Virus record (IMG/VR): IMGVR_UViG_3300035670_000155
From: an uncultured virus (IMG/VR IMGVR_UViG_3300035670_000155)
Taxonomy: Duplodnaviria; Heunggongvirae; Uroviricota; Caudoviricetes
Reading direction: 5' to 3' (one strand)
Length of the DNA stretch: 64,000 bases
Under the pieces are notes generated by a model. The model searched no databases and was not told the DNA's origin. It saw only the letters and a list, made by a program, of their open reading frames with translations. A program made the translations under genes and the position numbers. This document shows, one piece after another, positions 1 to 64,000 of the stretch. How positions within the stretch are numbered: the first letter of the stretch is position 1; every line of letters begins with the position of its first letter.

Positions 1-53
1 GATAACTGAGCGTAATTGGGGCGTTAAGCTTGAAAGCAGTTCCTTTGAACACT

Positions 54-440
54 ATGTTGATTGCTTATCGCCCCGACCTCGAAAACCCGCCTCGCGAAGG
101 TGGTCTTGGTGTTATCACTGATGCTGGCATGATCCAGCTCAGTCCAGGGGTAAATTCAGACGTGCCAGAAACCAAATGGGCTCAGGCACGCAACAATGGT
201 ACTGTCAAACGCCTCATGGCAATTGGCGCCATTGAAGAACTGAAGGACACCCCTACGGTGCAGGACATTCCCACAAAGGTGTCCACGCTCGCCCAACTGC
301 CTCTCACTGATGCATTGCGCATGATTGAAATTATGCATGATGAAGATCAGCTCCAAGATTGGAAAAAGGCAGAAGGGCGAGTGCGCATCCGTAACGCCAT
401 TAACAAGCGTCTCGAAGCTATTCGCGCAGGGCAGGTCTGA
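54..440 (+). CDS. hypothetical virion/head-associated protein
   Basis: ORF directly upstream of the head-tail connector; ATG at 54 preferred. Confidence 0.6.
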   Translation: MLIAYRPDLENPPREGGLGVITDAGMIQLSPGVNSDVPETKWAQARNNGTVKRLMAIGAIEELKDTPTVQDIPTKVSTLAQLPLTDALRMIEIMHDEDQLQDWKKAEGRVRIRNAINKRLEAIRAGQV

Positions 441-442
441 TC

Positions 443-757
443 ATGACCGTCACCTACGCCAATTTTCTTGATCGCTTCCCCGAATTCACTCCCCATCCAT
501 CGGGAATCGTGAACGGGGCCATTGACGAGGCAGCAGCAGACGCAAGTGCTGATGTGTTTGGCAATCAAACTGACCGGGCCGTTAAGCATCTTGCTGCTCA
601 CATTATTGCCATTCAGCTCGCTCAAATGGGCATCCAAATTGGAGCCACAGAGGGCAAGGTTTATGGCAAAGGGCTCGAAGCCACTCAATACGGCCAAGAG
701 TTCAAACGAATGCTTGAAACCGTCGCTGGTGCTTCTTCCATTGGTTTCGTCGTATGA
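443..757 (+). CDS. head-tail adaptor (DUF4054-like)
   Basis: FLDRFPEF...HLAAH...TQYGQEF motifs and position. Confidence 0.7.
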   Translation: MTVTYANFLDRFPEFTPHPSGIVNGAIDEAAADASADVFGNQTDRAVKHLAAHIIAIQLAQMGIQIGATEGKVYGKGLEATQYGQEFKRMLETVAGASSIGFVV

Positions 758-1143
758 CCAACGTGCTCGCTCCTCTTGCTAATGCCACTCTGGTTTGGCA
801 AGTTGCATCGGGCTATGTGGTCGAAAGCGGCACCAATAATTATGTGGCTGTCTCTACTGGCGTCACATATTATGCGAGCTTGAAGCAAAAGCAGAACCCA
901 CGGTTTGATTATTTGCTTGGTGCAGATAATACGGCCGTGTACATGGAGGGACGATTGACAGGGCCTTTAGCTCTTTCTGGCATCACTCCTGGCAGTTCTG
1001 CTGCTGCAACAATCAATGGGAGAGAGGGGCGGTTCGAGCTGTTGCCAAACGAGCAAATTGCTGAGCATTATTGGCAATTTCTCGGCACGCCAATCAGAGG
1101 CATTTTTAGACTGGTTGGCAAAGGAAGCGTTCAGAACGTCTGA
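754..1143 (+). CDS. putative head closure/neck protein
   Basis: Position between adaptor and tail tube; ATGA overlap. Confidence 0.5.
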   Translation: MTNVLAPLANATLVWQVASGYVVESGTNNYVAVSTGVTYYASLKQKQNPRFDYLLGADNTAVYMEGRLTGPLALSGITPGSSAAATINGREGRFELLPNEQIAEHYWQFLGTPIRGIFRLVGKGSVQNV

Positions 1144-1181
1144 GGCGCTTAATCACTCTTCTCTCCATTGAGGATTTTCAA

Positions 1182-1760
1182 ATGCTCTATCATCCCACTG
1201 AGCTGGTTAAGAGCCAAGACGTAATTGTGCGCGTTGGCTCGATTGCTGGCACCGCTCGCCCTGTTATCACCCAGAGCGGCGCTACCTTCACTGTTAGCGG
1301 TGCCCCCACCCTCTACACCCTGCAGGCCGCCACGACGGCTTCTGTGGCCTTTAACGACGGCAACACCGAATTCTACCTGCTGGGCGGCGGCGGCTTCTCT
1401 GACAGCGTGATCGTCACCTCTCAGGCCACTGCTTCCATCACTTCTTATTTCCAGAAGGATGTTGACGGCACCGTGTTCCTGCCGAACAGCTTCGACGAAG
1501 CTTTCCAAGTGATTGCGGCTTCGCGCTACGACAAGGACAACGAAGTGTACGTTGAAATTAACAAGCAGCTTGGCGCTAGCGGTACCACTTATTACTACGA
1601 TCGCGTGGCTTACGTGGGTCGCGTGATGAACTATAACGAAAGCTATCCTGCTGACAATCTTGTGGAAGTCACCTTTGACCTCATGAGCCGTGGTCGCATT
1701 GGCATCCACCAGAATGCTGAGGAGACTGGCAGCATCATCCCCACTGCTCCCAATAGCTGA
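1182..1760 (+). CDS. major tail tube protein
   Basis: Strong C-ending codon bias, beta-rich 192 aa, followed by a terminator. Confidence 0.7.
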   Translation: MLYHPTELVKSQDVIVRVGSIAGTARPVITQSGATFTVSGAPTLYTLQAATTASVAFNDGNTEFYLLGGGGFSDSVIVTSQATASITSYFQKDVDGTVFLPNSFDEAFQVIAASRYDKDNEVYVEINKQLGASGTTYYYDRVAYVGRVMNYNESYPADNLVEVTFDLMSRGRIGIHQNAEETGSIIPTAPNS

Positions 1761-1788
1761 TTCTTTCTTTCCCATTGTTTCTTTGCTA

Positions 1789-1814
1789 GCCTGCCTATAC
1801 GGCAGGCTTTTTTA
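1789..1814 (+). terminator. rho-independent terminator
   Basis: GCCTGCC-TATAC-GGCAGGC followed by a T run. Confidence 0.8.
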
Positions 1815-1816
1815 TT

Positions 1817-2224
1817 GTGAACATTGCACAGTTGAGGGAGTCAATTACAACGCTTTTAAGCGCTAGCCCCAATCTCATTGGCTCCTACACTTTTCCCAAT
1901 GGCACCACAGTTCCGGCGGTGTACGTGGTGGGGCAAAAAAGCGTGCCTTCTGAATGGAAGGTGACTGGGCTCGAGGTGACGATGCGCCAATACCCAGAAG
2001 TGCTACCTAGGGCTGGCGTAGGTGTGGTGGATGTGCTGCAACAATGGGAAGTGGTTTTAATGCAATACAATCCTGACGGTTCTGAAATTGCCTCTGCAAT
2101 GGACAGAATGAGTAGGCGTTTTCCTGATGCAGATTTTCGTTATCTGCCCGGCGATGACGTGGCTTATGAGCGTTGTCGCATCATTATTCCTGATAGAGAA
2201 ATTCGGAGGCTCATCACGGCATGA
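1817..2224 (+). CDS. putative tail terminator/completion protein
   Basis: Size and position in the tail module. Confidence 0.5.
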   Translation: MNIAQLRESITTLLSASPNLIGSYTFPNGTTVPAVYVVGQKSVPSEWKVTGLEVTMRQYPEVLPRAGVGVVDVLQQWEVVLMQYNPDGSEIASAMDRMSRRFPDADFRYLPGDDVAYERCRIIIPDREIRRLITA

Positions 2225-2676
2225 CAATTGCTGCTTCGCGAATTATTAACCAGCCCAAGCTTGTGGCCGCGCTGGCAAATGCTTTTGAAACTTGGGCGAA
2301 AGAAGATATTGACCGGGATCATTGGGACAATCAATTTAAGGATATGGGCAGATGGCGCTGGTTTGGAGAAACACGACGCCGCAATGGCGAAACAGTTGGA
2401 AGCCCTAGGGATATCTACGATTTGGGCACGCTGCATGAAAGCAAGGAATATTCTTTTTCCAAGAACAGTTCCAAAGCAGAAGCTAGTTGGCACTGGGGGG
2501 CGGTCAATTCGTCAGGGCAAGAATATGCCTACTACGTTCACTACGGAACAAGGCTCACAAGAGCACGTCCCTTTACCAATGACATTGCCATTGCATCCTC
2601 TTTTCTTAGAAAGGCTCCGGGCATGGCGCTAGTTAAACAAATGCAAGCAGCTCTAGGCTCGCTCTATGCAAATTGA
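2221..2676 (+). CDS. tail completion protein (HK97 gp10-like)
   Basis: RDIYDLGTL...YAYYVHYGT...ARPF motif. Confidence 0.6.
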   Translation: MTIAASRIINQPKLVAALANAFETWAKEDIDRDHWDNQFKDMGRWRWFGETRRRNGETVGSPRDIYDLGTLHESKEYSFSKNSSKAEASWHWGAVNSSGQEYAYYVHYGTRLTRARPFTNDIAIASSFLRKAPGMALVKQMQAALGSLYAN

Positions 2677-2923
2677 CCTTCTGACAAGCGAAGATAGCAG
2701 GGTGCATGCCATCAATTGCACTGTTCAGCAATCGGCAATGGAAGTGGGTATTCTTTGTCTTATTTCCTGCAATGAGACCAGCACTAGAATCTGCAATGAA
2801 AATCACGCTTTTTTGGTAGAGCTTCCTCAAGAGGTGCGCTCTAGTCATGAGAGAGTGAAAGCCTTTAACGTTGTTCTTAACATTCTTCGCCATGAGCAAA
2901 TACAGCTTCCTTCTCGGAACTAA
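2666..2923 (+). CDS. hypothetical protein
   Basis: ORF overlapping both neighbours in the operon. Confidence 0.5.
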   Translation: MQIDLLTSEDSRVHAINCTVQQSAMEVGILCLISCNETSTRICNENHAFLVELPQEVRSSHERVKAFNVVLNILRHEQIQLPSRN

Positions 2924-3440
2924 GGCAACTGATTACTTTGAGCTGCTGCCTGACATTCGCATGAAGAAATATGACGGGTGGCTGGTTGCAGAAGCGATTG
3001 AGCAAGAGGAAATTAGCAAACTACAGAGCCAGGCGACGATTCGTGCCGTGCAACTGGCAAAACGCATTGCCACCGCCAAGGACATCCCCCTTGACGAGGC
3101 CTTTAGCTTGTTGCAGGGCGGAGGGGCCATCACCGAGGCCGAACTGCTGTCCGACTTCACTGAAGAGACCCTGGACATGATCACCAGTGGCACGTCAGTG
3201 GAAGCCACAAATGCTCGCATGGTCACTGCATTCATTCGTTCACGAGGACAAGGCTTGATTGATGGCGAATGGCAAGACTTGGCCGACTGGGACATTGAAG
3301 ACACCAAAGGACTGCCTCGGGCGATCATCGCAAAAGTGGTTGAATTCATCTCCGCAGAGCAAGAAGCCGAGGTCAAGGAGGCGAGCAATGCAGCAAAAAA
3401 AGCTCCAAAGAGGAATTCTCCTCAACCGCCGAGCGCCTAG
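2892..3440 (+). CDS. tail assembly chaperone (gpG-like)
   Basis: Upstream of the tape measure gene; slippery A7 run near the 3' end. Confidence 0.75.
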   Translation: MSKYSFLLGTKATDYFELLPDIRMKKYDGWLVAEAIEQEEISKLQSQATIRAVQLAKRIATAKDIPLDEAFSLLQGGGAITEAELLSDFTEETLDMITSGTSVEATNARMVTAFIRSRGQGLIDGEWQDLADWDIEDTKGLPRAIIAKVVEFISAEQEAEVKEASNAAKKAPKRNSPQPPSA

Positions 3441-3865
3441 AGCACGAAGCAAGGCTGTTCCTGAAGAATCTCACCAATTGGGACGAGCTTTATTTTCGCC
3501 TTGTCTCTTCTGATTTCAAGGATGAACGATGGACTGCGGCAAACTTTGCCAAACAGCCAGTCGTGGACGTGAAGGCAGCATTGAAATATTTAGAAAAGCA
3601 TGATATTGCTAAGCACAATATCAACAGCATTGCCATAGCCAAGCTTGGCACGATGGTCGCCGGGATGATGGCTGGCAAGAAGAGTCAAGTGAAGCCGGCC
3701 GACTTTCTGCCGTTTGATACAAAACTTATCGAAAAAGAGCAGGGGATCACGCCGCAAAGCCTTGCCGTTCTCCATCGTCTACTTAAAACCAAAAGAATGG
3801 ACGGTCGAGTTGTCGGCATGCTTGCCGACGAGATCAAAACTGCATCAATGCGTGAGCAAGCTTGA
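3395..3865 (+). CDS. -1 frameshift extension of the tail assembly chaperone (gpGT-like)
   Basis: A-AAA-AAA at 3395-3401; the -1 frame is open to the stop at 3865. Confidence 0.75.
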   Translation, partial: KKSSKEEFSSTAERLEHEARLFLKNLTNWDELYFRLVSSDFKDERWTAANFAKQPVVDVKAALKYLEKHDIAKHNINSIAIAKLGTMVAGMMAGKKSQVKPADFLPFDTKLIEKEQGITPQSLAVLHRLLKTKRMDGRVVGMLADEIKTASMREQA

Positions 3866-3903
3866 CATTGGCTACAATGCAAAATAATAGTGCTTGAAAT
3901 ACA

Positions 3904-6900
3904 ATGGCAGCGGGCGCAGGTGATGTTCGTCTTCAGCTCGGCGTCACGCTTGACCTGGCTAGTTTTAGACAGCAACTGGCCGCAGCATCGCGAGCTGCAG
4001 CCTCGTTTTCGTATCCCATTAATTTTGATAAAATAGGCATTGATCGACAATTTGCGGCGCTTGATAGGCAGTTTAGGAGGAAAAATTACAGGCTAGAAGT
4101 TGCAACAAATATTAAGGCTGAAACTGAAAACGCAAAGGTTTTGGCCAAGGCGCTCGCGGAGCTAGGAAAAGCCGGTCAACAGGTAAAAGGGGTAGCAGGT
4201 CGGACTGCCGCTGGCGCCGAAGCAAGTACTGTGGACGCCGCCAAGTTTCAGGCAATGGTCAACAGGGCGACCAAGCCCGCACTGGAAGCCCTTTACCAAG
4301 GAATGGCAAAGGCAAAAATCCCCATGGGGGAAGTGGGAGGTCGCACTGTTGACGAATTGAAAAAATCTATCATCAGCGGCATTCCCGGTCTTACGCAGGA
4401 TATTGCCAGCGGAATGACAAAGGGTCTCGAGGGGCTTAGAGAAAGTGGGCGCAAGGGTGCAAAATTTGTCATCGATTCTTTCAAGGACGCCGCAGGCATC
4501 GCTTCTCCTTCTAAGGTTTTCAAGCAACTTGGCCAATTCAGCGCTGAAGGCTTGGAAGACGGATTTCTTGAAGGTTTGAGGGACTTCAAAGGCAAAGCCG
4601 TTTCTGAAATTAGAAAAATTGTTGCGTTAATGCGCATGAAACTAGCAATGCTTGGCGGTGCTGCTAGTAGTGCTGTGGCCGTTGCTGGCGGCGGTGTTCG
4701 AGGGGCCGGCAGGGGCGGCACACAATACATGAGCCCGATTGGGCCGCTGCCACATGGCAGCCGAGAGCCATGGGCCTATAACCAAGGCGCGTACAGGTAT
4801 GAACCTTATATGGCGCAGCCAGGGCAGTTCCGGGGCGCTGGCATTCAATCTATGGTATCGCGCCATCCTTTTGCTCCCATGCCAGGAGTGAGAGCTACGA
4901 CCGAACTGCCAAGCATGTTTGGAACGGCAAGACCAGCGCTGCCTGCTGCTGGCATGAGTAGTGCTGCTGGCATGAGGCAAGCGGAATTGTTTGCTCGCGA
5001 GGCGGCCGCCCGCGCGCGTTCTGCCGAGAGAAGTGCGGCAGTCATGAGGGAAAGCGCTATAGCCTCTCGCGTGTCTGGGCAGATACCTTTGGGTCGAGGT
5101 GGGTTCCCACAGCTTCCAAGCGGCACTGGAGGGGCGCTTGCTTTGCGAGGTGTTGGAGGGGGCGGCGGTCGCGGCACTGGAGGAGGGGGCGGTGTGTTCG
5201 GCCGTGGGGCCGGTTTTTTTGGAGACGCATCAGGCAGCTTAAACCTTCCCGGCCAAGGAGTCATTCGGGAACTTGGGGAGGAATTTGGCTTTGCGGCAAA
5301 ACAAGTGTTGCTATTTGGCACGGCTTACAAGGCTCTTGCGTTTGCTCAAAATTTCCCTGCTCAAGTGGCAGAAGCAGTGAGTCAATTACAAAGTTTTAGA
5401 AATACATTGGCCGCGATTTCGCCAACCGCGCAGGAAGCCGTTGCTTCCAATAGCCTAATTTTGTCCTTGGTCGAAAGATACAATATTCCGCTTCAATCAG
5501 CTCGCGATGGTTTCACAAAACTTTACGCATCTATGCAACCCGCAGGATTTAGCGGGGAGCAAATTCGCGATCTATTTACTGGTGTTAGCAAGGCCGCCGC
5601 TACTTTCGGAATGAGCGCAGACAAGGTTGATCGTGTTAATTATGCCTTTGCACAAATGGCAAGCAAGGGACAGGTGATGAGCGAAGAACTGAAAGGCCAG
5701 TTGGGCGACGTCTTGCCGGGGGCAATGGCAATCTTTGCGCAAGCAGCAGGGTTCAAAGGGGAGCAGGCTATTAGTAAATTTTCTGCCGCATTGGAAGATG
5801 GCCGATATAAGGGTTCGGCAATGATAGAGCTATTAAATAATGTCACTATTGTTTTGAACCAAAAGTTCAGCCGAGGTGCAGAGGGTGCGGCGAAGACGTT
5901 CCAGGGCGCAATGAATAACATGCAAACAACCTTCAAAAGTTTTTACGAAACTTTTGAACCCGTTGCCGCTGGATTTTTGAATGGCGTTGTGACGCCAATG
6001 ATGGAAGGAGTGAAGACAATCACTGATGGACTAAATGCTTTTTTCAATGGCACAAGAGCGCAAACCGCCGGAGGGTTTGCCCTTGCGCAGGAGCTGGAAA
6101 AGCTACGGCCTAGCTTTGATGGCATCAAGAAAAATGCAACGGATTTAATTGCGGTTTTTGGTCAATTTGCCAAAATTGCCCTTGACTTGAGCCGCGTATT
6201 GCTGGAAATTGCCGGCAATCCTATTGCGGGTTATTTGCTCAAGATTTATGCAATCATGGTGCCGATAAACATGGCGCTAAATGTCATGAAGGGATTGTGG
6301 GCGTTAAATAGCATTCAATTGTTGCTATTCAATGCAAGGATTGCTACTGGCACCGCAACATTAACTGCATTCCGTGGCATGATGGCGGCGACGGGGGCGA
6401 CTGCCGCCACCACAGCGGCCTCCATTAGAACTGCTGGTGTTACCCTGCGAACTTTTTTCGCGACAACTGGCGTTGGCCTAGTTGTTGCGGGTATCAGCAT
6501 TTTGATTGAACAATTTTTCACCTTAGAGCAAAAATTGGCGGCCGTTAAGGAGAAGGCTCTAGGGGCCGCTCAGGCCATCAGAGGAATGTCAGCCACGGAA
6601 GCAAGGGCGGAAGAGCAGCGCAGCGTTCGTGCCATGAAGATTTTGGAAGGACTGGGGAAACGAGCGCCGTTGTACGCGGGAAGCGATCGAGTGGGTCTTA
6701 CAGAGCCTGAGGCACAGCTTTTAGAGAGCATGGGTATTCCGGTGCCAAAGGGGCTCGGAGGCGGTCGATCATTGCCGCAAACTTCAATTGCCGGCTATCA
6801 ACAGCGGATAGAAAGCGTTAATTTGGCAGAATCAAGAGCGCGTCAAAATCAAATTAAATTTGAGGAACAACAGCAGAATCGCGACATTCAATTTACAGAA

Positions 6901-8094
6901 ATACAGGGAGGAGGCGGAGATGGAGGGCCTTCCAGGGCAAGCCAGGCAGCAGCTCGGGCCGCTGAACGCGCCGCGCTAGAAGCCCAAAGACTGCAAGCGG
7001 TTGAAAGGCAATTAAGCGAAGAACTTCGCATTCGCCGGAGGACCCTACAAATTGATGAAAACATTGCTGCGGCGAGAGCTGATCAAGACGACGAAAGGAT
7101 GGCAGAGCTTGAGTCTGACAAACGTATATTGGACATTGGCATTCGCCGTGCCAAGATTCAAAAAGATTTTGATGCCAAAAGAATTAAAGCGGCAGAATAC
7201 CAACTGCGTTTGCAACTTTTGGAAATTGACAAAATTGAAGAGCAGAAAAAATATGAAGAAGATTTGAATAAAATCTTTAAGGAGCGCTTCGGAATTACTG
7301 ATCCAGTCGCAAGAGCAGCTCGCGAGGCAAGAGAAAAAAGTTTTGGCTTTGGCATGGGGGCCGGAGCGTTCAGGACCGACATTGACTTGATGCCAGGCCT
7401 AACGGGCGGAATCTTGGGCGAAAGAAGGGAGGAGCTAAGTAAGGAATTGTCCGCATTGCTGAATCCCGTTAATCAGCTTGTGGAGGCCGCAAACAATGTC
7501 GGAAAGGCATTTGGAGAAGCTTTCAAGGGAATGGTCAATGGCTCAATGACGGCTCAGCAAGCACTGGCAAGCTTCTTTCAGAGCGTTGGGGATTATTTCT
7601 TGGACATGGCGTCAAGAATGATCGCGAAATGGATAGAAATGCAAATTATCGGGCTAGCAAAGAGCTTGCTTCCGGGTGGTAGCACTATTTTTCCCAATGG
7701 CGTGTCCAACTTTAGCGGGGCTTTTGGGCCTAGCGGTCCAGTTTTCCAGCCAGGCGCCTTCGCTGCCAATGGTGCCGTATGGCAGGGTGGATTTACGCCC
7801 TTTGCTAATGGCGGCGTTGTCACTGGCCCTACGCTTGGCCTTGTTGGCGAAGGCCGCTTTAACGAAGCAATTGTTCCTCTTCCCAATGGCAAAAGCATTC
7901 CAGTGGAGCTTGGCGATGGAGCAGGCAGCAACATTTCTACTAACATTGTTATCAATGTCGGCAATGGTCAAGCTCAAAGCAGCATGACAGGCGGCGGCGC
8001 TTCCGATTTGGGACGCAAAATGGAAGGAGCAGTGAAGCAAGTGATCGTAAATGAGCTGCGTCCTGGCGGCCTTCTTTCTGGAGGCCGTCGATGA
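3904..8094 (+). CDS. tape measure protein
   Basis: 1396 aa, Ala/Gly-rich; tape-measure domain (QMASKGQVMSEELKGQLGD); C-terminal FANGGVVTGPT...GEGRFNEAIVPL. Confidence 0.95.
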   Translation: MAAGAGDVRLQLGVTLDLASFRQQLAAASRAAASFSYPINFDKIGIDRQFAALDRQFRRKNYRLEVATNIKAETENAKVLAKALAELGKAGQQVKGVAGRTAAGAEASTVDAAKFQAMVNRATKPALEALYQGMAKAKIPMGEVGGRTVDELKKSIISGIPGLTQDIASGMTKGLEGLRESGRKGAKFVIDSFKDAAGIASPSKVFKQLGQFSAEGLEDGFLEGLRDFKGKAVSEIRKIVALMRMKLAMLGGAASSAVAVAGGGVRGAGRGGTQYMSPIGPLPHGSREPWAYNQGAYRYEPYMAQPGQFRGAGIQSMVSRHPFAPMPGVRATTELPSMFGTARPALPAAGMSSAAGMRQAELFAREAAARARSAERSAAVMRESAIASRVSGQIPLGRGGFPQLPSGTGGALALRGVGGGGGRGTGGGGGVFGRGAGFFGDASGSLNLPGQGVIRELGEEFGFAAKQVLLFGTAYKALAFAQNFPAQVAEAVSQLQSFRNTLAAISPTAQEAVASNSLILSLVERYNIPLQSARDGFTKLYASMQPAGFSGEQIRDLFTGVSKAAATFGMSADKVDRVNYAFAQMASKGQVMSEELKGQLGDVLPGAMAIFAQAAGFKGEQAISKFSAALEDGRYKGSAMIELLNNVTIVLNQKFSRGAEGAAKTFQGAMNNMQTTFKSFYETFEPVAAGFLNGVVTPMMEGVKTITDGLNAFFNGTRAQTAGGFALAQELEKLRPSFDGIKKNATDLIAVFGQFAKIALDLSRVLLEIAGNPIAGYLLKIYAIMVPINMALNVMKGLWALNSIQLLLFNARIATGTATLTAFRGMMAATGATAATTAASIRTAGVTLRTFFATTGVGLVVAGISILIEQFFTLEQKLAAVKEKALGAAQAIRGMSATEARAEEQRSVRAMKILEGLGKRAPLYAGSDRVGLTEPEAQLLESMGIPVPKGLGGGRSLPQTSIAGYQQRIESVNLAESRARQNQIKFEEQQQNRDIQFTEIQGGGGDGGPSRASQAAARAAERAALEAQRLQAVERQLSEELRIRRRTLQIDENIAAARADQDDERMAELESDKRILDIGIRRAKIQKDFDAKRIKAAEYQLRLQLLEIDKIEEQKKYEEDLNKIFKERFGITDPVARAAREAREKSFGFGMGAGAFRTDIDLMPGLTGGILGERREELSKELSALLNPVNQLVEAANNVGKAFGEAFKGMVNGSMTAQQALASFFQSVGDYFLDMASRMIAKWIEMQIIGLAKSLLPGGSTIFPNGVSNFSGAFGPSGPVFQPGAFAANGAVWQGGFTPFANGGVVTGPTLGLVGEGRFNEAIVPLPNGKSIPVELGDGAGSNISTNIVINVGNGQAQSSMTGGGASDLGRKMEGAVKQVIVNELRPGGLLSGGRR

Positions 8095-8444
8095 CCCAGC
8101 CAACTTTTGCTTTGCCTTGTCAATACAATTTGACCGTGCAGCGTGGTGTGCGAACAAAGCGCGTGCAGTTTGGCGATGGCTATGAGCAAGTGAGTCCTGA
8201 GCAATTGAACGATGACATGCGCTCTTATGACGTGGAGACGGCTCCTATTTCCGACTCCATTGCTATTGCTCTTGATTCTCAACTTGCCGCGCTGAAGGGA
8301 GATTTTTTCTATTCGCAATTCTTCATGGATGCTCAAAAACATAAATATCGTTTGGAGCCGAATCAATGGAGATGGCAAGTGATTGGTCCTAACAGCAATG
8401 TGTTTTCGTTCTCTGTAAGGAGGATTTATGACCCTAGAAGCTGA
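8091..8444 (+). CDS. minor tail protein (lambda gpM-like)
   Basis: VQFGDGYEQ motif after the tape measure gene. Confidence 0.85.
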   Translation: MTQPTFALPCQYNLTVQRGVRTKRVQFGDGYEQVSPEQLNDDMRSYDVETAPISDSIAIALDSQLAALKGDFFYSQFFMDAQKHKYRLEPNQWRWQVIGPNSNVFSFSVRRIYDPRS

Positions 8445-9111
8445 AGTACAGCAGGGATGGCATGATGTCATCGTGGAAATGTTCGACCTTGACCTGGAGC
8501 CAATTACTGGCGACGTGAATGATAAATTTTATTTCACTAATCAGCTAAAGCCTGATAGCAGCAAGATTCAATGGAAGGGAAATATTTATGAGCCATTGCC
8601 TATCATTTCAAGCGGCTATGAAAAGAATACCACGGGGCAAATTGCTCAGCCATCGCTGACCGTTGCCAATATTATGGGCACTTTCACGCAAGTGATTGAT
8701 AGCCTAGACGATTTGGTGGGGGCCAAAGTAACAAGGCGACGCACGTTCGGCAAGTATCTCGATGGAGAGGCAACTGCTGACCCCACTCAGGAGTTCCCCA
8801 TTGACATCTTTTTCATTGAGCGCAAGTCTGCCGAAAATGCTTTGAGTATCACTTGGCAACTTGCGAGCATTTTTGATCTTGAAGGGCTGATGCTGCCTCG
8901 TCGCATTGTCACGCAAAATTATTGCCAATGGAAATACAGGAGCAGTGAATGCGGCTATACTGGCGGCGCAGTCGCGAAGGCCGACGACACTCCCACTAGT
9001 GACATCGACGAAGATGTGTGCGGCAAGCGAGTGAGTAGCTGTCAGCTAAGATTTGCCAACACCTCACTGCCTTTTGGCGGATTTCCTGGTGCCATTCAAG
9101 GGCGACAATGA
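8428..9111 (+). CDS. minor tail protein (lambda gpL-like)
   Basis: CQWKYRSSECGY...CGKRVSSC...FGGFPG. Confidence 0.9.
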   Translation: MTLEAEVQQGWHDVIVEMFDLDLEPITGDVNDKFYFTNQLKPDSSKIQWKGNIYEPLPIISSGYEKNTTGQIAQPSLTVANIMGTFTQVIDSLDDLVGAKVTRRRTFGKYLDGEATADPTQEFPIDIFFIERKSAENALSITWQLASIFDLEGLMLPRRIVTQNYCQWKYRSSECGYTGGAVAKADDTPTSDIDEDVCGKRVSSCQLRFANTSLPFGGFPGAIQGRQ

Positions 9112-9821
9112 CCTGGCAAGCTCTCAAGCCCCAAATGGCCGCGCATGCCCAAAAGCATCCAGATCGGGAAGTGTGTGGCATTATTGCAGGCGGCCAGTAC
9201 TGGCCTTGCAGAAATGCCCATTCTTCCCCATCGCAGCATTTTGCCATTACGGCAGAAGATTATGCTCGGTTTGATCCGCTTGGCATTGAAGCCATTTTCC
9301 ATAGTCATTTGTTCTTTTCAGAAGATAAATTTAGCAGACATGATATTGTTTCGTGCAAGCAAGTGAATGTGCCTTGGGTGATGTATTGCGTGCCTGCAAA
9401 TTCCTGGCACTATATGGACCCCACTGGCAACGCTCCGCTGCTTGAGCGGCCATGGCTTTATGGCATTTATGACTGCTATGGACTGCTGCGAGACTACTAT
9501 CGCAAGGAGCTGGGCATCGAGCTTGACGACTATGGGCGAGGGGAAGAGTTTGAATGGAAGAGCAGCGAATGGCGCATGTTCGAGAAGAATTTTAGAGGGC
9601 AAGGTTTTGTGGAAGTGGGAGGCGATGAGATCAAGAGGGGAGACATGCTACTAATGCAGCTACAAGCGGATTTCCCTAATCATGTGGGAGTAATGCATAG
9701 TCCCGAGCAAAATGTATTTTACCAGCACCTTCTTGATAGACTGTCCGAAGCCAGTATTTATGGTGGCTATTGGCGCAAGAACACAGTTAAAGTTTTGCGG
9801 CATCGGGAGCTGTTTCAATGA
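9108..9821 (+). CDS. tail assembly protein (lambda gpK-like, JAB + NlpC/P60)
   Basis: EVCG...HSH JAB motif; DCYGL...NHVGV NlpC/P60 motif. Confidence 0.9.
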   Translation: MTWQALKPQMAAHAQKHPDREVCGIIAGGQYWPCRNAHSSPSQHFAITAEDYARFDPLGIEAIFHSHLFFSEDKFSRHDIVSCKQVNVPWVMYCVPANSWHYMDPTGNAPLLERPWLYGIYDCYGLLRDYYRKELGIELDDYGRGEEFEWKSSEWRMFEKNFRGQGFVEVGGDEIKRGDMLLMQLQADFPNHVGVMHSPEQNVFYQHLLDRLSEASIYGGYWRKNTVKVLRHRELFQ

Positions 9822-10438
9822 AAATGATTGAAGTGAAGCTCTTGGGTGAGCTTGGTCGAAAATTCGGCAGGAGCTTTCGGTTTGCTGCTGAATCACCCAG
9901 GGAAGTGATGTCAGCATTGACAAATCAGCTTGCGGGATTCAAGGAATACATGGTGACAGCGCATGAACGGGGCGTGGCATTCAAAGTGGTAAATCGCGAT
10001 CCGGAGGGGATGGACTATGACAATTTGTTTATGCCATGCGACCGCATGATTATTGCCCCCATTGTTAGCGGCAGTGGCGATGTGGGAAAAATCTTAATTG
10101 GCGTGGCCATGGTTGCATTAGCCTTTGTTTCGTTTGGTGGTAGCGTTGCTGCAGGCAGTGCGTTTGCTGGCTTTGCCGCTGGTAAAGGTTTTGCTCTCGG
10201 CAGTGGTATTTTGTTTTCACTGGGAACGACCATGCTTCTCACGGGCATAGCTGGTCTGCTTACGCCACAGCCAAGCAACGCCATGAACGATACAGAGCGC
10301 AAAGAAAGCTTTTTGTTTGATAGAGCCGCAGAACTGACTGTTCAAGGCAGTCCTGTGCCAATTTTGTATGGACGTTTTTTGGCCGCTTCCCCATTGGTCA
10401 TTTCAGCTTCCCTTACCACCCAGCAGGTGCCAGTCTGA
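9818..10438 (+). CDS. tail assembly protein (lambda gpI-like)
   Basis: LLGELGRKFG N-terminus; QGSPVPILYG C-terminus. Confidence 0.9.
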   Translation: MKMIEVKLLGELGRKFGRSFRFAAESPREVMSALTNQLAGFKEYMVTAHERGVAFKVVNRDPEGMDYDNLFMPCDRMIIAPIVSGSGDVGKILIGVAMVALAFVSFGGSVAAGSAFAGFAAGKGFALGSGILFSLGTTMLLTGIAGLLTPQPSNAMNDTERKESFLFDRAAELTVQGSPVPILYGRFLAASPLVISASLTTQQVPV

Positions 10439-12561
10439 TGAGCGAAATTCTCAAAGAGCGCAATGGAGGCTGGACTGCCTATGTAAGCGGAGCTGGCGGC
10501 GGAGGCGGAGGCGGCGGCAAGGGCGGGAAAGGTGGTGGTCGGAGGCCTGAGGAGGATCCAGAATCGCTCAGAAGCCGCTCTGAAGCGCTAGTGGTGGCAG
10601 TATTTAGCGAAGGAGAGATACAAGGCTTTGAGGACGGCGTGGACCCTCTCACGCGCATCTACTTAGACAACACTCCCATCAAAAACCAGGACGGCAGCTT
10701 CAACTTCAGTATTAGCTATTTTTACACCGGCAGCGCCACTGATGCCAATGGGAAAGGAGCATTTCTTGGGGCCATTGCATCTTCCATTCCATCGCTAAAC
10801 AGAGCAAGTGCCACTGGCGCTGTGGATTCATTAGTGGTGGATTATCGCACTGGCACTCAAAATCAAGATCCCATGCCAGGGTTTGATGATGTGAGAGTAG
10901 AGCAGGCCGTTGGCGTGAAGCTTACCAAGGCGATTGGCTCTGTCTCCAGGACTACCATTAGTTCCTTACTGAGCAAAGTTCGCATTCGCGTTGGCATTGG
11001 CGCCTTGTTTCGCGTGGATAAAGACAGTGGCGACGTAAAAGGCGAGACTGTCACCTTCAATATCAAAATACGTCCTGACGGAGGCGGCACTTTTGTTAAT
11101 GAAGATAAAACAATTTCAGGCAAAAGCAGGGGCCCTGTTGATTTTGAGTATGAATATGATTTGCAGGGCTCTGGCCCATGGGTGGTGACCATTGAAAGGA
11201 CCACTGACGACCCGGCAAGTACAAGCATTTCCAACGATTTATTTTTTAAGGCAATTGTTGGCATTTACGAAAAGTCCTTTCGCTACCCAAACACTGCGCT
11301 GCTTGGCCTGAAAATTGGCGCCGAAAACTTTACGGCAGTGCCGCAAGTGAGCGCCGACATGCTTGGCATGAAAATCAAAGTGCCAACCAATTACGACCCA
11401 TTGTCCCGTTCTTATTCCGGCATTTGGGGCGGCACATTTAAGACTGTTTGGAGCGACAATCCTGCCTGGGTATTTTATGACTTGCTTACCAACACTCGCT
11501 ATGGTGCCGGGGAGTTCATTACAGAAGCAAACGTAGACAAATATTCTCTCTATTCCATTGCCCAATACTGCGACGAACTGGTTCCCGATGGGAAGGGAGG
11601 CTTGGAGCCTCGCCTCACTTTCAATGGCTACATCACTGATAGGGCGGAAGCTTATGAAGTGCTGAATGCGCTTGCCGCATCTTTTCGTGGCATGCTTTAT
11701 TTCAGTGAAGGGCTAGTTGTTCCCATTCAAGACAAGCCCAAGTCAATTACAAAAATCTTTTCGCCCGCGAACACCTTGCAGGAGGTTGATGATAGTGGCA
11801 ATATTTCTGAGCCGCCATTCACTTACGAAGGCACTGCTCGCAAAGCCAGGAAGACCGTTGCGCTGGTTTCGTGGAACGATCCCAACGATCAGTACAAGGC
11901 AAAGATTGAATATGTGGAGGATAGAGAAGGGCTTGAGCGCTATGGCTATCAAGAGACGGAAGTCAGGGCATTTGGCACCACTTCTCAAGGGCAAGCTCAA
12001 CGTGTTGGTAGATGGACGTTGCTTAGCGATCAGCTTGAGACGGAAATTGTCACCTTCAAAACTTCATCAGAAGGCTTCTTTGTCCTGCCGGGGGAAGTGA
12101 TTGGCATTGCCGATCCCGCGAAAGGCGGCAAGCGTTATGGGGGCAGGATCTTAGAAGCAACTGTTTCGTCCCTTTCCATCGATGCTCCATTTACCATCCT
12201 GCCCGGCTCCTCTTACCAAGCCTCTGTGATGCTGCCAGACGGTACTGTGGAAAGCCGCACGGTATTGAACGCCCCAGGAGAAACGAGCGTGTTATCGCTT
12301 TCTCCTGCTCTGTCCGACCAGCCCATTGCCGGCGCCCCATGGGTACTGCAAGAAGATAACGATGGCACGAGAACATTCAGGGTGGTTTCCGTAGTGGAAG
12401 ATCAAGGCATTGTTACGGTGATGGCTTCGTTGTATAACGAAGACAAGTTTACACTCACTGACAACAGCACCATTATTGGACTCTCTCGTACTTCCGTCGC
12501 TGGTCCCCAAGTAGTGCCTAGCGTGCAGGGAGGTAGTATTACTTTGGAGGTGACGCAATAA
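10438..12561 (+). CDS. tail tip/host specificity protein (lambda gpJ-like, short)
   Basis: SEGEIQG, YPNTAL, WSDNPAWVFYDLLTN, QAQRVGRW motifs. Confidence 0.9.
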   Translation: MSEILKERNGGWTAYVSGAGGGGGGGGKGGKGGGRRPEEDPESLRSRSEALVVAVFSEGEIQGFEDGVDPLTRIYLDNTPIKNQDGSFNFSISYFYTGSATDANGKGAFLGAIASSIPSLNRASATGAVDSLVVDYRTGTQNQDPMPGFDDVRVEQAVGVKLTKAIGSVSRTTISSLLSKVRIRVGIGALFRVDKDSGDVKGETVTFNIKIRPDGGGTFVNEDKTISGKSRGPVDFEYEYDLQGSGPWVVTIERTTDDPASTSISNDLFFKAIVGIYEKSFRYPNTALLGLKIGAENFTAVPQVSADMLGMKIKVPTNYDPLSRSYSGIWGGTFKTVWSDNPAWVFYDLLTNTRYGAGEFITEANVDKYSLYSIAQYCDELVPDGKGGLEPRLTFNGYITDRAEAYEVLNALAASFRGMLYFSEGLVVPIQDKPKSITKIFSPANTLQEVDDSGNISEPPFTYEGTARKARKTVALVSWNDPNDQYKAKIEYVEDREGLERYGYQETEVRAFGTTSQGQAQRVGRWTLLSDQLETEIVTFKTSSEGFFVLPGEVIGIADPAKGGKRYGGRILEATVSSLSIDAPFTILPGSSYQASVMLPDGTVESRTVLNAPGETSVLSLSPALSDQPIAGAPWVLQEDNDGTRTFRVVSVVEDQGIVTVMASLYNEDKFTLTDNSTIIGLSRTSVAGPQVVPSVQGGSITLEVTQ

Positions 12562-12956
12562 TGGCCTACAACGAAGCGTCATGGACATTCCCTCAGTACT
12601 CTGCCTATTCAGTGCTCAATGCCATCCATCCGGCCGTTTGCTGGAATCCGCCACAGAATAATCCTTTTATAGCCGCTTTTGAAGTGGACTATTTGGACAC
12701 AATTGACAATCAATGGATAAGAATTGGCACCACTGCTTCTAATTACATTCGCTTCCCATCGGACGTTTACACTACCAACGGTTCCTACCGCATTAGAGTT
12801 GCTACAATTGGCATCAATGGCAGAAAGTCTCCGTTTGCCTATAGCACTGTTGTGCTAGCCAGTCCTTTAGTTTTTGACTTCACTGCTGCTCAAGAGGTGC
12901 GTTATTCTGACGGCACGACTGTTCCAAACCAGCGCTATTTGTTCTTGATTCTTTGA
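12561..12956 (+). CDS. fibronectin-III-like tail protein
   Basis: W...FEVDY...YRIRVATIGINGRKSP FN3 pattern; translationally coupled to J. Confidence 0.6.
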   Translation: MAYNEASWTFPQYSAYSVLNAIHPAVCWNPPQNNPFIAAFEVDYLDTIDNQWIRIGTTASNYIRFPSDVYTTNGSYRIRVATIGINGRKSPFAYSTVVLASPLVFDFTAAQEVRYSDGTTVPNQRYLFLIL

Positions 12957-12957
12957 C

Positions 12958-13368
12958 ATGGCCAATCTTTACGGACTCGATGCTCTTGGAAATGCCGCCT
13001 ACATTCGAGCCACTGGCGCTGGGAGCAATGGCGACCCTTATGTAGTGCAGAATGACCTGTATAACGCAGGCCTGAAAAGCGCTCAAATCACGAACACTGC
13101 CAGCGCCGATGTGATTACTGGAGTGGCAAGCACAAAGCTGCGAGTGCTTTCTATGGCAATCACCTCTGCTTCTGGCTGCACTATTAAGCTTCAAAGTGGA
13201 GCATCTTCTGACAAGACGCCTCCGTTTCATCTCGCTGCCAATGGCAACATTACACTCTCCAATCCATTGGGACTTTTTGAAAGCGCAAGTGGCGAAAAAA
13301 TCAATGCAGTGGTGAGTGGCACCACCACTTATTCAGTGTTTCTGTCCTATCGCGAAGTGCCGGCATGA
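12958..13368 (+). CDS. putative virion protein
   Basis: Beta-rich ORF within the tail operon. Confidence 0.55.
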   Translation: MANLYGLDALGNAAYIRATGAGSNGDPYVVQNDLYNAGLKSAQITNTASADVITGVASTKLRVLSMAITSASGCTIKLQSGASSDKTPPFHLAANGNITLSNPLGLFESASGEKINAVVSGTTTYSVFLSYREVPA

Positions 13369-14063
13369 GTAATTTTCTCTCTACTTCCATTGCTCCTCGT
13401 GTTGATCTCTATTTGCTACGTAGGGATTATTTCGATGGAATGGGGCTGCTTTTGCAAACAGCCAGCGGCACCCCTTACGATCTGAGCGGCGTACAGGTAT
13501 GCGCCACTGTTTGGAAGAAAACGGGAGACACATCATACTCTCAAATTGCAAGCGTCAACGTCGAAGAGGAAGAGCCGCTTCGTAATGGCAAAATTCGTCT
13601 TTGGCTTACTTCCAGTCAAACCGCCGCCATTTGGGATGCCTATGGCAGTAGTCAATCTCCAGGCGGCATCTTCTTTCCAAGTGCCTACACGCAAGAGGCT
13701 TCAATCGCAGAATATTCGCCATTGTTCTGGGACGTACGAATTGAAGCGCAAGAATATCTCACCGACCTCATTTCAGTGAGTGGCGGCACGTTTATCAGTC
13801 AAAACAATCATACGCTAGGAGGCCCCGAGCGAGTGGTGTTCAGCGGCACCACTTCTTCTGGCATCAATTTTGATAATACCGTCGCTACAGTTTATAGCGG
13901 CCTTACTGACATTTCATACTTGCCTCCTTATTCTTTTACCATTCCAGCCCTTTCTGGAGTGACAAACGCCTCTATTGGTGGCGCAGTCTATAGACTGAGA
14001 CAAGACACTGTAATTGCTGGCAATGTAATTGTTAGCACCACTCTCTCCAATTGCTTCCCTTAA
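13365..14063 (+). CDS. putative virion/baseplate-upper-like protein
   Basis: PYDLSG...GKIRLWLTSSQTA...WDVRI pattern. Confidence 0.5.
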   Translation: MSNFLSTSIAPRVDLYLLRRDYFDGMGLLLQTASGTPYDLSGVQVCATVWKKTGDTSYSQIASVNVEEEEPLRNGKIRLWLTSSQTAAIWDAYGSSQSPGGIFFPSAYTQEASIAEYSPLFWDVRIEAQEYLTDLISVSGGTFISQNNHTLGGPERVVFSGTTSSGINFDNTVATVYSGLTDISYLPPYSFTIPALSGVTNASIGGAVYRLRQDTVIAGNVIVSTTLSNCFP

Positions 14064-14072
14064 AGAATTGTC

Positions 14073-15818
14073 ATGGCTGATTTGCAAGAAGGCGTAAGTG
14101 TAGTTACTATTGGACGCACTGCTCCTATTCCTCCTGGGCAGCAAACCATGGCAGACAGTCTGCCTGTGGTTATCGCTAGCGACCAGACGGCAGTGCCGGT
14201 GGAGGTGGCCAACCAGCAAATCAGCGAAGTTAGCTTGAGTTTACTTGGGGTGCCTCGCGCTGAAGTAGCGCTTGGTATTTTTGCAGACGTTACCACTTAC
14301 GATATCAACCCAAATGAATGGGCAAGTGAAGGCGGTGGCACCACCACTCATATTGCCAATGAAAGCGCAGCGAAAGTGGCGCTTGGCGTGGCCACGACAA
14401 ACAACTATCAAATTCTTAGTAGCAAGCGCTTTTTCCGTTACCAACCCGGTCGTGTGAGCGCTGCAACTTTCGGCGTAAGGGCGTCGGTATCGAACGATTC
14501 CACGGACATTAAGAAGTTTGGAGCTTTTGACAAGCGCGATGGATATTACATCGAAGTGCAAGGTGGTAGCCAAACGAGCAGCGCCGACAAGGAGTTTAAT
14601 TTTTATTGCGTGAGGCGCAGCAATGCCTTTGAAAGTAACGAGGCTGGCATTCGCACTCCCAATGTTGCAGACGGTGACATTGGCACGGCAGGCACAGATC
14701 TTGTGATTGTTCGAGCCGGTCTCACCTACATTCACGCGGGATTGTTTGACAGAAGCGTTCGCGGCAGTGGGGGTGTAAATATTGGCGGCATTGCATCTTC
14801 TGACGGCACCACAAGTGTTTCGTCGTCTTTTATTGCAGTGGAGCCCTCTTATCGCTACACCTACGAATATCGCGTGCCGCGTAAGTATTTCAGCCATGAC
14901 CGGCTAGATGGTGAAACAAAAGCTCAATACTATTCAGACAAAACTCCAGGCCGCAATTCATTCACTCTTTCCATTGGAGGCACTGCTTCTTCTCCCGTAG
15001 TCACTTATACCAATGGCAGCACTGTCGTTGATGCGAATGGCGACGTAGTAAGCGACACCAGCGTGTGGAACATCGACTTTTCAAAAGTGACGATGTTTAA
15101 GACGGAATATAGCTGGTACGGCGCAGTTGGCGGTCATTTTTTGGCATATGTACCTGACGCCACCAGCACTGGTGAAGCGCGATGGGTGAGGATTCATCAC
15201 ATTAGAGCTTCCAACCAACTGACGAGCCCGAGCCTAGCCAACCCTACGCTTCCCATCTCTTATTTGGCGCAAAAGGCTACTAGCGCCAATGAATGCGCCA
15301 TTTACAAATATGGAGCCTCTTATTATATCGATGGAGGGGACAAGGGAACGATCACTGCTCGCTCCGAGAGCAATGTTGCTGATCGCACAGTGACAGTTAG
15401 TGGCACGATGCTGGTTGGCATTCAAGTGAAGGAAAATATCAATTCCATTCGCAATCGCATGCAAGTTTATCCCACTCGTCTTGGCGTGGGAAGCAGCGGG
15501 CGTGCAGTTGTCAAACTCATCAAAAACCCCACCACTGTTTCCGGCACTCCATCGTTCACAAGTGCTGCTACGCTTAGCCCTGTCAATGTGACCACCACGA
15601 GCGGCGTCGTTACGCTTTCGGGCGGCATCAATGTAGCCACTTTCTACGTGGGCGCTGGTGGTGTTGATCTTGATTTGGCTCCTTATTTTGGCTACAACAA
15701 AGACTACCTTTCCTACCCATTGACCGCTGCCGCTGGCGACGCCCTCTATGTGTTTGCCCAAGGCATTGGGGCAAGTGCAGACATGAGCGCATCGCTAACG
15801 TGGGAAGAGCAGGTGTAG
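14073..15818 (+). CDS. virion structural protein, RYQPG family (paralog 1)
   Basis: SKRFFRYQPGR, SWYGAVG, YIDGGDKG, LTWEEQ shared with the next gene. Confidence 0.65.
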   Translation: MADLQEGVSVVTIGRTAPIPPGQQTMADSLPVVIASDQTAVPVEVANQQISEVSLSLLGVPRAEVALGIFADVTTYDINPNEWASEGGGTTTHIANESAAKVALGVATTNNYQILSSKRFFRYQPGRVSAATFGVRASVSNDSTDIKKFGAFDKRDGYYIEVQGGSQTSSADKEFNFYCVRRSNAFESNEAGIRTPNVADGDIGTAGTDLVIVRAGLTYIHAGLFDRSVRGSGGVNIGGIASSDGTTSVSSSFIAVEPSYRYTYEYRVPRKYFSHDRLDGETKAQYYSDKTPGRNSFTLSIGGTASSPVVTYTNGSTVVDANGDVVSDTSVWNIDFSKVTMFKTEYSWYGAVGGHFLAYVPDATSTGEARWVRIHHIRASNQLTSPSLANPTLPISYLAQKATSANECAIYKYGASYYIDGGDKGTITARSESNVADRTVTVSGTMLVGIQVKENINSIRNRMQVYPTRLGVGSSGRAVVKLIKNPTTVSGTPSFTSAATLSPVNVTTTSGVVTLSGGINVATFYVGAGGVDLDLAPYFGYNKDYLSYPLTAAAGDALYVFAQGIGASADMSASLTWEEQV

Positions 15819-15829
15819 GAGGCTCTTAA

Positions 15830-18214
15830 ATGACAACTATCTCGGGGTACTATCAACTGCCCGACGATGCTGCGCCTGCAGGCGATGAGCTGATTGATGC
15901 AGAGCTTATTGATTTTTTGACTGGCGACTCTTTGATTGATCCGGCCGATCAGGAAAAGCTAACTGGCGACGCGAAGGGCACATTGGTACTGGTTGCCGAC
16001 GAAGGCCTCACTCCAGCAGTTATTACCAACTCGACAAGCTCCAAAATTTCTGTTGATATTACTAACAGAAACCAAAGCGAAGTGTCCAGCACTTTGCTTG
16101 GCATAGAAAGAAGTGAAACAGCTCTTGGTTTGTTTGACGCAGTAAACATCTATGGCGTAAATGATAAAGAGTTTTATGCTGGACCAAGCGCTGCGGGTTA
16201 TCAATATGCAACTGATCCCACAGATTGGACTTTTGCTGATGACTATGGTTATTTTTGGCGGCACATTCCAGCAGAAAGCGCCTTACAGGCCTATGCGTTT
16301 CCCCCTCCCATTAGTTTTACTTATCTAGTTGACGACAACAGTGGGCGCTTTCCTGGCGGCAAAACCGATGGTTCAATGAGAACCTTCTGGGAAAGCAAGC
16401 GTGCATTTCGCTACCAGCCCGGAAGAGTGAATGGCTTCACTTTTGGCGTGAGAATGTCTACAGGCAGCGATTACGAAGGAGAAGTGGTGCGATGGGGATG
16501 TAGAAATAGCGTGGGGGATGGTTATTTCTTTCAGCTTGAAAAGGGAAGTGACTTGTACATTGTGCGCACTTCGCCTGACCTTGGTACGCTAAAAGTGGGT
16601 CGTGATAGTTGGAATGGCGATCCTATTCAGCCGAACGAAGGCTCTACTGGCTGGAACCTTGACTTGTCGCGAGTGACAATGTTCAAGATTGAATTTAGCT
16701 GGTACGGAGCCGTTGGGGCAAAGTTTTTAGCTTATGTGCCCATTGATCATGATGAAGCAAGATGGGTGACGCTGCATTATATTTTTGCAGAAAATCAATT
16801 TACCGTACCTAGCCTGCGCAGTCCATTTTTGAAGCTTTTTGTGGAGGCGCAAACCACAGCAGGCGCCACTTCTCCCGCCTTCATCAATCTCTACGGAAGC
16901 AGTGTCTACATCGATGGAGGAGACAAGGGCACGGTTACGACTGGCGCTGCGGGACTCGATAGCTTAAAGCCAATCGACAGCACACCTCGCTCTTTGATTG
17001 GTTTGCAAGTCAAGAGCACGATCAATGGAGTGGTGAACAGAAAGGCTGTATTTCCGAACGGGCTTTCAGCTTTTGCTACCACTGATGCTCGCCTTGATTT
17101 AGTGTTTCAGCAAAACGGCATTTGCGGGCAAGAAAGCTATTTCTATGGCAATGGAACGGCGCTTACTGGCGATGCGGCTTCTGGTATTACAGTGACAAGG
17201 GCGGGAGCCAATGTCCTAATCACTCCATCGGGACAATTCTTCCCGGATATTACGGCCGAAATAGCAGGCAGTGCAGATTATCGCTCGGGACGCAAAACTA
17301 AAGTCATAGGCACAAACATTTTTAATACTCACGTTGCATCTATTTCAAGCGATCTGACAACAATTGTTACAGACAGGGCCATTCCTGCAGGCACGACAAG
17401 CATTACGCTTGGTCGCATGAATAACTATGCGGTGAGCAGCGGTTTTGTTTCTAGCGGCGTTATGGCCGGCACGGTATTTCGCAGCTTTACAAGCGGCTAC
17501 GCTCGCATTGGACTACTTCCAAATGCAAGTGGCATTTCCTATGATCCACTCACTGATACAGTTCTTTGGCTTGCCTCTGAATATCCAGGATTGCAATTTA
17601 ACAGGGTGGGGCAAGTAACTGGAGAAGTTAGCGTCGGAAGAAGTTTTGGCACTTGCAATCAAACAACTGATTTCTCCATTGCATTCCCCAACGCAAGCAC
17701 CACAACTATCACGGCAGCAGGACGCTCGATCACTGTTTCAGGCAACAATCCATGGCCAATTCGGCTTGTCGTTGAAGGGCACGCTGGCAGTGTCGTTTCT
17801 GACGTGGTGCTAGCAGAGCAGGCATTGGCCACGCGCTTGATTCCGGGTAGTGGTTCAACGCAAGCTCAAACTTCATGGCCTTTGACCAGTGGTATCACTG
17901 AAAGTTCCACTGCTGCTGGGGGCACTGACTATGTGGCCAATAAGTTTGAAGACAGTTTGGCTGATCCATTGAGCGCAACATTGGTGGACAGACAGGGACA
18001 AAGGGTGTTGAGAGGCGGCCAGCGCGTGGCCACGTATTTTATTGCTAGCGGAGAAAGCCGCCAGTTTGATCTCAGCCCCTTGTTCGGTCCCGATAAAATG
18101 TTTATAACGGGCCAACCAGGAAGCATTGAAAGCACAGGCGCTCTTTTTGTAGTGGCCACTGCTCGCACCGCTTCAGGGGAAGCAAGCGTAAGTCTTAACT
18201 GGGAGGAACAATAA
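15830..18214 (+). CDS. virion structural protein, RYQPG family (paralog 2)
   Basis: SKRAFRYQPGR, SWYGAVG, YIDGGDKG, LNWEEQ. Confidence 0.65.
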   Translation: MTTISGYYQLPDDAAPAGDELIDAELIDFLTGDSLIDPADQEKLTGDAKGTLVLVADEGLTPAVITNSTSSKISVDITNRNQSEVSSTLLGIERSETALGLFDAVNIYGVNDKEFYAGPSAAGYQYATDPTDWTFADDYGYFWRHIPAESALQAYAFPPPISFTYLVDDNSGRFPGGKTDGSMRTFWESKRAFRYQPGRVNGFTFGVRMSTGSDYEGEVVRWGCRNSVGDGYFFQLEKGSDLYIVRTSPDLGTLKVGRDSWNGDPIQPNEGSTGWNLDLSRVTMFKIEFSWYGAVGAKFLAYVPIDHDEARWVTLHYIFAENQFTVPSLRSPFLKLFVEAQTTAGATSPAFINLYGSSVYIDGGDKGTVTTGAAGLDSLKPIDSTPRSLIGLQVKSTINGVVNRKAVFPNGLSAFATTDARLDLVFQQNGICGQESYFYGNGTALTGDAASGITVTRAGANVLITPSGQFFPDITAEIAGSADYRSGRKTKVIGTNIFNTHVASISSDLTTIVTDRAIPAGTTSITLGRMNNYAVSSGFVSSGVMAGTVFRSFTSGYARIGLLPNASGISYDPLTDTVLWLASEYPGLQFNRVGQVTGEVSVGRSFGTCNQTTDFSIAFPNASTTTITAAGRSITVSGNNPWPIRLVVEGHAGSVVSDVVLAEQALATRLIPGSGSTQAQTSWPLTSGITESSTAAGGTDYVANKFEDSLADPLSATLVDRQGQRVLRGGQRVATYFIASGESRQFDLSPLFGPDKMFITGQPGSIESTGALFVVATARTASGEASVSLNWEEQ

Positions 18215-18771
18215 TGGCCTTTGCAGGCTTGGTCGCAGCTCAAAATTTAAGCGATGTGGCCAGCGCAGAAGTGGCCTGGGATAATTTAGGCAATGGCATT
18301 AGTTATGTAATTAACGACGCAACTGTTAGCGGAGTTGTTATTAAAGGGGCCGATATTTTAGCTCTTAATGGCGTGAGCAGGGTAAGTGCTCGTGACTTGC
18401 TCTTGTTGAAAGGACTAACAAGCAATGCGCAGTCCCGACTTAATACCATTGCTGCTCAAGTGGCCAGCGGCGTTGTTCTGCAAAACAATGCGCTTCTCAA
18501 GGCTTCTCCATCGTCTGTTGGCGACTATTCGCTAAATGGAGCACTGTCTGTACAGTCACTGCGAATCAACGGGAATAATGCACAGTCTTTATCTTCTTCT
18601 CCATTTGCTAGCGGCGTTGCCACGACAAGCATTTTACTGGACAAACTGATTGTTAATAGTGGCGTGGTGATAGAAAATGCAATTACTAGCGGCACTGTAT
18701 CCTCGCCGGAGGTTGCCATTCCCATTGAAGAGGCTGGCTATATTTACTACTTAAAGGCGGGGCAGTCATGA
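18214..18771 (+). CDS. tail fibre-associated protein
   Basis: N-terminal NLSDV...AWDNLG motif. Confidence 0.55.
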   Translation: MAFAGLVAAQNLSDVASAEVAWDNLGNGISYVINDATVSGVVIKGADILALNGVSRVSARDLLLLKGLTSNAQSRLNTIAAQVASGVVLQNNALLKASPSSVGDYSLNGALSVQSLRINGNNAQSLSSSPFASGVATTSILLDKLIVNSGVVIENAITSGTVSSPEVAIPIEEAGYIYYLKAGQS

Positions 18772-20096
18772 CGCAACAGTTTGGTTTTAGAGCCTCGCGA
18801 AGCCTTGCCGAAGTAGAAGATAGAAACGAATGCTGGGACAATCTCGGCATTGATCGCCGCGATCTTGCTTTGCTCGTTGGTACTAGTGCCGCCGGCGTTA
18901 CGGAAGGAGACTATTTCAACTGCAAAGACCTTACCACCTTCTTGGAGCTGCAAATTAGCGGCCTGACAGTTGGGGCTTCATCTGGCTTGACGGCCATGCT
19001 TGGCAAGATCAGCAAAAATGGCGACAGTGGCATTGCATACCTATCGGGCGCAACTGTTAATAATGACAGGGCTTATTATGACGTTAATTTTGATATTATT
19101 TCTGCATCAACTGACAGTTATTTCTCGCCAACGGCATCAGGCGGCTACGATGTCGGGGCCCAGTATTTAACGGGCCCAGTGTATGTGCCTGCTCTTACTG
19201 TTAGCGGGGTAAATTTTAAGGGAGAAACAAAAAGCTGGTCTTCTTATTTTGTTAAGTCAAGGCAATATTTTCAATTTACGGACAATGCAGCAGCGCAAAG
19301 ATATGCGCCTTTGTATCTGGGGCCGCCTTCAACCATTTCTTCAAACGTGCTGTGGCTTGATTCTGAATACAGCGCAATCACTTTGGAAGGTGCAGGGGTG
19401 AGGCGATGGGAAGATGTGTTGGGACGAGGCAATGCCGTGCAAACTGAAAGTGCTTACAGGCCAACAGTTATATCGTCCGAACTCAATGGAAAGGACGGAG
19501 TGTATTTTGATGGCAGCAATGACTTCTTGAACATTGGAACAATTGGAGGCTCCATCCCCTCTGCCGCCACTTTAGTGGTGGTCTTTAGCATTAGCAATTC
19601 GCTATCCGCTGGCGACACAAATTATTCAATTGTCAGTTCACTCGCTAATGTTTCTAGCGCATGGAGGGGAGGCTCGTGGGGGCTGTTCACCAGTGCGCTC
19701 ATTGGAGGTTTTCCGGCAAACATGCCAGTTAATGGCACTTTTGTAGCCACTGTTCGAGCTAGTTCAGCGTATGGCTTGGAAATGAGAATCAATGGGCAAC
19801 GACTATCATTTATTTCCCCTCCATCGTACTCCTATTCAAGCGCCGGCAGTTTTGTTATTGGCGTGAGCGATGCAGTGAGCAGGTCGCAAGCCTTCCGGGG
19901 GAGCATTCACGCCCTTGCCTTATTCAGTGAAGTGTTGTCCGACACACAAGTCAACTCGATGGAAGAATATTTTCGATGGAGGTATGGCTTCATTTTTGAT
20001 CCAGATGGCGCATCATTGTCATATACGCAAGTGCTGCATACCGAGCGAAATGCAATATGGTTATTAGAGGACGATTCTGAAGTGGAGGCTGGTTGA
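18768..20096 (+). CDS. tail protein with LamG/concanavalin-like domain
   Basis: LWLDS...WED...GN...Q...RP...FDGSNDFL; N-terminal SLAEV...WDNLG. Confidence 0.65.
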   Translation: MTQQFGFRASRSLAEVEDRNECWDNLGIDRRDLALLVGTSAAGVTEGDYFNCKDLTTFLELQISGLTVGASSGLTAMLGKISKNGDSGIAYLSGATVNNDRAYYDVNFDIISASTDSYFSPTASGGYDVGAQYLTGPVYVPALTVSGVNFKGETKSWSSYFVKSRQYFQFTDNAAAQRYAPLYLGPPSTISSNVLWLDSEYSAITLEGAGVRRWEDVLGRGNAVQTESAYRPTVISSELNGKDGVYFDGSNDFLNIGTIGGSIPSAATLVVVFSISNSLSAGDTNYSIVSSLANVSSAWRGGSWGLFTSALIGGFPANMPVNGTFVATVRASSAYGLEMRINGQRLSFISPPSYSYSSAGSFVIGVSDAVSRSQAFRGSIHALALFSEVLSDTQVNSMEEYFRWRYGFIFDPDGASLSYTQVLHTERNAIWLLEDDSEVEAG

Positions 20097-20626
20097 CAAT
20101 GACTCGCGGACTTGTCAGAAAGAACAATTTAAGCGATTTGCTCGACCCTATTCAGGCCAGGGTTAATCTCGGCTTGCAAACTGTTGACTATCAGCGCATT
20201 AGAGGCTTGTTTCTGTCTTCGGGAGTGAGCAATATAGAAGTGCAAAGGATTGCCAATTCATCGTCTAATTTCCAAGCGCAAGTCAATGCATCCACTGCAA
20301 TTCTTGCGACTATCACCCCGGCTCTCTACGCAAACAAGGCTGGAGACGTGCTGACTGGCACGTGGGCAAATGAAGGCAAGATTGGCGCTAGCGGCCTAGT
20401 GGTTAGCGGATCCGTTCTTTCTGGGAGCACTGACATTTTATTTTCCCGCTCTCTTCCATTGTCGTCTCTTCAGTTAGAGACAGCTTCTGGCGTCACAATG
20501 CCTAGCGGACTAAGCTTGAACAATCTTGTGGGCAGTGGCAATATCAGCGTGGAATCAGGAAAGACCATTGCCAACTACATGAGCGTTCAAGTGGCGGGCG
20601 TTCCATATCGCTTGGAAATTGTATAG
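20093..20626 (+). CDS. tail fibre-associated protein
   Basis: GLVRKNNLSDL...ARVNLGL motif. Confidence 0.55.
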   Translation: MTMTRGLVRKNNLSDLLDPIQARVNLGLQTVDYQRIRGLFLSSGVSNIEVQRIANSSSNFQAQVNASTAILATITPALYANKAGDVLTGTWANEGKIGASGLVVSGSVLSGSTDILFSRSLPLSSLQLETASGVTMPSGLSLNNLVGSGNISVESGKTIANYMSVQVAGVPYRLEIV

Positions 20627-20688
20627 AGAAAGAAGAACACATGTGAATGGTCTCTAGAATGTCACTATCTTCTGGCGCAAACTAAACC

Positions 20689-22368
20689 GTGACTAAGATT
20701 TCTCAGCTTTCGTCGATTGGCGATTCGTTGGCAATTGACGACCAGTTTCTCATTCGTGACGTTAGCGATACGGTAACACCGAATAAAAGCGTTACTGTTA
20801 GCGGCATCACTCGCGGACTGGCCGACGGAGACGCGTTGGCGCCGGCCATTGCTTTTGCGGCAGATAAAAACACCGGCATCTACCGTCCTGGAGCAGACCA
20901 ACTAGCCATCTCAACTAATGGCACTGGGCGGTTGTTTGTTAATAGCAACGGTGATGTCAACATTGGACACAATTCAAGCGCCTATTCAAGCGCTGGCCGT
21001 GGCCTGATTTCTGTCAACGGCTCAAGCAGCTCAATTATTGACCTTCAGACCGGAGCAACGTCACGATTTCGGATGTTCTGCAATGGAACAGATGTAGAGC
21101 TGGTAAATACTGAAGCCACAGGTGTCATCAAGTTCGGCACTAATAGCGCCGAGCGCATGCGCCTGGACTCCAGTGGCCGATTAGGTCTGGGGACTAGTAG
21201 CCCCGGAGTTTTATTATCCCTTTCCAGCTCAAATTCAACCGTCTATACAAGCACTGGGGCTGCAGCATCTCCCACTTCAGGTACGTTTTGCAGCGTTGCC
21301 AATAGTGATACAACTTCTGGCGCCTCATCCCTGCAGAGCTTTACCATAGGTGGGGCATCTGGCACGTCAGTTGTTTATCACGGCGCCATTGGCGGAGGCT
21401 CCTCTGGGTCTGGTCAATATGTTATTGGACGCCGAACGGGAACTTCTAGCTATGCAGAAAGTCTGAGGATTGATTCCTCAGGGCGTGTAGGGATTGGCGT
21501 TACTGGGCCTCAAGCAGCCCTGCATGTTTCTGGCGGAGCGACATCTGGTGGGGTTGATAATGCGGCAGTTTTTACAGGAGGCGTAGCGAGTGTTACTGGA
21601 TCTGGAGCACGCATATACCTCTCGGGTACACCTGCTAGCGCAACTGTACGCGGAGCGTACATTGAAGGCGTTGTTGAAGATAGCGCTAACGCACACAGCC
21701 TGAGATTTGCTACTAATGCTAGCAGTGCTTCTCCGATTGAACGCGCCCGCATCGACAGCTCGGGACGCCTCTTAATTGGCACGTCTTCTGCGCGTACCGG
21801 ATGGTTTGGGAGCGCTTCTTATGCAATGCTTGCTCAAGTCGAAAGCGCAAGCAACGTAAATTCTGGGATTTCAATCGTCAATAACGTAAACGGCCTAGAT
21901 GTCGGCGGGAAAGTTTACCTAGGCAAATCCAGGACTGGAAGTGTAGGTGGCGTTACTGTTGTTCAGTCAGGAGATAATCTTGGCGGGATTGAGTTTCAAG
22001 GCGCTGATGGCACTGACATGGCTGCCGCTGCGTCTATCAACGCTTATGTAGACGGAACTCCTGGCAGCAACGTTATGCCGGGCAGGTTAGTGTTCTCCGT
22101 TACTGCTGATGGCTCGGCATCACCAACTGAAGCGCTGCGTATTTCTAGTAATCGTGCGATCACAGTTTCTGACGGCGGCAATGTCGTCCTTGGCACCACC
22201 ACCGGCACCAAGATCGGCACTGCTACCACGCAAAAGCTGGGCTTCTACAACGCCACGCCTGTGGTGCAGCCCACTGCTGTTGCTGATGCCACCGATGCAG
22301 CCAGCGTGATCACCCAGCTCAATGCACTGCTGTCGCGGATGCGTGATCTTGGCTTGATCGCTACCTAA
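20689..22368 (+). CDS. modular tail fibre protein
   Basis: Repeated ER(M/A)R(I/L)DSSGR(L/V)G(I/L)GT modules; DKNTGIYRPGADQLAISTNG. Confidence 0.8.
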   Translation: MTKISQLSSIGDSLAIDDQFLIRDVSDTVTPNKSVTVSGITRGLADGDALAPAIAFAADKNTGIYRPGADQLAISTNGTGRLFVNSNGDVNIGHNSSAYSSAGRGLISVNGSSSSIIDLQTGATSRFRMFCNGTDVELVNTEATGVIKFGTNSAERMRLDSSGRLGLGTSSPGVLLSLSSSNSTVYTSTGAAASPTSGTFCSVANSDTTSGASSLQSFTIGGASGTSVVYHGAIGGGSSGSGQYVIGRRTGTSSYAESLRIDSSGRVGIGVTGPQAALHVSGGATSGGVDNAAVFTGGVASVTGSGARIYLSGTPASATVRGAYIEGVVEDSANAHSLRFATNASSASPIERARIDSSGRLLIGTSSARTGWFGSASYAMLAQVESASNVNSGISIVNNVNGLDVGGKVYLGKSRTGSVGGVTVVQSGDNLGGIEFQGADGTDMAAAASINAYVDGTPGSNVMPGRLVFSVTADGSASPTEALRISSNRAITVSDGGNVVLGTTTGTKIGTATTQKLGFYNATPVVQPTAVADATDAASVITQLNALLSRMRDLGLIAT

Positions 22369-22392
22369 GCCCGGTAGTCCTACTCGAAAATT

Positions 22393-22422
22393 TGTCTAGC
22401 TCGGCAATTGCTGGGCTAGACA
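22393..22422. terminator. stem-loop after the tail fibre gene
   Basis: TGTCTAGCTCGGC-AATT-GCTGGGCTAGACA. Confidence 0.5.
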
Positions 22423-22451
22423 CCGTAGACTGTGGCACCGGCAACAGAACG

Positions 22452-22946
22452 ATGGCCCTGGAAAGCACCACACTGAACTCCGATCTTCTCCACATGTTGT
22501 TTGAAGAAAAAGACGGAGAGTTGTATAGAAAGGTTCAACGCGGCGGCGCCAAGGCAGGCGATCGGGCGGGATTTGTTGGGAATCGAGGTTATCGCATTGT
22601 TGTCGTAAACGGAAGACAGTACATGGAGCACCGTTTAATTTGGATTATGCATGGCAATGATCCAGTGCCAATGCTTGATCATATTGATGGAGATCAACTA
22701 AACAATCGAATTGAAAATTTGCGCCCTGCTACCAATTCGCAAAATCAAATGAACATGCGAATTCCGAAAGATAATACCTCTGGAATCAAAGGTGTTTCAT
22801 GGAACAAGTCAGCCAAGAAGTGGGTCGGGCAAGTTTGGAAAAACGGGAAGAACCATCGCACAAAGTTTTATGAATGCAAGCACGAGTGCGCAAAAGCCGT
22901 AGTAGATTTGCGAAAATCACTTCACGGCGATTTCGCCCGCCACTGA
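22452..22946 (+). CDS. HNH homing endonuclease with AP2-like C-terminus
   Basis: HRLIW...LDHIDGDQLNNRIENLR...NTSGIKGVSW. Confidence 0.9.
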   Translation: MALESTTLNSDLLHMLFEEKDGELYRKVQRGGAKAGDRAGFVGNRGYRIVVVNGRQYMEHRLIWIMHGNDPVPMLDHIDGDQLNNRIENLRPATNSQNQMNMRIPKDNTSGIKGVSWNKSAKKWVGQVWKNGKNHRTKFYECKHECAKAVVDLRKSLHGDFARH

Positions 22947-23062
22947 TCGAGGTCTGGCTCAACTATCTGGAATCTCCGGATGGTTGGGCTTGACGCCGTG
23001 TGGTAGTGTGGGAGGGCAGCGAGTTTGCGGCTCCTGCCCCTGGCCACAGTTCTCTAGAAACC

Positions 23063-23473
23063 ATGACCCAACAAGATTACAAGCACCCCATCACCCCACC
23101 GCCAGAGCTGAGCGATGAGCAAGTGGGCGAATGGCTGATCGACGATGGCTACCCGTGGGACCCTTCGGAGCAAGCTGTCATCACCATCACCACCAACCGG
23201 CTCAAGCACGTTGCCTGCCAAGCGTTCCAAGCTGGTGCCGACCAGGAGCTGGAGGCGTGCATCGACTGGATCTCTGTCTGGCACGGACTAGAGCATCCCG
23301 AGCTACTGATTGAACTACTCCGCGCCGCCCGCCGCCCCAAGCCGCCGAGCTTGAAGGAGCAGGCGCTGGCGCAACTGGATCACCTCCTTGAGCGTGCCTA
23401 CAAGCGAAACTTTGCAGGACTTCAAGTCGACACCATCCGACGCGCACTCGAACAACTCCCCGATAACGAGTAG
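23063..23473 (+). CDS. mosaic small protein, TPPPEL/RRPKPP family
   Basis: Paralog of 39282-39620 and 39613-39954. Confidence 0.7.
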   Translation: MTQQDYKHPITPPPELSDEQVGEWLIDDGYPWDPSEQAVITITTNRLKHVACQAFQAGADQELEACIDWISVWHGLEHPELLIELLRAARRPKPPSLKEQALAQLDHLLERAYKRNFAGLQVDTIRRALEQLPDNE

Positions 23474-23493
23474 CCATTCCCACTAATTTCCCA

Positions 23494-23685
23494 ATGACAG
23501 CACCACCTGCAAACGAACGATCTGCTTTGTGCGTTGGATCTTTAAAAGACTTGTGCGCTGGCTGGCTATGCGTTTTTGAAGGCACAGAAGAAGAATGCCG
23601 ACGTTACTTTGAAGATGGGAATGTTTCCGATGAGTACGACCGTGTTTTTATGATGAATCGTTGGCGCCACACAACCCTTCGCTAG
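23494..23685 (+). CDS. hypothetical protein (cassette-like)
   Basis: ORF bounded by TAG-N9-CTA sites. Confidence 0.55.
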   Translation: MTAPPANERSALCVGSLKDLCAGWLCVFEGTEEECRRYFEDGNVSDEYDRVFMMNRWRHTTLR

Positions 23686-23712
23686 ACCTCGTAGTCGCTT
23701 CCACTAATTACC

Positions 23713-23928
23713 ATGACCCAAAAAGATTATTCCAAGCTCACGCCAGACGACTGGTTTGAACTGCGCGAAAGACCCATGGACAAGCATTCCGTGTGGGCTC
23801 AGGACGGTGTTGTGAAAATGGCAAACAACGACGATCCTCACTACGTGGAAGTCTTCAAAACCCGCGAAGAAGTTGAATGTTTTATTGCTTACCTACTTTT
23901 GAAGGCTGATGAAGCCTGGCCAAGTTGA
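23713..23928 (+). CDS. hypothetical protein (cassette-like)
   Basis: ORF bounded by TAG-N9-CTA-like sites. Confidence 0.6.
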   Translation: MTQKDYSKLTPDDWFELRERPMDKHSVWAQDGVVKMANNDDPHYVEVFKTREEVECFIAYLLLKADEAWPS

Positions 23929-23994
23929 CAAGTCACCTTCGCTAAGAGGCGTGGCCATTTTCTTTTGTAGACTGTCTCAAGTCAATTGATTTCC

Positions 23995-24306
23995 ATGGAA
24001 ACTGTTTTCACCTGGCGCATTGCCAACCTTGAGCGCGAAACCGCAGACGGTTTTGTCTACACACTTCACTATACGATTGATGCCAGCGATGGTTCGTATT
24101 CTTCTGGGGCGTATGGTTCTTTGGGGCTTGAGCGTCCCGAGGACGAAATGATTCCCTTTGATAGCCTCACGGAAGAAACATGTATTAGCTGGGCCAAGGA
24201 AAAGCTTGGCGAGGAAAAAGTGGCCGAAATTGAAACTGCTCTTCAAAATCAGCTCGACGAAAAACATTCTCCTAGTCGCATGGCAGGCGTTCCCTGGCAA
24301 GGCTAA
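23995..24306 (+). CDS. conserved phage protein, probable tail fibre assembly partner
   Basis: FTWRIANLER...GAYGS...PFDSLTE...GVPW; family usually follows tail fibres. Confidence 0.65.
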   Translation: METVFTWRIANLERETADGFVYTLHYTIDASDGSYSSGAYGSLGLERPEDEMIPFDSLTEETCISWAKEKLGEEKVAEIETALQNQLDEKHSPSRMAGVPWQG

Positions 24307-24329
24307 GCTAGTCCTTTCTCTTTCCCATT

Positions 24330-24470
24330 GTGGCAGTCAAGAGCAAGGCAGGGGCTTCCAGCTCCAAGCGCATTATCATCAGCACTCCCAAGCGCACCAG
24401 GCAAGGCAATGGCGCTCATAGTCGCCCCAGCCATGGTCGAAAGCTTTTGCGAGGGCAGGGAAAAAGCTGA
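24330..24470 (+). CDS. small basic protein (not in ORF track)
   Basis: GTG start; MAVKSKAG...PKRTRQGNGAHS...LRGQGKS, 46 aa. Confidence 0.65.
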   Translation: MAVKSKAGASSSKRIIISTPKRTRQGNGAHSRPSHGRKLLRGQGKS

Positions 24471-24499
24471 TTGACGATGGGCAAACGAGAGGCTAGTCT
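24471..24499 (+). promoter_or_regulatory. sigma70-like promoter
   Basis: TTGACG-N17-TAGTCT. Confidence 0.6.
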
Positions 24500-24523
24500 A
24501 CGGGCTGGCCTCTTTTTCATGCA

Positions 24524-24772
24524 ATGGCTTTCGTCAATTCAATTTCCTTTTCCCATCGTTTTTCTGATGATGGCGTGTGTCATGACACATGCTCCTATCA
24601 AGAAATTAACCACACCTACAGCGCTGATTCAGCCCCTGCAATGATGAGGGCTTTCTATCAATTTATGATGGGTTGTGGCTATGCCCCTCAAAGCGTGGCA
24701 GAAGCAATGCTTTCCATTGGCTCTGAATACGAGGAAGCTTATTGCTACGATAAAGCTAAGACTGATAGCTAA
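24524..24772 (+). CDS. hypothetical protein
   Basis: ORF downstream of the promoter. Confidence 0.6.
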   Translation: MAFVNSISFSHRFSDDGVCHDTCSYQEINHTYSADSAPAMMRAFYQFMMGCGYAPQSVAEAMLSIGSEYEEAYCYDKAKTDS

Positions 24773-24774
24773 TC

Positions 24775-25107
24775 ATGGCGCAACGTATTGTCAATGGAGA
24801 GCAGTATGATGCCGTCATTATTGGCGGTGATCTAGACGGAAGCCCTCTTGATATTGAGGGGCAGATTAGCGTTGACAAGCTGCAAGCTTCTTCTGCTTTT
24901 ACCGTCACTCCCAGCGACAATACAGACTTGTCAGTGATCACAAGCGCCCTTTACGTTGGCTTCACTGGCAATGTGAGCTTGGTTTGCTCTGGTGATAGCG
25001 CTGCCGTTACGTTCTTTAATGTGCCAGGCGGCAGCTTTCTCCCTCTCCACGTGAAGAGAGTGAGGAGCACTGGCACCACCGCTTCTGGCATTGTTGGAGT
25101 GGTTTAA
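24775..25107 (+). CDS. head spike base protein (RcGTA Rcc01079-like)
   Basis: VTPSDNTDL...ALYVG...VTFFNVPGGSFLPLHVKRVRSTGTTA. Confidence 0.7.
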   Translation: MAQRIVNGEQYDAVIIGGDLDGSPLDIEGQISVDKLQASSAFTVTPSDNTDLSVITSALYVGFTGNVSLVCSGDSAAVTFFNVPGGSFLPLHVKRVRSTGTTASGIVGVV

Positions 25108-25235
25108 TGCTGCTTACCGTTGCCCTTTCTATTAGCAACCATCTTGAACGTGCCATTTCTCGGCTCTATTTGCTCACAGAAGCTGGAGTCTATCTAGAGT
25201 TGGAGAATGGTTTACCAATTGAGACGGAGCTTTAA
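25107..25235 (+). CDS. 42-aa putative head-spike partner peptide (not in ORF track)
   Basis: TAATG coupling at both ends; MLLTVALSIS...YLLTEAGVYLELE. Confidence 0.55.
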   Translation: MLLTVALSISNHLERAISRLYLLTEAGVYLELENGLPIETEL

Positions 25236-26467
25236 TGGCGCAAGTACGAAGGGGCGGTGAACAGTTTGAGACCACCATCGAAGCTGATCATCGCGGGCAG
25301 CTAATTCAGAAAGGGCCTGACAGTGGCATGGTTGATGCTTTCGGGCGTCAGCGCTTTAGCGAGCCCTTCACCCTGTTTGACTCCATGCTGCGCTATTCCA
25401 GGCGTACGGATCAATGGGACGAAGCAGTGGTGGGCTCAGGCTCGACAAACTATTTGGTCAATGAAAGCTCGCTTGAGCTGAAAACCACTGTTGCTTCGGG
25501 CGACACTGCATTGCGCCGCACTCGTAAGCACTTCCCCTACCAGCCTGGCAAGTCGATCATGGTGCTTGCCAGTTTTGTCGGTAACACGCCTATGGCTGGC
25601 CTTGTGCAGGAAGTGGGCTACTTTGATGATGACAATGGCGTCATCCTCAGAGCCAATGGAGAGCAAATTGAGCTTGTCGTGAGAAGCTTTACGACGGGCT
25701 CTGCTCAGGAGACAGTGGTGCCGCAAAGCGCCTGGAACATCGATGCGCTTCCTAGCTTTGACTTTTCCAAGGCCAACATTCTCATTGCCGACTTGGAATG
25801 GTTGGGTGTTGGCAGAGTGCGGATGGGCTTTGTCATTGATGGGGAAATCATTTATTGCCACGAATTCAACCACGCCAATAACATCGATAGGGTCTATATG
25901 ACTTCGGCCATTCTGCCGTTGTCCTATCGCATTTACAATTCTTCCTCCATTGCAGCCCCTGCTCGCCTCAAGCAAATTTGCTCGAGCGTAGTGAGTGAAG
26001 GTGGCTACCAGCCCACTGGCCCCATTTACATCGCGGGCAAAGGCGTTGCTGGCTTTGCTGCCATTTCTTCTGAAACCATGGTGGCGGCCATTCGCATGGC
26101 TAGCGGTCGCACTGACAACGTGATCATCCCTGCGCAAATTGATGTGAGTCTGGGCGGCAATCCTGCCTCTAACACTGTGGCACAATGGCGACTGCGCCTC
26201 AATCCTACGATTAGCGGCACTTGGCTGGATGCCGCCAATGGCAGAGGCAATGTGCAAACGATGAGCACTGGCACGTTCAGCGGGGGCACGGTCATTGGAG
26301 CAGGGCTTGTTGCTTCCAGGAGTGCCATTGAGTTTGATCCTGAAAGCGGCTTGGCTCTTTCGCTTGGGCAAACCATTGACGGCACCAGCGACGTGATTGC
26401 TCTCACCATTGAATGCAGCACTTCAGAAAATGCCACTGGCCTTTTGGGCTGGAGGGAAGTGGTATGA
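25235..26467 (+). CDS. virion structural protein, YQPG family (paralog 3)
   Basis: RKHFPYQPGK, EWLGVG, LGWREV. Confidence 0.65.
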   Translation: MAQVRRGGEQFETTIEADHRGQLIQKGPDSGMVDAFGRQRFSEPFTLFDSMLRYSRRTDQWDEAVVGSGSTNYLVNESSLELKTTVASGDTALRRTRKHFPYQPGKSIMVLASFVGNTPMAGLVQEVGYFDDDNGVILRANGEQIELVVRSFTTGSAQETVVPQSAWNIDALPSFDFSKANILIADLEWLGVGRVRMGFVIDGEIIYCHEFNHANNIDRVYMTSAILPLSYRIYNSSSIAAPARLKQICSSVVSEGGYQPTGPIYIAGKGVAGFAAISSETMVAAIRMASGRTDNVIIPAQIDVSLGGNPASNTVAQWRLRLNPTISGTWLDAANGRGNVQTMSTGTFSGGTVIGAGLVASRSAIEFDPESGLALSLGQTIDGTSDVIALTIECSTSENATGLLGWREVV

Positions 26468-26494
26468 TTCGACCATCCCTTTTGATTCCCCTCC

Positions 26495-26689
26495 ATGGAA
26501 TCTCACTACAAGCAGCAGCAATCTTTAATTAGCGAAGCGCTGTGCGAGCTGATGGCAGCGGAAGACGATTGCAGGATTGCGCACCAATCCATCATCGGGG
26601 CCATTGATGAGTGGTTGTCCTACCACGAAAGTGAAGCAAGGAAATGGCGGACGCTGCGGATTATGGTGCAAGGGCCTGAGATGCTATGA
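26495..26689 (+). CDS. hypothetical protein
   Basis: ORF with pyrimidine-rich leader. Confidence 0.55.
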   Translation: MESHYKQQQSLISEALCELMAAEDDCRIAHQSIIGAIDEWLSYHESEARKWRTLRIMVQGPEML

Positions 26690-26988
26690 CAATGAAGGAT
26701 TTGTTAAATTCTGCTGAAATTCAAGAACTTCGGCAATCGTTTAATGTTTTCAGGCAGCAGCAACAAGCTGAAGACCAAGCATGGTGGGATAGTCTTGATT
26801 ACGAACAACGCGCTCAAGCCTTTCGGCAAGTGTGCAGGCTGATGTATAGGGCGGAAGTGGAAGACAAAGGCACCTATCGCTGGGCCATTTATGACATCTT
26901 TGGCTTGGAATATGGCGATGGACTAGACCACTACATGGAGCTTCACAATCTCATTGGCCAGGGGCTGGACTACCGAGAGTCCAAGTGA
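26686..26988 (+). CDS. hypothetical protein
   Basis: ORF coupled to the upstream gene. Confidence 0.6.
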   Translation: MTMKDLLNSAEIQELRQSFNVFRQQQQAEDQAWWDSLDYEQRAQAFRQVCRLMYRAEVEDKGTYRWAIYDIFGLEYGDGLDHYMELHNLIGQGLDYRESK

Positions 26989-27358
26989 TGCGGAGTTCTG
27001 CGCCTAGGGCCTTAATGTCATCACTGGCATCGTCTGGCGCTTCGTGGATGATCATCACGCTAGGCACCACTGCATTAGGCAATGGCGTGACAGTGGCTTT
27101 AGGGAAAAGTTCCTGAGCCTTCGCTGCAAGGACCTCTGAGCGATGCTCTCGCTCTTCCGCTTCCCATTGCTCTACCAATGCCTTGGCTTGCTTGTCAACG
27201 GCTTGCAGCGTGGTTTCCGTTTTCCATTCCACCCACGCAGGACGGCACCATTCCAGCAGGCGCTTATACCACCATTTAGAAGCAATGGAAGGGCGTTGCT
27301 TGGCTAGCTCAAGAGCTAGCTCGTAGCACAGCGCAAGCAGCCATTCCCGCCAGTTCAT
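26951..27358 (-). CDS. hypothetical protein in lysis cassette
   Basis: ATGA overlap with the endolysin stop. Confidence 0.55.
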   Translation of the reverse strand: MNWREWLLALCYELALELAKQRPSIASKWWYKRLLEWCRPAWVEWKTETTLQAVDKQAKALVEQWEAEEREHRSEVLAAKAQELFPKATVTPLPNAVVPSVMIIHEAPDDASDDIKALGAELRITWTLGSPAPGQ

Positions 27359-28299
27359 TGGCTCTCTTGCCAAACACTCACAAACACTTTTCCTTGCCTG
27401 TAAAGCGGAAGGATCCGATGGATGAGGTCTGCGTTTCTAGCGCGGATGCAACCATGAGTTGCAAGAAGGCGCTGCTCAGGTGCCCATGCTCCAGGCCACC
27501 CCAATGCACTGCCTCCCCCATGGATGCCTATTCCCGCACGCCCTAGGCTTCTTTCTTGATCTTCCAGCTCGACCATGTCGTAAAACGCCCAACCATATGC
27601 CATGAGCGTGCGATCGTAGGGAGCCTTGTCGCCATGAAGAGCGTAATCGTTATAAAGCTGCCCCAGTACATACAGGCCCACGGGCGTATCCGACCTTCTA
27701 ATCTTCCATTCAAAATCGCTGTACTGCCCGCGAGCCAAGCAAGGAATCTCCCACAAAAGTTTCCCTTCAAAAGAAAAGGCTTTCATGGTTTCGCTGGCAT
27801 CATTCACGACAAGGTGAGAATCGCCTTGCTTAAAGCCAAAATCGTGAGGACGTTTCTTGGGGCCGATCATGGTAATTTTTGTGGATTCAGGAGCGTATTG
27901 CTTCATTAGCTTTGAAAGTTTTGCCGGATAGTCAGGGTCCGTCGCGTATTTCTGTTGATAAAGCATGCGGGCCGCAGCGTAGCGGTTGGGGGCGTTGTTG
28001 ATGCCCTTGAAATGGCGATAGTCCTTGTACCAGCGAGAAATCAAGTATTCAATGCAAGCTTCGATGGAGGGAAAATCAATGAAGCCTGCCCGAATTGTCA
28101 CCCACTGCCCATCGTAAAATTCTTTCGTTGAGACAGTTGACCCGTCGCCTTTTAGGCCGAGGATATTGTTTTTGCCAGAGAAATGCTTGCCAAAGCCACT
28201 CTCTAGACAACATTGAGCCGCAACAAGCTCTGGAAAGCGTGCCCCGCATTTGCGAGCAATGTCAAAGCATCGCCTCCAGAAGGCTTGTTCGGCAGTCAT
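27355..28299 (-). CDS. endolysin: GH73-like glucosaminidase plus YkuD-like L,D-transpeptidase domain
   Basis: AQCCLESGFG...NNILGLKG...YATDPDY; IGIHGGG...THGCIR. Confidence 0.8.
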   Translation of the reverse strand: MTAEQAFWRRCFDIARKCGARFPELVAAQCCLESGFGKHFSGKNNILGLKGDGSTVSTKEFYDGQWVTIRAGFIDFPSIEACIEYLISRWYKDYRHFKGINNAPNRYAAARMLYQQKYATDPDYPAKLSKLMKQYAPESTKITMIGPKKRPHDFGFKQGDSHLVVNDASETMKAFSFEGKLLWEIPCLARGQYSDFEWKIRRSDTPVGLYVLGQLYNDYALHGDKAPYDRTLMAYGWAFYDMVELEDQERSLGRAGIGIHGGGSALGWPGAWAPEQRLLATHGCIRARNADLIHRILPLYRQGKVFVSVWQESQ

Positions 28300-28302
28300 G
28301 CC

Positions 28303-28446
28303 TCAGCCCTTCACGCGGAAGACGGCTTTCAGGCCAGTAAGAAGGAGTTGGATGACGTTGTTGCTCTTATAGGGAGTGCGTTCAATGATTTGGTCTGCAG
28401 CGGCAATCACGATGCCACCAATCACGAACCATTCGATGGAGGTCAT
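28303..28446 (-). CDS. putative holin-like membrane peptide (not in ORF track)
   Basis: MTSIEWFVIGGIVIAAADQII...NNVIQLLL, 47 aa, just upstream of the endolysin. Confidence 0.6.
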   Translation of the reverse strand: MTSIEWFVIGGIVIAAADQIIERTPYKSNNVIQLLLTGLKAVFRVKG

Positions 28447-28470
28447 GGGAATAAAAGCGTTTGCTCAAGC

Positions 28471-28680
28471 CTAGCGTCTAATCTCCAGCGAGCGCACCCT
28501 GATTTCCAAGTCACGAATGTTATTGGTGAGAGTATCTAGCTTTTGAGCAATGTTCTCCACTTGCCCCGTAATGCGAGCTTGTTGCATGCCAATGTTAAGC
28601 ATCATTCCGCCAGTGGCAAGAAGCATGCCAGCAGTGACAGTTACAGCCAGATCAGCGGCCTTTTCTTGCCAAGTTTTCAT
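28471..28680 (-). CDS. membrane-anchored coiled-coil protein (lysis accessory?)
   Basis: N-terminal TM segment plus heptad-like tail. Confidence 0.55.
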   Translation of the reverse strand: MKTWQEKAADLAVTVTAGMLLATGGMMLNIGMQQARITGQVENIAQKLDTLTNNIRDLEIRVRSLEIRR

Positions 28681-28769
28681 TGCCGCGATGATGCTTTTTC
28701 TATATTCTACATTCTCCCCTCCATCGTCTTCTGTGGTTTAAGCTAAAGACAAGCGAGCATTGTGATGCT

Positions 28770-29258
28770 ATGCGGCAAGACAATGGACCAGAGAATTTGC
28801 TCTATTCTTTGTCTGTTTTACGCCCTGGAGAAGCCAAACGCCGCTTCCGCAAAAGCATCTTTGAAGACTATCCCCTGCGAGGCCCCTTTAACCATTGCGC
28901 CTGTGCTTATTGCGGGCGATGGAACGAAAAGCTGACCATTGACCATATTGTGCCCAAGAGCAAGGGAGGGCCGCACTTTGCGAAATGGAACAGCGCTCCT
29001 TCATGCCTTAGTTGCAATGCTGCCAAGAGCAATTTGCCACTGTTTGAATGGTGGCGTCCGCAGCAGTTCTGGAGCCAAGAGCGCGAAGATGCTTTGATGG
29101 CATGGATTTACGCCCATAGCTTTGTCAGCGCTCATACGGCCATTGGCGAATGGGAAGAATGGATGCACGAAACGCAGCGCATTGTGCCCATTCATGAAGT
29201 GCATGAAAAAGCGGCCCGAGTGTGGCCGCTCTCTTTGCAACTAGGGCTAGCCAGTTAA
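28770..29258 (+). CDS. HNH endonuclease
   Basis: CAYCG...LTIDHIVPKSKGG...N...CLSCNAAK. Confidence 0.85.
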   Translation: MRQDNGPENLLYSLSVLRPGEAKRRFRKSIFEDYPLRGPFNHCACAYCGRWNEKLTIDHIVPKSKGGPHFAKWNSAPSCLSCNAAKSNLPLFEWWRPQQFWSQEREDALMAWIYAHSFVSAHTAIGEWEEWMHETQRIVPIHEVHEKAARVWPLSLQLGLAS

Positions 29259-29638
29259 GCCACTGGCTGAAACATTTCCGAAGGGCCTTGTCTCACGGAA
29301 GGTAATGGGCAAAAGCCATCAGGGCAGCCGCTAATCATATAGTCATCGGGATCGTGGTTGGCAATGTAATCAGCCACTTCTTTACTGGCTTCCATTATTT
29401 TTCGCGCCTTTTCTTCTTCGCCTTCACGAATTTTAGCTAGACGGCTTAAATACCACTGAGCCTTCTTAAGGTCTTCAGCGCCGTTTTTATGCTGATAGCG
29501 CCACAAATATTTAATGCAATTACCCTTGAGAAAGCCCTTGAAACCTTCCAGGCTCATTGATGCCTCAATGGCCTCTATGCATTCGATGGGGCTGCAGGAA
29601 TAATGAAAGGGAGAATTAACAGAGTCGTGCATGGTCAA
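29255..29638 (-). CDS. DUF3310-like protein
   Basis: VNSPFHY...IECIEAI...GNCIKYLWRY..KNGAEDLKKAQWYL. Confidence 0.85.
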   Translation of the reverse strand: MTMHDSVNSPFHYSCSPIECIEAIEASMSLEGFKGFLKGNCIKYLWRYQHKNGAEDLKKAQWYLSRLAKIREGEEEKARKIMEASKEVADYIANHDPDDYMISGCPDGFCPLPSVRQGPSEMFQPVA

Positions 29639-30348
29639 AATTGGTAGTTGTTGGCAGCAAAGGCATCAAAAGCTTCAGAAGCCACTGGCCTTCCAAGGGC
29701 AAAAAGAGCATCGGCATAAGCGACAATTTCGCCTTGAGCGCTTTGCTTGTCTACCCTAAGGCTGATGAAATGAAGCAGGGCTTGCAGCGAGCAAGTCCAA
29801 ACGAAAGAAGTGTACATGGCAGGAGGCAGCACGGCTCGAGCTTGCTCCTTACTCACTCCCATCGTCAGAAGGTCCTCATAGGCCGCCTTGGCCGCCCACA
29901 AGCCGCTTGCATAGGCAAGCCTGGCCCGTTCCTGCATTTCGTCGGCAAGGGGGCCTGCGGAGGCTTGTCGGTTGCTTTCGCTTTGTTGCAAGAAAAGGCT
30001 GGGCATGTAAAACTCAGCATCTTCAGCAGAACAATAGCGATAGCTTTTTTCGTTCCAACCCAATTGATCATCCACATAGGTGCAAGCCACAGTGTGCTTC
30101 CACCATTGCCTAGCGACAAACAACGGGGCCTTCACAAACCATTTGAACACCACTCCTCGAAAGGGGCTTGTATGGTGCTCACGAGCTAAATAGTTCAAGA
30201 GCTTAGCGTCTTTTTCGGACCAGTCGGCAGAAGCCTTTTCAAAGCTTTGCCGAGCATCATTGACCACGGACAAACTATTGCCCATGAAATCAAGCAGTCT
30301 CACCTCGCTGGTGCCGTCTTGAAGGGGATCGATGGAGGGAAGAAGCAT
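29635..30348 (-). CDS. thyX: flavin-dependent thymidylate synthase
   Basis: HTSPF...APLFVARQWWKH...WNEKSYRY...EQARAVLP...HFISLR. Confidence 0.9.
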   Translation of the reverse strand: MLLPSIDPLQDGTSEVRLLDFMGNSLSVVNDARQSFEKASADWSEKDAKLLNYLAREHHTSPFRGVVFKWFVKAPLFVARQWWKHTVACTYVDDQLGWNEKSYRYCSAEDAEFYMPSLFLQQSESNRQASAGPLADEMQERARLAYASGLWAAKAAYEDLLTMGVSKEQARAVLPPAMYTSFVWTCSLQALLHFISLRVDKQSAQGEIVAYADALFALGRPVASEAFDAFAANNYQF

Positions 30349-30578
30349 TAGTCGCTCGAGGAAGAACTGAACATACAGCGCCAAGTAAAAGCAGTGAGCC
30401 ACCACTGCCAAAAGGCGAGGGAGAACGATGGGAAAAAGAATGCGGCGCAAATGCTCAGTAGCCAGCCGTTAATAGCGGAAGCAATGGCAGCAGTGACGAA
30501 CAAAACAAGAAGCTCGCCGTATTTCTCGGCAGTGGTCTTTTCAAGCCGTATCACGAGGGAAAACCGAACGCCTTGCAA
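30348..30578 (-). CDS. small membrane protein
   Basis: Hydrophobic ORF coupled to thyX; start uncertain. Confidence 0.5.
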   Translation of the reverse strand: MQGVRFSLVIRLEKTTAEKYGELLVLFVTAAIASAINGWLLSICAAFFFPSFSLAFWQWWLTAFTWRCMFSSSSSD

Positions 30579-30686
30579 TTGTAGACAAGGCAGTGCTTTT
30601 CGGCAAGCCGTCCGTTTCTTTTCGGCTCTCCTCCATAGCCCTCGTTGGCGCCTGATTAGGCTTAAGAAAAGACTACGCAGAGACTG

Positions 30687-31046
30687 ATGAAATTTTGCTT
30701 GCCGGTTGAGCTAACATTCAATAATCGTCCATTCCATGCGATTATGGGACCCTTTGAGCATTCAGCAGAAAGGGAATTTGCCCTGACAGTCAACAAAAGG
30801 GCCATTGACGACTGCACCGACTTGAAACAGCTCAAGGAAGTATCAAAGAACTTGCTGCAGGGATGGTGCTCCATGCAAACCGGCTTTCAAAGCTTGATGC
30901 TTGAGAACATTCAGCTTCGCCAGGCTATGGCACAGCGGGATAATGATCTGGCCGCTGCTGAGGAAATGCTTAACGAGGCCGCTGAAGTTGTGCAGCAATA
31001 TGCCCAGCAATCATCGAAAGCCAGGCGGAGTCTTTGGCCATGGTAG
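30687..31046 (+). CDS. hypothetical coiled-coil protein
   Basis: ORF with upstream TAGGCT -10-like box. Confidence 0.6.
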   Translation: MKFCLPVELTFNNRPFHAIMGPFEHSAEREFALTVNKRAIDDCTDLKQLKEVSKNLLQGWCSMQTGFQSLMLENIQLRQAMAQRDNDLAAAEEMLNEAAEVVQQYAQQSSKARRSLWPW

Positions 31047-31347
31047 AAGTGAGCAGAAAAATCGTCCAACCGCTCGTGTAGGCGAGATTATACTTGCGGC
31101 AATCTCGCTCATAGCCAGAGCCAGTGACGTGGCGGCCACGATTATAAACACCACCCTGTATTTCGATGCCAATGCGAGAGTCGGGGTGAGCAAAGTCAAG
31201 ACGATACCTTTTTGAACGTTTACTGCGGGAATAACGCTCTTGAAAATCTTTTTCCCAAGCTTCAATGTCGCTATATTCTCGCTCTAGAGAAAGCTGAGGA
31301 TAATGCGCCTGCCAGAGGCTCAGGAATTGATCTTCAAGAGCGCTCAA
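30970..31347 (-). CDS. PD-(D/E)XK endonuclease (Vsr/DUF559-like)
   Basis: YRLDFAHP...IEIQGG...GRH...GYERDCRKYN...GW. Confidence 0.8.
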   Translation of the reverse strand: MSALEDQFLSLWQAHYPQLSLEREYSDIEAWEKDFQERYSRSKRSKRYRLDFAHPDSRIGIEIQGGVYNRGRHVTGSGYERDCRKYNLAYTSGWTIFLLTSTMAKDSAWLSMIAGHIAAQLQRPR

Positions 31348-31349
31348 AG

Positions 31350-31937
31350 CTATACGGCAGCTAGCTGTACCCTAGCGCCTTGGTCTTGATAGTGTCCCTC
31401 GTAAGGCTTGTCAACAGTGCCACAGCGGAAGAAGACAACTTGCGCGATGCCTTCGTTGGCATAGAGCTTCAACGGGAAGGAAGTGGAATTCACTAAGCAC
31501 ATGGTCAAATAGCCAGTCCAGCCAGGTTCGATGGGAAGAATGTTGGCAATCAAGCCAATGCGCCCATAAGTGCTTTTGCCTTCGCACAAAGCAAACACAT
31601 CGTTGGGCATAGTAAAGCGCTCTACGCTCACGCCAAGCCCGAAGCTATGGGGAGGGAGGATGTACCAAGACTCTCCGTCGCCATGATTCAACACAGCTTC
31701 GTAAGGCTGGCAATCGAGCATTTTAGGGTCGAGAATAGGACGATCTGCAGCCCTATATTCTTTCCCATTGAACACCAAAAACTGCTTGTCCGAAAGCCGA
31801 ATGTCATAACCAGCTTGCGAAAGCCCGTAGGAAATGGCCTTGATACCATTGTCAAGCCTGCGCCGCTTTTCACCCACATAGGGCATGAGCAAGTCGTTTT
31901 CGGCAAGTTTGCTGATTTCTTTGTCAGTGAGAAGCAT
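31350..31937 (-). CDS. dcd: dCTP deaminase
   Basis: SYGLSQAGYDIRL, GKSTYGRIG, EPGWTG, YANEGIAQ, YQDQ. Confidence 0.92.
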   Translation of the reverse strand: MLLTDKEISKLAENDLLMPYVGEKRRRLDNGIKAISYGLSQAGYDIRLSDKQFLVFNGKEYRAADRPILDPKMLDCQPYEAVLNHGDGESWYILPPHSFGLGVSVERFTMPNDVFALCEGKSTYGRIGLIANILPIEPGWTGYLTMCLVNSTSFPLKLYANEGIAQVVFFRCGTVDKPYEGHYQDQGARVQLAAV

Positions 31938-31979
31938 GGTTTTAATGAAAGGAAAGAAAGGGGCCGAAGCCCCTTGTGA

Positions 31980-32381
31980 TCATTTGCCAGCGTCCAGCGT
32001 AGGCACTGGCATGCCGCCTTCCGTGGGAACGAAAATGGTACGATTACCTTTTTCGCTGCCTTCTTGAAGGCCAGTGATGTAGAGGTATTGCAAATAGCGA
32101 GGATTGTCTTTAAGACTGTCTCCGATAATGCGATTAGCCTCAGCAACGCCTTTGGCTCGTTCAACTTCAGCCTCTGCAAGCCTGGATGCAGAATCCATTT
32201 TTGCTTGAGCTTCGAGAACGGCCACTTGCCGCGTATATTCAGCTTTCTGAAGTTCAGCCTTGCCATTAAGGCTTTGACTCCACACGTTGTACTGAGGACC
32301 GCCAATTAAAAAGAAGGCGACCAATACAACTCCCGTGACAGTAACTACTGCCATAACAGGGAATTCGTTGTTGTAACGCAT
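31980..32381 (-). CDS. membrane-anchored coiled-coil protein (SPFH/band-7-like)
   Basis: TM plus EAQAK...AEAEVERAKGVAEANRIIG...YLQYL...VPTE. Confidence 0.65.
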   Translation of the reverse strand: MRYNNEFPVMAVVTVTGVVLVAFFLIGGPQYNVWSQSLNGKAELQKAEYTRQVAVLEAQAKMDSASRLAEAEVERAKGVAEANRIIGDSLKDNPRYLQYLYITGLQEGSEKGNRTIFVPTEGGMPVPTLDAGK

Positions 32382-32383
32382 GA

Positions 32384-32635
32384 TCAGAACAGATCGTCAG
32401 AACTGCCCATATTCGTCCACACCGAAGCGTAGCCTTTAGGGGCGTCGCGATCAGCGCCTTTCACTTTGACGCTGCCCGTGTAGCCAGGGGCGCGGTCAGA
32501 AGTGCGACGAGTGTTTTCCCAAACGGCAAGGTCAAGGGAATAGTTGCCGCGATCGTTGGGACCAGCAGCCTTCAGTGCATTGAGCACGTCGGGGGTGAGG
32601 TCGATTGCAGCAGTGATAGGAGGCTTTCCAGCCAT
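32384..32635 (-). CDS. putative small ssDNA-binding protein
   Basis: SDRAPGYTGSV motif, acidic-aromatic C-terminus DDLF, next to the exonuclease. Confidence 0.5.
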   Translation of the reverse strand: MAGKPPITAAIDLTPDVLNALKAAGPNDRGNYSLDLAVWENTRRTSDRAPGYTGSVKVKGADRDAPKGYASVWTNMGSSDDLF

Positions 32636-32685
32636 GGTGTTTCTCCGAGGGAGTGATGGTACAGCCCGTTGTGGGCTCGCCAATC

Positions 32686-33450
32686 TTACCCCTTATCGGT
32701 CGTTAGCGCAAATGCTCGCCCGCCTGGGTAGTGATCATTGAAATATCTCTTTACAGTGTCCGCCATGATACGCTGCTGCGCTATCAGTTCAAAGCCGTCA
32801 AGGTGGACAAGCTGAAGCAGGCTCTTGCCATTCTCTTCCTCTGGGTCAAAACAGGAAATGACGCACCAAGCCTCGTCGATGGAGGTGTCGTACATTTGTT
32901 CTGCTGCCATTGAATAGGCCCCGAGCTGCCGCTTGTAATCGGCTAGCTGGTAGTCAGGCTTCTCTTTGAAGCTCGTCTTCCAATCAATGAGAGCAATGCG
33001 ACCATCACCCATTTTTGCGACCATATCGAGCGTGCCGCTATAGCCAATTTTTTCATCAAGATCGAACCAGGCCACTGCGCTTTCAACCAGAACAGGCTCT
33101 GCAATGTGCTCCAAGAATGGATCGACTGTCTGAAAATAAACAGCCCATTCTGGCGCCTTGTCTAAATGATGCTCAATATCTTCTCCATTGAACCAATCTT
33201 CAATCACGCCATGGAGCCAAGTGCCGCGATTAGCAGCAAGACGAGTGCGTCTATTAGCTTCATCGTTCCCTACGCGCTTCCGCCAATTCATGATGGCCAT
33301 GATTTTTGCCACTGGTGCCATGGAAGACAGAACAGTGGTAACGGAAGGAAGGAGCATACCCTCTGGCACATTTGGAAAGCCCAAGCATTGATAATGCCTC
33401 TTTCCATTGAGGCTGATGCGGTTGGGCTCAAAGCGCTCAAATGAGGGCAT
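32686..33450 (-). CDS. PD-(D/E)XK exonuclease
   Basis: PSVTTVL...RGTWLH...YSGTLD...IDWKTS...QLGAY. Confidence 0.85.
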   Translation of the reverse strand: MPSFERFEPNRISLNGKRHYQCLGFPNVPEGMLLPSVTTVLSSMAPVAKIMAIMNWRKRVGNDEANRRTRLAANRGTWLHGVIEDWFNGEDIEHHLDKAPEWAVYFQTVDPFLEHIAEPVLVESAVAWFDLDEKIGYSGTLDMVAKMGDGRIALIDWKTSFKEKPDYQLADYKRQLGAYSMAAEQMYDTSIDEAWCVISCFDPEEENGKSLLQLVHLDGFELIAQQRIMADTVKRYFNDHYPGGRAFALTTDKG

Positions 33451-33625
33451 GATTTTCTCGAGAGCAAGGTCGTAGCAAGCCACTATGGCCCCTATCGACT
33501 AGGAATGCAATAGCCTCCTGAACTGTAGTAGCCAAGCGGGCAAGAGCCATTCTTGACAATTGGCTGATTGCAGGCCATCACTGGCGAAGCAAGAAGGACG
33601 ATGGAGAAAAGCGAAAGGAAAATAG

Positions 33626-33877
33626 TCATCGTAAAAGATCGTAGGAATCAACAATTGCGCCAGTGTCGCGGTCCCAGCAGGTGTGGCAGTCGGGGCATTG
33701 ATAGGCAATGCAACGATCTTGCTGCCAGGAGCTAATGGCAATCACTCGTGAGAACCATTTGCTATTTCCGAATAACGAACGGCTTTTTTCTGGAATGGGC
33801 TTGTCATGCCAGAGTGTCCCGCACTCGGGACAGTGGGAAATGTCAGAGAAGGAGCGAGGTTTGGGCAGGCTGATCAT
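33626..33877 (-). CDS. zinc-ribbon protein
   Basis: CPECG...CPDC. Confidence 0.6.
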   Translation of the reverse strand: MISLPKPRSFSDISHCPECGTLWHDKPIPEKSRSLFGNSKWFSRVIAISSWQQDRCIAYQCPDCHTCWDRDTGAIVDSYDLLR

Positions 33878-33958
33878 AATCTTCAGAGAGAGGGGCACCT
33901 TCAGCATCAAGGGCAACTGCGCCCGCGAAAACTCTCGCGAGCGCTGCTGCTGCCCTGT

Positions 33959-34933
33959 CTACTTTTTTGCCTCCACATAGGCCCTCACTGCTTCAACGGC
34001 ACTGTCAGCTCCTTTGAGGCAAGCTTCACGAAGCTCGTCAATGTCTTTTCCCATTGCAGCTTTTGTGATTTTGATGCCTTCTTCCTTCACCCATGCAGCA
34101 ACCATGGAGGTGACGACATTGGCGAACATTGCAGCATCTTTGATGTCCTCGCCTTTGGACAGGCCCACGGTTTCAAGGGCTCGCTTGCCAGCCATCATGC
34201 TGCTGCGTTCGTCTGCGTGGAGGAACAGATTGGCTTTACAGAAGCTGAGAAGTGCTCCTTTGCCATCAAATTCGGCGGTTCCATTGGAGGCAGCAGCCCC
34301 CTCGCTTCCAACTGTTGCAGCAGGTTCTGTAGCCTTTTGCTCTTTCGCGACAGTCCGCACTTCAGGCTTCGTAGTCGTCTGTTGGAGCGGGAGCCTGGGC
34401 GATTGCTCTTTTTCATCGTCTGCTTTGGGAACGTCTTCACCCGCATAAAGCTTGAGCCCAAGGCCGGTGAAGGTGGCAATGCACTTCACGGAAGCGCGTT
34501 GGATGTTGTCGCTCACCTGACGAGCGTCCAATGCTTTCACTGCATTGTGCTTGTTGTCCATCACGGGAAACACCAGCGCGGGTGTGCGCTTGATGCCGTC
34601 TGTGAGATAGGGACGCAGCAGCCAACAGCCCTCCTGGCCAAATACGGGCCAGCCAGCTTCCTTTTCTTCAAAGGCCACATAAACAGTCGGAAATTGCTCC
34701 TTCAAATAGCGGAAAGCAAAAGGCCACGAAAGATAGGAGAGGCCCTTGTAGTTCTTCTCCACATGATCGCCAATTGGCAGTTCGTAAGCCTTGGTAAAGG
34801 CTTCTGGAGAAATTTCGAGAGGGCTGAAATGGCCAAGCATGCGCTCAGTGAGCATTGCTTCGTTGACGGCAGTAACGGGCAGAGTCATATTTTGGAAATG
34901 GGCAGGGTCGTAAAAGAGAAGAGAAGAGTTCAT
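33959..34933 (-). CDS. ssDNA annealing recombinase (DUF1071/Sak3-like)
   Basis: VEKNYKGLSYLSW...PVMDNKHNA...IQRASVKCIA..GLGLKLYAGED. Confidence 0.85.
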   Translation of the reverse strand: MNSSLLFYDPAHFQNMTLPVTAVNEAMLTERMLGHFSPLEISPEAFTKAYELPIGDHVEKNYKGLSYLSWPFAFRYLKEQFPTVYVAFEEKEAGWPVFGQEGCWLLRPYLTDGIKRTPALVFPVMDNKHNAVKALDARQVSDNIQRASVKCIATFTGLGLKLYAGEDVPKADDEKEQSPRLPLQQTTTKPEVRTVAKEQKATEPAATVGSEGAAASNGTAEFDGKGALLSFCKANLFLHADERSSMMAGKRALETVGLSKGEDIKDAAMFANVVTSMVAAWVKEEGIKITKAAMGKDIDELREACLKGADSAVEAVRAYVEAKK

Positions 34934-35112
34934 TCTGCCTCTTCTTTTGTCGGGAAGTCGAGGCCGGTGAACACAAGAATTGTGCCATCGTCGTCTCTCA
35001 TTGCCTCCAAAGAACCAATGATCACGCCAGTGTCCTGCTCAAACATTTGCATGATGGCGGAAACGTGCTGATCAAACTCATCGAGCCTGGCGGTAAATTC
35101 TTCTAAAGTCAT
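34930..35112 (-). CDS. hypothetical protein
   Basis: Coupled ORF. Confidence 0.55.
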   Translation of the reverse strand: MTLEEFTARLDEFDQHVSAIMQMFEQDTGVIIGSLEAMRDDDGTILVFTGLDFPTKEEAE

Positions 35113-35375
35113 GCCACCTCCTTAGCGGAATCGAGCTTGTAATGGTTGTCATAGAAAATGACCACCTTCTGAGCCTTTTCCCCTTCTGTAAAGCACAAGC
35201 TTTTGCCGGGGAGTGGCCAGTCTTCTAAAAGGCGAATGTCGCTAATGCCTTCGGTGGAGGCTTCGTCGTAGCCTTCGTCAAGAGCAGTTTCTTCAAAGCA
35301 AAGAAACACTTCTGCATTATTGCCAGCTTGGTGGCGAGCTTTGTCCAGGGTGTCAATCAAGGTGCCCAGCTTCAT
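35109..35375 (-). CDS. hypothetical protein
   Basis: Resembles the upstream gene (MKLxxL...DKA...LPG.SL...IFY). Confidence 0.6.
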   Translation of the reverse strand: MKLGTLIDTLDKARHQAGNNAEVFLCFEETALDEGYDEASTEGISDIRLLEDWPLPGKSLCFTEGEKAQKVVIFYDNHYKLDSAKEVA

Positions 35376-35378
35376 GAT

Positions 35379-35621
35379 TCAATCCTCGTAAAAAATGCAA
35401 GCAAAGCGAGAAGCTGGAGCGCTGGAAGCCTCGTCTTCTTCTTTGTCTAATGATTCGCCAGGAAGAGAGCCAGAGGTGCTTAAAATACGAAGCTTAATCG
35501 AGTGCATCTCCTCGGGGCTGTCCACGTCAAAGGCATAGTCTTGACTAAAAGCACCCGCTTCCATGTCGCCATATTTTTCAATGGCCTTGTCGCACAATGC
35601 GCGGAGTTTAGAGAGTTTCAT
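35379..35621 (-). CDS. hypothetical protein
   Basis: Tandem paralog of 35109-35375. Confidence 0.6.
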   Translation of the reverse strand: MKLSKLRALCDKAIEKYGDMEAGAFSQDYAFDVDSPEEMHSIKLRILSTSGSLPGESLDKEEDEASSAPASRFACIFYED

Positions 35622-35835
35622 GAGAAGAAAGAGAAAAGTCAGTCACTTCAGGCCACACCTCATCGGAAAGAGTGAAGCGACCCTCGGAAATGTGTTGGCA
35701 GCGCACGATGCGCTCGATGGTTTCACTTTTGGAAATGCCCGCTTCTTGCGCCAGTCGGCACAGATGCTCGTGGGCTTGGTCCGAAAGCGTAAAATGGCGA
35801 CGCTTCTTGCCGCCTTCGTAAAAGCTTCTGGGCAA
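35608..35835 (-). CDS. ribbon-helix-helix (CopG-like) regulator
   Basis: RRHFTLSDQAHEHL..LA...GISKSETIERIVR. Confidence 0.7.
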   Translation of the reverse strand: MPRSFYEGGKKRRHFTLSDQAHEHLCRLAQEAGISKSETIERIVRCQHISEGRFTLSDEVWPEVTDFSLSSHETL

Positions 35836-36000
35836 TGGCCACTTGCGAAGGACTTCCTGACTTTAGGCCCACAATGCCCTTTTGCAAGCCTTTGGGCCAT
35901 CAGCGTTGCTTATGGGCCGTGCCTTAAGGCATTAACCATTTTGCTTGCAGCTACTGGCCAGGGCTGCCATGATAGAGGGCGCTTCCCTTCTTGCCGCTGA

Positions 36001-37980
36001 ATGGCGTTTTCCATCCTTGACCACCTTGAGCAGCTCGAACCCAGCAACGAGCCGGGCAAGTTTGTCTGTCCTGCATGCGGCGGCAATGACTTTACAGTCA
36101 ACAAGAGCACTGGCGGCTACAACTGCTGGCACGACGCTTCGCCCATGCACAGGGCTGAAATCAGGGATGCCCTTGCCCCCTTGTCTCGATGGGAAAAGCC
36201 ATCTCGCGAGCCCGGCCTGCATCATTTCTCTTATTACAACAATGAAGCCAAGGAAGTAGTTATTGTCCATCGCGATGATTCTTCAGGCGCAAAGCGCATT
36301 TGGCAAGATTTTCCCACAATCAAGAACGGCGAGAATCATAAAACTCAGCTTCAAGAAGTGAAGGCAAACGTGCTGCCTTTTCGTTACAAAGAAGCAATGG
36401 AGAAGAGTAATGAAACTGGCCTGCCTATTTTCATTGTTGAAGGAGAACTCACTTGCCAAGCAGTTTGGGCTCTTGACATTCCTTGCGTCACTTTCTTGGG
36501 GGGAAGCAAACAATATCGCACCAATGGAGATTATTCCGGCTTGTTCCGCAACAAGCAAGTGGTGCTTTGCCCCGACAGGGACCAGCAGGGTGTGGCCTTC
36601 ATGGCAGAAGTGGCCACTGACAATCCTGGAGCGCAGTGGCTATATGCTGACCCTCGTAGCTGGGAATGGGACAATCTCCCGCCCGGCAACGGCTACGACC
36701 TGGCCGACTACATCGAAGAAGGTGCCACTAAAGACGATCTGCTTGCTTCCATTGGAGCCTGTCGCCACAAAGGGCGTGATGGCAAGCCTTCTTACGAAGA
36801 GATTGTCTCCACCATTGAAAATTTTGTTGGCCTCTATGCCAATGATGCTCGCGTGGCTTATGAGACCGTGCTGTGGATGGAACAGCATGGCTTGAAGATG
36901 AGCCAGCAAAACATTGACAGAATTATTGATGAAGCCAAAGCTCGCATTTACGGCAGGGAGGAAATTGAAACCATTGATGCTCTCACCATTGCAGGCTCCG
37001 ACAAGGCTAGGGAATGGCTCATTGCAGGCATCATCCCTTTGGGAAGCGTGATGCTTCTGGCTGCCTCAGGCGGCACCGGCAAGAGCACTGTGGCTTACAA
37101 CTGGGCTCTCAATGTGGCACTGGGGCAGCCATGGAGCGGTAGAAGGTGCATGAAGGGCAAGAGCCTGATCATCCAAAGCGACGAGCCTCTTGTGGACACC
37201 AGCGAGAAGTTGGGCGTGATTGGCTATGAAGATGCGGGCCTTGCTCCTGGCACCATCAGCTTCTGGGAGAACTGGCGCTTTGCCCATATGAAACAGCTTG
37301 AGGACCATGTGAGGAAGCATCGCCCTTTGTTTGTTGCCATTGACTCTCTCACTGCTTGCCTTGCTGGCATGAACGTAGATTTGATCAAGAGCAATGCTGG
37401 TGATGTGATTTACGGACTGAGAGACATTGCCAATACATATCGCTGTTCTATTCTCATTCTTCACCATTTGAACAAAAGCGGAGGCCTGCGGGATAGCACT
37501 AGTTTTGTTGACAACGTTAGTGAAGTGGTGAAGCTCACTCGCGACGAGCAAAATTACGACCCTAATCAATTCATTCTCGAATGGTTGAAAAGCAGGAGCG
37601 GTCTCACTGGCAAGCATTCGCTACAGCGTGATGCGCTTAATTATGGCTGGCGCTATACGGGGCCGATGGGTGGCAGTCTTGAGGAGCTTGACAGGGTGGT
37701 CAATGCCATCAACATGCGCAAGACAGAACGATTCACGAAGCAGCAGGCAGCCATGCTTTGTGGCAACTTTGAAACCTCCTCCACTGGTAAGATGCTCGAG
37801 GTGGCCAGGCGGCAAGGCCTGATCACTAGCAGTTTCATCAATGGTCCCAATGGAGAAAAGCAGCGTCTTTACCATGCTTGGGAGTGGGAAGAACCCCTTG
37901 ACAACGACGAGCCCTTTGTTCCGTCCGCTCCCATTGTCCCTGCTGTGGCCGAAGAGCCCGCGCTCGAAGATATTTTCTGA
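36001..37980 (+). CDS. primase-helicase fusion (Zn finger, TOPRIM, RepA-like SF4 helicase)
   Basis: CPACG; IVEGE...CPDRDQQG...DLAD; Walker A ASGGTGKS; IDSL...ILHHLNK. Confidence 0.88.
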   Translation: MAFSILDHLEQLEPSNEPGKFVCPACGGNDFTVNKSTGGYNCWHDASPMHRAEIRDALAPLSRWEKPSREPGLHHFSYYNNEAKEVVIVHRDDSSGAKRIWQDFPTIKNGENHKTQLQEVKANVLPFRYKEAMEKSNETGLPIFIVEGELTCQAVWALDIPCVTFLGGSKQYRTNGDYSGLFRNKQVVLCPDRDQQGVAFMAEVATDNPGAQWLYADPRSWEWDNLPPGNGYDLADYIEEGATKDDLLASIGACRHKGRDGKPSYEEIVSTIENFVGLYANDARVAYETVLWMEQHGLKMSQQNIDRIIDEAKARIYGREEIETIDALTIAGSDKAREWLIAGIIPLGSVMLLAASGGTGKSTVAYNWALNVALGQPWSGRRCMKGKSLIIQSDEPLVDTSEKLGVIGYEDAGLAPGTISFWENWRFAHMKQLEDHVRKHRPLFVAIDSLTACLAGMNVDLIKSNAGDVIYGLRDIANTYRCSILILHHLNKSGGLRDSTSFVDNVSEVVKLTRDEQNYDPNQFILEWLKSRSGLTGKHSLQRDALNYGWRYTGPMGGSLEELDRVVNAINMRKTERFTKQQAAMLCGNFETSSTGKMLEVARRQGLITSSFINGPNGEKQRLYHAWEWEEPLDNDEPFVPSAPIVPAVAEEPALEDIF

Positions 37981-38187
37981 GCTAGTGGGCGAAGCTTTCA
38001 AGCAATAAAAAGCCCTCCTTTTGGAGGGCAAAGAATCAACTGGCATCTTTCCTGAGGCTTTTCCAACGTTCTCGCTCAAGAGCCTTTTCTTCTGAGCGCT
38101 GTTTTCCATAGAGCCAGGCGCTTGTTGATTGTCCTGGCTTAGGACCATTGCGGGGGAGGCGAATGATCTTTGGTTCTTCTGGAGGAG

Positions 38188-38406
38188 TCATGAGAAGAAA
38201 TCTTTTTCAAAGGACGATTTTCTTTCTTCGTTAGCTTTAACCACGTCGGAAGGGTGGGGAAGCTTAAGAGCAGTGCGAAGGGTGTCGCTCTCGAAGGCGA
38301 GAAGGCGCACCATGTCAGCAGTGGTGATGTTGCACTCTGGAAAGCGAGGAGCAACAATCTCCACGATTTCCAAATAGGCGCGTTTGTAGTCCATTTCTTG
38401 AGTCAT
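38188..38406 (-). CDS. hypothetical protein
   Basis: Last ORF of the minus-strand small-gene operon. Confidence 0.55.
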   Translation of the reverse strand: MTQEMDYKRAYLEIVEIVAPRFPECNITTADMVRLLAFESDTLRTALKLPHPSDVVKANEERKSSFEKDFFS

Positions 38407-38618
38407 TGATCCTCCAGTTCGGTGGCGATGGCGAGGAGTTTTTGGCGAATGTCATCCTGCCTGCGATTAGTTGATAGTGGAGCCACCTGATCCGCAGCAG
38501 CTCGCAGGGCAGCGGCAAGACCAAGCATGTCTTCTTCGTCAAGCGCACGGTCACGGGCTTTCCAGCAGGCTTCCAGCACCGTCTGCGTGACTGGGGAGAG
38601 GTTAGTCGTTGAGGCCAT
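38403..38618 (-). CDS. hypothetical protein (LSP...AAALRAAADQV family)
   Basis: Recurrent cyanophage small-protein motif; start uncertain. Confidence 0.6.
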   Translation of the reverse strand: MASTTNLSPVTQTVLEACWKARDRALDEEDMLGLAAALRAAADQVAPLSTNRRQDDIRQKLLAIATELEDQ

Positions 38619-38793
38619 TGAGATACTCATTTTGTGAAATTGTTGGCAGTGGATCACCAAGCGCTTCAAGAGCGCAGATCATGCACCAATACCCTTCGTG
38701 ACCTTCGATGGTGCTTGCAATAGTGTGTGGATGTGTTCCGTGTTTCGGGCAAATAACGCCAGGACCAGCCCACGTGTAGAGGAAATCAGTCAT
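38602..38793 (-). CDS. small zinc-binding protein
   Basis: CPKH...CMIC. Confidence 0.55.
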   Translation of the reverse strand: MTDFLYTWAGPGVICPKHGTHPHTIASTIEGHEGYWCMICALEALGDPLPTISQNEYLNGLND

Positions 38794-39107
38794 TGATTCC
38801 CCCAGCGAGCGAGGACAGCGTGGCAGATTTCCCATAAAGCTTCTGCACTTTCAAGGTCGTCGTTGTATTCTCCATTGCCATTTAGGTGAAACTCAAACTC
38901 CTCACAAAGTTCTGAAATGTCATCAAGCGTCGGCCCCTGCGGCTCGCGCCTAGTGTTCTGTCCAAGGAACTCCACCATCAAGCGATGGGCTTCACCAGCG
39001 TCAGCAATGAACTGGTCCCGGTAGTGGAAGCCTTCTTTTTCGAGGCGCAACACCTCTTCAGTTGATGGAGAACAGAATTTAATGCAGTTGGCGGGATGGT
39101 CAGTCAT
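38790..39107 (-). CDS. hypothetical mosaic protein
   Basis: EPQGPT...AVLARWG motif; ATGA coupling. Confidence 0.6.
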   Translation of the reverse strand: MTDHPANCIKFCSPSTEEVLRLEKEGFHYRDQFIADAGEAHRLMVEFLGQNTRREPQGPTLDDISELCEEFEFHLNGNGEYNDDLESAEALWEICHAVLARWGNQ

Positions 39108-39285
39108 CGTAGTGTGGGTAGCAAAAGAGTTTTTCAATGCGTTCAAGCTCAATCTCAAACTGTTCAGCTATGCAAAACGGTTGACAATTATGAGCTTCGG
39201 CTAGCTCGCTTAACTGAAAACACGTTACTTCACGAAGCTTTTCAAGAATAAAACAACGTAAGGCGCGTTTATGCACTAGCTTCAT
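39100..39285 (-). CDS. hypothetical protein
   Basis: AT-richer coupled ORF. Confidence 0.5.
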   Translation of the reverse strand: MKLVHKRALRCFILEKLREVTCFQLSELAEAHNCQPFCIAEQFEIELERIEKLFCYPHYDD

Positions 39286-39620
39286 TCGGGCAGCGCCTCC
39301 AGTGCGCGGCGGATGGTGTCGGTGATCTCGGGTAAGTAGTGCGCGTCGCGCTCAATGGTGCCCAGCATTTGCAAGGCAATACTGTTCAACGTTTGAGGCT
39401 TGGGGCGGCGAGCGGCGCGGAGAGCTGGCACTGCCTCGTGGACCACCCCGACGGGATCGGCCATAAGCCACTCACAGCACTTCTCCAGCTCAGTGTCGGC
39501 GCCCCATTGGGCACCAGCTTGGTAGGCGAGGTGAAGTCGCTCCAACCAGGTGAGCTTTGGCTCATCGCAAAGTTCCTGCACTAGCTCTGGCGGTGGGGTG
39601 ATGTTGTTGCTGTCAGTCAT
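39282..39620 (-). CDS. mosaic small protein, TPPPEL/RRPKP family
   Basis: ITPPPEL...QWGADTELEKCC...LRAARRPKP...IRRALE. Confidence 0.7.
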   Translation of the reverse strand: MTDSNNITPPPELVQELCDEPKLTWLERLHLAYQAGAQWGADTELEKCCEWLMADPVGVVHEAVPALRAARRPKPQTLNSIALQMLGTIERDAHYLPEITDTIRRALEALPE

Positions 39621-39954
39621 CGATTTGCTCCAAGGCGCGGCGGACAACGTTGGCAACATCTGCCGACAGGCGATCATCAGCAACAGCAGTGTCGATGGCC
39701 AGCAGCGCCTGCTCCTTCAAGGACGGCGGCTTGGGGCGTCTGGCAGCGCGGAGGTCGGAGGGACCAGCCATGAAATCGCGGTCCATCAGCTCACAGCACG
39801 CCTCCAGCTCCTGGTCGGCGCCCCATTGGGCGGCCTTTTCTGAAACGTATTGCATCCACGCCACAGGATCATGAAGGTCAATTCGCTGCGCTTGCTGAGC
39901 CCATAACCGACGCAACTCAGGCGGTGGGGTGACGGGGCTTTGATGGTTGGTCAT
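39613..39954 (-). CDS. mosaic small protein, TPPPEL/RRPKPP family
   Basis: VTPPPEL...QWGADQELEACC...LRAARRPKPPSLKEQAL...VRRALE. Confidence 0.7.
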   Translation of the reverse strand: MTNHQSPVTPPPELRRLWAQQAQRIDLHDPVAWMQYVSEKAAQWGADQELEACCELMDRDFMAGPSDLRAARRPKPPSLKEQALLAIDTAVADDRLSADVANVVRRALEQIDD

Positions 39955-40098
39955 GGAAGAATCCTGCTGGCAACAAAAATCAACAAAGCGCAGACGCTCC
40001 AATAGAGCGCTGCAATAAACCAAATGTCATGAGGCATGGGCATGGCATGGCCGAGGACTTCGTCATGGTACACCAGCGTCAACCATGCTCTTTCCCAT

Positions 40099-40390
40099 TG
40101 TGCCATTTTTTAACTGGCACACTGCCCTATTGACTTTTCAATTTATCCCTTTACCCTCGTCCGTAAGGGCGTTCCTTCGCGCATCTACGCGCCTAGGGAC
40201 GCCCGCTCGACGACGCGCAGAGCTAGACCACTGGCCCTGCGGCGCTTCTTCTGGAAAGGGACGATGGAAGGGAATAGTTGGATTCTCGATAAGCGTCGTT
40301 TATTGAGAATTCTGATAAGCTCCCTTCGTTAGAGCGCGTACGAGCAGGCGAGCCCCCAGGCGAGCTTATTCATAGCGCTCTTCTCAACAA
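40099..40390 (-). repeat. left arm of inverted non-coding homology (structured element copy A)
   Basis: Three blocks shared in the same order with 50370-50690 on the opposite strand. Confidence 0.75.
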
Positions 40391-40427
40391 TCTTCTCTTA
40401 AACTACAAAGGCTTTTTTACTGGCACA

Positions 40428-40664
40428 ATGCCTAAGCCTCCTCTCGCTCCTGACAAGCTTCCCACGCTCGATCACCAAGGCATCACAATTGAAGCCATTC
40501 ATCACCACGGCTTCTCCATGCCTGACAGGGGGCCTGCACCACGATCGCGCATGCTTTACGGGGCCCGCAACCCTGAAGATGGTGAGCGCCATTGGCGCAG
40601 CAGTTATGACGAAATTGTCTCTCTCATCAATCGCAACTTTGTCGCAAGCGGAGAGGCCTTATGA
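40428..40664 (+). CDS. hypothetical protein
   Basis: ORF. Confidence 0.55.
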   Translation: MPKPPLAPDKLPTLDHQGITIEAIHHHGFSMPDRGPAPRSRMLYGARNPEDGERHWRSSYDEIVSLINRNFVASGEAL

Positions 40665-40669
40665 CAGTA

Positions 40670-40698
40670 TTGACACTAGCTTTCTTGGCTGTCATAAT
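40670..40698 (+). promoter_or_regulatory. sigma70-like promoter
   Basis: TTGACA-N17-CATAAT. Confidence 0.7.
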
Positions 40699-40734
40699 TT
40701 GCTCGATCATCATCTTGCTTAACGAGACAGGCTT

Positions 40735-41052
40735 ATGATTTCGCAAGAAATGCTCGATCTTTTGAAAGAGCTAGAAACAATTAAAACCAATCAAAAAGCT
40801 CTTTCAGCTCGTGAAGAACAATGTAAGGCAGACATCTTCGAGCTAATGCGCGAGGAAGGTTCTGAAAGCTGCGACAGCCCTTATGGCACCATTCGCATTC
40901 AACGACGTTCCGAGAAGGACTATGGGAATGAAATAAGGAACATGGAAATTGCCCTTAAAGAAGCCCAAAAGCTGGCTGATGACATGGGAGATTTTTCCAT
41001 CCTGTCAGTTAAAGAGAGCCTTGTCTTCACCCTTCCGAAAGAAGTGTTTTGA
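40735..41052 (+). CDS. hypothetical coiled-coil protein (Gp157/Gam-like architecture)
   Basis: Helical N-terminus then YGTIRI; downstream of a promoter. Confidence 0.55.
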   Translation: MISQEMLDLLKELETIKTNQKALSAREEQCKADIFELMREEGSESCDSPYGTIRIQRRSEKDYGNEIRNMEIALKEAQKLADDMGDFSILSVKESLVFTLPKEVF

Positions 41053-41054
41053 CA

Positions 41055-41204
41055 ATGAACAAAGAAGAAGTGGCTGCAATGATTGATGCTAAAATCAAAA
41101 GCCATGAAATTAGGATTGGTTTAATTAGTGGCATTATTGGCTTGCTTTGCTTTGGAAGCATTGTTGCAGCCCTTCTTTTTCTTTACTATTTAGTTGCACA
41201 ATGA
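41055..41204 (+). CDS. small membrane protein (not in ORF track)
   Basis: MNKEEVAAMIDAKIKSHE plus TM helix, 49 aa. Confidence 0.6.
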   Translation: MNKEEVAAMIDAKIKSHEIRIGLISGIIGLLCFGSIVAALLFLYYLVAQ

Positions 41205-41377
41205 GCGCCCCCTTTGATCCTTCCCCATCGCTTTCTAAAGAAGAATGGAAAGAAATGAAAAGTTTGCTTCATGCCATCACTTTCTCTCCATCGTCCGTGG
41301 TGCCGCAAAAGCTTGAACGCTTTTCAGCTTTGTTCGCTAGAAGCCTAATAGGCAAAGGAAATGCGCCTTTAGAATAG
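41201..41377 (+). CDS. hypothetical protein
   Basis: LSKEEWKEM...P.SV.P.KLERF; ATGA coupling. Confidence 0.6.
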   Translation: MSAPFDPSPSLSKEEWKEMKSLLHAITFSPSSVVPQKLERFSALFARSLIGKGNAPLE

Positions 41378-41396
41378 AGGCCAATAAAGAACGACC

Positions 41397-42140
41397 ATGC
41401 CTCTTCCCGAGATTTCTTTTGCTTCCAAAGAAGAGCAGTTGCAATATGCAACGAAGGTGCTCGTTGAAGCAGGATTCACGCCAGAGCAAATCGACCGCAT
41501 TCGCAATAAAGTGGGACTAGGGCCTGGCAAAATCCCCTACGACAAAGATCTCACGGGACAGAGGCGCTACATGGTGCAGGAGCTGCTTGCGGCTCGCATG
41601 AGCAATAAGCAAATTGCCGAGGCCTTGCTCTTATCAAAAGAAACCGTAAGTTCCGACCGCATTCATAACCGTCAAATCTGGACTCATGAAATCTTGAAGA
41701 GCCAGGATACTTGGCGGGCACGGCTAGTCCAAGAACAAGACGAACTAAAGAACAAGGCTCTGGAATCGTTCGAGCAAAGCAAGCGCAAGAAAGTCACCAC
41801 TTACAACGAAGCCAAAGACGAAACCATTGTGCGCATTGAAGAAACTGCTGGAGAGAGTGGTTTCCTGGGCGTTGCACGCAGTTGCCTGGAGCAGCAAGCC
41901 AAGCTCATCGGCCTGTTCGACATCAAGCCTCAAACGGCAGAGAAGAGCGGCTACAAGAACTTCCTTGATACGCTCACCAAGGAAGTTAAAAAGATTCGCG
42001 AAGCCGAAAACAATTCGCAAGTGAGGGCGTCTGCCATTGATGCAGAGGCTGTAGAAGCTGAGCCTGAGTTTGATGACGATGGAGAGCCAACGGGCACCAG
42101 TAGGCCGCTCTTGGCCGCGCCAGAAGACGATGAGCCCTAA
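41397..42140 (+). CDS. HTH protein, possible terminase small subunit
   Basis: MSNKQIAEALLLSKETVSSD HTH, then helices with QAKLIGL. Confidence 0.5.
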   Translation: MPLPEISFASKEEQLQYATKVLVEAGFTPEQIDRIRNKVGLGPGKIPYDKDLTGQRRYMVQELLAARMSNKQIAEALLLSKETVSSDRIHNRQIWTHEILKSQDTWRARLVQEQDELKNKALESFEQSKRKKVTTYNEAKDETIVRIEETAGESGFLGVARSCLEQQAKLIGLFDIKPQTAEKSGYKNFLDTLTKEVKKIREAENNSQVRASAIDAEAVEAEPEFDDDGEPTGTSRPLLAAPEDDEP

Positions 42141-42225
42141 CATTCCCTTCCCATTGTTTCTTAAGCTTCATAGGGCTTGACAATGGCTTCGCTTGTCGTC
42201 AGGCTAGTGTTGTTGCTTTTCTTCC

Positions 42226-42690
42226 ATGGATTTTTCGCTTGGTTCTGTTGGCGATTTCTTGCGCAAAGCGCAGGGCGCAAAGGCTAAGCAGCGGGAAGCC
42301 ATCAACGAACACCTCGAGCCTTTCCTGGACGATCCCTCCACTTATGCCATGCCCCCCGCCATGGCAGCAGCCTTGGAAGATTTGTATGAGCAGTTTGGTG
42401 ATGAAGCCTTGAAACAAGTGGGCATGGTGGCCATTGGTAAATGGGCCTCCACTCATCAAGAAATGCTTGAAGAGCATTTGGCTAACGATGGCTATGCAGA
42501 AGCCATGCTTACCATGAACGACTTATCAAAAATCACCACTGCCCTTCGCATTCTTGCGGACATTGGCTCGTTTGGTGGAGACGAAGACTATCGAAACGCG
42601 CTGAAGAAGCAAATCAATCAGGCAGTGCTTGAACAAATTGAAGAGAGCGGCCGTAGCGTAGAAGACATTTTCAACGGAGGGGAATCATGA
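42226..42690 (+). CDS. hypothetical protein
   Basis: ORF. Confidence 0.6.
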   Translation: MDFSLGSVGDFLRKAQGAKAKQREAINEHLEPFLDDPSTYAMPPAMAAALEDLYEQFGDEALKQVGMVAIGKWASTHQEMLEEHLANDGYAEAMLTMNDLSKITTALRILADIGSFGGDEDYRNALKKQINQAVLEQIEESGRSVEDIFNGGES

Positions 42691-42823
42691 GCTGGCTAGG
42701 CCCTTATAAGATTATTTTTGAGAACGGTTTGCAATTGTGCCTCTTGGCCTATAACGAAAATCAGGCTCGGCTGCTTGCTTATGAGACAGTTCCCCTTCCC
42801 ATTGCTTTTGTTGTTGCTTTGCT

Positions 42824-43183
42824 TTGACGATGACCTCCTCAGCCCCTGCGCTAATCATGCCTCCCATGGTCACCATTTGCATTCCGCCCATCTTGAAGCA
42901 AGAAGCTGAGTATGTGGCAGCAGAAGAACCGTTGGTGCATCCCGCGTGGAAGAAGATGGCCCAGCAAGGGCGCCATTTCGTTCTGCGCACGTCTGAACTA
43001 AGCGACGTGGAGGAACTGGCCGATTGGGCATCGAGCTGGCTGGAAGAGCCTCTTGAACCATTGAACAAAGCTAAGCGGCAGGCTTTCCAAAATGTGATCG
43101 TCAGGGCAGGGAGACATGTGGTGTTGAGGCCGGTAGGCAAGGGAAGAATGCTGGCGATGGCATGGAAAACCAACGATAAGTAG
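42824..43183 (+). CDS. hypothetical protein
   Basis: ORF; start uncertain. Confidence 0.55.
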   Translation: MTMTSSAPALIMPPMVTICIPPILKQEAEYVAAEEPLVHPAWKKMAQQGRHFVLRTSELSDVEELADWASSWLEEPLEPLNKAKRQAFQNVIVRAGRHVVLRPVGKGRMLAMAWKTNDK

Positions 43184-43260
43184 CGCTAATCGCCAGAAGG
43201 CTTGACGAAGGCTCGAGAGCAGCGGCACACTAAGCAGGCGATCAATCCACTTTCCTTCCC

Positions 43261-43593
43261 ATGGCAACCATCTACCGCGACTCGCTTGGCACTTCTGCTT
43301 TCACCAAGAGCAATGCTCTGGTGATGAACGGCAATCACCCTGTCGTTGCATGGAGCTTTCGCATTAAAGACCTTGAAGAATGGCTCATTACATTAGAAGA
43401 GACCATGCTTCACGAGGAAAATATGGCCAACCGTCTTGTGATGGAAAGGCTCTTTTTCAGCCTCAAAGGAGCCCATTCCAAGCACAAGCAACAGCACGAT
43501 GAAATTCAAACTGAAGCTCCGTCCGAAGATGATCTTATGGCTTACCTTGAAGCTTATGCAGTGGCAATCAGCAGCGAACCCTACCAATACTGA
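43261..43593 (+). CDS. hypothetical protein
   Basis: ORF preceded by TTGACG-N18-CACACT and a pyrimidine leader. Confidence 0.6.
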   Translation: MATIYRDSLGTSAFTKSNALVMNGNHPVVAWSFRIKDLEEWLITLEETMLHEENMANRLVMERLFFSLKGAHSKHKQQHDEIQTEAPSEDDLMAYLEAYAVAISSEPYQY

Positions 43594-43694
43594 CAAACAG
43601 GGAGCGGCCCTGCGCAATGATGATGACTATGATGACTGGGAAGTAGGCATGGAGCCCATACCAGGAGACACTTCTTGGATCAGCGTCAATCACT

Positions 43695-43718
43695 AGCGCC
43701 CTTAAGGGGCGCTTTTTA
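43695..43718 (+). terminator. rho-independent terminator
   Basis: AGCGCCC-TTAAG-GGGCGCT-TTTTT. Confidence 0.7.
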
Positions 43719-43751
43719 ATGCAAGGAGCTAAGCCTCCCACAAAGCAATAG

Positions 43752-43941
43752 AAAAGGGGAGCTTTCGCTCCCCCTTCCCGCTGCTTAAGCTTCCGATGCT
43801 CCATTGTCCCTCAACAAAGGGGAACAGTGCCCTACAGGCCCATGCATTGCCTTGGTGGTTCTCGCGAAGTCACCCACTGTTCTGAAGCGTCCACCCTTAC
43901 GGCGTCAACGACGGAGCTTTCGCTCAGGACCAACTCAAGCT
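43752..43941 (-). ncRNA. candidate structured ncRNA (~190 nt)
   Basis: Own extended -10 (TGcTATGCT), nested stems, GNRA loops, terminator. Confidence 0.55.
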
Positions 43942-44053
43942 TGCAAAGCATAGCACCTTGACTGGGCCCCGGCACAAGGTCTTGACGACTTTGGTACAGT
44001 AAGGGCTGCCAGGAGGCGACTCCCTGGTCCCTGCTACTTACTTTCTTTTCCTG

Positions 44054-44416
44054 ATGCTTTTTCGTTTTCTCTCTGCTGCTTCCGTTGCCCTTGGTGCTTT
44101 GGTACCATTTGCTGCGGAGGCTGGATCGTCGTGCGGCTCGGTTTCGCACTATGGCATTGGTGATGGCTATCACGGCCAAAGAGCCGCTGATGGCAGTCGC
44201 TTTGATGCCTACGGCCTCACAGTTGCCTCTCCATCGCTTCCTCTCGGCACCCGCTTGCGCGTGGTGAATCCAGCCAATGGGAAGTCAGTGATGGTGAGGG
44301 TGACCGACCGAGGTCCTTGGTATGGCGATCGCATTCTTGACCTTTCTTACGGTGCTTTTGCTCGCGTGGCCAATCCCTCACAAGGAGTTGCACGACTCTG
44401 CTACGCCAGGGCATGA
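44054..44416 (+). CDS. rlpA: RlpA-like (DPBB) lytic transglycosylase with signal peptide
   Basis: YHGQRAADGSRFD...LPLGTRLRVVN...VRVTDRGP...RILDLS. Confidence 0.85.
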   Translation: MLFRFLSAASVALGALVPFAAEAGSSCGSVSHYGIGDGYHGQRAADGSRFDAYGLTVASPSLPLGTRLRVVNPANGKSVMVRVTDRGPWYGDRILDLSYGAFARVANPSQGVARLCYARA

Positions 44417-44438
44417 TGCCGAAGAACGAGAATCCACG

Positions 44439-44466
44439 AGCGCCCCGCAAGGGGCGCTTTTCTTTT
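44439..44466 (+). terminator. rho-independent terminator
   Basis: AGCGCCCC-GCAA-GGGGCGCT-TTTCTTTT. Confidence 0.8.
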
Positions 44467-44552
44467 GCCGGCTGGCCTTGTATTGCAAAAAGCAACAAAG
44501 GCTCAATGGGGGCGGGCTGGCTCGGTATTGTGAGCTGGTTCGCCTCTTTTCC

Positions 44553-44735
44553 ATGCAGTCCTTCTTTGCTTTTGCTGCGCTTTCTGGCATGCTCACTGTT
44601 CTGGCCTGGTCCTATGTGACCCATCCCCAGCAGCCAGACAATCAGCAAGCCTACTCCAAATGCATAGAGCACCATCCTCAACAGTACTGTCGCTTTGAGC
44701 ACTTGCCCAGCACTATTACCCATAAGCAGCGCTAA
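44553..44735 (+). CDS. small membrane protein
   Basis: N-terminal TM segment, own promoter. Confidence 0.55.
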   Translation: MQSFFAFAALSGMLTVLAWSYVTHPQQPDNQQAYSKCIEHHPQQYCRFEHLPSTITHKQR

Positions 44736-44815
44736 TGGCCCAGGGGCTTCACAAAAGGCCTCGGACCAGCGATCATGGTCACCAAGGGCGCGAGCCCACC
44801 TTTCCCTTCCCTCCA

Positions 44816-45094
44816 ATGGACAAAACCAGCATCATTAAGCAGTTCGTTTTCGAGGCTGGCAGCAGCATCATCAGCGTGCAGTTTGTCAAGGCTGATGGCG
44901 CCGTGCGCAAGCTTCAGTTCAACCCTCGCGACTCGCAAGAAATCAAGGGCACGGGCCATGCTCTCAAGAAGCCCTCGATCATCCGCTGCCGCGATTTCGC
45001 CATCGCCCGCAAGGAAGGGCAAGGAGCCTGGCGTTCGTTTGATTGCGAGCGCGTGACCAGCATCAAGGCCAATGGTAAGGAGCTGGTGTTCTAA
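44816..45094 (+). CDS. SH3/WYL-like beta-barrel protein
   Basis: SVQFVKADGAVR...AWRSF...VTSIKANG. Confidence 0.65.
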   Translation: MDKTSIIKQFVFEAGSSIISVQFVKADGAVRKLQFNPRDSQEIKGTGHALKKPSIIRCRDFAIARKEGQGAWRSFDCERVTSIKANGKELVF

Positions 45095-45096
45095 TC

Positions 45097-45279
45097 ATGG
45101 CAGTTCTTGATCGCGACAACTTCTGGAGCCTATGGGCACTGTCGGACATGGCATGGACCATGCTCGACTCCAGCCCTGACAGGCAAGCCCTAGAACGACA
45201 AGCCAGAAGCCTCAAGGCCGTGTTCATCACCAAAACGTTCATGGTGGTACAGGGCACGCAGAGCCCAGGCCGTTTGTAA
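45097..45279 (+). CDS. hypothetical protein
   Basis: ORF. Confidence 0.5.
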   Translation: MAVLDRDNFWSLWALSDMAWTMLDSSPDRQALERQARSLKAVFITKTFMVVQGTQSPGRL

Positions 45280-45364
45280 ACAATTGTTGCGGAGGGACTG
45301 GCCAGGCCCCTCCTGCCTGTACATTACTGTCACAGGGCCGCGAGGTCCACCTTCCTTTCCTCCC

Positions 45365-45616
45365 ATGGTCAACTACTCCCAACACAGCGGTCCCATCCGC
45401 CGCTACCTCCGCAAAGAACTGCTCCACTTCACTGATGGCACCATTGCCGAACACACCAGCAAGGAAGTAGAGCGTCTTGCCTTCCCCGAGCACGAGCCCC
45501 CCATTGTTTCAAACCTTGGCTTGTGGGTGGTGCCAGCTTCCGCTTACTACCTGCAATCCTGGAAGGACATCAACCCTGCCATTAGCAACGTCACTTTCTC
45601 CTACAAGAGCCTCTGA
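45365..45616 (+). CDS. hypothetical protein
   Basis: ORF with early-type leader. Confidence 0.55.
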   Translation: MVNYSQHSGPIRRYLRKELLHFTDGTIAEHTSKEVERLAFPEHEPPIVSNLGLWVVPASAYYLQSWKDINPAISNVTFSYKSL

Positions 45617-45618
45617 TC

Positions 45619-45879
45619 ATGGCAACCGTTCCTACCGTCCATCTCAACGGCACCGGCTTTACCACGCTGCGCGATGGTTACGCTGCTGCGTACGATGCCA
45701 TTGACAAGGCCATTGATGCCCTGGCAAAAGCCGAGTTGAATGGTCGGGATTTCTATCCGCAAGCGCCTGGCGCCTACTACCAGGCTCGTGCTGAGCGTGA
45801 CGATGCTTTTGATCAGCTTCGTGCTGTTCAGGCTTATGTGGGCGAGATGCTCGCTGGCATTTGCGACCAACGTCGTTGA
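45619..45879 (+). CDS. hypothetical protein
   Basis: PTVHLNGT...NGRDFYPQ conserved-looking motif. Confidence 0.65.
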   Translation: MATVPTVHLNGTGFTTLRDGYAAAYDAIDKAIDALAKAELNGRDFYPQAPGAYYQARAERDDAFDQLRAVQAYVGEMLAGICDQRR

Positions 45880-45983
45880 TTGTGACGATTTGTTAACTGG
45901 CCCTTGCTCCATTTGACTTTTGTCGGAACAAGGGCTAACTTTTGGATCAAGCGGCTCGACCCCGCTCCCTTCTCTCCAAACCC

Positions 45984-46994
45984 ATGGCTCATCAATTTTC
46001 TTCCGGCGCTTTCTTCCACGGCCAAGCCGCTTGGCACAAGCTTGGTCACGTGGTGGATGGCACCCTCCCTGCTCGCGAAGCTTTTGCCCTTGGCGAAGCC
46101 GACTGGGAAGTCATCAGCACTCCCATCTTTGATCCCGCTGGCCAGCCCATTGAAGGCTTCCAGGCCATCACTCGTGGTGACAATGGGAAAGTGCTTTCCG
46201 TTCAGAAAGAAAGCTACACGCTCGTGCAGAACGAACAGCTCATTCGTCTGGCCGAGGCCCTGCACGAAGATGCAGAAATGAGCGCAGTGTGCGTGCTCGA
46301 CGAGGGCCGTAAAGTCACCTTCACTGCCAAAATCAATGGCGCAGAAGGCGAAGTGCTCAAGGGTGATGAAATCTGTCAGTACATTGTTGGCGCCACTAGC
46401 CACGATGGTTCCATCGCCTTCCAAACCCTCTTCACTCCCGTGAGAGTGGTTTGTGCCAACACGCTCAGCGCTGCTCTTGGCCATGCCGAACACACTGGTG
46501 CCACCGGCAAAGGCAAGCGTATCAGCATTCGCCACACGATGAACGCCAATGCAATGATCGAGAGGCTTCCCGAAATCATTGACATCAAGCGCCAGCAATT
46601 TACTGCCGGGCTTGAGGAGCTGGAAGCAATGGCGGCAAAGCCCTGCACCAGTGCTCAGTTCAAGGCCTATTGCGAAGCCGTGTTTGCTGACCAACTGGCT
46701 GGCACTGTCAACGCTAAGCGCGGCGATAAGACCACTGCTCGTCCCAAGACACTGGCTGACCTGCCTCAGTAGGACAGCGTGGCCAACAAGTTTGCTGGTG
46801 ACGGCATTGGCTTCGACATCAAAGGCGTGCAAGGCACCTACTGGGGCGCCTACAACGCCATCACCGAGTGGGTGACGCACGAGGCTGGTCGTGGTGATGA
46901 CATCGAGGCTGCTCGCAGGCGCCTGGAAAGCCAATGGTGGGGCACTGGTGCTGCCACCATCACCAAAGCCCATGCCCTGGCTCTGGCGGCCTGA
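45984..46994 (+). pseudogene. DUF932-family protein interrupted by an in-frame TAG at 46770-46772
   Basis: AWHKLG...VQNE...SHDGS...TPVRVVCANTL, continuing in frame to GTYWGAYNAITEW. Confidence 0.75.
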
Positions 46995-47375
46995 TTGTAA
47001 AGATAAGCAACAGTGATCGTTTAAGGGGCTGGAAACGGCCCCTTTTTGTTTTATTGTTGTTTCAACGAGCCGAGGGGCTCTCCACCGATTTCCAGCCATG
47101 CAAACCATCGTTCTCTTCCGCCTTTTCGAGCAAACCCCTGATGGAGCCATTCGCCAGTGCGGCTTCACCGGCCCCGATCGTGAAGAAGCCCTGCTCTGGC
47201 AGCAAGAAATGCAACAGTGCTTCCCCGCCAATCGCCACTGGATACGACCGGTGTTCAACCATGCAAGTGCCTAACCACCAGCACAACAGCGGCAAGCCTC
47301 CCAAGCGGAGGCTCAAGCCACAAGCCCTAAGGGCCGCCAGAGCCCGCAGACAAGCCCTTCTCAACCAGCTCCATC

Positions 47376-47561
47376 ATGCAAGACGCAATCAACATCCTGG
47401 CCATCAGCAACAAAGGCCGTAGCCGCATTGGCACCACTATCACTACTGCCATTGTTGAGCAAGATCACCACGACAAGCTTTTCATTGTGCTGCCGCAGCA
47501 TAATCAATGTCGATGGATAAAGAAAACAAACGATCCTGATTTTCGCATTATTGAGGACTGA
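47376..47561 (+). CDS. hypothetical protein
   Basis: ORF. Confidence 0.55.
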   Translation: MQDAINILAISNKGRSRIGTTITTAIVEQDHHDKLFIVLPQHNQCRWIKKTNDPDFRIIED

Positions 47562-47715
47562 TCATGACCGCCCTTTCCATTGTTTGGCTGTTCAAAGACG
47601 ATCAAGGTTATGAAGACTATGCTCAGTCTGAAGAAGAGCGTGATCAGCTCCATTTGATTTACAAAGAAGCTGGCACCAATTATTCCGTCACTGAACTCAT
47701 CAGAGGAGAAGATCA

Positions 47716-48021
47716 ATGATCACCATTCGCAACTATTCTGACAACGGCCCTTATTTTCCTCCCACGCAAGGCATCTATCAGGCCAGCTCTCTCAAAGAAC
47801 TCCTTTTCCATGTGAGACTGTGCATAGAAGACGGAGACTATCAAATAGGAGTGTTTGATGACAATGGAGAATGTAAAGGCTTCTGGGTGGATGAAGCAGA
47901 GCCTATTGATGATGGAGAGGGCTGTATGGTGCTTGGTCCTAAGTGCTACGTGCTCTACAGGCCTGGCAGCATCGGCAAAGGATTGTGGAACCTTCACCTC
48001 GCCAAATTCAAGAGGGCTTGA
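47716..48021 (+). CDS. hypothetical protein
   Basis: ORF. Confidence 0.55.
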   Translation: MITIRNYSDNGPYFPPTQGIYQASSLKELLFHVRLCIEDGDYQIGVFDDNGECKGFWVDEAEPIDDGEGCMVLGPKCYVLYRPGSIGKGLWNLHLAKFKRA

Positions 48022-48023
48022 TC

Positions 48024-48179
48024 GTGATTCTCATTGATTATTTTTCTGAGGCCTGCTGCAAGGGCACAGAACTCGTTGAAGGCTGGTATTGGTATGAAGA
48101 CGATGGGGATGAAGTGGGAGGGCCGTATGACAACGAAGAAGCCGCTATTGAAGCGGCTCAGAAGCAGGAAGACTGGTGA
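48024..48179 (+). CDS. small acidic protein
   Basis: GTG start; EGWYWY...GPYDNEEAAI. Confidence 0.5.
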   Translation: MILIDYFSEACCKGTELVEGWYWYEDDGDEVGGPYDNEEAAIEAAQKQEDW

Positions 48180-48188
48180 GGCTGGTGA

Positions 48189-48297
48189 GGTCCGGCTATG
48201 GTTTTAAAAGATCCGGCTGCGAGCCTAAAAGACCCGGCTCGCAGTCTAAAAGGGTCCGGCTCGCTCGGTATCTAGGGTCCGGCTCGCTTGGTATCTA
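48189..48297. repeat. five imperfect tandem repeats, CCGGCT core, period 21-23 bp
   Basis: Cores at 48192, 48213, 48234, 48256, 48279. Confidence 0.85.
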
Positions 48298-48731
48298 TTG
48301 CAATTGCGACGCATTCTCAATTGCTTTTATGCGCATAACCGCATAATAGTACAAATGTACTATTATAAGCAAATCTTATCATTCCGGCCTGATCTATCAG
48401 CATTGCTTATCATATAAGGGATTGTGAACAATACGGTTCCCCGGTCGGGAATGTGCGCTTTTATTGTCCGGTTCCCTAGTGGGGAATAGGGGATTCTGGC
48501 CAGTCGATTCCCCGGTTCGCCGATCGGAAATAGCGCGTTACAGAATGTGACAATCGCGCTCAGTCTCGCCCGTCTCGCGCTATGGGCGGCGGTGTTGCGC
48601 AGTGTGACAATGGCGGTTGACAGTGTGGGGGGATGCATGGTATCCGCGCGGGCGCGATTTCTTTCTTTCCCCTTATGGTCGCCGCCCCGTAGGCTCCTGG
48701 ACAATCGGCCAAACCACAAAACCGCCACACC

Positions 48732-48777
48732 GTCCAGGACCTTGGGACACTTGCGCAAGTGTCCCAAGGTCCTGGAC
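48732..48777. repeat. 46-bp perfect palindrome
   Basis: GTCCAGGACCTTGGGACACTTGC|GCAAGTGTCCCAAGGTCCTGGAC. Confidence 0.95.
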
Positions 48778-48848
48778 CGTGGGCCAGATTGGCGGCATGA
48801 TGGCGTCAAGCGATCGGAGACGGTCGCCGCAGTTCCTACTTTCCTTTC

Positions 48849-49064
48849 ATGAAAGATTCACAACTTCTAGGGTTTTGGACTATGGGCGCCAATGGTCTCC
48901 CTGCAGATCGCCCGCAATGGCGCCGCCCCGTAATGCCGGGCGAGACCATGCCGCCGGCCCCTAGGTCTCGCAATGGCGCCGCCCCTAGCCTGCCGCCCCT
49001 GCAGTATCGGCAGACTATGAGCGGGCGTCGTGTTGCATGGGATGAGCCGGGCGAAACTTTCTAG
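48849..49064 (+). CDS. hypothetical proline-rich protein
   Basis: Early-type leader (hairpin plus pyrimidine tract). Confidence 0.4.
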   Translation: MKDSQLLGFWTMGANGLPADRPQWRRPVMPGETMPPAPRSRNGAAPSLPPLQYRQTMSGRRVAWDEPGETF

Positions 49065-49104
49065 GCTTTCTTTCTTTCCTTTCTTTCTTTCTTTCTTTCA
49101 AATC

Positions 49105-49818
49105 ATGAAACTTTCCGCGCTTTCCTTCCATTTGACCGTTAAGTCTGACAACGCCAAAACCGGGCCGATGGCAGTCAGTACAAGTTCAAAGGCTACTTGT
49201 TCCCCTTCCTGCCCTTTCCTGCCGGAGAATGGCGGCGGCTGTTACGCTCAGTCTGGCCCGCTTAACTTGCACTGGCTTAAGGTTACCAGCGGCGAGCGTG
49301 GGGAAAGTTGGGCCAAGTTCCTGAATAAGCTTTCTTTCCTTCCTGCAGGTTCGCCATTTCGCCACAACCAAGCCGGCGATCTTCCGCACAATAACGGAAA
49401 GATCAGTGAAACTTTTATCAGGAAGATGATCCTAGCAGTGTCACACTTGCGGGCCTACACTTACACTCACCACAAGCTAACCCTAGGGGAGAATCTTTCT
49501 CTCATCAGGAAAGCAAACCGCGCAGGGTTCACTATCAACGTAAGCTGTGAAAGCGAGGCACAAGTGGATGAAACAATCGCCTGCAATCTTCCTGCCGTCG
49601 TTGTAGTGAAAAGCGATGAAACTAGGACGCAATGGCGCACACAAGCCGGCAACATCGTTCTAGTTTGTCCGGCACAACGTAGCGACACTGTAACCTGCGC
49701 AGACTGCATGCTGTGTCACAAGCGCGGCAAAAGGGTTGCCATTGGCTTCCTGGCCCATGGTACCGGCAAAAAGCGCGCGGAGGCTAGCCTGGAAGCCTCT
49801 CAGAGCGCCGCAGGTTGA
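49105..49818 (+). CDS. Cys-rich phage protein, possibly degenerate radical-SAM-like
   Basis: SDNAKTG...TCSPSCPF...GCYA...RHNQAGD...YTYTH...CPAQ...CADCMLC...FLAHG. Confidence 0.65.
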   Translation: MKLSALSFHLTVKSDNAKTGPMAVSTSSKATCSPSCPFLPENGGGCYAQSGPLNLHWLKVTSGERGESWAKFLNKLSFLPAGSPFRHNQAGDLPHNNGKISETFIRKMILAVSHLRAYTYTHHKLTLGENLSLIRKANRAGFTINVSCESEAQVDETIACNLPAVVVVKSDETRTQWRTQAGNIVLVCPAQRSDTVTCADCMLCHKRGKRVAIGFLAHGTGKKRAEASLEASQSAAG

Positions 49819-50369
49819 CGCTACGGGGAAAGATGGGGCCCCAGGAAAGATCGGTGTTCCTGGGGCTTGTAGGGGAAATTCTCAACAACAGCGACTATTG
49901 CGAACGACTCATCACCATTCCTGATCAAACCAATCCGCCAAACTGTAGCAACGGATACAGACACAGAGCAGTAGCGGGTGGTATGGGCGTGGATTGGGGC
50001 GGGGTTACCCCCGTTAAAAGCGACGTAATTTTCAAACGACTTTTTTTGCTTTTGCTCACCGCGCTACATTCTTTTCGTTTATTTTCCATGGCCCGAAAGC
50101 TAGTGCGCACTGCGCGAACGATCTAAAGCTTGCGAAAGGGAGTGAGCGCACTAAGATTGTTCCCGAACGTGCAATCGTTCTCAAACATAAGATTGTGCAA
50201 AGAAGGGGCCTATGTTAAGGAGCCGCCCCAAGCGGCGTTGTTCGTGCCCCTTCTTTAGTCTCAATATTGTCTCAAACTAGTCTTAAATGAGACTGGCGGT
50301 AGCTGCGCACACCATGGGCGATCAAACTACTGTCAGAAAAGAAATGGTTGAAAGGAAGGTGGCAGGGAG

Positions 50370-50690
50370 GGAGCCCTAGGATCGTACGCCTTGGGGGCTA
50401 ATGCTCGTAACGGGCTCCTAGCGAAGGTTTCTTAAAAGAAGCAGTCGAGAGGAGGGTTGTTGAGAAGAGCCGCTATGAAAAGGTCGCTTTGGGCTCCCGC
50501 TCGAAGCGGCTCAGGCGAAGGAAGCTTAACTGCTCGTGACAAACGTTCGTAGATGCGTTGCTTGTCAGTGGAATACGCTGCGCCTATATACAGTGTACAG
50601 GCTAATCTCATGAGTCTCAAGCTGTCTCATAATGAGACTGTAGTCATAGCTTGATTCTTGATGATTGTGCCAGTTAACAAACTGGCTTTT
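50370..50690 (+). repeat. right arm of inverted non-coding homology (structured element copies B and C)
   Basis: Shares blocks with 40099-40390 on the opposite strand. Confidence 0.75.
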
Positions 50691-50742
50691 ATGAGCAAAT
50701 TAAAACAATAATTGCTTCGGTTAGCATGATTTCCTTTCTGCC

Positions 50743-50985
50743 ATGGCTTACACGGACAGTCGTTGCGACTATGTAGAAGTGACGGAACTATGGAGGGTGT
50801 ATGTGCCTTCTGAGCGCTCTTGGAACAAAGCAGTAAGAGAGCTTGAGAAAGCCATCAAGCCAGAAAAGACCAGCTTTTACCGCTCAGGACTGCTAGCCCG
50901 TAACCACGGGCATCAAATGGACTTAATGAACTGGCAGTTGACAAAAGGCGAAGACCAGCTACCCTGCTCCTATCCCGACTGGTGA
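50743..50985 (+). CDS. hypothetical protein
   Basis: ORF. Confidence 0.55.
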   Translation: MAYTDSRCDYVEVTELWRVYVPSERSWNKAVRELEKAIKPEKTSFYRSGLLARNHGHQMDLMNWQLTKGEDQLPCSYPDW

Positions 50986-51392
50986 AACCATCGGGGCTCC
51001 CTCCCCGACTGGTGATCACCGTGCCCTTCGACGAAGAACTGTTCGCTCTTGCCATGGACCACACAAGCAGCTCAGAGCTTCCTGCCCTGAAGAAGCGCTT
51101 TAAAGGCTTTTCCATTTGTAAAGACATGGCCACTGCTGCTGCCTTTGGCTACCTTGCCGCCATGCGCGATCAAGAAAAAGAAAACGCCGCTGAAGAGACC
51201 ACCATTTTCGACAGGGTGTTTGCCACTATTGAACACCCTGCCACTAATGCCTGCGAAACTACGGAAATCATCATGGGGCTTGTATTTCTTTGGCTCAAGG
51301 AAGAATTTATTGAAGAAGGCTTCGCTGGTACTATCATCGACTTCCTAGAAGAACGCTTTGCTTCCTATGTCAAGCCCAGTGTTCTTGATTAG
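50982..51392 (+). CDS. hypothetical protein
   Basis: GTGA-coupled ORF. Confidence 0.5.
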   Translation: MKPSGLPPRLVITVPFDEELFALAMDHTSSSELPALKKRFKGFSICKDMATAAAFGYLAAMRDQEKENAAEETTIFDRVFATIEHPATNACETTEIIMGLVFLWLKEEFIEEGFAGTIIDFLEERFASYVKPSVLD

Positions 51393-52360
51393 TCTCGATA
51401 AAAAACAGAAGCAGCATGCAACACTGCAAAACCTTCTAAATTAAGACGCTGTAGTCGTTCAGGGTAGAAGCAAGCAATGCGCTCGTCTTCCATTTCCTTT
51501 CCTGATGCTGCAATTCTCAAATCAGCACTGTCATGGGAGCAAGCAATTGCTCCTTTTCTTTTTTCATTGTGCCAATAGTAATAAGAGCGCTCAAAAAGAT
51601 CTGGCGAATATAGTTCAACAGCTCTGCTATAGACAGTCATATAGCGAGCCATTGTTTTTCTGTTGCCAATGGCATAAAGGTCGCAAATGTCGTTTGAGTG
51701 AGCGCCTTCATGCAGCCACAATTCAGTGGTGGGCTCTGGCCCTTCCTTTTTTCCTTCCCATTGATCTTCCCACCATTCAGCATGCAAGCGATCACATTGA
51801 AGACAGCCACCGCCTCCGCCAGGGTGGGGATGAGCCTTTTCGTTTGCAGCAATCAATAAATTTTGGAAACGATGGTCAGTGGAGAGAAAAAATTCCCGAA
51901 CGTTCCATCTGGCAGGAAAAATGTCGAAACGAAGTTTAACGATAGTATCGTGCTCAATATTATTTTCCTTTTCCCATTGAAGCATTGCTTCGTAGCTGCG
52001 CTGCATTGAATAGAGTTGCATGCCAATGTGCTTCTTCGCTGCTTGCTTGTCCAAGAGAAATGCTCTTTCGGGAAGCTGTAAAAAGGCCTCTTGCTCTTCT
52101 TCGTCCTCAAAGAAATAATTGCGAAACGGCAATGCCGCTATCATGCCCTCTTTGTCTTCTAACGGGCTTTTCACATAGGAGCCTTCAATGCGTCGATTGC
52201 CCTTCATCTCAGCATGACAATCAACAGTCCATGAATGGAAGAAGCAATTAACAACAGCTCCTCCGTCTTCCAGCTCTTTTATCATTTCTCTCCATCGTCC
52301 CACATGCTTAAAGAAAGAACGCCTATGACCAGAGAAGAGAAGAGCGATGTACACGGCCAA
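51389..52360 (-). CDS. putative glycosyltransferase-like protein
   Basis: IALLFSGHRR...FFHSW...QLYSM...HDTIVKLRFD...CDLYAIG...PE. Confidence 0.55.
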   Translation of the reverse strand: MAVYIALLFSGHRRSFFKHVGRWREMIKELEDGGAVVNCFFHSWTVDCHAEMKGNRRIEGSYVKSPLEDKEGMIAALPFRNYFFEDEEEQEAFLQLPERAFLLDKQAAKKHIGMQLYSMQRSYEAMLQWEKENNIEHDTIVKLRFDIFPARWNVREFFLSTDHRFQNLLIAANEKAHPHPGGGGGCLQCDRLHAEWWEDQWEGKKEGPEPTTELWLHEGAHSNDICDLYAIGNRKTMARYMTVYSRAVELYSPDLFERSYYYWHNEKRKGAIACSHDSADLRIAASGKEMEDERIACFYPERLQRLNLEGFAVLHAASVFYRD

Positions 52361-52444
52361 AAATGAAAATTTTCTTTTGCGTAGTCTATTTTACCGTTTG
52401 TATTTTATTTTTCTAGTAGCCTAAGAAATCATAGCCATCAAGCC

Positions 52445-52633
52445 ATGTTTGATGATTTGCCAATGCCTTTTATGGTGGGCAGCATTAAGGTGTGGCCAGC
52501 TCATAGCCGGCCTGGCTTTAGCTGGTTCATTGCTCACGAAGGACGGCCCTATTATTTTCGCTCTCGCAACGAGGCTGTGCTGTTTGCAAAGGATGCTCAA
52601 AGCGGAAGTGATTCTGAAGGCTTGTGTGATTGA
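52445..52633 (+). CDS. hypothetical protein
   Basis: ORF. Confidence 0.55.
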   Translation: MFDDLPMPFMVGSIKVWPAHSRPGFSWFIAHEGRPYYFRSRNEAVLFAKDAQSGSDSEGLCD

Positions 52634-52705
52634 CTGAGGGCAAAGGTTTTTGCGCTAGTCTGCTTTGGTTGGTCGTTGGCCCGCTAGGCGGGCTTTTGTT
52701 GTCTT

Positions 52706-54154
52706 ATGAAGCTCAAGGAACAGGCGAAGTGTGAAAAGATTGCTCGCACCGGTCGTGTGCAAAGCTGGCTTGACGAAGCAGACGGAAGACTGCCCGTAAG
52801 CTGCACGGTCTTCGTCGTGGATGATTCAATGGAGGGGGAAAATGGCATTGAAGCATCGTGGCGTTTTGTTTCTCATGGCCTGCGCAATGGTGCAGGCGTA
52901 GCAGTGCATTTGTCTGAGCTGCGTGGCAAAGGCGATGAAAATGGAAAAGGCCTTGTTGCAAGTGGTCCCATTAGCTTCGGCAAAATTTATTCCACGCTCA
53001 ATGAAATTCTTCGCAGAGGCGGACGCTATAAAAATGGGGCCGTAGTGCTTCATCTTGACTATTCGCATCCTGACATTCTTGATTTCATCAAAGCTTCTCG
53101 TCAAGAGCTTCCATGGGTGAAGAGGTGTGTGAATGTGGATGAACAGTTTATTGAGAACTCTTCTCAAGAGCTTATTGATGAGCTGCTAAAAGGCATTGCT
53201 TCTGGCGACATCTGGCTTAACAAAATTCGGTACGATCAAGAAGGAAAGCGCATCCGTGCCAATGTCTGCCTTGAAGTTTATCTTCCTCACCGTGGCACTT
53301 GCCTTCTTCAGCACGTCAACATGGGTGCTTGCGACATCGACGAAGTAGAAGCGGCTTTTGTCGAGGGCATGGAGCAATTGTGCGAGCTTCATGGCGGCAC
53401 GGGCGTTGGCGATACGGGCGAATATCTCCCTCCTTCTGTTGACAAGCAAGTGGGCCTTGGCATGCTTGGTCTTGCCAACTTCCTTTCCCTCCATGGCATT
53501 TCTTACGAAGACTTCGGGAAGGCCCTGGAAGCCCTGAACGATGATGACCCCCATCCATGGTGCCACTATTGGGGCGAGAAGCCTGCTGGCAGGGCTGCAG
53601 CAGCCATTCGTAATGGCATTGAGGCAGCGGCAAAGATTGCTCGTGAAGCTGGCATGCATCGTGCTTTCTGCATTGCTCCCACAGCATCTTGCTCTTATCG
53701 CTATATCGATAAGAAAGGCTTTACAACTGCCCCTGAAATTGCCCCTCCCATTGGACGGCTTGTTGATAGGGACTCTGGCACTTTTGGCGTGGAAAGTTTT
53801 GACTATGGGGAAGTGGAAATTGCGGAACAAGTTGGCTGGAGCACTTACGTTCTTGTCGTGAATGAACTCGTGCGTTTGTATCAAGCCACTGGCCTTTTTC
53901 ACGGTTACTCCATGAACACATGGGGAGATCTGGTTACTTACGATCGAGAGTTCCTTCAAGATTGGCTAGACTCTCCTCAGACAAGCATGTACTATTCCTT
54001 GCAAGTCATGTCTGACATGCAAAGAAAGGACGATGCTTACGCCGCTCTTGATGACGACTTCAAGAGCATATTTGGACTCGAAGATAGCGAGCCTTCTGGA
54101 GAGGTTGTTACTTGCAGTTTGGATGCAGGCTTCTGCTCTAGCTGCGCTGAATAA
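52706..54154 (+). CDS. nrdA: ribonucleotide reductase alpha subunit, short cyanophage type
   Basis: PVSC, GAGVAV, RRGG, NVCLE, GLGMLGLAN, IAPTASCS, C-terminal CSSCAE. Confidence 0.9.
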   Translation: MKLKEQAKCEKIARTGRVQSWLDEADGRLPVSCTVFVVDDSMEGENGIEASWRFVSHGLRNGAGVAVHLSELRGKGDENGKGLVASGPISFGKIYSTLNEILRRGGRYKNGAVVLHLDYSHPDILDFIKASRQELPWVKRCVNVDEQFIENSSQELIDELLKGIASGDIWLNKIRYDQEGKRIRANVCLEVYLPHRGTCLLQHVNMGACDIDEVEAAFVEGMEQLCELHGGTGVGDTGEYLPPSVDKQVGLGMLGLANFLSLHGISYEDFGKALEALNDDDPHPWCHYWGEKPAGRAAAAIRNGIEAAAKIAREAGMHRAFCIAPTASCSYRYIDKKGFTTAPEIAPPIGRLVDRDSGTFGVESFDYGEVEIAEQVGWSTYVLVVNELVRLYQATGLFHGYSMNTWGDLVTYDREFLQDWLDSPQTSMYYSLQVMSDMQRKDDAYAALDDDFKSIFGLEDSEPSGEVVTCSLDAGFCSSCAE

Positions 54155-54227
54155 TTCTCTCTCCATAGTTCTTTACAAAGGGGGAGTTTCTTCCCCTTTT
54201 TCATTCTTTTCCATCGCTTTCCTAAAT

Positions 54228-54962
54228 ATGATCGCCTCCCAGCAGAGTCCCTATTTGAATGTCCTTGCCAAAAAGCGTGCATGGACGCCTGTGCAAGTGG
54301 CAAAAGGACAGGTGACAGAGGGCGCTGAAAGCACTTTGCTTAAGGCTTTGGCATTGCGCCACCTTGAAATTCCCGTAAAGGAGCTTCTCGAGGAGGGTAT
54401 GAAACGCGAACTACCCTCCACCCCTGGCCTTATTGAGACTCTTCGCTCTAACCAGGACGATGAGGACCGCCACTTGGAGGCTTTGAACTACGTGGCCGAC
54501 GCCCACGGTACTGACGCAAAGTCAGAGCGTGAAGTGATGAGCATTTTGAAAGCTTGGAACGAGCACCCTGCTCATCCCATTCTCAAGGCAGGCATTATGG
54601 AACGCTCTGTTTTTTTCGTGGCGCTTCCGTTTTTCAGACAGACGGGTGACGTGGGCATGCGCACTGTCTCGCAAGATATTTCGAGAGATGAAAGGGTTCA
54701 TACCGTGGTCAATGCCATGGTGAGCAAGGAACTAGGGGAAAAGGAAAGCCAAAGTCTTGACAAACTTCGCGCCGCCACTGTTGCTTGGCTTTTTGATGAT
54801 CTCGGCGCCTCGTCCAATCAATGGCTGAACAAAGATTTTTGGCTGCGTCAATCTCGCTCTTTATTTTGGACTGGCAAGGCTCCCGAAATGGCCGCAACTC
54901 GCAGCAGCCGATGCCCTGCTTTTTTCGAAAGCCCCAACACTTCACTGCCTATGTATTCTTAG
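54228..54962 (+). CDS. nrdB: ferritin-like RNR beta subunit
   Basis: DEDRH and DERVH ExxH motifs directly after the alpha subunit. Confidence 0.8.
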   Translation: MIASQQSPYLNVLAKKRAWTPVQVAKGQVTEGAESTLLKALALRHLEIPVKELLEEGMKRELPSTPGLIETLRSNQDDEDRHLEALNYVADAHGTDAKSEREVMSILKAWNEHPAHPILKAGIMERSVFFVALPFFRQTGDVGMRTVSQDISRDERVHTVVNAMVSKELGEKESQSLDKLRAATVAWLFDDLGASSNQWLNKDFWLRQSRSLFWTGKAPEMAATRSSRCPAFFESPNTSLPMYS

Positions 54963-55028
54963 AGACCACTTGCAATCTTCCAGCTTATCCATGCTAAACT
55001 GGCGGGGTTCTTGTTCTCCGCCTTTTTC

Positions 55029-55721
55029 ATGGAAGAAATTTGGAAACCCATTCCTGGTTACGAAACCCATTACGCAGCTTCAAGTCTTGGACGTATCAAA
55101 AGTGTTCAACGCGTTGTCAAGGATACTAAGAACGGCAAAGAGCGCACTCGCGTGTTCAAAGAGAAAATCCTTCGGTTTAATATCAGCAAGAGCCATGGGC
55201 GAATGTCTGTGATGCTGTCTAAAAATGGAGAACTGAAAAGAATTCTTGTGGATCGCCTTGTGTGCCTTGCTTTCCATGGACTTCCTCCAGAAGGGAAGGA
55301 AAACGTTTTGCACTACGACGACGTTCACACCAACAATGTGCCAGAAAACCTTAGATGGGGCAGTCTCAAGGAAAATGCCGCCGACATGAAACGTAATCTT
55401 GGGTATTGGCCCGCGTACATTGACGGCAGATCCAAGCGTCCACGCAAAAAAATTGGCGACCCACTGCTCAACGAAGCCCAGGTCAGGGTGTTGTTGCGAC
55501 TTCCCAAAGACATGCGGCATTTGCGTGGCTTGCGCACTCAATTGGCTGAAGCATGGGGCGTAAAGCCTTCTACTATCAGCAGTGCTAAATACGGGGGCAA
55601 AGGATGGGATGAATTGACCACGGAGCCGCTTTGGGACATGGCGGAGCGCCTCAATGGCGAACTCCTTGGGCGTGACAAGCCCAAGCGCAACACTAGCCTG
55701 CCTTCTTACGGCCGCGCCTAG
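55029..55721 (+). CDS. NUMOD4-HNH homing endonuclease
   Basis: EIWKPIPGYE..Y.ASSLGRIKS; RLVCLAFHG...VLH.DD...NN..ENLRW...EN. Confidence 0.9.
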   Translation: MEEIWKPIPGYETHYAASSLGRIKSVQRVVKDTKNGKERTRVFKEKILRFNISKSHGRMSVMLSKNGELKRILVDRLVCLAFHGLPPEGKENVLHYDDVHTNNVPENLRWGSLKENAADMKRNLGYWPAYIDGRSKRPRKKIGDPLLNEAQVRVLLRLPKDMRHLRGLRTQLAEAWGVKPSTISSAKYGGKGWDELTTEPLWDMAERLNGELLGRDKPKRNTSLPSYGRA

Positions 55722-55775
55722 TGCTATAGTTACTTGACGGTCTGAACTTGGCACTTGCCTTGGGAGGACCGTTCT

Positions 55776-55844
55776 TGCTCTTTAGTGTTGGATACACGTT
55801 GGGCCGATAGCCCAGAATGCCGGGTTCGATTCCTGGAGGAGCCC
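55776..55844 (+). tRNA. degenerate tRNA-like element (anticodon GAT, Ile-like)
   Basis: Acceptor TGCTCTT/AGGAGCC, D stem GTGT/ACAC, anticodon arm TTGGG-CCGATAG-CCCAG, T arm CCGGG-TTCGATT-CCTGG. Confidence 0.6.
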
Positions 55845-55883
55845 TTTTTCTTTTGCTACACTAAAAGCCCCGCTTTTTCTGCA

Positions 55884-56084
55884 TTGGCTCGATTTCGCAT
55901 CAGGCAGCGACCCTCTTGTGTTCGTCCGTGGGAACCAGTCTTTGACGTGGAAGAGCGCGTGTTGTGGTGGTGGGAGAGCCGTGGCACATCCTTTTTGAGG
56001 TTTGACGCCGCCTTGAAGCACCTAGAAGATCTTGATAGTGCGCCTCCAAACGTAGAACGTAAGGTTGTTTACGAAAAGCATTGA
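55884..56084 (+). CDS. hypothetical protein
   Basis: 3' part of ORF 55755-56084, downstream of the tRNA-like element; start uncertain. Confidence 0.45.
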   Translation: MARFRIRQRPSCVRPWEPVFDVEERVLWWWESRGTSFLRFDAALKHLEDLDSAPPNVERKVVYEKH

Positions 56085-56089
56085 TCATC

Positions 56090-56650
56090 ATGAGCGCCTT
56101 TGTCACATCAGACTTGCATCTTGGCCATTCCAAGATCCTGGAATTTGACGCGCCAGATGGATCCCGAATGCGCCCATTTTCTTCCATCGAAGAGATGCAC
56201 GAACAAATTCAAGAACGTTGGAATAAAAAAGTTCATCAGAAGGATAATGTGTATGTGCTTGGCGATGTAGCGTTTTCCAAGACTGCCCTAAGGTTTTTGG
56301 AGGGCTTCAATGGGAGGAAAGTGCTAATTGCTGGCAATCATGATCGTCTTCCCGCCAAGCTCTATCTTCAATATTTTGACGATATTCGCGGAGCTTATTT
56401 CCACCATGGGGATAGCACCATGCTTGGAGGTTTAGTCTTCACGCACATTCCCATCCACCCCAAAGGACTCGTCGGACACTATCGAGGCAATGTTCACGGC
56501 CATCTCCATTGCCATCTTGTACACACAGAAGATGGGCAAGTGGATAGGCGCTATTTCAACGCATGCTTGGAGAGAAATAACTTTGAGCCAGTAGCATTAG
56601 AAGATATTAAGGCTTATTTCAAAGCCAATGGACGAACGTCGGACGTTTAA
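56090..56650 (+). CDS. calcineurin-like metallophosphoesterase
   Basis: SDLHLGH, LGDV, GNHD, THIP, HGHLH. Confidence 0.9.
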   Translation: MSAFVTSDLHLGHSKILEFDAPDGSRMRPFSSIEEMHEQIQERWNKKVHQKDNVYVLGDVAFSKTALRFLEGFNGRKVLIAGNHDRLPAKLYLQYFDDIRGAYFHHGDSTMLGGLVFTHIPIHPKGLVGHYRGNVHGHLHCHLVHTEDGQVDRRYFNACLERNNFEPVALEDIKAYFKANGRTSDV

Positions 56651-56828
56651 CACGCCAGTTCGCTCGCGCTGGAACGCGCCCATTCATAATTGCCTGAAAG
56701 CCATTGACAACCACATGGAGCTTTACTTCCTCCATCGTGATCCTTGGCACCTTGAAAAAGCAGCAGCGCTTAGGGCATATTTGCGCGAATTAAAAACGTA
56801 CATTCACAAGCAAGAGGAAAATAGTTAA
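56628..56828 (+). CDS. hypothetical protein
   Basis: FNTPVR..WNAPIHN.LKAIDNH. Confidence 0.6.
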   Translation: MDERRTFNTPVRSRWNAPIHNCLKAIDNHMELYFLHRDPWHLEKAAALRAYLRELKTYIHKQEENS

Positions 56829-56855
56829 CAATTTCTTAATCCATAAAGTAAGCGG

Positions 56856-56871
56856 TGTAACAATTGCTACA
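56856..56871. promoter_or_regulatory. NtcA-binding site
   Basis: TGTA-ACAATTGC-TACA matches GTA-N8-TAC. Confidence 0.65.
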
Positions 56872-56911
56872 AAGCTTGCGAGATAGCTTGAATGAAAGCG
56901 CATGGCCTTCC

Positions 56912-57070
56912 ATGACTCGCCTTGTCTATCGTGGTCTTCCTTATTTCATGGAAGAGGAGCACGAAGCCTTTTCTGCATGGTGGCAACTTCTTCATCTGCC
57001 TTCTCGCTGGCTTGTCTATCGCGGACAAAAATACCGCCCCTGTCAAGTTGACAAAGGCGGCTGGATGTAG
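56912..57070 (+). CDS. DUF4278-like small protein
   Basis: Two LVYRG..Y repeats. Confidence 0.7.
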   Translation: MTRLVYRGLPYFMEEEHEAFSAWWQLLHLPSRWLVYRGQKYRPCQVDKGGWM

Positions 57071-57486
57071 CCTTCAGGCCACACAAGGGCGGTAGCCGTA
57101 GACTGAAGCCAACTGCGCCTGATGAAGCCTTGCGGCCTTCAGGAGCTGCAGCTTCACAAGCATGAGCTTGTTCACGACCGTTCCTCCATGGTCCCCATCC
57201 CCCGTTTCCTGGATGGCTTGCATGCACCCTTTGCAGGGCAAACGTATCTTCAGTGTATCAAACCATGCCTCACGCTGGAATCAAACCAGCTTTCATCATC
57301 AGAAGAGGCGAGAGGCAGAATGTTTCCGCATCAGGAAACAAACAGGGTGCGGCCCTGACATTCTGCCAAGTGTCCCAAGTGCTTCAACTCACTTAAGACG
57401 GTGAACGGAATCCACGATGGTGCCAGCATTGACGAGGATACTGGCAAGCCGTTGGCCAACGGGCTCCTGCAGGAAGCTTTGCAAGC

Positions 57487-57615
57487 TTAACAGAGAAAGC
57501 TCCAGTAGACGGCGGCTCCCTCTAGGAACAAACGCTTATTGGTGAAGCGAGCTTCGCGAAACGGCACTCTAATTTCATGCCTTTGCCCATGGAGGCTATA
57601 GCACAAACAAACCAT
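57487..57615 (-). CDS. small hypothetical protein (not in ORF track)
   Basis: MVCLCYSLHGQRHE...GAAVYWSFLC, 42 aa. Confidence 0.45.
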   Translation of the reverse strand: MVCLCYSLHGQRHEIRVPFREARFTNKRLFLEGAAVYWSFLC

Positions 57616-57618
57616 TTC

Positions 57619-57834
57619 TCAAACGTCGTATTCTTTACACCCTTGATGGCCAAAGCGATTTTCGCAGGCATCGTTCCAATGCTCGCGATAATCGTCCATA
57701 AAATGCTCAAACGCAGCCTTTGCAAGGCGCAGCTCTTCGCTCATAGGGCCGAAGCTCTTGCCAGCTTCTTCTACGGCTTCTGCAGCCTTCATGGCCCAGG
57801 CAAGGGCTTCTTCTGCAGTGAAGGACGAGGCCAT
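57619..57834 (-). CDS. hypothetical protein
   Basis: ORF with TAGACT box and pyrimidine leader. Confidence 0.55.
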   Translation of the reverse strand: MASSFTAEEALAWAMKAAEAVEEAGKSFGPMSEELRLAKAAFEHFMDDYREHWNDACENRFGHQGCKEYDV

Positions 57835-57859
57835 GGCAAGGAAGGGGAATGTGTTTAGT

Positions 57860-58036
57860 CTATCCTTCCAAGTTTTTCATTGCTTTAAGCACTCGCTCGG
57901 CTTCATGCAATTTTGGCAAGAGCGTTGGTTTGTAAGCGTGTTCGGCGGCTAGAAGCTGAAGCGCCGTTTGCCTGTCCGCTTCTAGCAGGGCCAGGAGAAA
58001 AGATAGTTCCTTGCTAGAAAGTTCAACGCCAATCAT
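57860..58036 (-). CDS. small hypothetical protein (not in ORF track)
   Basis: MIGVELSSKELSFLLALLEAD..., 58 aa. Confidence 0.5.
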   Translation of the reverse strand: MIGVELSSKELSFLLALLEADRQTALQLLAAEHAYKPTLLPKLHEAERVLKAMKNLEG

Positions 58037-58085
58037 TTTTCAGAAAAAGTGAAATTTCAACATTTGCTGAAAATTCTAAGCACAA

Positions 58086-59468
58086 TCATCGGACAAGACT
58101 ATTCAGCCAGTCAATGTCATTCTCTTTTGAAGCTTCAAGAATAGCTGCTGCAAGTGCAAACGCATAGTCGTCCACTCCCACTTCTTTTCCTCCAGTGACC
58201 GCCCACTGACCACTTGCTCTGTAAATAACGCTCAAATTTTTAAGCTGAGTAATTGCTTTTTGATGAGGATAAAGTTCAATTAGGCCAGCATTAAAAAGCT
58301 CTTTCATCTTGCTGAAAGCTTTCATTTTTGTGCTGACCGACCAAGCTAGCTCTGCAATAGGGAAATCCTTGGAAAGATTTTGGATGATAAAGCTGCTATT
58401 GAACTGGTCGAGAACAATGCTCTGAAACTCATAAATGCGATGGTGCTCCTTGATCCACTCTTCTACTTTTGCCATATTCACTTCTTTTTTGCCACCAATT
58501 TCAAAGTCGGGCTCGAAGGCGTGAAACTTGTCCACCACTAGCCTTTCGCCCTCATAGTGAACAATACAAGCGGTGTAATCATCTCGTCCCACGCCACCTC
58601 GGGCGGGGTCCAAAGAAAGTACATAGGTGCCAGTAAATTCTTTTTCAGGGAACAATACTCCTCGCTTTTTATTTATGGCAGCTTCAACAATTTCAGTGGC
58701 CAATAATGCTGAATTGTTCTTGGCAAATTGAGCCCCGTACTCCACCCAAAATTTATCAGGATCACGCTTTAGCTCGGCATCAAGGAATGCACATCCCCAT
58801 GGCAAATTGACATTCACCTCCCAAGTTGGGAGATTTACTGCCTGCATAAAGGGAAACTCTCCAGATTTTGCTTCGCAATAGTGCTGATAAAACAGGCCAT
58901 CAGTGAGCCATGGAGAAGACAGCTCAAGAATGCGACCATGCTGGCCAAACTGAGCGATGGACGGTGACAGGGCGTCATAAATGGCTTTTGCGCCACGGTT
59001 AGCGTCGCCTTCAATAGCGAAGGAAAGCTCGTCCATAATGAGCATGACCACGGCTTTACCACGGGAGGCCCTGGCCGATGCAGGAATAGCCTGGAACACG
59101 CAATTGTTGCTTGTTTCAATTTCAGTGGCAGTTTCTCTCGTGATTTCATCCACGAGAGGGCTGTCCATGAGCAACTGGCGAATGTTGTTCAAGGCAAGTT
59201 TTGCCTGGCTTTGATCGTTGGCGATGGTAAGGATGTACCATTTTTCAGTTTTGCGCACGCGCCTTCTGTATTGATCCTCCAAGACAAAGCAGGCGTAAAG
59301 AGCCGCAATGGCCGCCATAAGCGTTTTGCCGCAGCGTCGCCCAAGCGCCCATACGGCGTGAGTTTTATTGCCACCGAAGTAGCCGTCGAGAATGCGCTTT
59401 TGCTCAGGCCAAAGCTCCAGTTTTAATACGTGCTTGGCAAAATCGCTGCACTTGAGAGAGCTGCTCAT
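58086..59468 (-). CDS. terL: terminase large subunit
   Basis: Walker A GRRCGKT, Walker B LIMDE, LSSP, nuclease LDPA...DD...DDYAFA. Confidence 0.9.
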   Translation of the reverse strand: MSSSLKCSDFAKHVLKLELWPEQKRILDGYFGGNKTHAVWALGRRCGKTLMAAIAALYACFVLEDQYRRRVRKTEKWYILTIANDQSQAKLALNNIRQLLMDSPLVDEITRETATEIETSNNCVFQAIPASARASRGKAVVMLIMDELSFAIEGDANRGAKAIYDALSPSIAQFGQHGRILELSSPWLTDGLFYQHYCEAKSGEFPFMQAVNLPTWEVNVNLPWGCAFLDAELKRDPDKFWVEYGAQFAKNNSALLATEIVEAAINKKRGVLFPEKEFTGTYVLSLDPARGGVGRDDYTACIVHYEGERLVVDKFHAFEPDFEIGGKKEVNMAKVEEWIKEHHRIYEFQSIVLDQFNSSFIIQNLSKDFPIAELAWSVSTKMKAFSKMKELFNAGLIELYPHQKAITQLKNLSVIYRASGQWAVTGGKEVGVDDYAFALAAAILEASKENDIDWLNSLVR

Positions 59469-59950
59469 TTCAAGGTGGACATTGGTCGCAAATGTTCTTT
59501 AGGCATGAAATAAGCTGGCCTGCCTCGCGCAGGATCAGCCCAGAATCTCTCCTCCATCGCCTCTTTCCCGTAGCACCAGCCATGGAGCAGCGTCTTTTGG
59601 TTTTCAATGGTCACAAGTACAAATTTTTTCTCGGGGTTTTCGTTCTTTTGTACAATCAAGTCGTACTGGTGCTTGCTTCTTGTCTTCACATCAATGCCGG
59701 GCAAATCGTCTGAACCACGCTTGGCTTCGCTTTCCTTGTAAAGCTCATGCTTAAGCCCAAGGTGCGAGGCTACGGCCATCTCGCCCGCAGCGCCGAGCAA
59801 ATGAATGGACAGGGCTTGATCGCCACGAGCCGCGCCCTTATTCCGTCCGCGAAGTCCTTTTGCTTCGTTCACTGACTGTCGCCGTTGTCCTTCCTCCATC
59901 GCTTGCTTCCGTTCTTCTTCGGAGAAGACAAATTCAATGGGAGTGGGCAT
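59465..59950 (-). CDS. hypothetical nuclease-fold protein
   Basis: GAAGEMAVA...D...IDVKTR. Confidence 0.6.
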   Translation of the reverse strand: MPTPIEFVFSEEERKQAMEEGQRRQSVNEAKGLRGRNKGAARGDQALSIHLLGAAGEMAVASHLGLKHELYKESEAKRGSDDLPGIDVKTRSKHQYDLIVQKNENPEKKFVLVTIENQKTLLHGWCYGKEAMEERFWADPARGRPAYFMPKEHLRPMSTLK

Positions 59951-60015
59951 AACTAACAAAACATCGCTGTCATCATAGCCACGTTTAGAATGGAAGCAAG
60001 CCAATAGTGTGAACA

Positions 60016-62088
60016 ATGTCGGAAGAAGCAGTTGACCTAGGACATGCCACTGCAGACGGACTGCGTAATGACGGCCTTGCCAACGCCCTCACTGGCATGG
60101 GCATTTCCGGCAGAGATAAAAGTTTGGCCACGCAAGCGCAGCCCATCATTTTTCTTGCGCAAGAAGAACTAGAAGCTCTTTATGGCGAATGGTTGCCCCG
60201 TCGCATTGTTGATATTTATGCAGAGCAAGCCACAAGAAGGGGCTTCAAGGTGTTGTTTGGCGGAGAAGGAGCGGCGGCAGAAGAAGTGGTGGGTGTCGAG
60301 CAGGTGATTGAAGATTTGTATATTCTTGAAAACTTCATGCTCGCCTCTAAGAATTCCAGGCTCTATGGAGGAGCCGTAATTCTTCTTTACATTGACGACG
60401 GCAGGCCGGCGGATCAACCAGTTGACAAAAGCCGCATCTATTCCGTGGAAGGCATGGAAGTGCTGGATCGCTGGCAAATTGCACCAGTGATCAACGAAGA
60501 GAATTTGTACGACTATTCCAAGGCAACTTATTATCAAATTATTTCTGGCGATCTTATTCGGCAGCCGCAACTCACTTACGTCCATAAAGACAGGATTTTG
60601 CGTTTTGATGGCGAGTGGCTTCCCTACCGCATTAGGCAAAGAAATTATGGGTGGGGAATGAGCAGTTTACAAACTGTCTACGAAAGTTTTAAGCACTATT
60701 GGACCGGCCTAAACAGTGCTGCCACTTTATTGAGCGAGTTTGATATTTTTGTTCACAAGATTCGCGGGCTTGCTCAAATGCTTGCAGCGGGAAAAGAAAA
60801 AGACGTGAGAGATCGCCTTGTCCTCAACGACATGAGCAAGAGCGTTTATCGCGGCTATGCAATTGACGCAGAGAAAGAGGAGCTTGCTTTTATCAGCCGG
60901 AACTTTGGTGGAGTTGGTGAAATTCTGGAAAAAATGCGTGTTGATATTATTGGTGCTTCAAAAATTCCTCACACAGTGCTGTTTGGGGAAAGTCCTAGCG
61001 GCCTTGGTTCCACTGGGCGAAGCGAAGAGCGAGATTTTGCCAAGACACTGGCTGATTACCAACAGTCCACTTTCCATCGCCCCCTTAAAAAGCTGATGAC
61101 TTACATCATGCTTAGCAAGACTGGGCCGACGAATGGGCGAGTGCCGGAATCGTGGCGCATCAAGTTTAACGATTTGTTCGAATTGAATGAAAGAGAGAAG
61201 GCCGACGTGAGGGCTCGTGTGGCGGCCGTGGACGGGCGTTACATACAGCTCGGGGTACTGAGCCCCAAAGAGGTGGCTGACGCCCGCTATGGAGGCTCTG
61301 AGTGGTCGATGGAGCTTACTCTCGATCCGTCTGTGGTGCGCGAGCTTCCTACTCAGGGAGGGGGTGGTTCCACTCAGAAGGGGAGTGGATTGGCCGTGCC
61401 TCCTGGCGGACGCGATCCCATGAACGAAGAGAACGGCACCTTGCCAATGGATGGAAGCAGGGAAGTAGAGGACGCCGCAGGATTGTTCTTGCCTCGTGAC
61501 CTCGAAAAAGTGCGGGGCGATGTGCAGTTCAAAGACAAAGACCTGCATCAGCAAGCAATTGCCGCCGCCAAGTCAAAATTCAAGGTGTGGCCCAGTGCTT
61601 ATGCCAGCGCCTACATGGTGCAGAAGTACAAAGAACTCTATAAGAAAAAGCACGGTGGCGGCAGTGGCTTCAAGGGGGACGATGGCGACGTGAATCATGA
61701 CGATCTTGATAAATGGTTTAAGGAAGAATGGGTGAGGATTGGCGCTAACGGAGAAATTCTTGGTGAATGTGGAGGGCGCGAAGAGAAAGAAGGAAAGCCA
61801 AAGTGCTTGCCCAAGGCAAAAGCTCAGGCCATGAGCAAAGAGGAGCGACAGACAATTGTGGCCCGCAAGCGCAAGTCCGACCCCAATCCAGAACGAAAGG
61901 GGCCGGCGAAAATGGTCAGCAGCAAAGTGGATGCGATTGAGCCCGTGCAAGTGGAAGGGCTAATGCTTGGAGGCATTGACGAGGCTGCTTTTATTAGCGA
62001 GGCGGATGTTGACGCAGCACTGCAGCAATGGAAGGAAGAGGCTCCCGAAAAATTCAAGGACCTACTAGAAGCTGATGATGCTGAATAA
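60016..62088 (+). CDS. portal protein (DUF1073/HI1409-like) with extra C-terminal domain
   Basis: SRLYGGA, HKDRILRFDG, WGMSSLQ, IPHTVLFGESPSGL, F.DLFELNEREKA. Confidence 0.88.
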   Translation: MSEEAVDLGHATADGLRNDGLANALTGMGISGRDKSLATQAQPIIFLAQEELEALYGEWLPRRIVDIYAEQATRRGFKVLFGGEGAAAEEVVGVEQVIEDLYILENFMLASKNSRLYGGAVILLYIDDGRPADQPVDKSRIYSVEGMEVLDRWQIAPVINEENLYDYSKATYYQIISGDLIRQPQLTYVHKDRILRFDGEWLPYRIRQRNYGWGMSSLQTVYESFKHYWTGLNSAATLLSEFDIFVHKIRGLAQMLAAGKEKDVRDRLVLNDMSKSVYRGYAIDAEKEELAFISRNFGGVGEILEKMRVDIIGASKIPHTVLFGESPSGLGSTGRSEERDFAKTLADYQQSTFHRPLKKLMTYIMLSKTGPTNGRVPESWRIKFNDLFELNEREKADVRARVAAVDGRYIQLGVLSPKEVADARYGGSEWSMELTLDPSVVRELPTQGGGGSTQKGSGLAVPPGGRDPMNEENGTLPMDGSREVEDAAGLFLPRDLEKVRGDVQFKDKDLHQQAIAAAKSKFKVWPSAYASAYMVQKYKELYKKKHGGGSGFKGDDGDVNHDDLDKWFKEEWVRIGANGEILGECGGREEKEGKPKCLPKAKAQAMSKEERQTIVARKRKSDPNPERKGPAKMVSSKVDAIEPVQVEGLMLGGIDEAAFISEADVDAALQQWKEEAPEKFKDLLEADDAE

Positions 62089-62755
62089 TATCGGAAGCTT
62101 CAGTGAAATTATCCTGTCCAACAGGATGGACGCTGAATGGTCTTATGACCAGAACAGCGGTCGTTATCGCGACGAAAAAGGCCGTTTTTTAAGCCGGGAG
62201 GCAGTGGAAAGGCTTGTAGACAAGCGTATTGATAAACTGGACGCAAGCCTGCGGCGCTTTACGCGCATGTTGATCGATGGATCCATCACGCTTGATCAGT
62301 GGCAGGGGAGTGTCCGCGAATCGCTTAAGGCTGCTCATATTCAGGCAGCAATTGTGGGCCATGGTGGCCGAGCCGGCATGGGCAGTGCGGAATACGGCCG
62401 CATCGGTCAGCGCCTTCGCGAAGAATATGCTTATCTCCAACGTTTTGTTTCCGACTTGCTTAGCAATCGCCTTTCTGCTCCCATGGCTCTGGCTCGCATT
62501 GGCTTATATGCTCAAAGCGTTCGCGGATCTTACTGGCAGGGTGCCGAACTTCGGCAGCAGCGACAAGGATATAGTCTCATGCGACGCATTTTGGACAGCC
62601 AGGCCCAGCATTGCGAAGACTGTCTTCGATACGCAGGACAAGGAATAGTTTCCATTGGCACGCTTCCGCTGCCCGGCCAGCGTTGCGAATGCGGGGCAAG
62701 GTGCCGCTGTAGTGTTCGTTATTACAGACAGCAAGCGCCAACAGTGCCTGTATAG
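62075..62755 (+). CDS. head morphogenesis (Mu gpF-like) protein
   Basis: After portal; HCEDC...LPLPG..CECGARCRC. Confidence 0.7.
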   Translation: MMLNNIGSFSEIILSNRMDAEWSYDQNSGRYRDEKGRFLSREAVERLVDKRIDKLDASLRRFTRMLIDGSITLDQWQGSVRESLKAAHIQAAIVGHGGRAGMGSAEYGRIGQRLREEYAYLQRFVSDLLSNRLSAPMALARIGLYAQSVRGSYWQGAELRQQRQGYSLMRRILDSQAQHCEDCLRYAGQGIVSIGTLPLPGQRCECGARCRCSVRYYRQQAPTVPV

Positions 62756-62776
62756 TGGCATTATTGCGTCTTTGCC

Positions 62777-63526
62777 ATGAAGGTTCTCGTTGGCAGCACT
62801 GGACTGGTCGGCTCTGCGCTGCAAGAGCAAACCAGCTTCGACCGCACCTATTCGTCTAAAGACTTTCATCAAATCACGAGCGAAAACTGGCCAATAGACC
62901 ATTTAGTCCTTTGCTGTCTGCCCGCTTCTAAGTGGAAGGTCAATCAAGATCCGCTAGCTGACTTGCAAAATATCTTTTCCATTGTTGATATTTTGTCAAG
63001 CATTTGCGCTGATCACGTGACGCTTGTTTCGACAATCGATGTGTATGGGCCCGAGTGTGCGTTTATGGATGAAACCGTGACGCCCACGCTGAAAAAGCCA
63101 AGCTATGGTTCAAACCGCTTGCTGTTTGAAGGGCTTGTGAAGGAAAGACTTTGGTGCAACTCCTTGCAAATTGTCCGACTTCCCGCTCTTTACCATCGAC
63201 TTATCAAGAAGAACATTTTGTTCGATTTGATCAATGATCATGAAGTGGAAAAAATTAATGCCAATAGTTGTTATCAGTGGTATCCGCTGAACAATCTCTG
63301 GCGCGATTTGCGCAAGTGCCCCGCTCACGGCATTGCCAATTTATTCCCCGCCCCCATTGAAACTGAAACGCTTATAGACAAATTCTTTCCTTCCGTAAAG
63401 AAAACGATGGGAGAGAGAATTGAATACAATCACTTTACAATGCATACAAGCAGCGCTTATTGGCCGCCAGGGCGCAAGGACAATCTCACGCTGATTGGAG
63501 AATTCATCAATGAAGCTCGGGGTTAG
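62777..63526 (+). CDS. NAD-dependent epimerase/dehydratase-like protein
   Basis: GSTGLVG Rossmann motif, STIDVY, YGSNR. Confidence 0.75.
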   Translation: MKVLVGSTGLVGSALQEQTSFDRTYSSKDFHQITSENWPIDHLVLCCLPASKWKVNQDPLADLQNIFSIVDILSSICADHVTLVSTIDVYGPECAFMDETVTPTLKKPSYGSNRLLFEGLVKERLWCNSLQIVRLPALYHRLIKKNILFDLINDHEVEKINANSCYQWYPLNNLWRDLRKCPAHGIANLFPAPIETETLIDKFFPSVKKTMGERIEYNHFTMHTSSAYWPPGRKDNLTLIGEFINEARG

Positions 63527-64000
63527 CGCTATTGGCTGGGAAGCCGAGGATCACGCGGATATTGTTTTGCATTTGCCTGATGGCATTGAGCTTCTGGAAG
63601 CGGTGCCCTTCAAGAGGCATAGCCATTTCTCTGGCTACTTGCAGAAATATTCGGCGCAATCATTATTCTATGGAATGGACATTGAAGCTTTCTGGGACGA
63701 GGCTAGTCTTCGGAAGTGCCTTGCGCTGTTGATCAAGCAAGCCAAAGCCTTGGGATGGAAGCGCATGATTCTCGGCAGCCCTGGACTAAGACAAGGCGAT
63801 TGCCGTTATCTAATGGATGGACTTGCCGCTTGTCACCAAGAGTTAGAAGAGGCCGAATGCACCGTTTGCATTGAACCAGTGGCGAAGCAGTATGGCGGAA
63901 ACTATTTCTTCACAGTTGAAGAGATTGTTCGGAGCTTGGTCGAATATTCGCTGCCTCGCGTGCAAACGATGATCGACACAAATAGCGCCTGGCTTGAAGA
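63510..64000 (+). CDS. sugar phosphate isomerase/epimerase (TIM barrel), truncated by window end
   Basis: MKLGVSAIGW...SAQSLFYG...LGSP..R...CIEP...YGGNYF; open to the end. Confidence 0.7.
   Translation, partial: MKLGVSAIGWEAEDHADIVLHLPDGIELLEAVPFKRHSHFSGYLQKYSAQSLFYGMDIEAFWDEASLRKCLALLIKQAKALGWKRMILGSPGLRQGDCRYLMDGLAACHQELEEAECTVCIEPVAKQYGGNYFFTVEEIVRSLVEYSLPRVQTMIDTNSAWLE

Follow-up and report, generated by a model that had tools for sequence, protein, structure and literature searches.

The window, by which we mean the whole 64-kb stretch of DNA analysed, carries a tail-fibre gene followed by a slot of small genes that is closed by a DUF7936 gene (Table 1). The fibre gene matches two 'tail fiber protein' families, phrog_18345 (E 5e-54) and phrog_9942 (E 6e-44). 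The order fibre, variable small ORFs, DUF7936 recurs in S-H1, KBS-S-2A and S-CBP3, and DUF7936 was present in 61 of the 121 loci listed in the first of three collection scans with the short intergenic element described below (the linker), all of which returned homologous contexts.

Table 1. Features of the fibre locus, and two recombination-related genes elsewhere in the window.
Feature	Position	Strand	Basis or remark
Tail-fibre gene, 559 aa	20689..22368	+	ORF, translation; repeated ER.R[IL]DSSGR[LV].[IL]GT-type motif
N-terminal motif island TGIYRPGADQLAISTNGTGRLFV	20869..20960	+	holds s1 (20903-20917)
Motif island A ERMRLDSSGRLGLGTSSP	21146..21216	+	holds s2 (21182-21196)
Motif B SLRIDSSGRVGIGVTGP	21457..21510	+	holds s3 (21488-21502)
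Motif island C ERARIDSSGRLLIGTSS	21738..21790	+	holds s4 (21773-21787)
Motif D MPGRLVFSVTADGSASPTEALRISS	22075..22150	+	holds s5 (22088-22102)
C-terminal fibre module, rich in G/C-ending codons	22174..22368	+	GC3 0.80
Linker copy h GTAGTCCTACTC, CTACT core	22374..22385	+	right side cut short/replaced by HNH module
Inverted repeat ahead of HNH-AP2 gene	22393-22422
Predicted free-standing endonuclease gene, HNH_3 + AP2	22452..22946	+	Pfam HNH_3 1e-11, AP2 4e-5 (24.1 bits, under the cut-off of 33.3)
Conserved leader with hairpin GGGCAG...CTGCCC	23005..23062	+	precedes gene 23063..23473
Small gene, MTQQ..HPITPPPEL family, phrog_32006	23063..23473	+	stop is the TAG of i1
Linker copy i1 GTAGCCATTCCCACTAATTTCC + CA, ATTCC core	23470..23493	+	stop 23471 to ATG 23494
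63-aa ORF between i1 and i2	23494..23685	+	ORF call
Linker copy i2 TAGACCTC GTAGTCGCTTCCACTAATTACC, GCTTC core	23683..23712	+	ends at ATG 23713
71-aa ORF MTQKDYSK...	23713..23928	+	relatives in 11 loci
Degenerate linker copy i3 CAAGTCACCTTCGCTAAGAGG, ACCTT core	23929..23949	+
DUF7936 gene	23995..24306	+	Pfam 5e-32; conserved right-hand neighbour of variable slot
PD-(D/E)XK nuclease	32686-33483	-	Pfam 2e-7
Sak-type single-strand annealing protein	33959-34933	-	Pfam 1e-18

Nine TAG-N9-CTA sites and their statistics

The sequence-only reading had described nine TAG-N9-CTA sites in the fibre gene and the slot as targets of a single recombination system. All nine strings lie at the positions given for them; the pattern is exact in four (20903, 21182, 23471, 23692) and inexact in the other five, with one mismatch in three (21488, 22088, 23930) and two mismatches in two (21773, 22375). 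It is not enriched in the window, where 6 exact copies compare with 4.97 +/- 2.17 in dinucleotide shuffles of the 64 kb, 42 of 100 of which gave at least 6. Copies with at most one mismatch number 209 against 160 +/- 13 expected, an excess spread over the entire window rather than local to the region of the sites; in that region, one-mismatch copies number 13 against 9.4, and two-mismatch copies 82 against 83, expected from the density elsewhere. What is unusual is the clustering of exact copies alone, with four of the six falling within 2.8 kb (0.1 expected), and this arises from two unrelated causes: motif-coding stretches and true copies of the intergenic element, whose own consensus contains TAG-N9-CTA and accounts for two of the clustered copies.

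Shuffling the codons of the fibre gene gave 0.48 expected exact copies against the two observed (P(>=2)=0.077), which lends no support to enrichment of the pattern as such. All five coding copies do start at codon position 2, the common reading phase that had been noticed, and codon use does turn to C/G endings in the last fibre segment (GC3 0.80 at residues 496-525 versus 0.27-0.60 earlier). Placement at fibre repeat boundaries holds in part: s1, s2, s3 and s5 lie on [LV][GAV][ILF][GS][TV][NST], s4 is off by one codon, and five of the seven G.[LVI].[LIVF]G copies in the fibre have no site (two carry TAG). The coding copies match the intergenic element at TAG/CTA alone, its remaining conserved positions being missing from them, which argues against one common system; s1 is the sole coding copy near the element, and such likeness is estimated to arise by chance about once per window.

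Motif islands and fibre mosaicism

The tail fibre is cyanophage-like, and the five coding copies fall within its conserved peptide motifs, in the cores that are most conserved at the nucleotide level; synonymous variation in relatives does not freely destroy them, so the sequence-only reading is not refuted on this count. The N-terminal island is 81-95% identical at the nucleotide level to the fibre genes of S-CBP4, S-RIP1 and S-EIVl, and its codons are kept in 15 distinct relatives (xTA 13/15, GCC 14/15, ATC 14/14), including the rare xTA codon at the motif, for which background use is 12-13%. In island C, the codons GAA CGC. CGC. GAC and TTA. GGC ACG TCT are present in all seven aligned relatives; invariant residues are encoded by 1.5 distinct codons on average in this block and by 2.73 outside it (permutation P=0.001, 7 relatives), and amino-acid-invariant columns outside its fixed codons show 2-4 codons. 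The string TTA GGT CTG GGG ACT AGT AGC of island A was found in 5 loci, and GTA GGG ATT GGC of motif B is present again in several relatives.

Relatives that are collinear for more than 4.8 kb upstream diverge within the N-terminal island, their similarity ending at 20918, 20943 and 20960, which sets the left boundary of the exchanged distal fibre there. Past 20960 they have in common only 21146-21216, 21457-21498 or 21180-21203: locus L501 is 86% identical in island A, its sole local stretch there, and 81% identical over the motif B region 21457-21498, and L502 is 100% identical over 21180-21203. Many relatives match the fibre only from about residue 481 on (loci L015-L066 over residues ~481-559 only), about 40 viral contigs have the C-terminal module alone, and over a 91-nt stretch this module has 86% identity to tail-protein genes of Gordonia phages (H11-H13). 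In Logan contigs from 4 metagenome runs of 3 studies, summed depth is 10- to 100-fold higher exactly at 20854-20980, 21108-21234 and 21743-21869, and contigs connect one island with another (20937-47 to 21149-82; 20940 to 21738; 21203-6 to 21739). Depth spike and joints thus coincide at the N-terminal island, island A (21149-21182, 21203-21206) and island C (into 21738-21739); motif B gave no depth spike in the contigs of the 4 runs. Similarity ends and module gains and losses in relatives therefore fall at conserved fibre stretches, as had been predicted for the sites, but HSP and contig ends favour conserved blocks for technical reasons, so breakpoints at the islands are expected under any conserved-motif model. 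Synonymous conservation in the islands could likewise stem from RNA- or translation-level selection rather than recombination.

Genes flanking the linker combine freely

The linker has the consensus GTAG[TC]C-N5-CACT(AAT.ACC.ATG), also AAT[CT]ACC[C]ATG, spans ~22-26 nt, and is conserved in many viral contigs, although most element positions were fixed in the scans, which biases the consensus and the core frequencies by design (among 113 cores, ATTAC 49, GCTTC 13, ACCTT 6, AGACC 4). Raw collection counts are uninformative, since the real 15-mer returned at least 121 stretches and a reversed control 114; the case for the linker is hence one of context. Its TAG is the exact end of an ORF of at least 60 codons in 118 of 189 distinct instances (other frames, 8 and 5), and an ATG follows CACT after 3 nt (28 cases) or 8 nt (41 cases). 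It is confined to the slot between the fibre and DUF7936 genes, with 1-4 copies per genome, and is common to podo- and siphovirus-type cyanophage genomes. The prefix ACCTCGTAG of i2 is also found in KBS-S-2A and in viral contigs, and i3 is identical at 20/22 positions to TAGTCACCTTCACTAAGAGGCG of L125, where it lies upstream of the DUF7936 gene.

Grouped by their flanks, the 146 intergenic-type instances form 66 clusters upstream and 80 downstream, of which the largest upstream cluster pairs with 26 downstream and the largest downstream with 22 upstream; there are two four-gamete squares. The intergenic sites are thus genuine boundary elements around gene-sized modules, and the proposal that they bracket the 63-aa and 71-aa ORFs singly was confirmed. 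The former has no family match in the Pfam and PHROG comparison and is otherwise seen only in a near-identical contig; the first 20 nt of the latter, leader counted, repeat 23060-23079 at 19/20. The MTQQ..HPITPPPEL family is represented in 67 of the 121 loci listed in the third scan, mostly straight after the linker.

Breakpoints coincide with the linker. Locus L305 is 99.91% identical to window positions 22369-25712 (3344 nt) and has an unrelated Peptidase_S74 fibre end before 22369, so that a mosaic junction between near-identical genomes falls on an intergenic site, with copy h marking the right-hand limit of the exchanged fibre; contigs of other studies carry the HNH module starting at 22374-22379. 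The leader is near-identical in L096, L121, L175 and L184, where an intact linker precedes it, and the last three of these have the same flanks without the HNH gene. Homologs of the HNH gene (>=63% identity) lie directly after a (T)CCTACTC half element in 5/5 loci, behind 3-4 different upstream genes, and those in L376-L379 follow a half element equal to that of the window; the window pair aside, the set comprises just 4 independent homolog loci, and the junction may have been inherited without any targeting.

Proposed exchange at linker and motifs, and the alternatives

We consider it probable that two features of a cyanophage-like siphovirus fibre locus had been merged, and that exchange at linker and motifs proceeds without a dedicated site-specific recombinase. 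The fibre sites would reflect, at the DNA level, a recurring strand-turn peptide motif, [LV][GA][IL][GS]T[SN] within ER.RIDSSGR..., whose coding stretches of 50-90 nt, nucleotide-conserved among many co-occurring phages as intervening segments are replaced, lost and gained, may act as in-frame patches for homologous recombination. The linker gives the preceding gene its stop and stands at fixed spacing to the start of the following gene, and fibre 3' ends, the HNH-AP2 gene and small accessory genes are joined at it in many combinations. The exchange would run via short homology, with the Sak annealing protein and the nuclease that the phage itself encodes. Double-strand breaks by the HNH-AP2 endonuclease may stimulate exchange, as is suggested by its gene lying always within or just after a half element. 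The linker arms (6 and ~11 nt around the 5-nt core) are shorter than annealing proteins are usually said to need, and homology-driven exchange at the linker is therefore something we infer.

It is possible that the linker is an expression signal at a stop-restart junction; that it is chiefly one, with shuffling a by-product of its conservation, seems to us rather unlikely. The candidates are an RNA processing site, a regulator binding site, or stop-restart translational coupling of genes that lack a Shine-Dalgarno sequence. Such a role accords with the TAG being a real stop in 118 of the 131 cases with a long upstream ORF, with an ATG at two fixed distances, with an orientation that is always that of the genes, and with the hairpin/T-run terminators that often follow CTACT-core copies; moreover, an SD-like tetramer was seen for only 27 of the 98 predicted genes, so that initiation must also rely on other signals. 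Restriction to a few copies in one slot is hard to reconcile with it, as are the paralogs of the MTQQ..HPITPPPEL family at 39285-39966 (-), which have no linker. Copies show no sigma-70-like promoter and no Rfam match, and no ATG lies within 25 nt for 83 of 189, chance hits among them.

For the coding copies, we regard it as unlikely that they reflect only a peptide motif with chance codons, synonymous conservation being due to recent common descent. The codon-shuffle result, the xTA codon in 4 of ~9 motif-like copies against a background of ~0.2, and the non-independence of relatives as samples all agree with this; yet in the very alignments in which rare TTA, GTA/CTA, GGG and ACG are fixed, 3-4 codons serve for the adjacent Ser, Pro, Gly and first Leu of motif C, and the DNA on both sides of the islands is unalignable, which simple descent does not produce. 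Retention of rare codons (xTA, GGG, ACG) at motif openings for translation, e.g. pausing for folding or trimerisation, is more doubtful still: TTA, CTA and GTA are the phage's rarest Leu/Val codons (5%, 8%, 12%) and those at the first motif position are kept in 13/15 and 7/7 relatives, but common codons (GCC, ATC, GGC, CGC) are conserved too, across the whole 15-50 nt block, and are used in other motif copies.

The original proposal, one tyrosine-recombinase-type system that swaps fibre modules in frame and captures cassettes, with spacers keeping their order, is the least credible, and we do not think that the locus is an integron- or shufflon-like system. Integron attC and shufflon sfx sites are repeated, with conserved ends and variable centres, and border gene- or exon-sized cassettes in one locus. 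The linker resembles them in its conserved ends, its variable 5-nt core with few dominant types, and its position at the borders of single ORFs, always in one orientation and with flanks shuffled exactly at it; it differs in having no integrase/Rci partner, 57-141-bp folded palindrome or 7-13-bp inverted arms. Complementarity of its ends, TAG(T)/(A)CTA, extends over 3-4 bp only, and long inverted arms were not found at the sites. As the sequence-only reading had itself noted, the 64-kb window holds no recombinase (Pfam scans of 14 + 71 predicted proteins; one elsewhere in the genome or in the host is possible), and an integrase (PF00589) occurs in only 2 of 5 element-bearing records, the 97%-complete 78-kb record and the complete KBS-S-2A genome having the linker without it. 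Comparison of the fibre with the window by tblastn gave no alternative or inverted segments, and contigs are blind to rare circles or deletions. Loci L089 and L109 hold tandem, empty linkers where excision predicts a single hybrid site, and one flank pair occurs with different cores (U1-GCTTC-D0 and U1-ATTAC-D0).

Exchange at short conserved sequences without a dedicated recombinase, as proposed here, has likenesses among known phage systems. Free-standing HNH homing endonuclease genes are known in phages, such as the T4 mob/seg genes; here too, close relatives with equal flanks may have or lack the HNH gene, which is intergenic, beside conserved sequence, with a near-identity breakpoint at its edge. 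The presumed HNH-AP2 target, unlike theirs, is a short portable intergenic linker and not a conserved coding gene. Lambdoid boundary or linker sequences, reportedly treated by Susskind and Botstein in 1978 and Clark et al. in 2001 within the modular theory of phage evolution, are likewise short conserved gene-boundary sequences proposed to direct homologous module exchange; unlike these locus-specific cases, one ~22-nt sequence with stop and start contexts is found here across morphologically different phage groups. T-even fibre exchange motifs include His boxes.

As far as their description extends, the promoter-early stem-loops (PeSLs) of T4-type phages, 'mobile regulatory cassettes' mediating modular shuffling (Arbiol et al. 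2010, PMC2839356), are like the linker in being short conserved intergenic units on either side of small, non-essential ORFs of a hyperplastic region; in both, close relatives also differ by genes gained, lost or replaced, for which recombination between copies accounts. A PeSL is a sigma-70-like promoter with a terminator stem-loop, many per genome, whereas the linker, of 22-26 nt and 1-4 copies, has neither promoter-like hexamers nor a hairpin of its own, holds the upstream stop, lies against the start codon that follows, and forms a border of the fibre gene as well. For PeSLs, mini-circles have been demonstrated physically (PMC2839356); the linker is known here from sequence comparison. T-even tail-fibre and adhesin genes exchange at conserved motifs (Tetart et al. 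1996/1998 via Trojet et al. 2011, PMC3157838), which that account describes as glycine-rich, unlike the ER.RIDSSGR.GIGT motif; at the present locus, exchange is deduced from comparisons and not from crosses. Synonymous-site conservation of motif blocks was demonstrated in this fibre set.

The fibre locus and the TAG-N9-CTA pattern

The window is a segment of a tailed-phage genome, in which profile searches place tape-measure, tail protein L, J-like, portal and endolysin genes, and it also carries thymidylate synthase, dCTP deaminase and pieces of ribonucleotide reductase. The closest named relatives at the DNA level are the Synechococcus phages S-H1, S-CBP3, KBS-S-2A, S-CBP4 and S-RIP1. The gene that holds the coding copies discussed here encodes a tail fibre: it matches profiles phrog_18345 and phrog_9942 and lies 3' of the tape-measure, tail L and J-like genes, and the ORFs neighbouring it are all on the + strand. 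The order fibre, variable small ORFs and DUF7936 gene is common to S-H1, KBS-S-2A and S-CBP3.

Genes, coding copies (s1 to s5) and intergenic copies (h, i1 to i3) of the fibre-DUF7936 slot
Feature	Position	Details
Tail-fibre gene	20689-22368	559 aa
s1	20903	peptide QLAISTNG
s2	21182	peptide GRLGLGTS
s3	21488	peptide GRVGIGVT
s4	21773	peptide GRLLIGTS
s5	22088	peptide GRLVFSVT
h	22374-22385	CTACT core, without right half
HNH_3/AP2 endonuclease gene	22452-22946	
Small ORF, MTQ family	23063-23473	
i1	23470-23491	ATTCC core
Small ORF	23494-23685	
i2	23691-23712	GCTTC core; prefix ACCTCG also in KBS-S-2A and contigs
Small ORF	23713-23928	
i3	23929-23949	ACCTT core, two end bases changed; 20/22 identical to the copy in contig L125
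DUF7936 gene	23995-24306	

A sequence-only reading of this stretch had proposed that a site of the form TAG-N9-CTA recurs nine times, within the fibre gene and between the small genes behind it. All nine strings are present where they were reported, and four of them fit the pattern exactly, the remainder departing from it by one mismatch (3/9) or two (2/9). Over the whole window, 6 exact copies were observed against 4.97 +/- 2.17 in shuffles, and 209 one-mismatch copies against 160 +/- 13; in the site region, 13 one-mismatch copies compare with 9.4 expected from the density elsewhere, and 82 two-mismatch copies with 83. The enrichment over a codon-shuffled null that had been anticipated did not appear, the expectation for the fibre gene being 0.48 exact copies and the probability of two or more 0.077. 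Given these shuffle counts and this probability, TAG-N9-CTA is without statistical support as a pattern. Four of the six exact copies do cluster within 2.8 kb, and this clustering has two separate causes, a coding motif and an intergenic element.

Nucleotide-conserved islands in a mosaic fibre gene

All five coding copies share one reading phase, as had been stated, and begin at codon position 2, the register of s4 being one codon off from the others. They are instances of a strand-turn motif within a repeated ER.R[IL]DSSGR... unit. The gene holds seven G.[LVI].[LIVF]G copies, five of them without a site, and the DSSGR part of the three full repeats shows free synonymous differences among repeats. 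Judged within the window's own fibre, the sites resemble a by-product of the protein, but this impression changes once relatives are compared. When seven fibres are aligned by codon, the block of motif C, which holds s4, reads GAA CGC. CGC ATC GAC and TTA. GGC ACG TCT in 7/7, whereas other residues invariant in amino acid use 2-4 codons (mean distinct codons 1.5 in the block vs 2.73; permutation P=0.001). In 15 distinct relatives compared at the N-terminal motif, the first site codon is GTA or CTA in 13/15, followed by GCC in 14/15 and ATC in 14/14; Ser and Pro codons a few positions 5' of the site vary. In the window phage TTA, CTA and GTA make up 5%, 8% and 12%, respectively, of Leu or Val codons. 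Synonymous variation thus does not freely destroy the sites in either comparison, which agrees with the sequence-only reading.

Upstream, contigs run collinear with the window over more than 4.8 kb (70-87% identity); their similarity ends at 20918, 20943 or 20960, just past s1, except in L504 (69% identity), where it extends to 21147. Past this loss the collinear relatives share nothing with the window but 21146-21216, 21457-21498 (L501) or 21180-21203 (L502), the last of which, identical at 24/24 nt, consists of s2 plus its edges. Logan contigs (assembled metagenome runs) from four runs, belonging to three studies, show 10- to 100-fold increases in summed depth at 20854-20980, 21108-21234 and 21743-21869, and joints between these islands, either direct or with other DNA inserted, run from 20937-47 to 21149-82, from 20940 to 21738 and from 21203-6 to 21739. 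Other fibres gain or miss complete inter-motif segments: the aligned residues are 51-92 followed by 347-559 in L002 and L003, and 3-281 followed by 472-559 in L022. On the basis of codon conservation, similarity losses, depth peaks and segment differences, we place the sites in the best-conserved cores of islands that are kept at the nucleotide level and spaced along a mosaic fibre. The expectation that homology breaks in relatives would fall on the sites is borne out in that similarity is lost at conserved stretches, for example just past s1; since local-alignment and contig ends favour conserved blocks, island breakpoints alone do not locate crossovers. Recombination, RNA and translation are candidate causes of the synonymous conservation.

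Exchange of T-even fibre and adhesin genes at conserved motifs is described in PMC3157838, which cites Tetart 1996/1998. The present gene is alike: conserved motifs and variable segments take turns along the fibre, and exchanges lie at or close to the motifs, their mapping being one of similarity ends, which favour conserved blocks.

Further observations concern the fibre gene itself. Among the six contigs collinear upstream of it (L500-L504 and L001), all except L503 end within its first ~200-950 nt, which suggests that assemblies break at the variable, island-sharing fibre gene. Inside the coding sequence at s2, a terminator-like hairpin made of Gly and Pro codons (21186-21207; TCTGGGG-8 nt-CCCCGGA, then a T-rich run) is the sole one of its kind in a scan of 20000-27500, and the stretch 100% identical in L502 (21180-21203) covers it but for its last four bases. 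In the C-terminal module (GC3 0.80), 91 nt at 22189-22279 (GTKIGTATTQKLGFYNATPVVQP) have 86% DNA identity to Gordonia phage tail-protein genes, where the counterpart lies near the N-terminus of a ~800-aa protein; by this alignment, the stretch is a short fibre module common across phyla, at opposite protein ends.

The linker behind the fibre and the modules that meet at it

S-H1, KBS-S-2A, S-CBP3 and the window have the string TAG[TC]CCTACTCACTTCTATG in common, placed between a stop codon and the following ATG. It belongs to a linker element, GTAG[TC]C-N5-CACT(AAT.ACC.ATG), which is 22-26 nt long and has no internal palindrome. When the viral contig collection was scanned three times, some parts of the string being kept constant, at least 121, 58 and at least 121 stretches were returned; since a reversed control 15-mer returned 114, these counts are no evidence in themselves, and it is the contexts that carry the case. 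Among the matches listed, an upstream ORF of at least 60 codons ends exactly at the element's TAG in 118 of 189 distinct instances, ORF ends in the other two frames numbering 8 and 5, and an ATG opening a reading frame follows CACT by 3 nt in 28 and by 8 nt in 41. A DUF7936 gene lies within 1.5 kb at 61 of the 121 loci listed from the first scan, and a gene of the MTQ family (small genes MTQQ..HPITPPPEL, phrog_32006) is found at 67 of the 121 listed from the third. When the two arms were kept constant and the centre was left to vary, the 113 distinct copies among the matches listed include the cores ATTAC (49), GCTTC (13), ACCTT (6) and AGACC (4). Similarity from locus to locus fades within a few bases left of GTAG. 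Within the 64 kb, nothing like the element was found outside the fibre-DUF7936 slot, and the other genomes examined carry one to three copies each, always in a comparable slot.

For 146 intergenic-type instances, the 54 nt flanking either side were clustered, yielding 66 clusters upstream and 80 downstream. Fibre ends that carry a coiled-coil tail (Peptidase_S74 in one example) make up the largest upstream cluster, which meets 26 downstream clusters; the largest downstream cluster, the MTQ family, meets 22 upstream clusters, and two four-gamete squares occur among them. The clearest single case is contig L305, which is 99.91% identical to window 22369-25712 over 3344 nt and has an unrelated fibre end upstream of 22369. 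From this comparison, the pair represents a fibre replacement between near-identical genomes, with its right breakpoint at most 6 nt from h, previously described as a half site. Logan contigs from two further studies contain the HNH module, starting at 22374-22379, and lack the fibre of the window, and in Logan run contigs i1- and i2-type linkers stand before MTQ-family genes. Among the 15 Logan joints listed of 123, none connects two element copies of the window, the material being contigs, in which rare forms are dropped. Comparative data bear out the core of the sequence-only reading, namely that fibre modules have junction elements at the level of DNA and that gene-sized cassettes lie behind the fibre; the observation as a whole is confirmed in part.

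The linker may be conserved because it serves expression at a stop-restart junction, because an endonuclease targets it, or because it acts as a recombination patch. In a scan of 20000-27500, no promoter-like (sigma-70) sites or intrinsic terminators were found at linker copies; hairpins 3' of some copies lie outside the conserved unit. No Rfam match at E<=1 was obtained in 20000-25500, and a Thr codon after the ATG is not enriched behind the element (17/46 clusters vs 18/61 window genes). Several known signals were also considered and set aside. The core ACTCACTA resembles T7/T3 promoters, and a T7-type promoter reading was dropped on the grounds that there are 1-3 copies per genome, that no single-subunit RNA polymerase is encoded in the window and that the element occurs in siphovirus-type genomes. 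NtcA sites (GTA-N8-TAC), LexA boxes, boxA and RNase E sites (RN|WUU) misfit the element consensus when compared by eye. Four element 12-13-mers were not found in the literature searched, to which subscription journals and supplements did not belong; there, among the matches listed, an element 10-mer occurred in unrelated primer uses, and those on cyanophage intergenic, boundary or linker sequences held nothing on the element.

The MTQ-family gene of the slot is preceded by a conserved leader (23005-23062) with the hairpin GGGCAG-14 nt-CTGCCC; in relatives a TATAGT box, which may be the gene's own promoter, stands before this leader. Two tandem paralogs of the gene (37-40% identity) lie at 39285-39966 (-) in the early/replication region, where their overlap is ATGA and no linker element precedes them.

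The endonuclease gene and possible routes of exchange

The gene behind h has an HNH domain (PF13392 HNH_3, 44.5 bits vs a cut-off of 24.8; phrog_99, 2e-58). It is present in the window and absent between the same flanks in L121, L175 and L184, where an intact element is followed by 28 nt and then by the hairpin-bearing leader and MTQ-family gene as from window 23005. Measured against this gene-less arrangement, the window has an extra module of ~620 nt, the HNH gene with its flanks, starting right after GTAGTCCTACTC. Relatives of the HNH protein with at least 63% identity occur at five loci, including the L305 contig; in 5/5 loci the gene directly follows (T)CCTACTC, behind three or four different upstream genes, and in L376 a full element comes after the stop codon of the homolog. 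Two explanations may be offered: the gene may interrupt the linker in the way homing endonuclease genes do with their targets, or it may be a further module whose right half is a variant. At 22393-22422, behind the half element and ahead of the ATG of the HNH gene, stands an inverted repeat of 18 nt with 89% complementarity, and a similar hairpin is found 5' of HNH homologs in L377 and L378.

We tentatively propose, while holding it rather unlikely, that the 22-26-nt linker is a dedicated portable recombination target. Under this proposal an HNH-AP2 endonuclease family (the AP2 match is below the Pfam cut-off) would cut intact linkers, and by repair via the linker and the fibre motif stretches, cyanophage lineages that are otherwise unrelated (podo- and siphoviruses) would swap the receptor-binding ends of fibres as well as small accessory genes. 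If true, this would be a gene-cassette economy run by a homing endonuclease and annealing proteins, with no integrase. The window encodes a Sak-type annealing protein and a PD-(D/E)XK nuclease, and phage annealing proteins are described in PMC5499656, PMC3945230 and PMC8093625 as promoting recombination between short or diverged sequences and contributing to mosaicism.

The evidence goes against the site-specific, tyrosine-recombinase-type system favoured by the sequence-only reading. Core sites of the lox/FRT/dif/attP type have two inverted arms of ~7-13 bp around a 6-8 bp spacer, whereas the complementary part of the linker consensus GTAGTC-N5-CACTAAT is just TAG(T)...(A)CTA, 3-4 bp, and no cognate recombinase is found among the window proteins; the core-site architecture assigned to the copies is accordingly not upheld. 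It was rightly noted that the window lacks a recombinase, there being no Phage_integrase or resolvase among the 14 + 71 proteins from its 64 kb. PF00589 occurs in 2/5 element-bearing records; KBS-S-2A and a 78-kb record that is 97% complete lack it. Shufflons and invertible fibre segments (R64 Rci, Mu Gin, P1 Cin) have alternative inverted C-terminal segments; the window has none, and tblastn of the fibre against the six window frames revealed no silent or inverted fibre segments, with nothing beyond the gene itself below E=3. In L089 and L109, where the fibre end is 61% identical, the stretch from the fibre stop to the DUF7936 gene holds two linker copies in direct tandem (GTAGTCCTACTCACTAGTCACCTTCTAAT) and no gene between these copies, resembling an empty slot; here each module looks to bring its own copy, unlike the hybrid site left after excision. 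One flank pair also occurs with two different cores. Nor is one common system of coding and intergenic copies, as had been supposed, supported, for the coding copies are without the linker's other conserved positions. The nearest of them, s1, has two mismatches in 13, an agreement whose estimated chance rate is about once per window.

Other cassette systems provide partial parallels. Integron attC sites are 57-141 bp long with an imperfect internal palindrome, and attI and intI lie beside the array; the linker differs in its 22-26 nt, its lack of an internal palindrome and the absence of an integrase from the window. Boundary sequences of lambdoid phages can be likened to the linker. The linker part resembles in its working the PeSL cassettes of T4-type phages (PMC2839356). 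As in these cassettes, which border non-essential small ORFs of a hyperplastic region, copies of the linker flank small ORFs and the gene content of relatives differs at the copies; unlike the PeSL unit, with its strong sigma-70-like promoter and terminator stem-loop, the linker has neither. It differs from both PeSL and lambdoid boundary sequences in including stop and start contexts and in its very few copies, and is not a member of these families.

Tail fibres set the host range of phages, and their natural exchange has mostly been inferred from a few coliphage systems. The locus described here offers defined junctions for fibre replacement, on the left a nucleotide-conserved N-terminal motif stretch and on the right a short linker common to cyanophage groups, together with two genomes that match at 99.9% identity to one side of the linker but are unrelated across it, and an endonuclease gene family tied to the linker. 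Should the linker be a recombination target, this would account for the movement of fibre ends and small accessory genes between distant aquatic phages, and it would provide a simple handle both for finding variable slots in metagenomes and for crosses in its culturable Synechococcus carriers (S-CBP3, KBS-S-2A). Should it serve expression instead, it would represent a stop-restart signal so far unrecognised, in phages most of whose genes lack Shine-Dalgarno sequences.

The 64-kb window contains three HNH endonuclease genes in total. One (PF01844; 28770-29258) adjoins the DUF3310 and thymidylate synthase genes; another, with NUMOD4 and HNH_3 domains (55011-55721), lies just 3' of ORF 52706-54154 (region 52706-55721), in which the match to the ribonucleotide reductase barrel domain is confined to the first ~130 residues. 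With this partial match and the endonuclease gene just downstream, the reductase gene may be split or invaded. Two adjacent ORFs at 45942-46994 correspond to successive parts of DUF932 (profile positions 2-169 and 176-227) and may be one gene split by a stop or frameshift.

Follow-up and report, generated by a model that had tools for sequence, protein, structure and literature searches.

Organization of the locus

The window, by which we mean the whole 64,000-nucleotide stretch of DNA analysed here, derives from an S-CBS4-like cyanosiphovirus and carries a long operon (40428-50126) with a non-coding arm at either end (Table 1). The initial annotation had described the two arms as inverted homologues, and the alignment bears this out: the outer part of the right arm corresponds to the left arm in inverted order. 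In five relatives, the left arms are alignable over about 270-320 nt. All sequences that it had placed in the arms were found at their positions. Among these, CGTAGATGCG is present in both arms (50548-50557, reverse complement at 40180-40189), as is TGTGCCAGTTAA, which is exact at 40110-40121 on the minus strand and at 50666-50677 on the plus strand; a further copy, at 40416-40427 on the minus strand, has one mismatch. When up to two mismatches were allowed, TGTGCCAGTTAA gave 12 matches against 5.1 expected, a number reached by none of 100 shuffles.

Judging from their sequences, both arms appear to be homologous divergent promoter regions. The palindrome at 40099-40121 is probably a protein-binding site, and its TTAACTGGCACA box is also found ahead of TTGACT-17-TAACTT at 45888-45940. 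At the outward -10-like hexamer of the left arm, either GGTGTACCATGA or GGTGTACAATGA is conserved in five of the six left arms inspected and was not seen in the sixth (L103). In the right arm, the stretch 50258-50638 holds six of the 23 GTCTCA sites of the window, and GTCTCA-N2-3-TGAGAC palindromes are kept in relatives. Just ahead of the start codon of the outward gene, a TAGCAT or TATGAT hexamer was identified by eye in five right arms (the window, L029, L131, L133 and L145).

Table 1. Features of the two arms and their positions in the window
Feature	Position	Strand	Description
Outward -10-like TACCAT	40065-40070	-	leftward promoter; downstream of copy L in the orientation of the initial annotation
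Palindrome TGTGCCA-N9-TGGCACA	40099-40121		includes TTAACTGGCACA box; between the back-to-back left-arm promoters; family D1
Left arm	40107-40427		non-coding; between leftward operon and rightward gene 40428-40664
Left inward promoter (predicted)	40129-40156	+	TTGACT, 16 nt, TACCCT
Hairpin GCGC-AUCUAC-GCGC	40170-40200		CGTAGATGCG on the other strand; near 5' end of predicted left leader
Copy L	40331-40381	+ (strand thought transcribed)	P1 40331-40337/40375-40381; P2 40352-40354/40359-40361; initial annotation, minus
Copy T	50198-50257	+	A-tract, 12-bp GC-rich P1 50198-50209/50246-50257, U-tract; in the orientation of the initial annotation minus, opposite to R2/R1
GTCTCA/TGAGAC cluster 1	50258-50293		between T and R2; operator- or iteron-like
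Copy R2	50369-50419	- (strand thought transcribed)	P1 50369-50376/50412-50419; initial annotation, plus
Copy R1	50467-50512	- (strand thought transcribed)	P1 GAGCCGCT/AGCGGCTC; initial annotation, plus
Right-arm hairpin with CGTAGATGCG	50540-50570		counterpart of 40170-40200
Right inward promoter (predicted)	50592-50620	-	TTGAGA, 17 nt, TACACT
GTCTCA/TGAGAC cluster 2	50614-50638		overlaps -35 region of right inward promoter
TGTGCCAGTTAA box and hairpin GCCAGTT-AACA-AACTGGC	50666-50686		between inward promoter and outward promoter of gene 50743
Outward -10-like TAGCAT	50722-50727	+	for gene 50743-50985

A hairpin family with covarying stems

The window contains four copies of a 50-60 nt hairpin, designated L, T, R2 and R1. 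Three had been recognized before; the hairpin itself is real, and the count rises to four with an inverted copy at 50198-50257 on the minus strand (copy T). The element had also been supposed to occur once per strand, and the window has two copies on each. Each hairpin consists of an outer stem P1 of 7-16 bp, which varies between copies and always pairs, an inner covarying stem P2, and conserved joining strands.

The initial annotation had suggested a covariance model as a check. The model built from related copies gave copy L a score of 88 bits with an E value of 5.8e-18 (minus strand, 40298-40405), and R2 one of 95.2 bits over 50345-50451; R1 itself is suppressed in the covariance search, as it overlaps the flank of R2, and was recovered by nhmmer (E 1.7e-22, 50448-50539). 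Copies L and R1 share 76% identity over 76 nt. Copy T scored 8.2 bits on the minus strand versus 3.5 on the plus strand, with an E value of 0.03 in a 246-nt search.

In total, the family comprises 35 distinct copies over 23 IMG/VR contigs, and the element is also found on 8 metagenome contigs. Three of the five near-complete relatives searched have the same outward-facing pair as the window, 10-12.5 kb apart, while one has a more complex set and one a double copy only. Opposite-strand equivalents of T adjoin R copies in L143, L125, L146 (two), L029, L030, L145, L131 and L152-L154. S-CBS4 has no copy (top score 12.1 bits, E 1.1). A search of the whole window against Rfam 15 at the gathering threshold returned Glutamine-II at 57194-57247 as the sole match, and both strands of both arms gave chance-level scores alone at E≤10 (14.9 and 12.3 bits). 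The suggestion that this might be an undescribed structured family thus gained support, and the hairpin is, on these comparisons, an apparently unnamed and previously undescribed structured element. In the relatives compared, all copies occupy the same two syntenic sites, and none was confirmed in the bacterial genomes searched; as the terminal stems vary around a conserved interior, a mobile repeat of the MITE or REP type was rejected.

That the closing stem differs between copies and still pairs had been noted for the window, and it extends to the family: across the 35 distinct copies, in an alignment that was fitted to the model, 97.5% of P1 cells pair compared to 69.4% in shuffles, with none of 500 shuffles as high and slid controls pairing at 33-51%. 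Six of the seven pairs have changes on both sides. P1 differs even among copies inside one phage, and it therefore appears to be needed as a stem rather than as a recognition sequence. The inner stem occurs as GCC/GGC, GCCC/GGGC, GGCC/GGCC, GACC/GGTC, GCTCC/GGAGC, GCCGC/GCGGC and GCCCTC/GAGGGC, all of which pair, and in the same 35 copies conservation is higher in the joining strands and P2 loop than in the stems. Folds of single copies do not exceed shuffles in stability (z -0.4 to -1.0), so it is covariation rather than energy that supports the structure. No conserved open reading frame was found, and the copies differ in length by numbers of nucleotides not divisible by three, implying that the element is non-coding.

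Predicted transcribed strand

The initial annotation read the copies outward, placing them on the strands opposite to those that we favor. Read inward, L, T, R2 and R1 all take the same RNA form, with CCUUCGC followed by P1, UACGAGCAGG, P2 with a CCCCAA loop, a variable strand, the second side of P1 and a C/U-rich tail. The same strand pattern, with L and T alike, R opposite and the operon on the strand of the L/T form, is seen in G002, G003, G004 and G006, the T copy of G006 having been identified by eye after the scan missed it; G005 shows T and R only, because its contig lacks the left arm. Inward -10 hexamers with invariant T1, A2 and T6 and a variable middle are present in 11 of 13 right arms and all six left arms. 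In the left arms, TAnnnT (TACCCT twice, TACAAT three times, TAGGAT once) is followed by CGTCC or CCTCC and falls in the same alignment column in all six; in the 11 right arms, TAnnnT on the inward strand is followed 5-8 nt on by [AT]GG[CA]G, a combination with a background of 0.026 per 200 nt. Conservation of the -35 boxes is poor. The left arm is the only intergenic space in which a promoter of gene 40428 could lie.

Folding of the left arm favors the inward strand in six of six cases (z -1.2 to -4.8 versus +1.1 to -2.9), and the left leader of the window reaches -113.2 kcal/mol with a z of -5.46, compared to -1.66 for the other strand. For the right arms, the z-score is lower on the inward strand in 9 of 11, whereas the absolute folding energy is lower on the opposite strand in 10 of 11; in the right arm of the window itself the two strands are alike (z -1.36 versus -1.54). 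In the helix joining the conserved GAAGG to CCUUC, five A-C mismatches on the strand of the initial annotation become G-U pairs on the inward strand; a U-G pair in P2 of R1-type copies is present on the former strand only. Extension of P1 by wobble pairs also favors the former strand, with 31 pairs gained versus 8 among 50 candidate copies, a set that includes at least two false positives and many close relatives. We conclude that the strand choice of the initial annotation should probably be reversed.

If that choice were correct, the hairpin would be a purine-rich RNA at the start of outward transcripts, acting in cis like lambda nut or HK022 put, either on the polymerase that transcribes it or on the genes downstream. 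The copies do face outward in the window, G002, G003 and G006, the wobble extension points the same way, a TAGTTT hexamer lies 18 nt ahead of P1 in both L and T, and the genes just downstream (the leftward operon; 50743 and 50982), which S-CBS4 lacks, occur in those relatives that carry the element and extend over these regions. We nevertheless consider this reading unlikely. Copy T would be directed, in antisense, at the final gene of the operon, folding of the left arm is poorer on that strand in every case, and the outward -10 candidates are inconsistent, being TAnnnT-like in about three of seven T and four of six L copies at distances of 1 to 18 nt. In addition, those outward -10 boxes that are well conserved come after the copies, which could thus be missing from the outward mRNAs, and the second left copy of G006 abuts a divergent gene start, leaving no room for a promoter.

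Transcription of both strands over the right arm, generating a sense/antisense hairpin pair that interacts through loop-loop contacts like the plasmid copy-number control RNAs, would accommodate the conflicting strand tests and the complementarity of the T and R loops (UUGGG versus CCCAA). It would also account for the single G-U pair among 243 P1 cells, as near-absence of wobble is expected if the stem has to form on both strands; the same property fits a DNA hairpin. However, the inward promoter alone is well conserved, and we regard this arrangement as highly improbable.

Copy T and the ends of the predicted transcripts

With inward transcription, the predicted left leader would run from about 40163 to 40427, roughly 265 nt, through copy L into gene 40428. 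The predicted right-arm transcript would extend from about 50586 down to T at about 50195, a length of ~390 nt that holds R1 and R2. This RNA has no open reading frame of at least 63 amino acids; the longest, of 62, has its TTG start at 50620, ahead of the predicted transcription start.

Copy T lies 72 nt past the last gene of the long operon. Its P2, GCCGC/GCGGC, pairs 50222-50226 with 50232-50236, past the stem of the copy the plus strand reads CTTCTTTAGT and the minus strand CTTCTTTG, and a scan with a terminator consensus returned sub-hairpins at 50222-50248, within the copy. Copy T alone has the GC-rich stem and subsequent U-tract of an intrinsic terminator. Since the U-tracts of L, R2 and R1 are weak, with tails that are C/U-mixed or purine, simple termination by the copies besides T is unlikely. 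In its A-tract, GC-rich stem and U-tract between convergent units, T resembles a bidirectional intrinsic terminator, from which it differs in that its 36-nt interior holds the P2 and joining strands of the family.

This anatomy, along with the position of all copies at operon boundaries, could mean that the copies serve as punctuation only, either as diverged duplicates of a terminator or insulator or as double-stranded DNA sites separating transcription units. Such an explanation is very unlikely, because a plain terminator does not need joining strands and a P2 loop that are better conserved than the stems, R2, R1 and L lack the U-tracts, and a double-stranded DNA site recognized by its sequence is hard to reconcile with three different P1 stems in one phage.

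Possible replication-origin signals

Alternatively, the copies could be single-stranded DNA signals at or near an origin, where the GTCTCA repeats would act as iterons, the A/T-rich spacer between T and R2 would unwind, and T and R would be priming or loading sites for the primase-helicase encoded at 36001-37980. T and R do flank a spacer of 90-140 nt with repeats at 10-11 bp spacing and, in relatives, A/T runs; P1 is almost purely Watson-Crick, the differing stem sequences indicate selection for intrastrand pairing, and replication genes lie on both sides. On the other hand, S-CBS4 encodes an orthologue of the primase-helicase with 58% identity, yet has no hairpin copy; copy L is 10 kb from the putative origin; and the GTCTCA palindromes extend into the -35 region of a conserved promoter, as operators would. 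The GC skew of the window and three relatives, which had been proposed as an indicator of the origin, gave no signal at the arms beyond the difference in composition of the operon as a whole. We consider an origin function quite unlikely.

The initial annotation had compared the pair specifically to ssiA/ssiB of IncQ replicons. The likeness to RSF1010 is that homologous hairpin elements lie inverted, on complementary strands, in a replicon with its own helicase and primase (PMC8567376). There, ssiA and ssiB each measure 40 nt, of which nt 7-27 form a hairpin; they occur once each in one compact oriV and are used by the RepB' primase (PMC8567376). In contrast, the core of the hairpin described here spans 50-60 nt and has two stems and an interior of 35-40 nt, its conserved flanks on the 5' and 3' sides reach well past a 40-nt signal, there are at least two copies per strand, the arms lie 10 kb apart, and conserved promoters have -10 boxes that would direct reading through every copy. 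A scan of the 32 open reading frames located between 33.8 and 55 kb with Pfam and PHROGs did not find the RepB' family and found a primase/helicase (phrog_239, AAA_25). Given the number of copies per strand, the distance between the arms, the lack of a copy in S-CBS4 and the promoters directed through the copies, priming of the ssiA/ssiB kind is not supported.

Comparison with known regulatory RNAs

Paired cis-acting RNA sites in early transcripts are found in lambdoid phages, as nutL and nutR of lambda and putL and putR of HK022. The present element resembles these in having two homologous structured sites, mirrored around an early control region, with stems that covary between sites and an action, established there and proposed here, on early-operon transcription. 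The lambdoid sites lie in the nascent early transcript ahead of terminators and have boxA/boxB or the two-stem put fold; the place of the copies in the predicted early transcripts would agree with such a location. The two differ in several respects. Rfam gives no match, and there is no similarity in sequence or model. Here an entire operon separates the sites, which lie 10 kb from each other; the best-supported transcripts run toward one another instead of diverging, one of the copies is a terminator, and the right-arm RNA apparently codes for nothing. The host is a cyanobacterium, with no N-like protein recognized. No boxB-like hairpin with a GAAAA pentaloop was seen.

Decoy RNAs that mimic a regulated leader, such as CsrB/RsmZ for the targets of CsrA and GlmY for GlmZ, offer a second parallel. 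A multi-copy structured RNA carrying the motif of an mRNA leader may similarly suggest competition for one factor, but the motif is unrelated and no CsrA-like or RapZ-like partner was found, which makes this an analogy of logic only.

A proposed regulatory RNA module

We suggest that in each arm an outward promoter serves the flanking genes and an inward promoter produces a structured hairpin RNA, the whole forming a regulatory RNA module that acts in cis and in trans, and we assign this reading a probability of about 45%, that is, somewhat below even odds. The early operon, 10 kb in length, would carry copy L in its ~265-nt 5' leader and have copy T as its terminator hairpin, and R1 and R2 would be part of the convergent ~390-nt non-coding RNA, which would end at the same bidirectional terminator T. 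The conserved joining strands and loop could bind one factor, be it a phage protein, a host protein or RNA polymerase. Bound in cis to the leader and the 3' end of the operon, this factor may control elongation, termination or stability, and the multi-copy right-arm RNA, under the GTCTCA operators, may compete for it in trans. The analysis shows the family, the covariation of both stems, the conserved layout and -10 boxes and the strand bias in folding; RNA production, factor binding and the direction of regulation are what we infer. No binding factor was found, and the neighboring small proteins match no family.

A more specific and speculative version, which we consider unlikely, is an RNA competition circuit. 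The hairpin would mark the leader and the terminator, and the operator-controlled convergent RNA with its two or three further copies would titrate the factor or, upon read-through of the terminator, silence the operon by antisense. This would act as a switch that times the early genes of a phage whose host is not known to have Rho.

Gene regulation in cyanosiphoviruses is almost unstudied. The hairpin is well supported and takes up a constant position in the early control layout of freshwater and estuarine phages that form a widespread group, and the mirror arrangement of the arms would represent a duplicated promoter-and-leader unit rather than a replication origin. If the element is indeed a regulatory RNA with a paralogous competitor, it would provide a testable model for early-gene timing in these phages.

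A structured hairpin family in the arms of the early operon

The initial annotation had described a three-copy stem-loop in two inverted non-coding arms, and every sequence it quoted was recovered at its position. Copy L of the left arm and copy R1 of the right arm share 76% identity across 76 nt, and the mean column identity of the three-copy alignment is 72%. Because single-copy folds were not unusually stable (z = −0.4 to −1.0), relatives were sought, and 139 loci were collected from IMG/VR around two neighbouring proteins and by a conserved-pattern search. A profile built from the first ten copies retrieved 33 distinct copies and confirmed 21 of the 27 pattern matches, and a covariance model yielded 44 matches (35 distinct, E ≤ 0.001, 33 sources) from 23 IMG/VR contigs and matched all eight metagenome loci.

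Each copy has an outer stem, P1, and an inner stem, P2. Across the 35 distinct copies, in an alignment that was model-fitted, P1 was paired in 97.5% of cells vs 69.4% in shuffles, with none of 500 shuffles as high, and two-sided changes occurred in six of its seven pairs (slid controls, 33–51%), the double change being partly a register shift between copy types. P1 is 7–16 bp long and differs in sequence in every copy within one phage. The variants of P2 are all paired (GCC/GGC, GCCC/GGGC, GGCC/GGCC, GACC/GGTC, GCTCC/GGAGC, GCCGC/GCGGC and GCCCTC/GAGGGC), and conservation in the family is highest in the P2 loop and in the strands that link one stem to the other. Covariation of both stems, with recurrence in these contigs and metagenome loci, bears out the earlier suggestion of a structured family. 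A coding role of the arms was rejected, their small ORFs being short, mostly with non-ATG starts, and unconserved.

Coordinates of features in the window
Feature	Position	Strand	Remarks
Primase/helicase	36001-37980		
Small-gene array	38036-40023	−	
Leftward operon	start listed at 40106, to ~38036		ORF listing
Outward −10, leftward operon			TACCAT or TACAAT
Left arm, non-coding	40107-40427		
Palindrome TTCTCGATAA-N7-TTATTGAGAA	40268-40320		
Copy L	40331-40381		
Long rightward operon	40428-50126		
Near-consensus promoter	40662-40698	+	TTGACA-17 nt-CATAAT
Third promoter-like site	45888-45940		TTGACT-17-TAACTT
Stem across a stop codon	50095-50175		
Right arm, non-coding	50127-50742		
Copy T	50198-50257		
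Strain insertion, 11 nt	50285		AATGAGAAAAC
Copy R2	50369-50419		
Copy R1	50467-50512		
Two small rightward genes	50743-51392		3' of right arm
Outward −10, gene 50743			TAGCAT or TATGAT
tRNA-Ile (GAT) gene	55777-55844	+	
Glutamine-II (Downstream-peptide) riboswitch aptamer	57194-57247	−	34.1 bits; gathering score 33

A fourth copy and a fixed arrangement

A scan for the two-stem anatomy revealed a fourth copy, T, which lies on the other strand from R2 and R1; the three copies first reported are real, but their count was one short. The covariance model gives T 8.2 bits on that strand vs 3.5 on the other. With its A-tract, 12-bp GC stem and U-tract, 72 nt past the long operon's final gene, T has the anatomy of a bidirectional terminator. 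Opposite-strand copies also adjoin R copies at related loci (L143, L125, two in L146, L029, L030, L145, L131 and L152–L154). That the hairpins are plain punctuation, as the anatomy of T might suggest, is quite improbable. In the related near-complete records the long operon always has one copy at its beginning and several at its far end, with a spacing of 10.6 kb (G002), 12.3 kb (G003), 12.5 kb (G006) or 15 kb (G004); the contig of G005 is without a left arm.

Some co-occurring strains carry the 11-nt insertion, which creates an extra TGAGA half-site between T and R2, and others have a third copy type in place of part of R2–R1. Among the 15 of 73 joints listed from DNA contigs of four runs, no strand change indicating inversion of the segment was seen at the arms, only R-copy strain variants and this insertion; the contigs are fragmented unitigs and support no firm statement on inversion either way. 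Upstream of T, a stem joins the last codons of gene 49815-50126 to sequence past its stop codon and covaries between phages (UGCGC/GCGCA vs UGUCC/GGACA), shifting the protein just from TAR to AVR.

The strand in use

Transcription inward, from the arms into the long operon, would place every copy in the same RNA form. L would lie within a leader of ~265 nt and T at the 3' end of the operon, while R1 and R2 would belong to a convergent RNA of ~390 nt stopping at T, which would explain the otherwise odd orientation of T. The same arrangement of copies holds in four relatives. In left arms the inward strand folds better in six of six cases (z = −5.46 vs −1.66 in the window), in right arms it has the lower z-score in nine of 11, and in a conserved GAAGG/CCUUC helix A–C mismatches on the strand chosen in the initial annotation become G–U pairs on the inward strand; the strand opposite to that choice is the probable one. 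Against this, wobble extension of P1 favours the outward strand by 31 to 8, among copies that are non-independent and include at least two false positives, and so do the absolute energies of right arms in 10 of 11. We assign a probability of about 0.45 to the hairpins acting as inward RNA. Action as outward RNA, which wobble extension and absolute energies would favour and left-arm folding opposes, appears unlikely. The two strands do not differ in the window's own right arm, and left-arm RNAalifold energies are alike on both (−30.5 vs −31.8), which also counts against inward RNA. Use of both strands is very improbable.

Putative promoters and operators

Past the last R copy, on the strand opposite to R, 11 of 13 right arms have a TAnnnT hexamer (TACACT, TACGAT twice, TAGAAT, TATAAT, TACAAT three times, TAGTCT, TATGAT and TATACT) that precedes a conserved [AT]GG[CA]G by 5–8 nt. 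The background of this pattern is 0.026 matches per 200 nt, and of the two arms without the hexamer at least one (locus L130) reflects the sequence cut point. In six of six left arms the homologous column (plus strand in the window) reads TACCCT, TACAAT or TAGGAT, with CGTCC or CCTCC after it. A hexamer in which T1, A2 and T6 are invariant and the middle bases vary freely has the look of a −10 box under selection, and the arms are predicted promoter regions.

Each inward promoter has a conserved outward −10 placed back to back with it, and between the paired promoters sits a TTAACTGGCACA box, which also precedes the third promoter-like site. GTCTCA/TGAGAC palindromes are concentrated in the right arm, where 381 nt hold six of the window's 23 sites, and, as operators do, they overlap the inward promoter's −35 region. 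Directly 3' of gene 40428-40664, a near-consensus promoter (11 of 12 positions, TG before the −10) is embedded in an inverted repeat, TTATGACAG...CTGTCATAA, and probably gives the long operon a second start under operator control. The left-arm palindrome is kept in sequence even in Synechococcus phage S-CBS4 (locus L142, 25735-25790), which is without the hairpin family, and it is likelier to be an operator in DNA than a stem in RNA.

The replication-origin proposal

Paired priming signals analogous to ssiA and ssiB of IncQ replicons had been proposed. According to PMC8567376, these are 40 nt, with one hairpin, once per strand, inside one oriV; the analogy fails on these defining features (size, hairpin number, copies per strand and compact oriV). 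GC skew was discarded as an origin marker, with no origin-like switch at the arms of the window or three relatives and only a whole-operon difference in GC and C>G: the long operon has a GC content of 0.54–0.57 vs ~0.50 and C>G on the coding strand, opposite to the structural genes, as also in G002, G003 and G006. Single-stranded DNA signals are decidedly unlikely.

Distribution of the family and genomic context

The element matches no Rfam family, either at gathering thresholds in the window or at E ≤ 10 on both strands of both arms. The window's true Glutamine-II aptamer, which supports a cyanobacterial (picocyanobacterial) host, is unlike the element, and kinship between them was rejected. 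S-CBS4, the closest cultured relative (58% primase/helicase identity), has no copy (best covariance score 12.1 bits); it keeps the left-arm palindrome homologue and a simple terminator hairpin, then GTCTCAAT. Bacterial and archaeal genomes gave zero matches to a strict pattern and at least 120 to a looser one, of which 80 loci were model-scored, none above 17 bits; we regard these matches as chance. In the phage database neither megablast with 39900-51000 nor blastn with the left arm alone gave a match. In PMC10690425, whose catalogue of candidate phage RNAs runs to over ten thousand, the passages covered do not mention the element, and words of the motif are absent from six supplementary files; files 1, 2 and 4 may list it. 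The literature covered gives no account of the element, and none of the S-CBS4 papers listed deals with non-coding elements; the element is apparently unnamed so far.

The phage is of siphovirus type, with a tape-measure-sized ORF and genes for tail, terminase, ribonucleotide reductase and primase/helicase; record G001 is a fragment 100% identical to it. The tRNA gene lies amid nucleotide-metabolism genes. The leftward operon more likely starts near 40040 than at the listed position. Its small-gene array includes two phrog_32006 paralogues and has more than 600 relatives in IMG/VR; in metagenome contigs its very high summed depth and numerous joints suggest a region of rapidly exchanged cassettes. 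For 39613-40023 the Atlas record begins at residue 24, so what is annotated as the 5' end is probably promoter, not coding.

Pfam, PHROGs, NCBIfam and ESM Atlas gave no useful name for arm-neighbouring proteins, except a weak LuxR-type helix-turn-helix match for 41397-42140. A common downstream protein was discounted, since the proteins adjoining the left and right arms are mutually unrelated. Genes 50743 and 50982 and the leftward operon are present in element-bearing relatives covering those regions and absent from S-CBS4; 40428-40664, adjoining copy L, has a homologue there.

A possible role in early control

The analysis establishes that the module is structured, is under selection and lies within predicted early transcripts. 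Its conserved single strands may bind one factor, which would act on the leader and terminator of the operon, and the multi-copy right-arm RNA would compete for the same factor. No candidate factor was identified among the arm-adjoining proteins, which belong to no named family. Lambdoid phages have paired nut and put sites, and CsrB and GlmY are decoy RNAs; these would be the nearest functional analogies, and the element differs from them in fold, spacing, transcription direction and terminator inclusion. As judged from sequence, it probably functions as RNA, and the strand that is read is probably not the one first chosen. In a group of cyanosiphoviruses the element, real and structured, has a fixed role in the architecture of early control.
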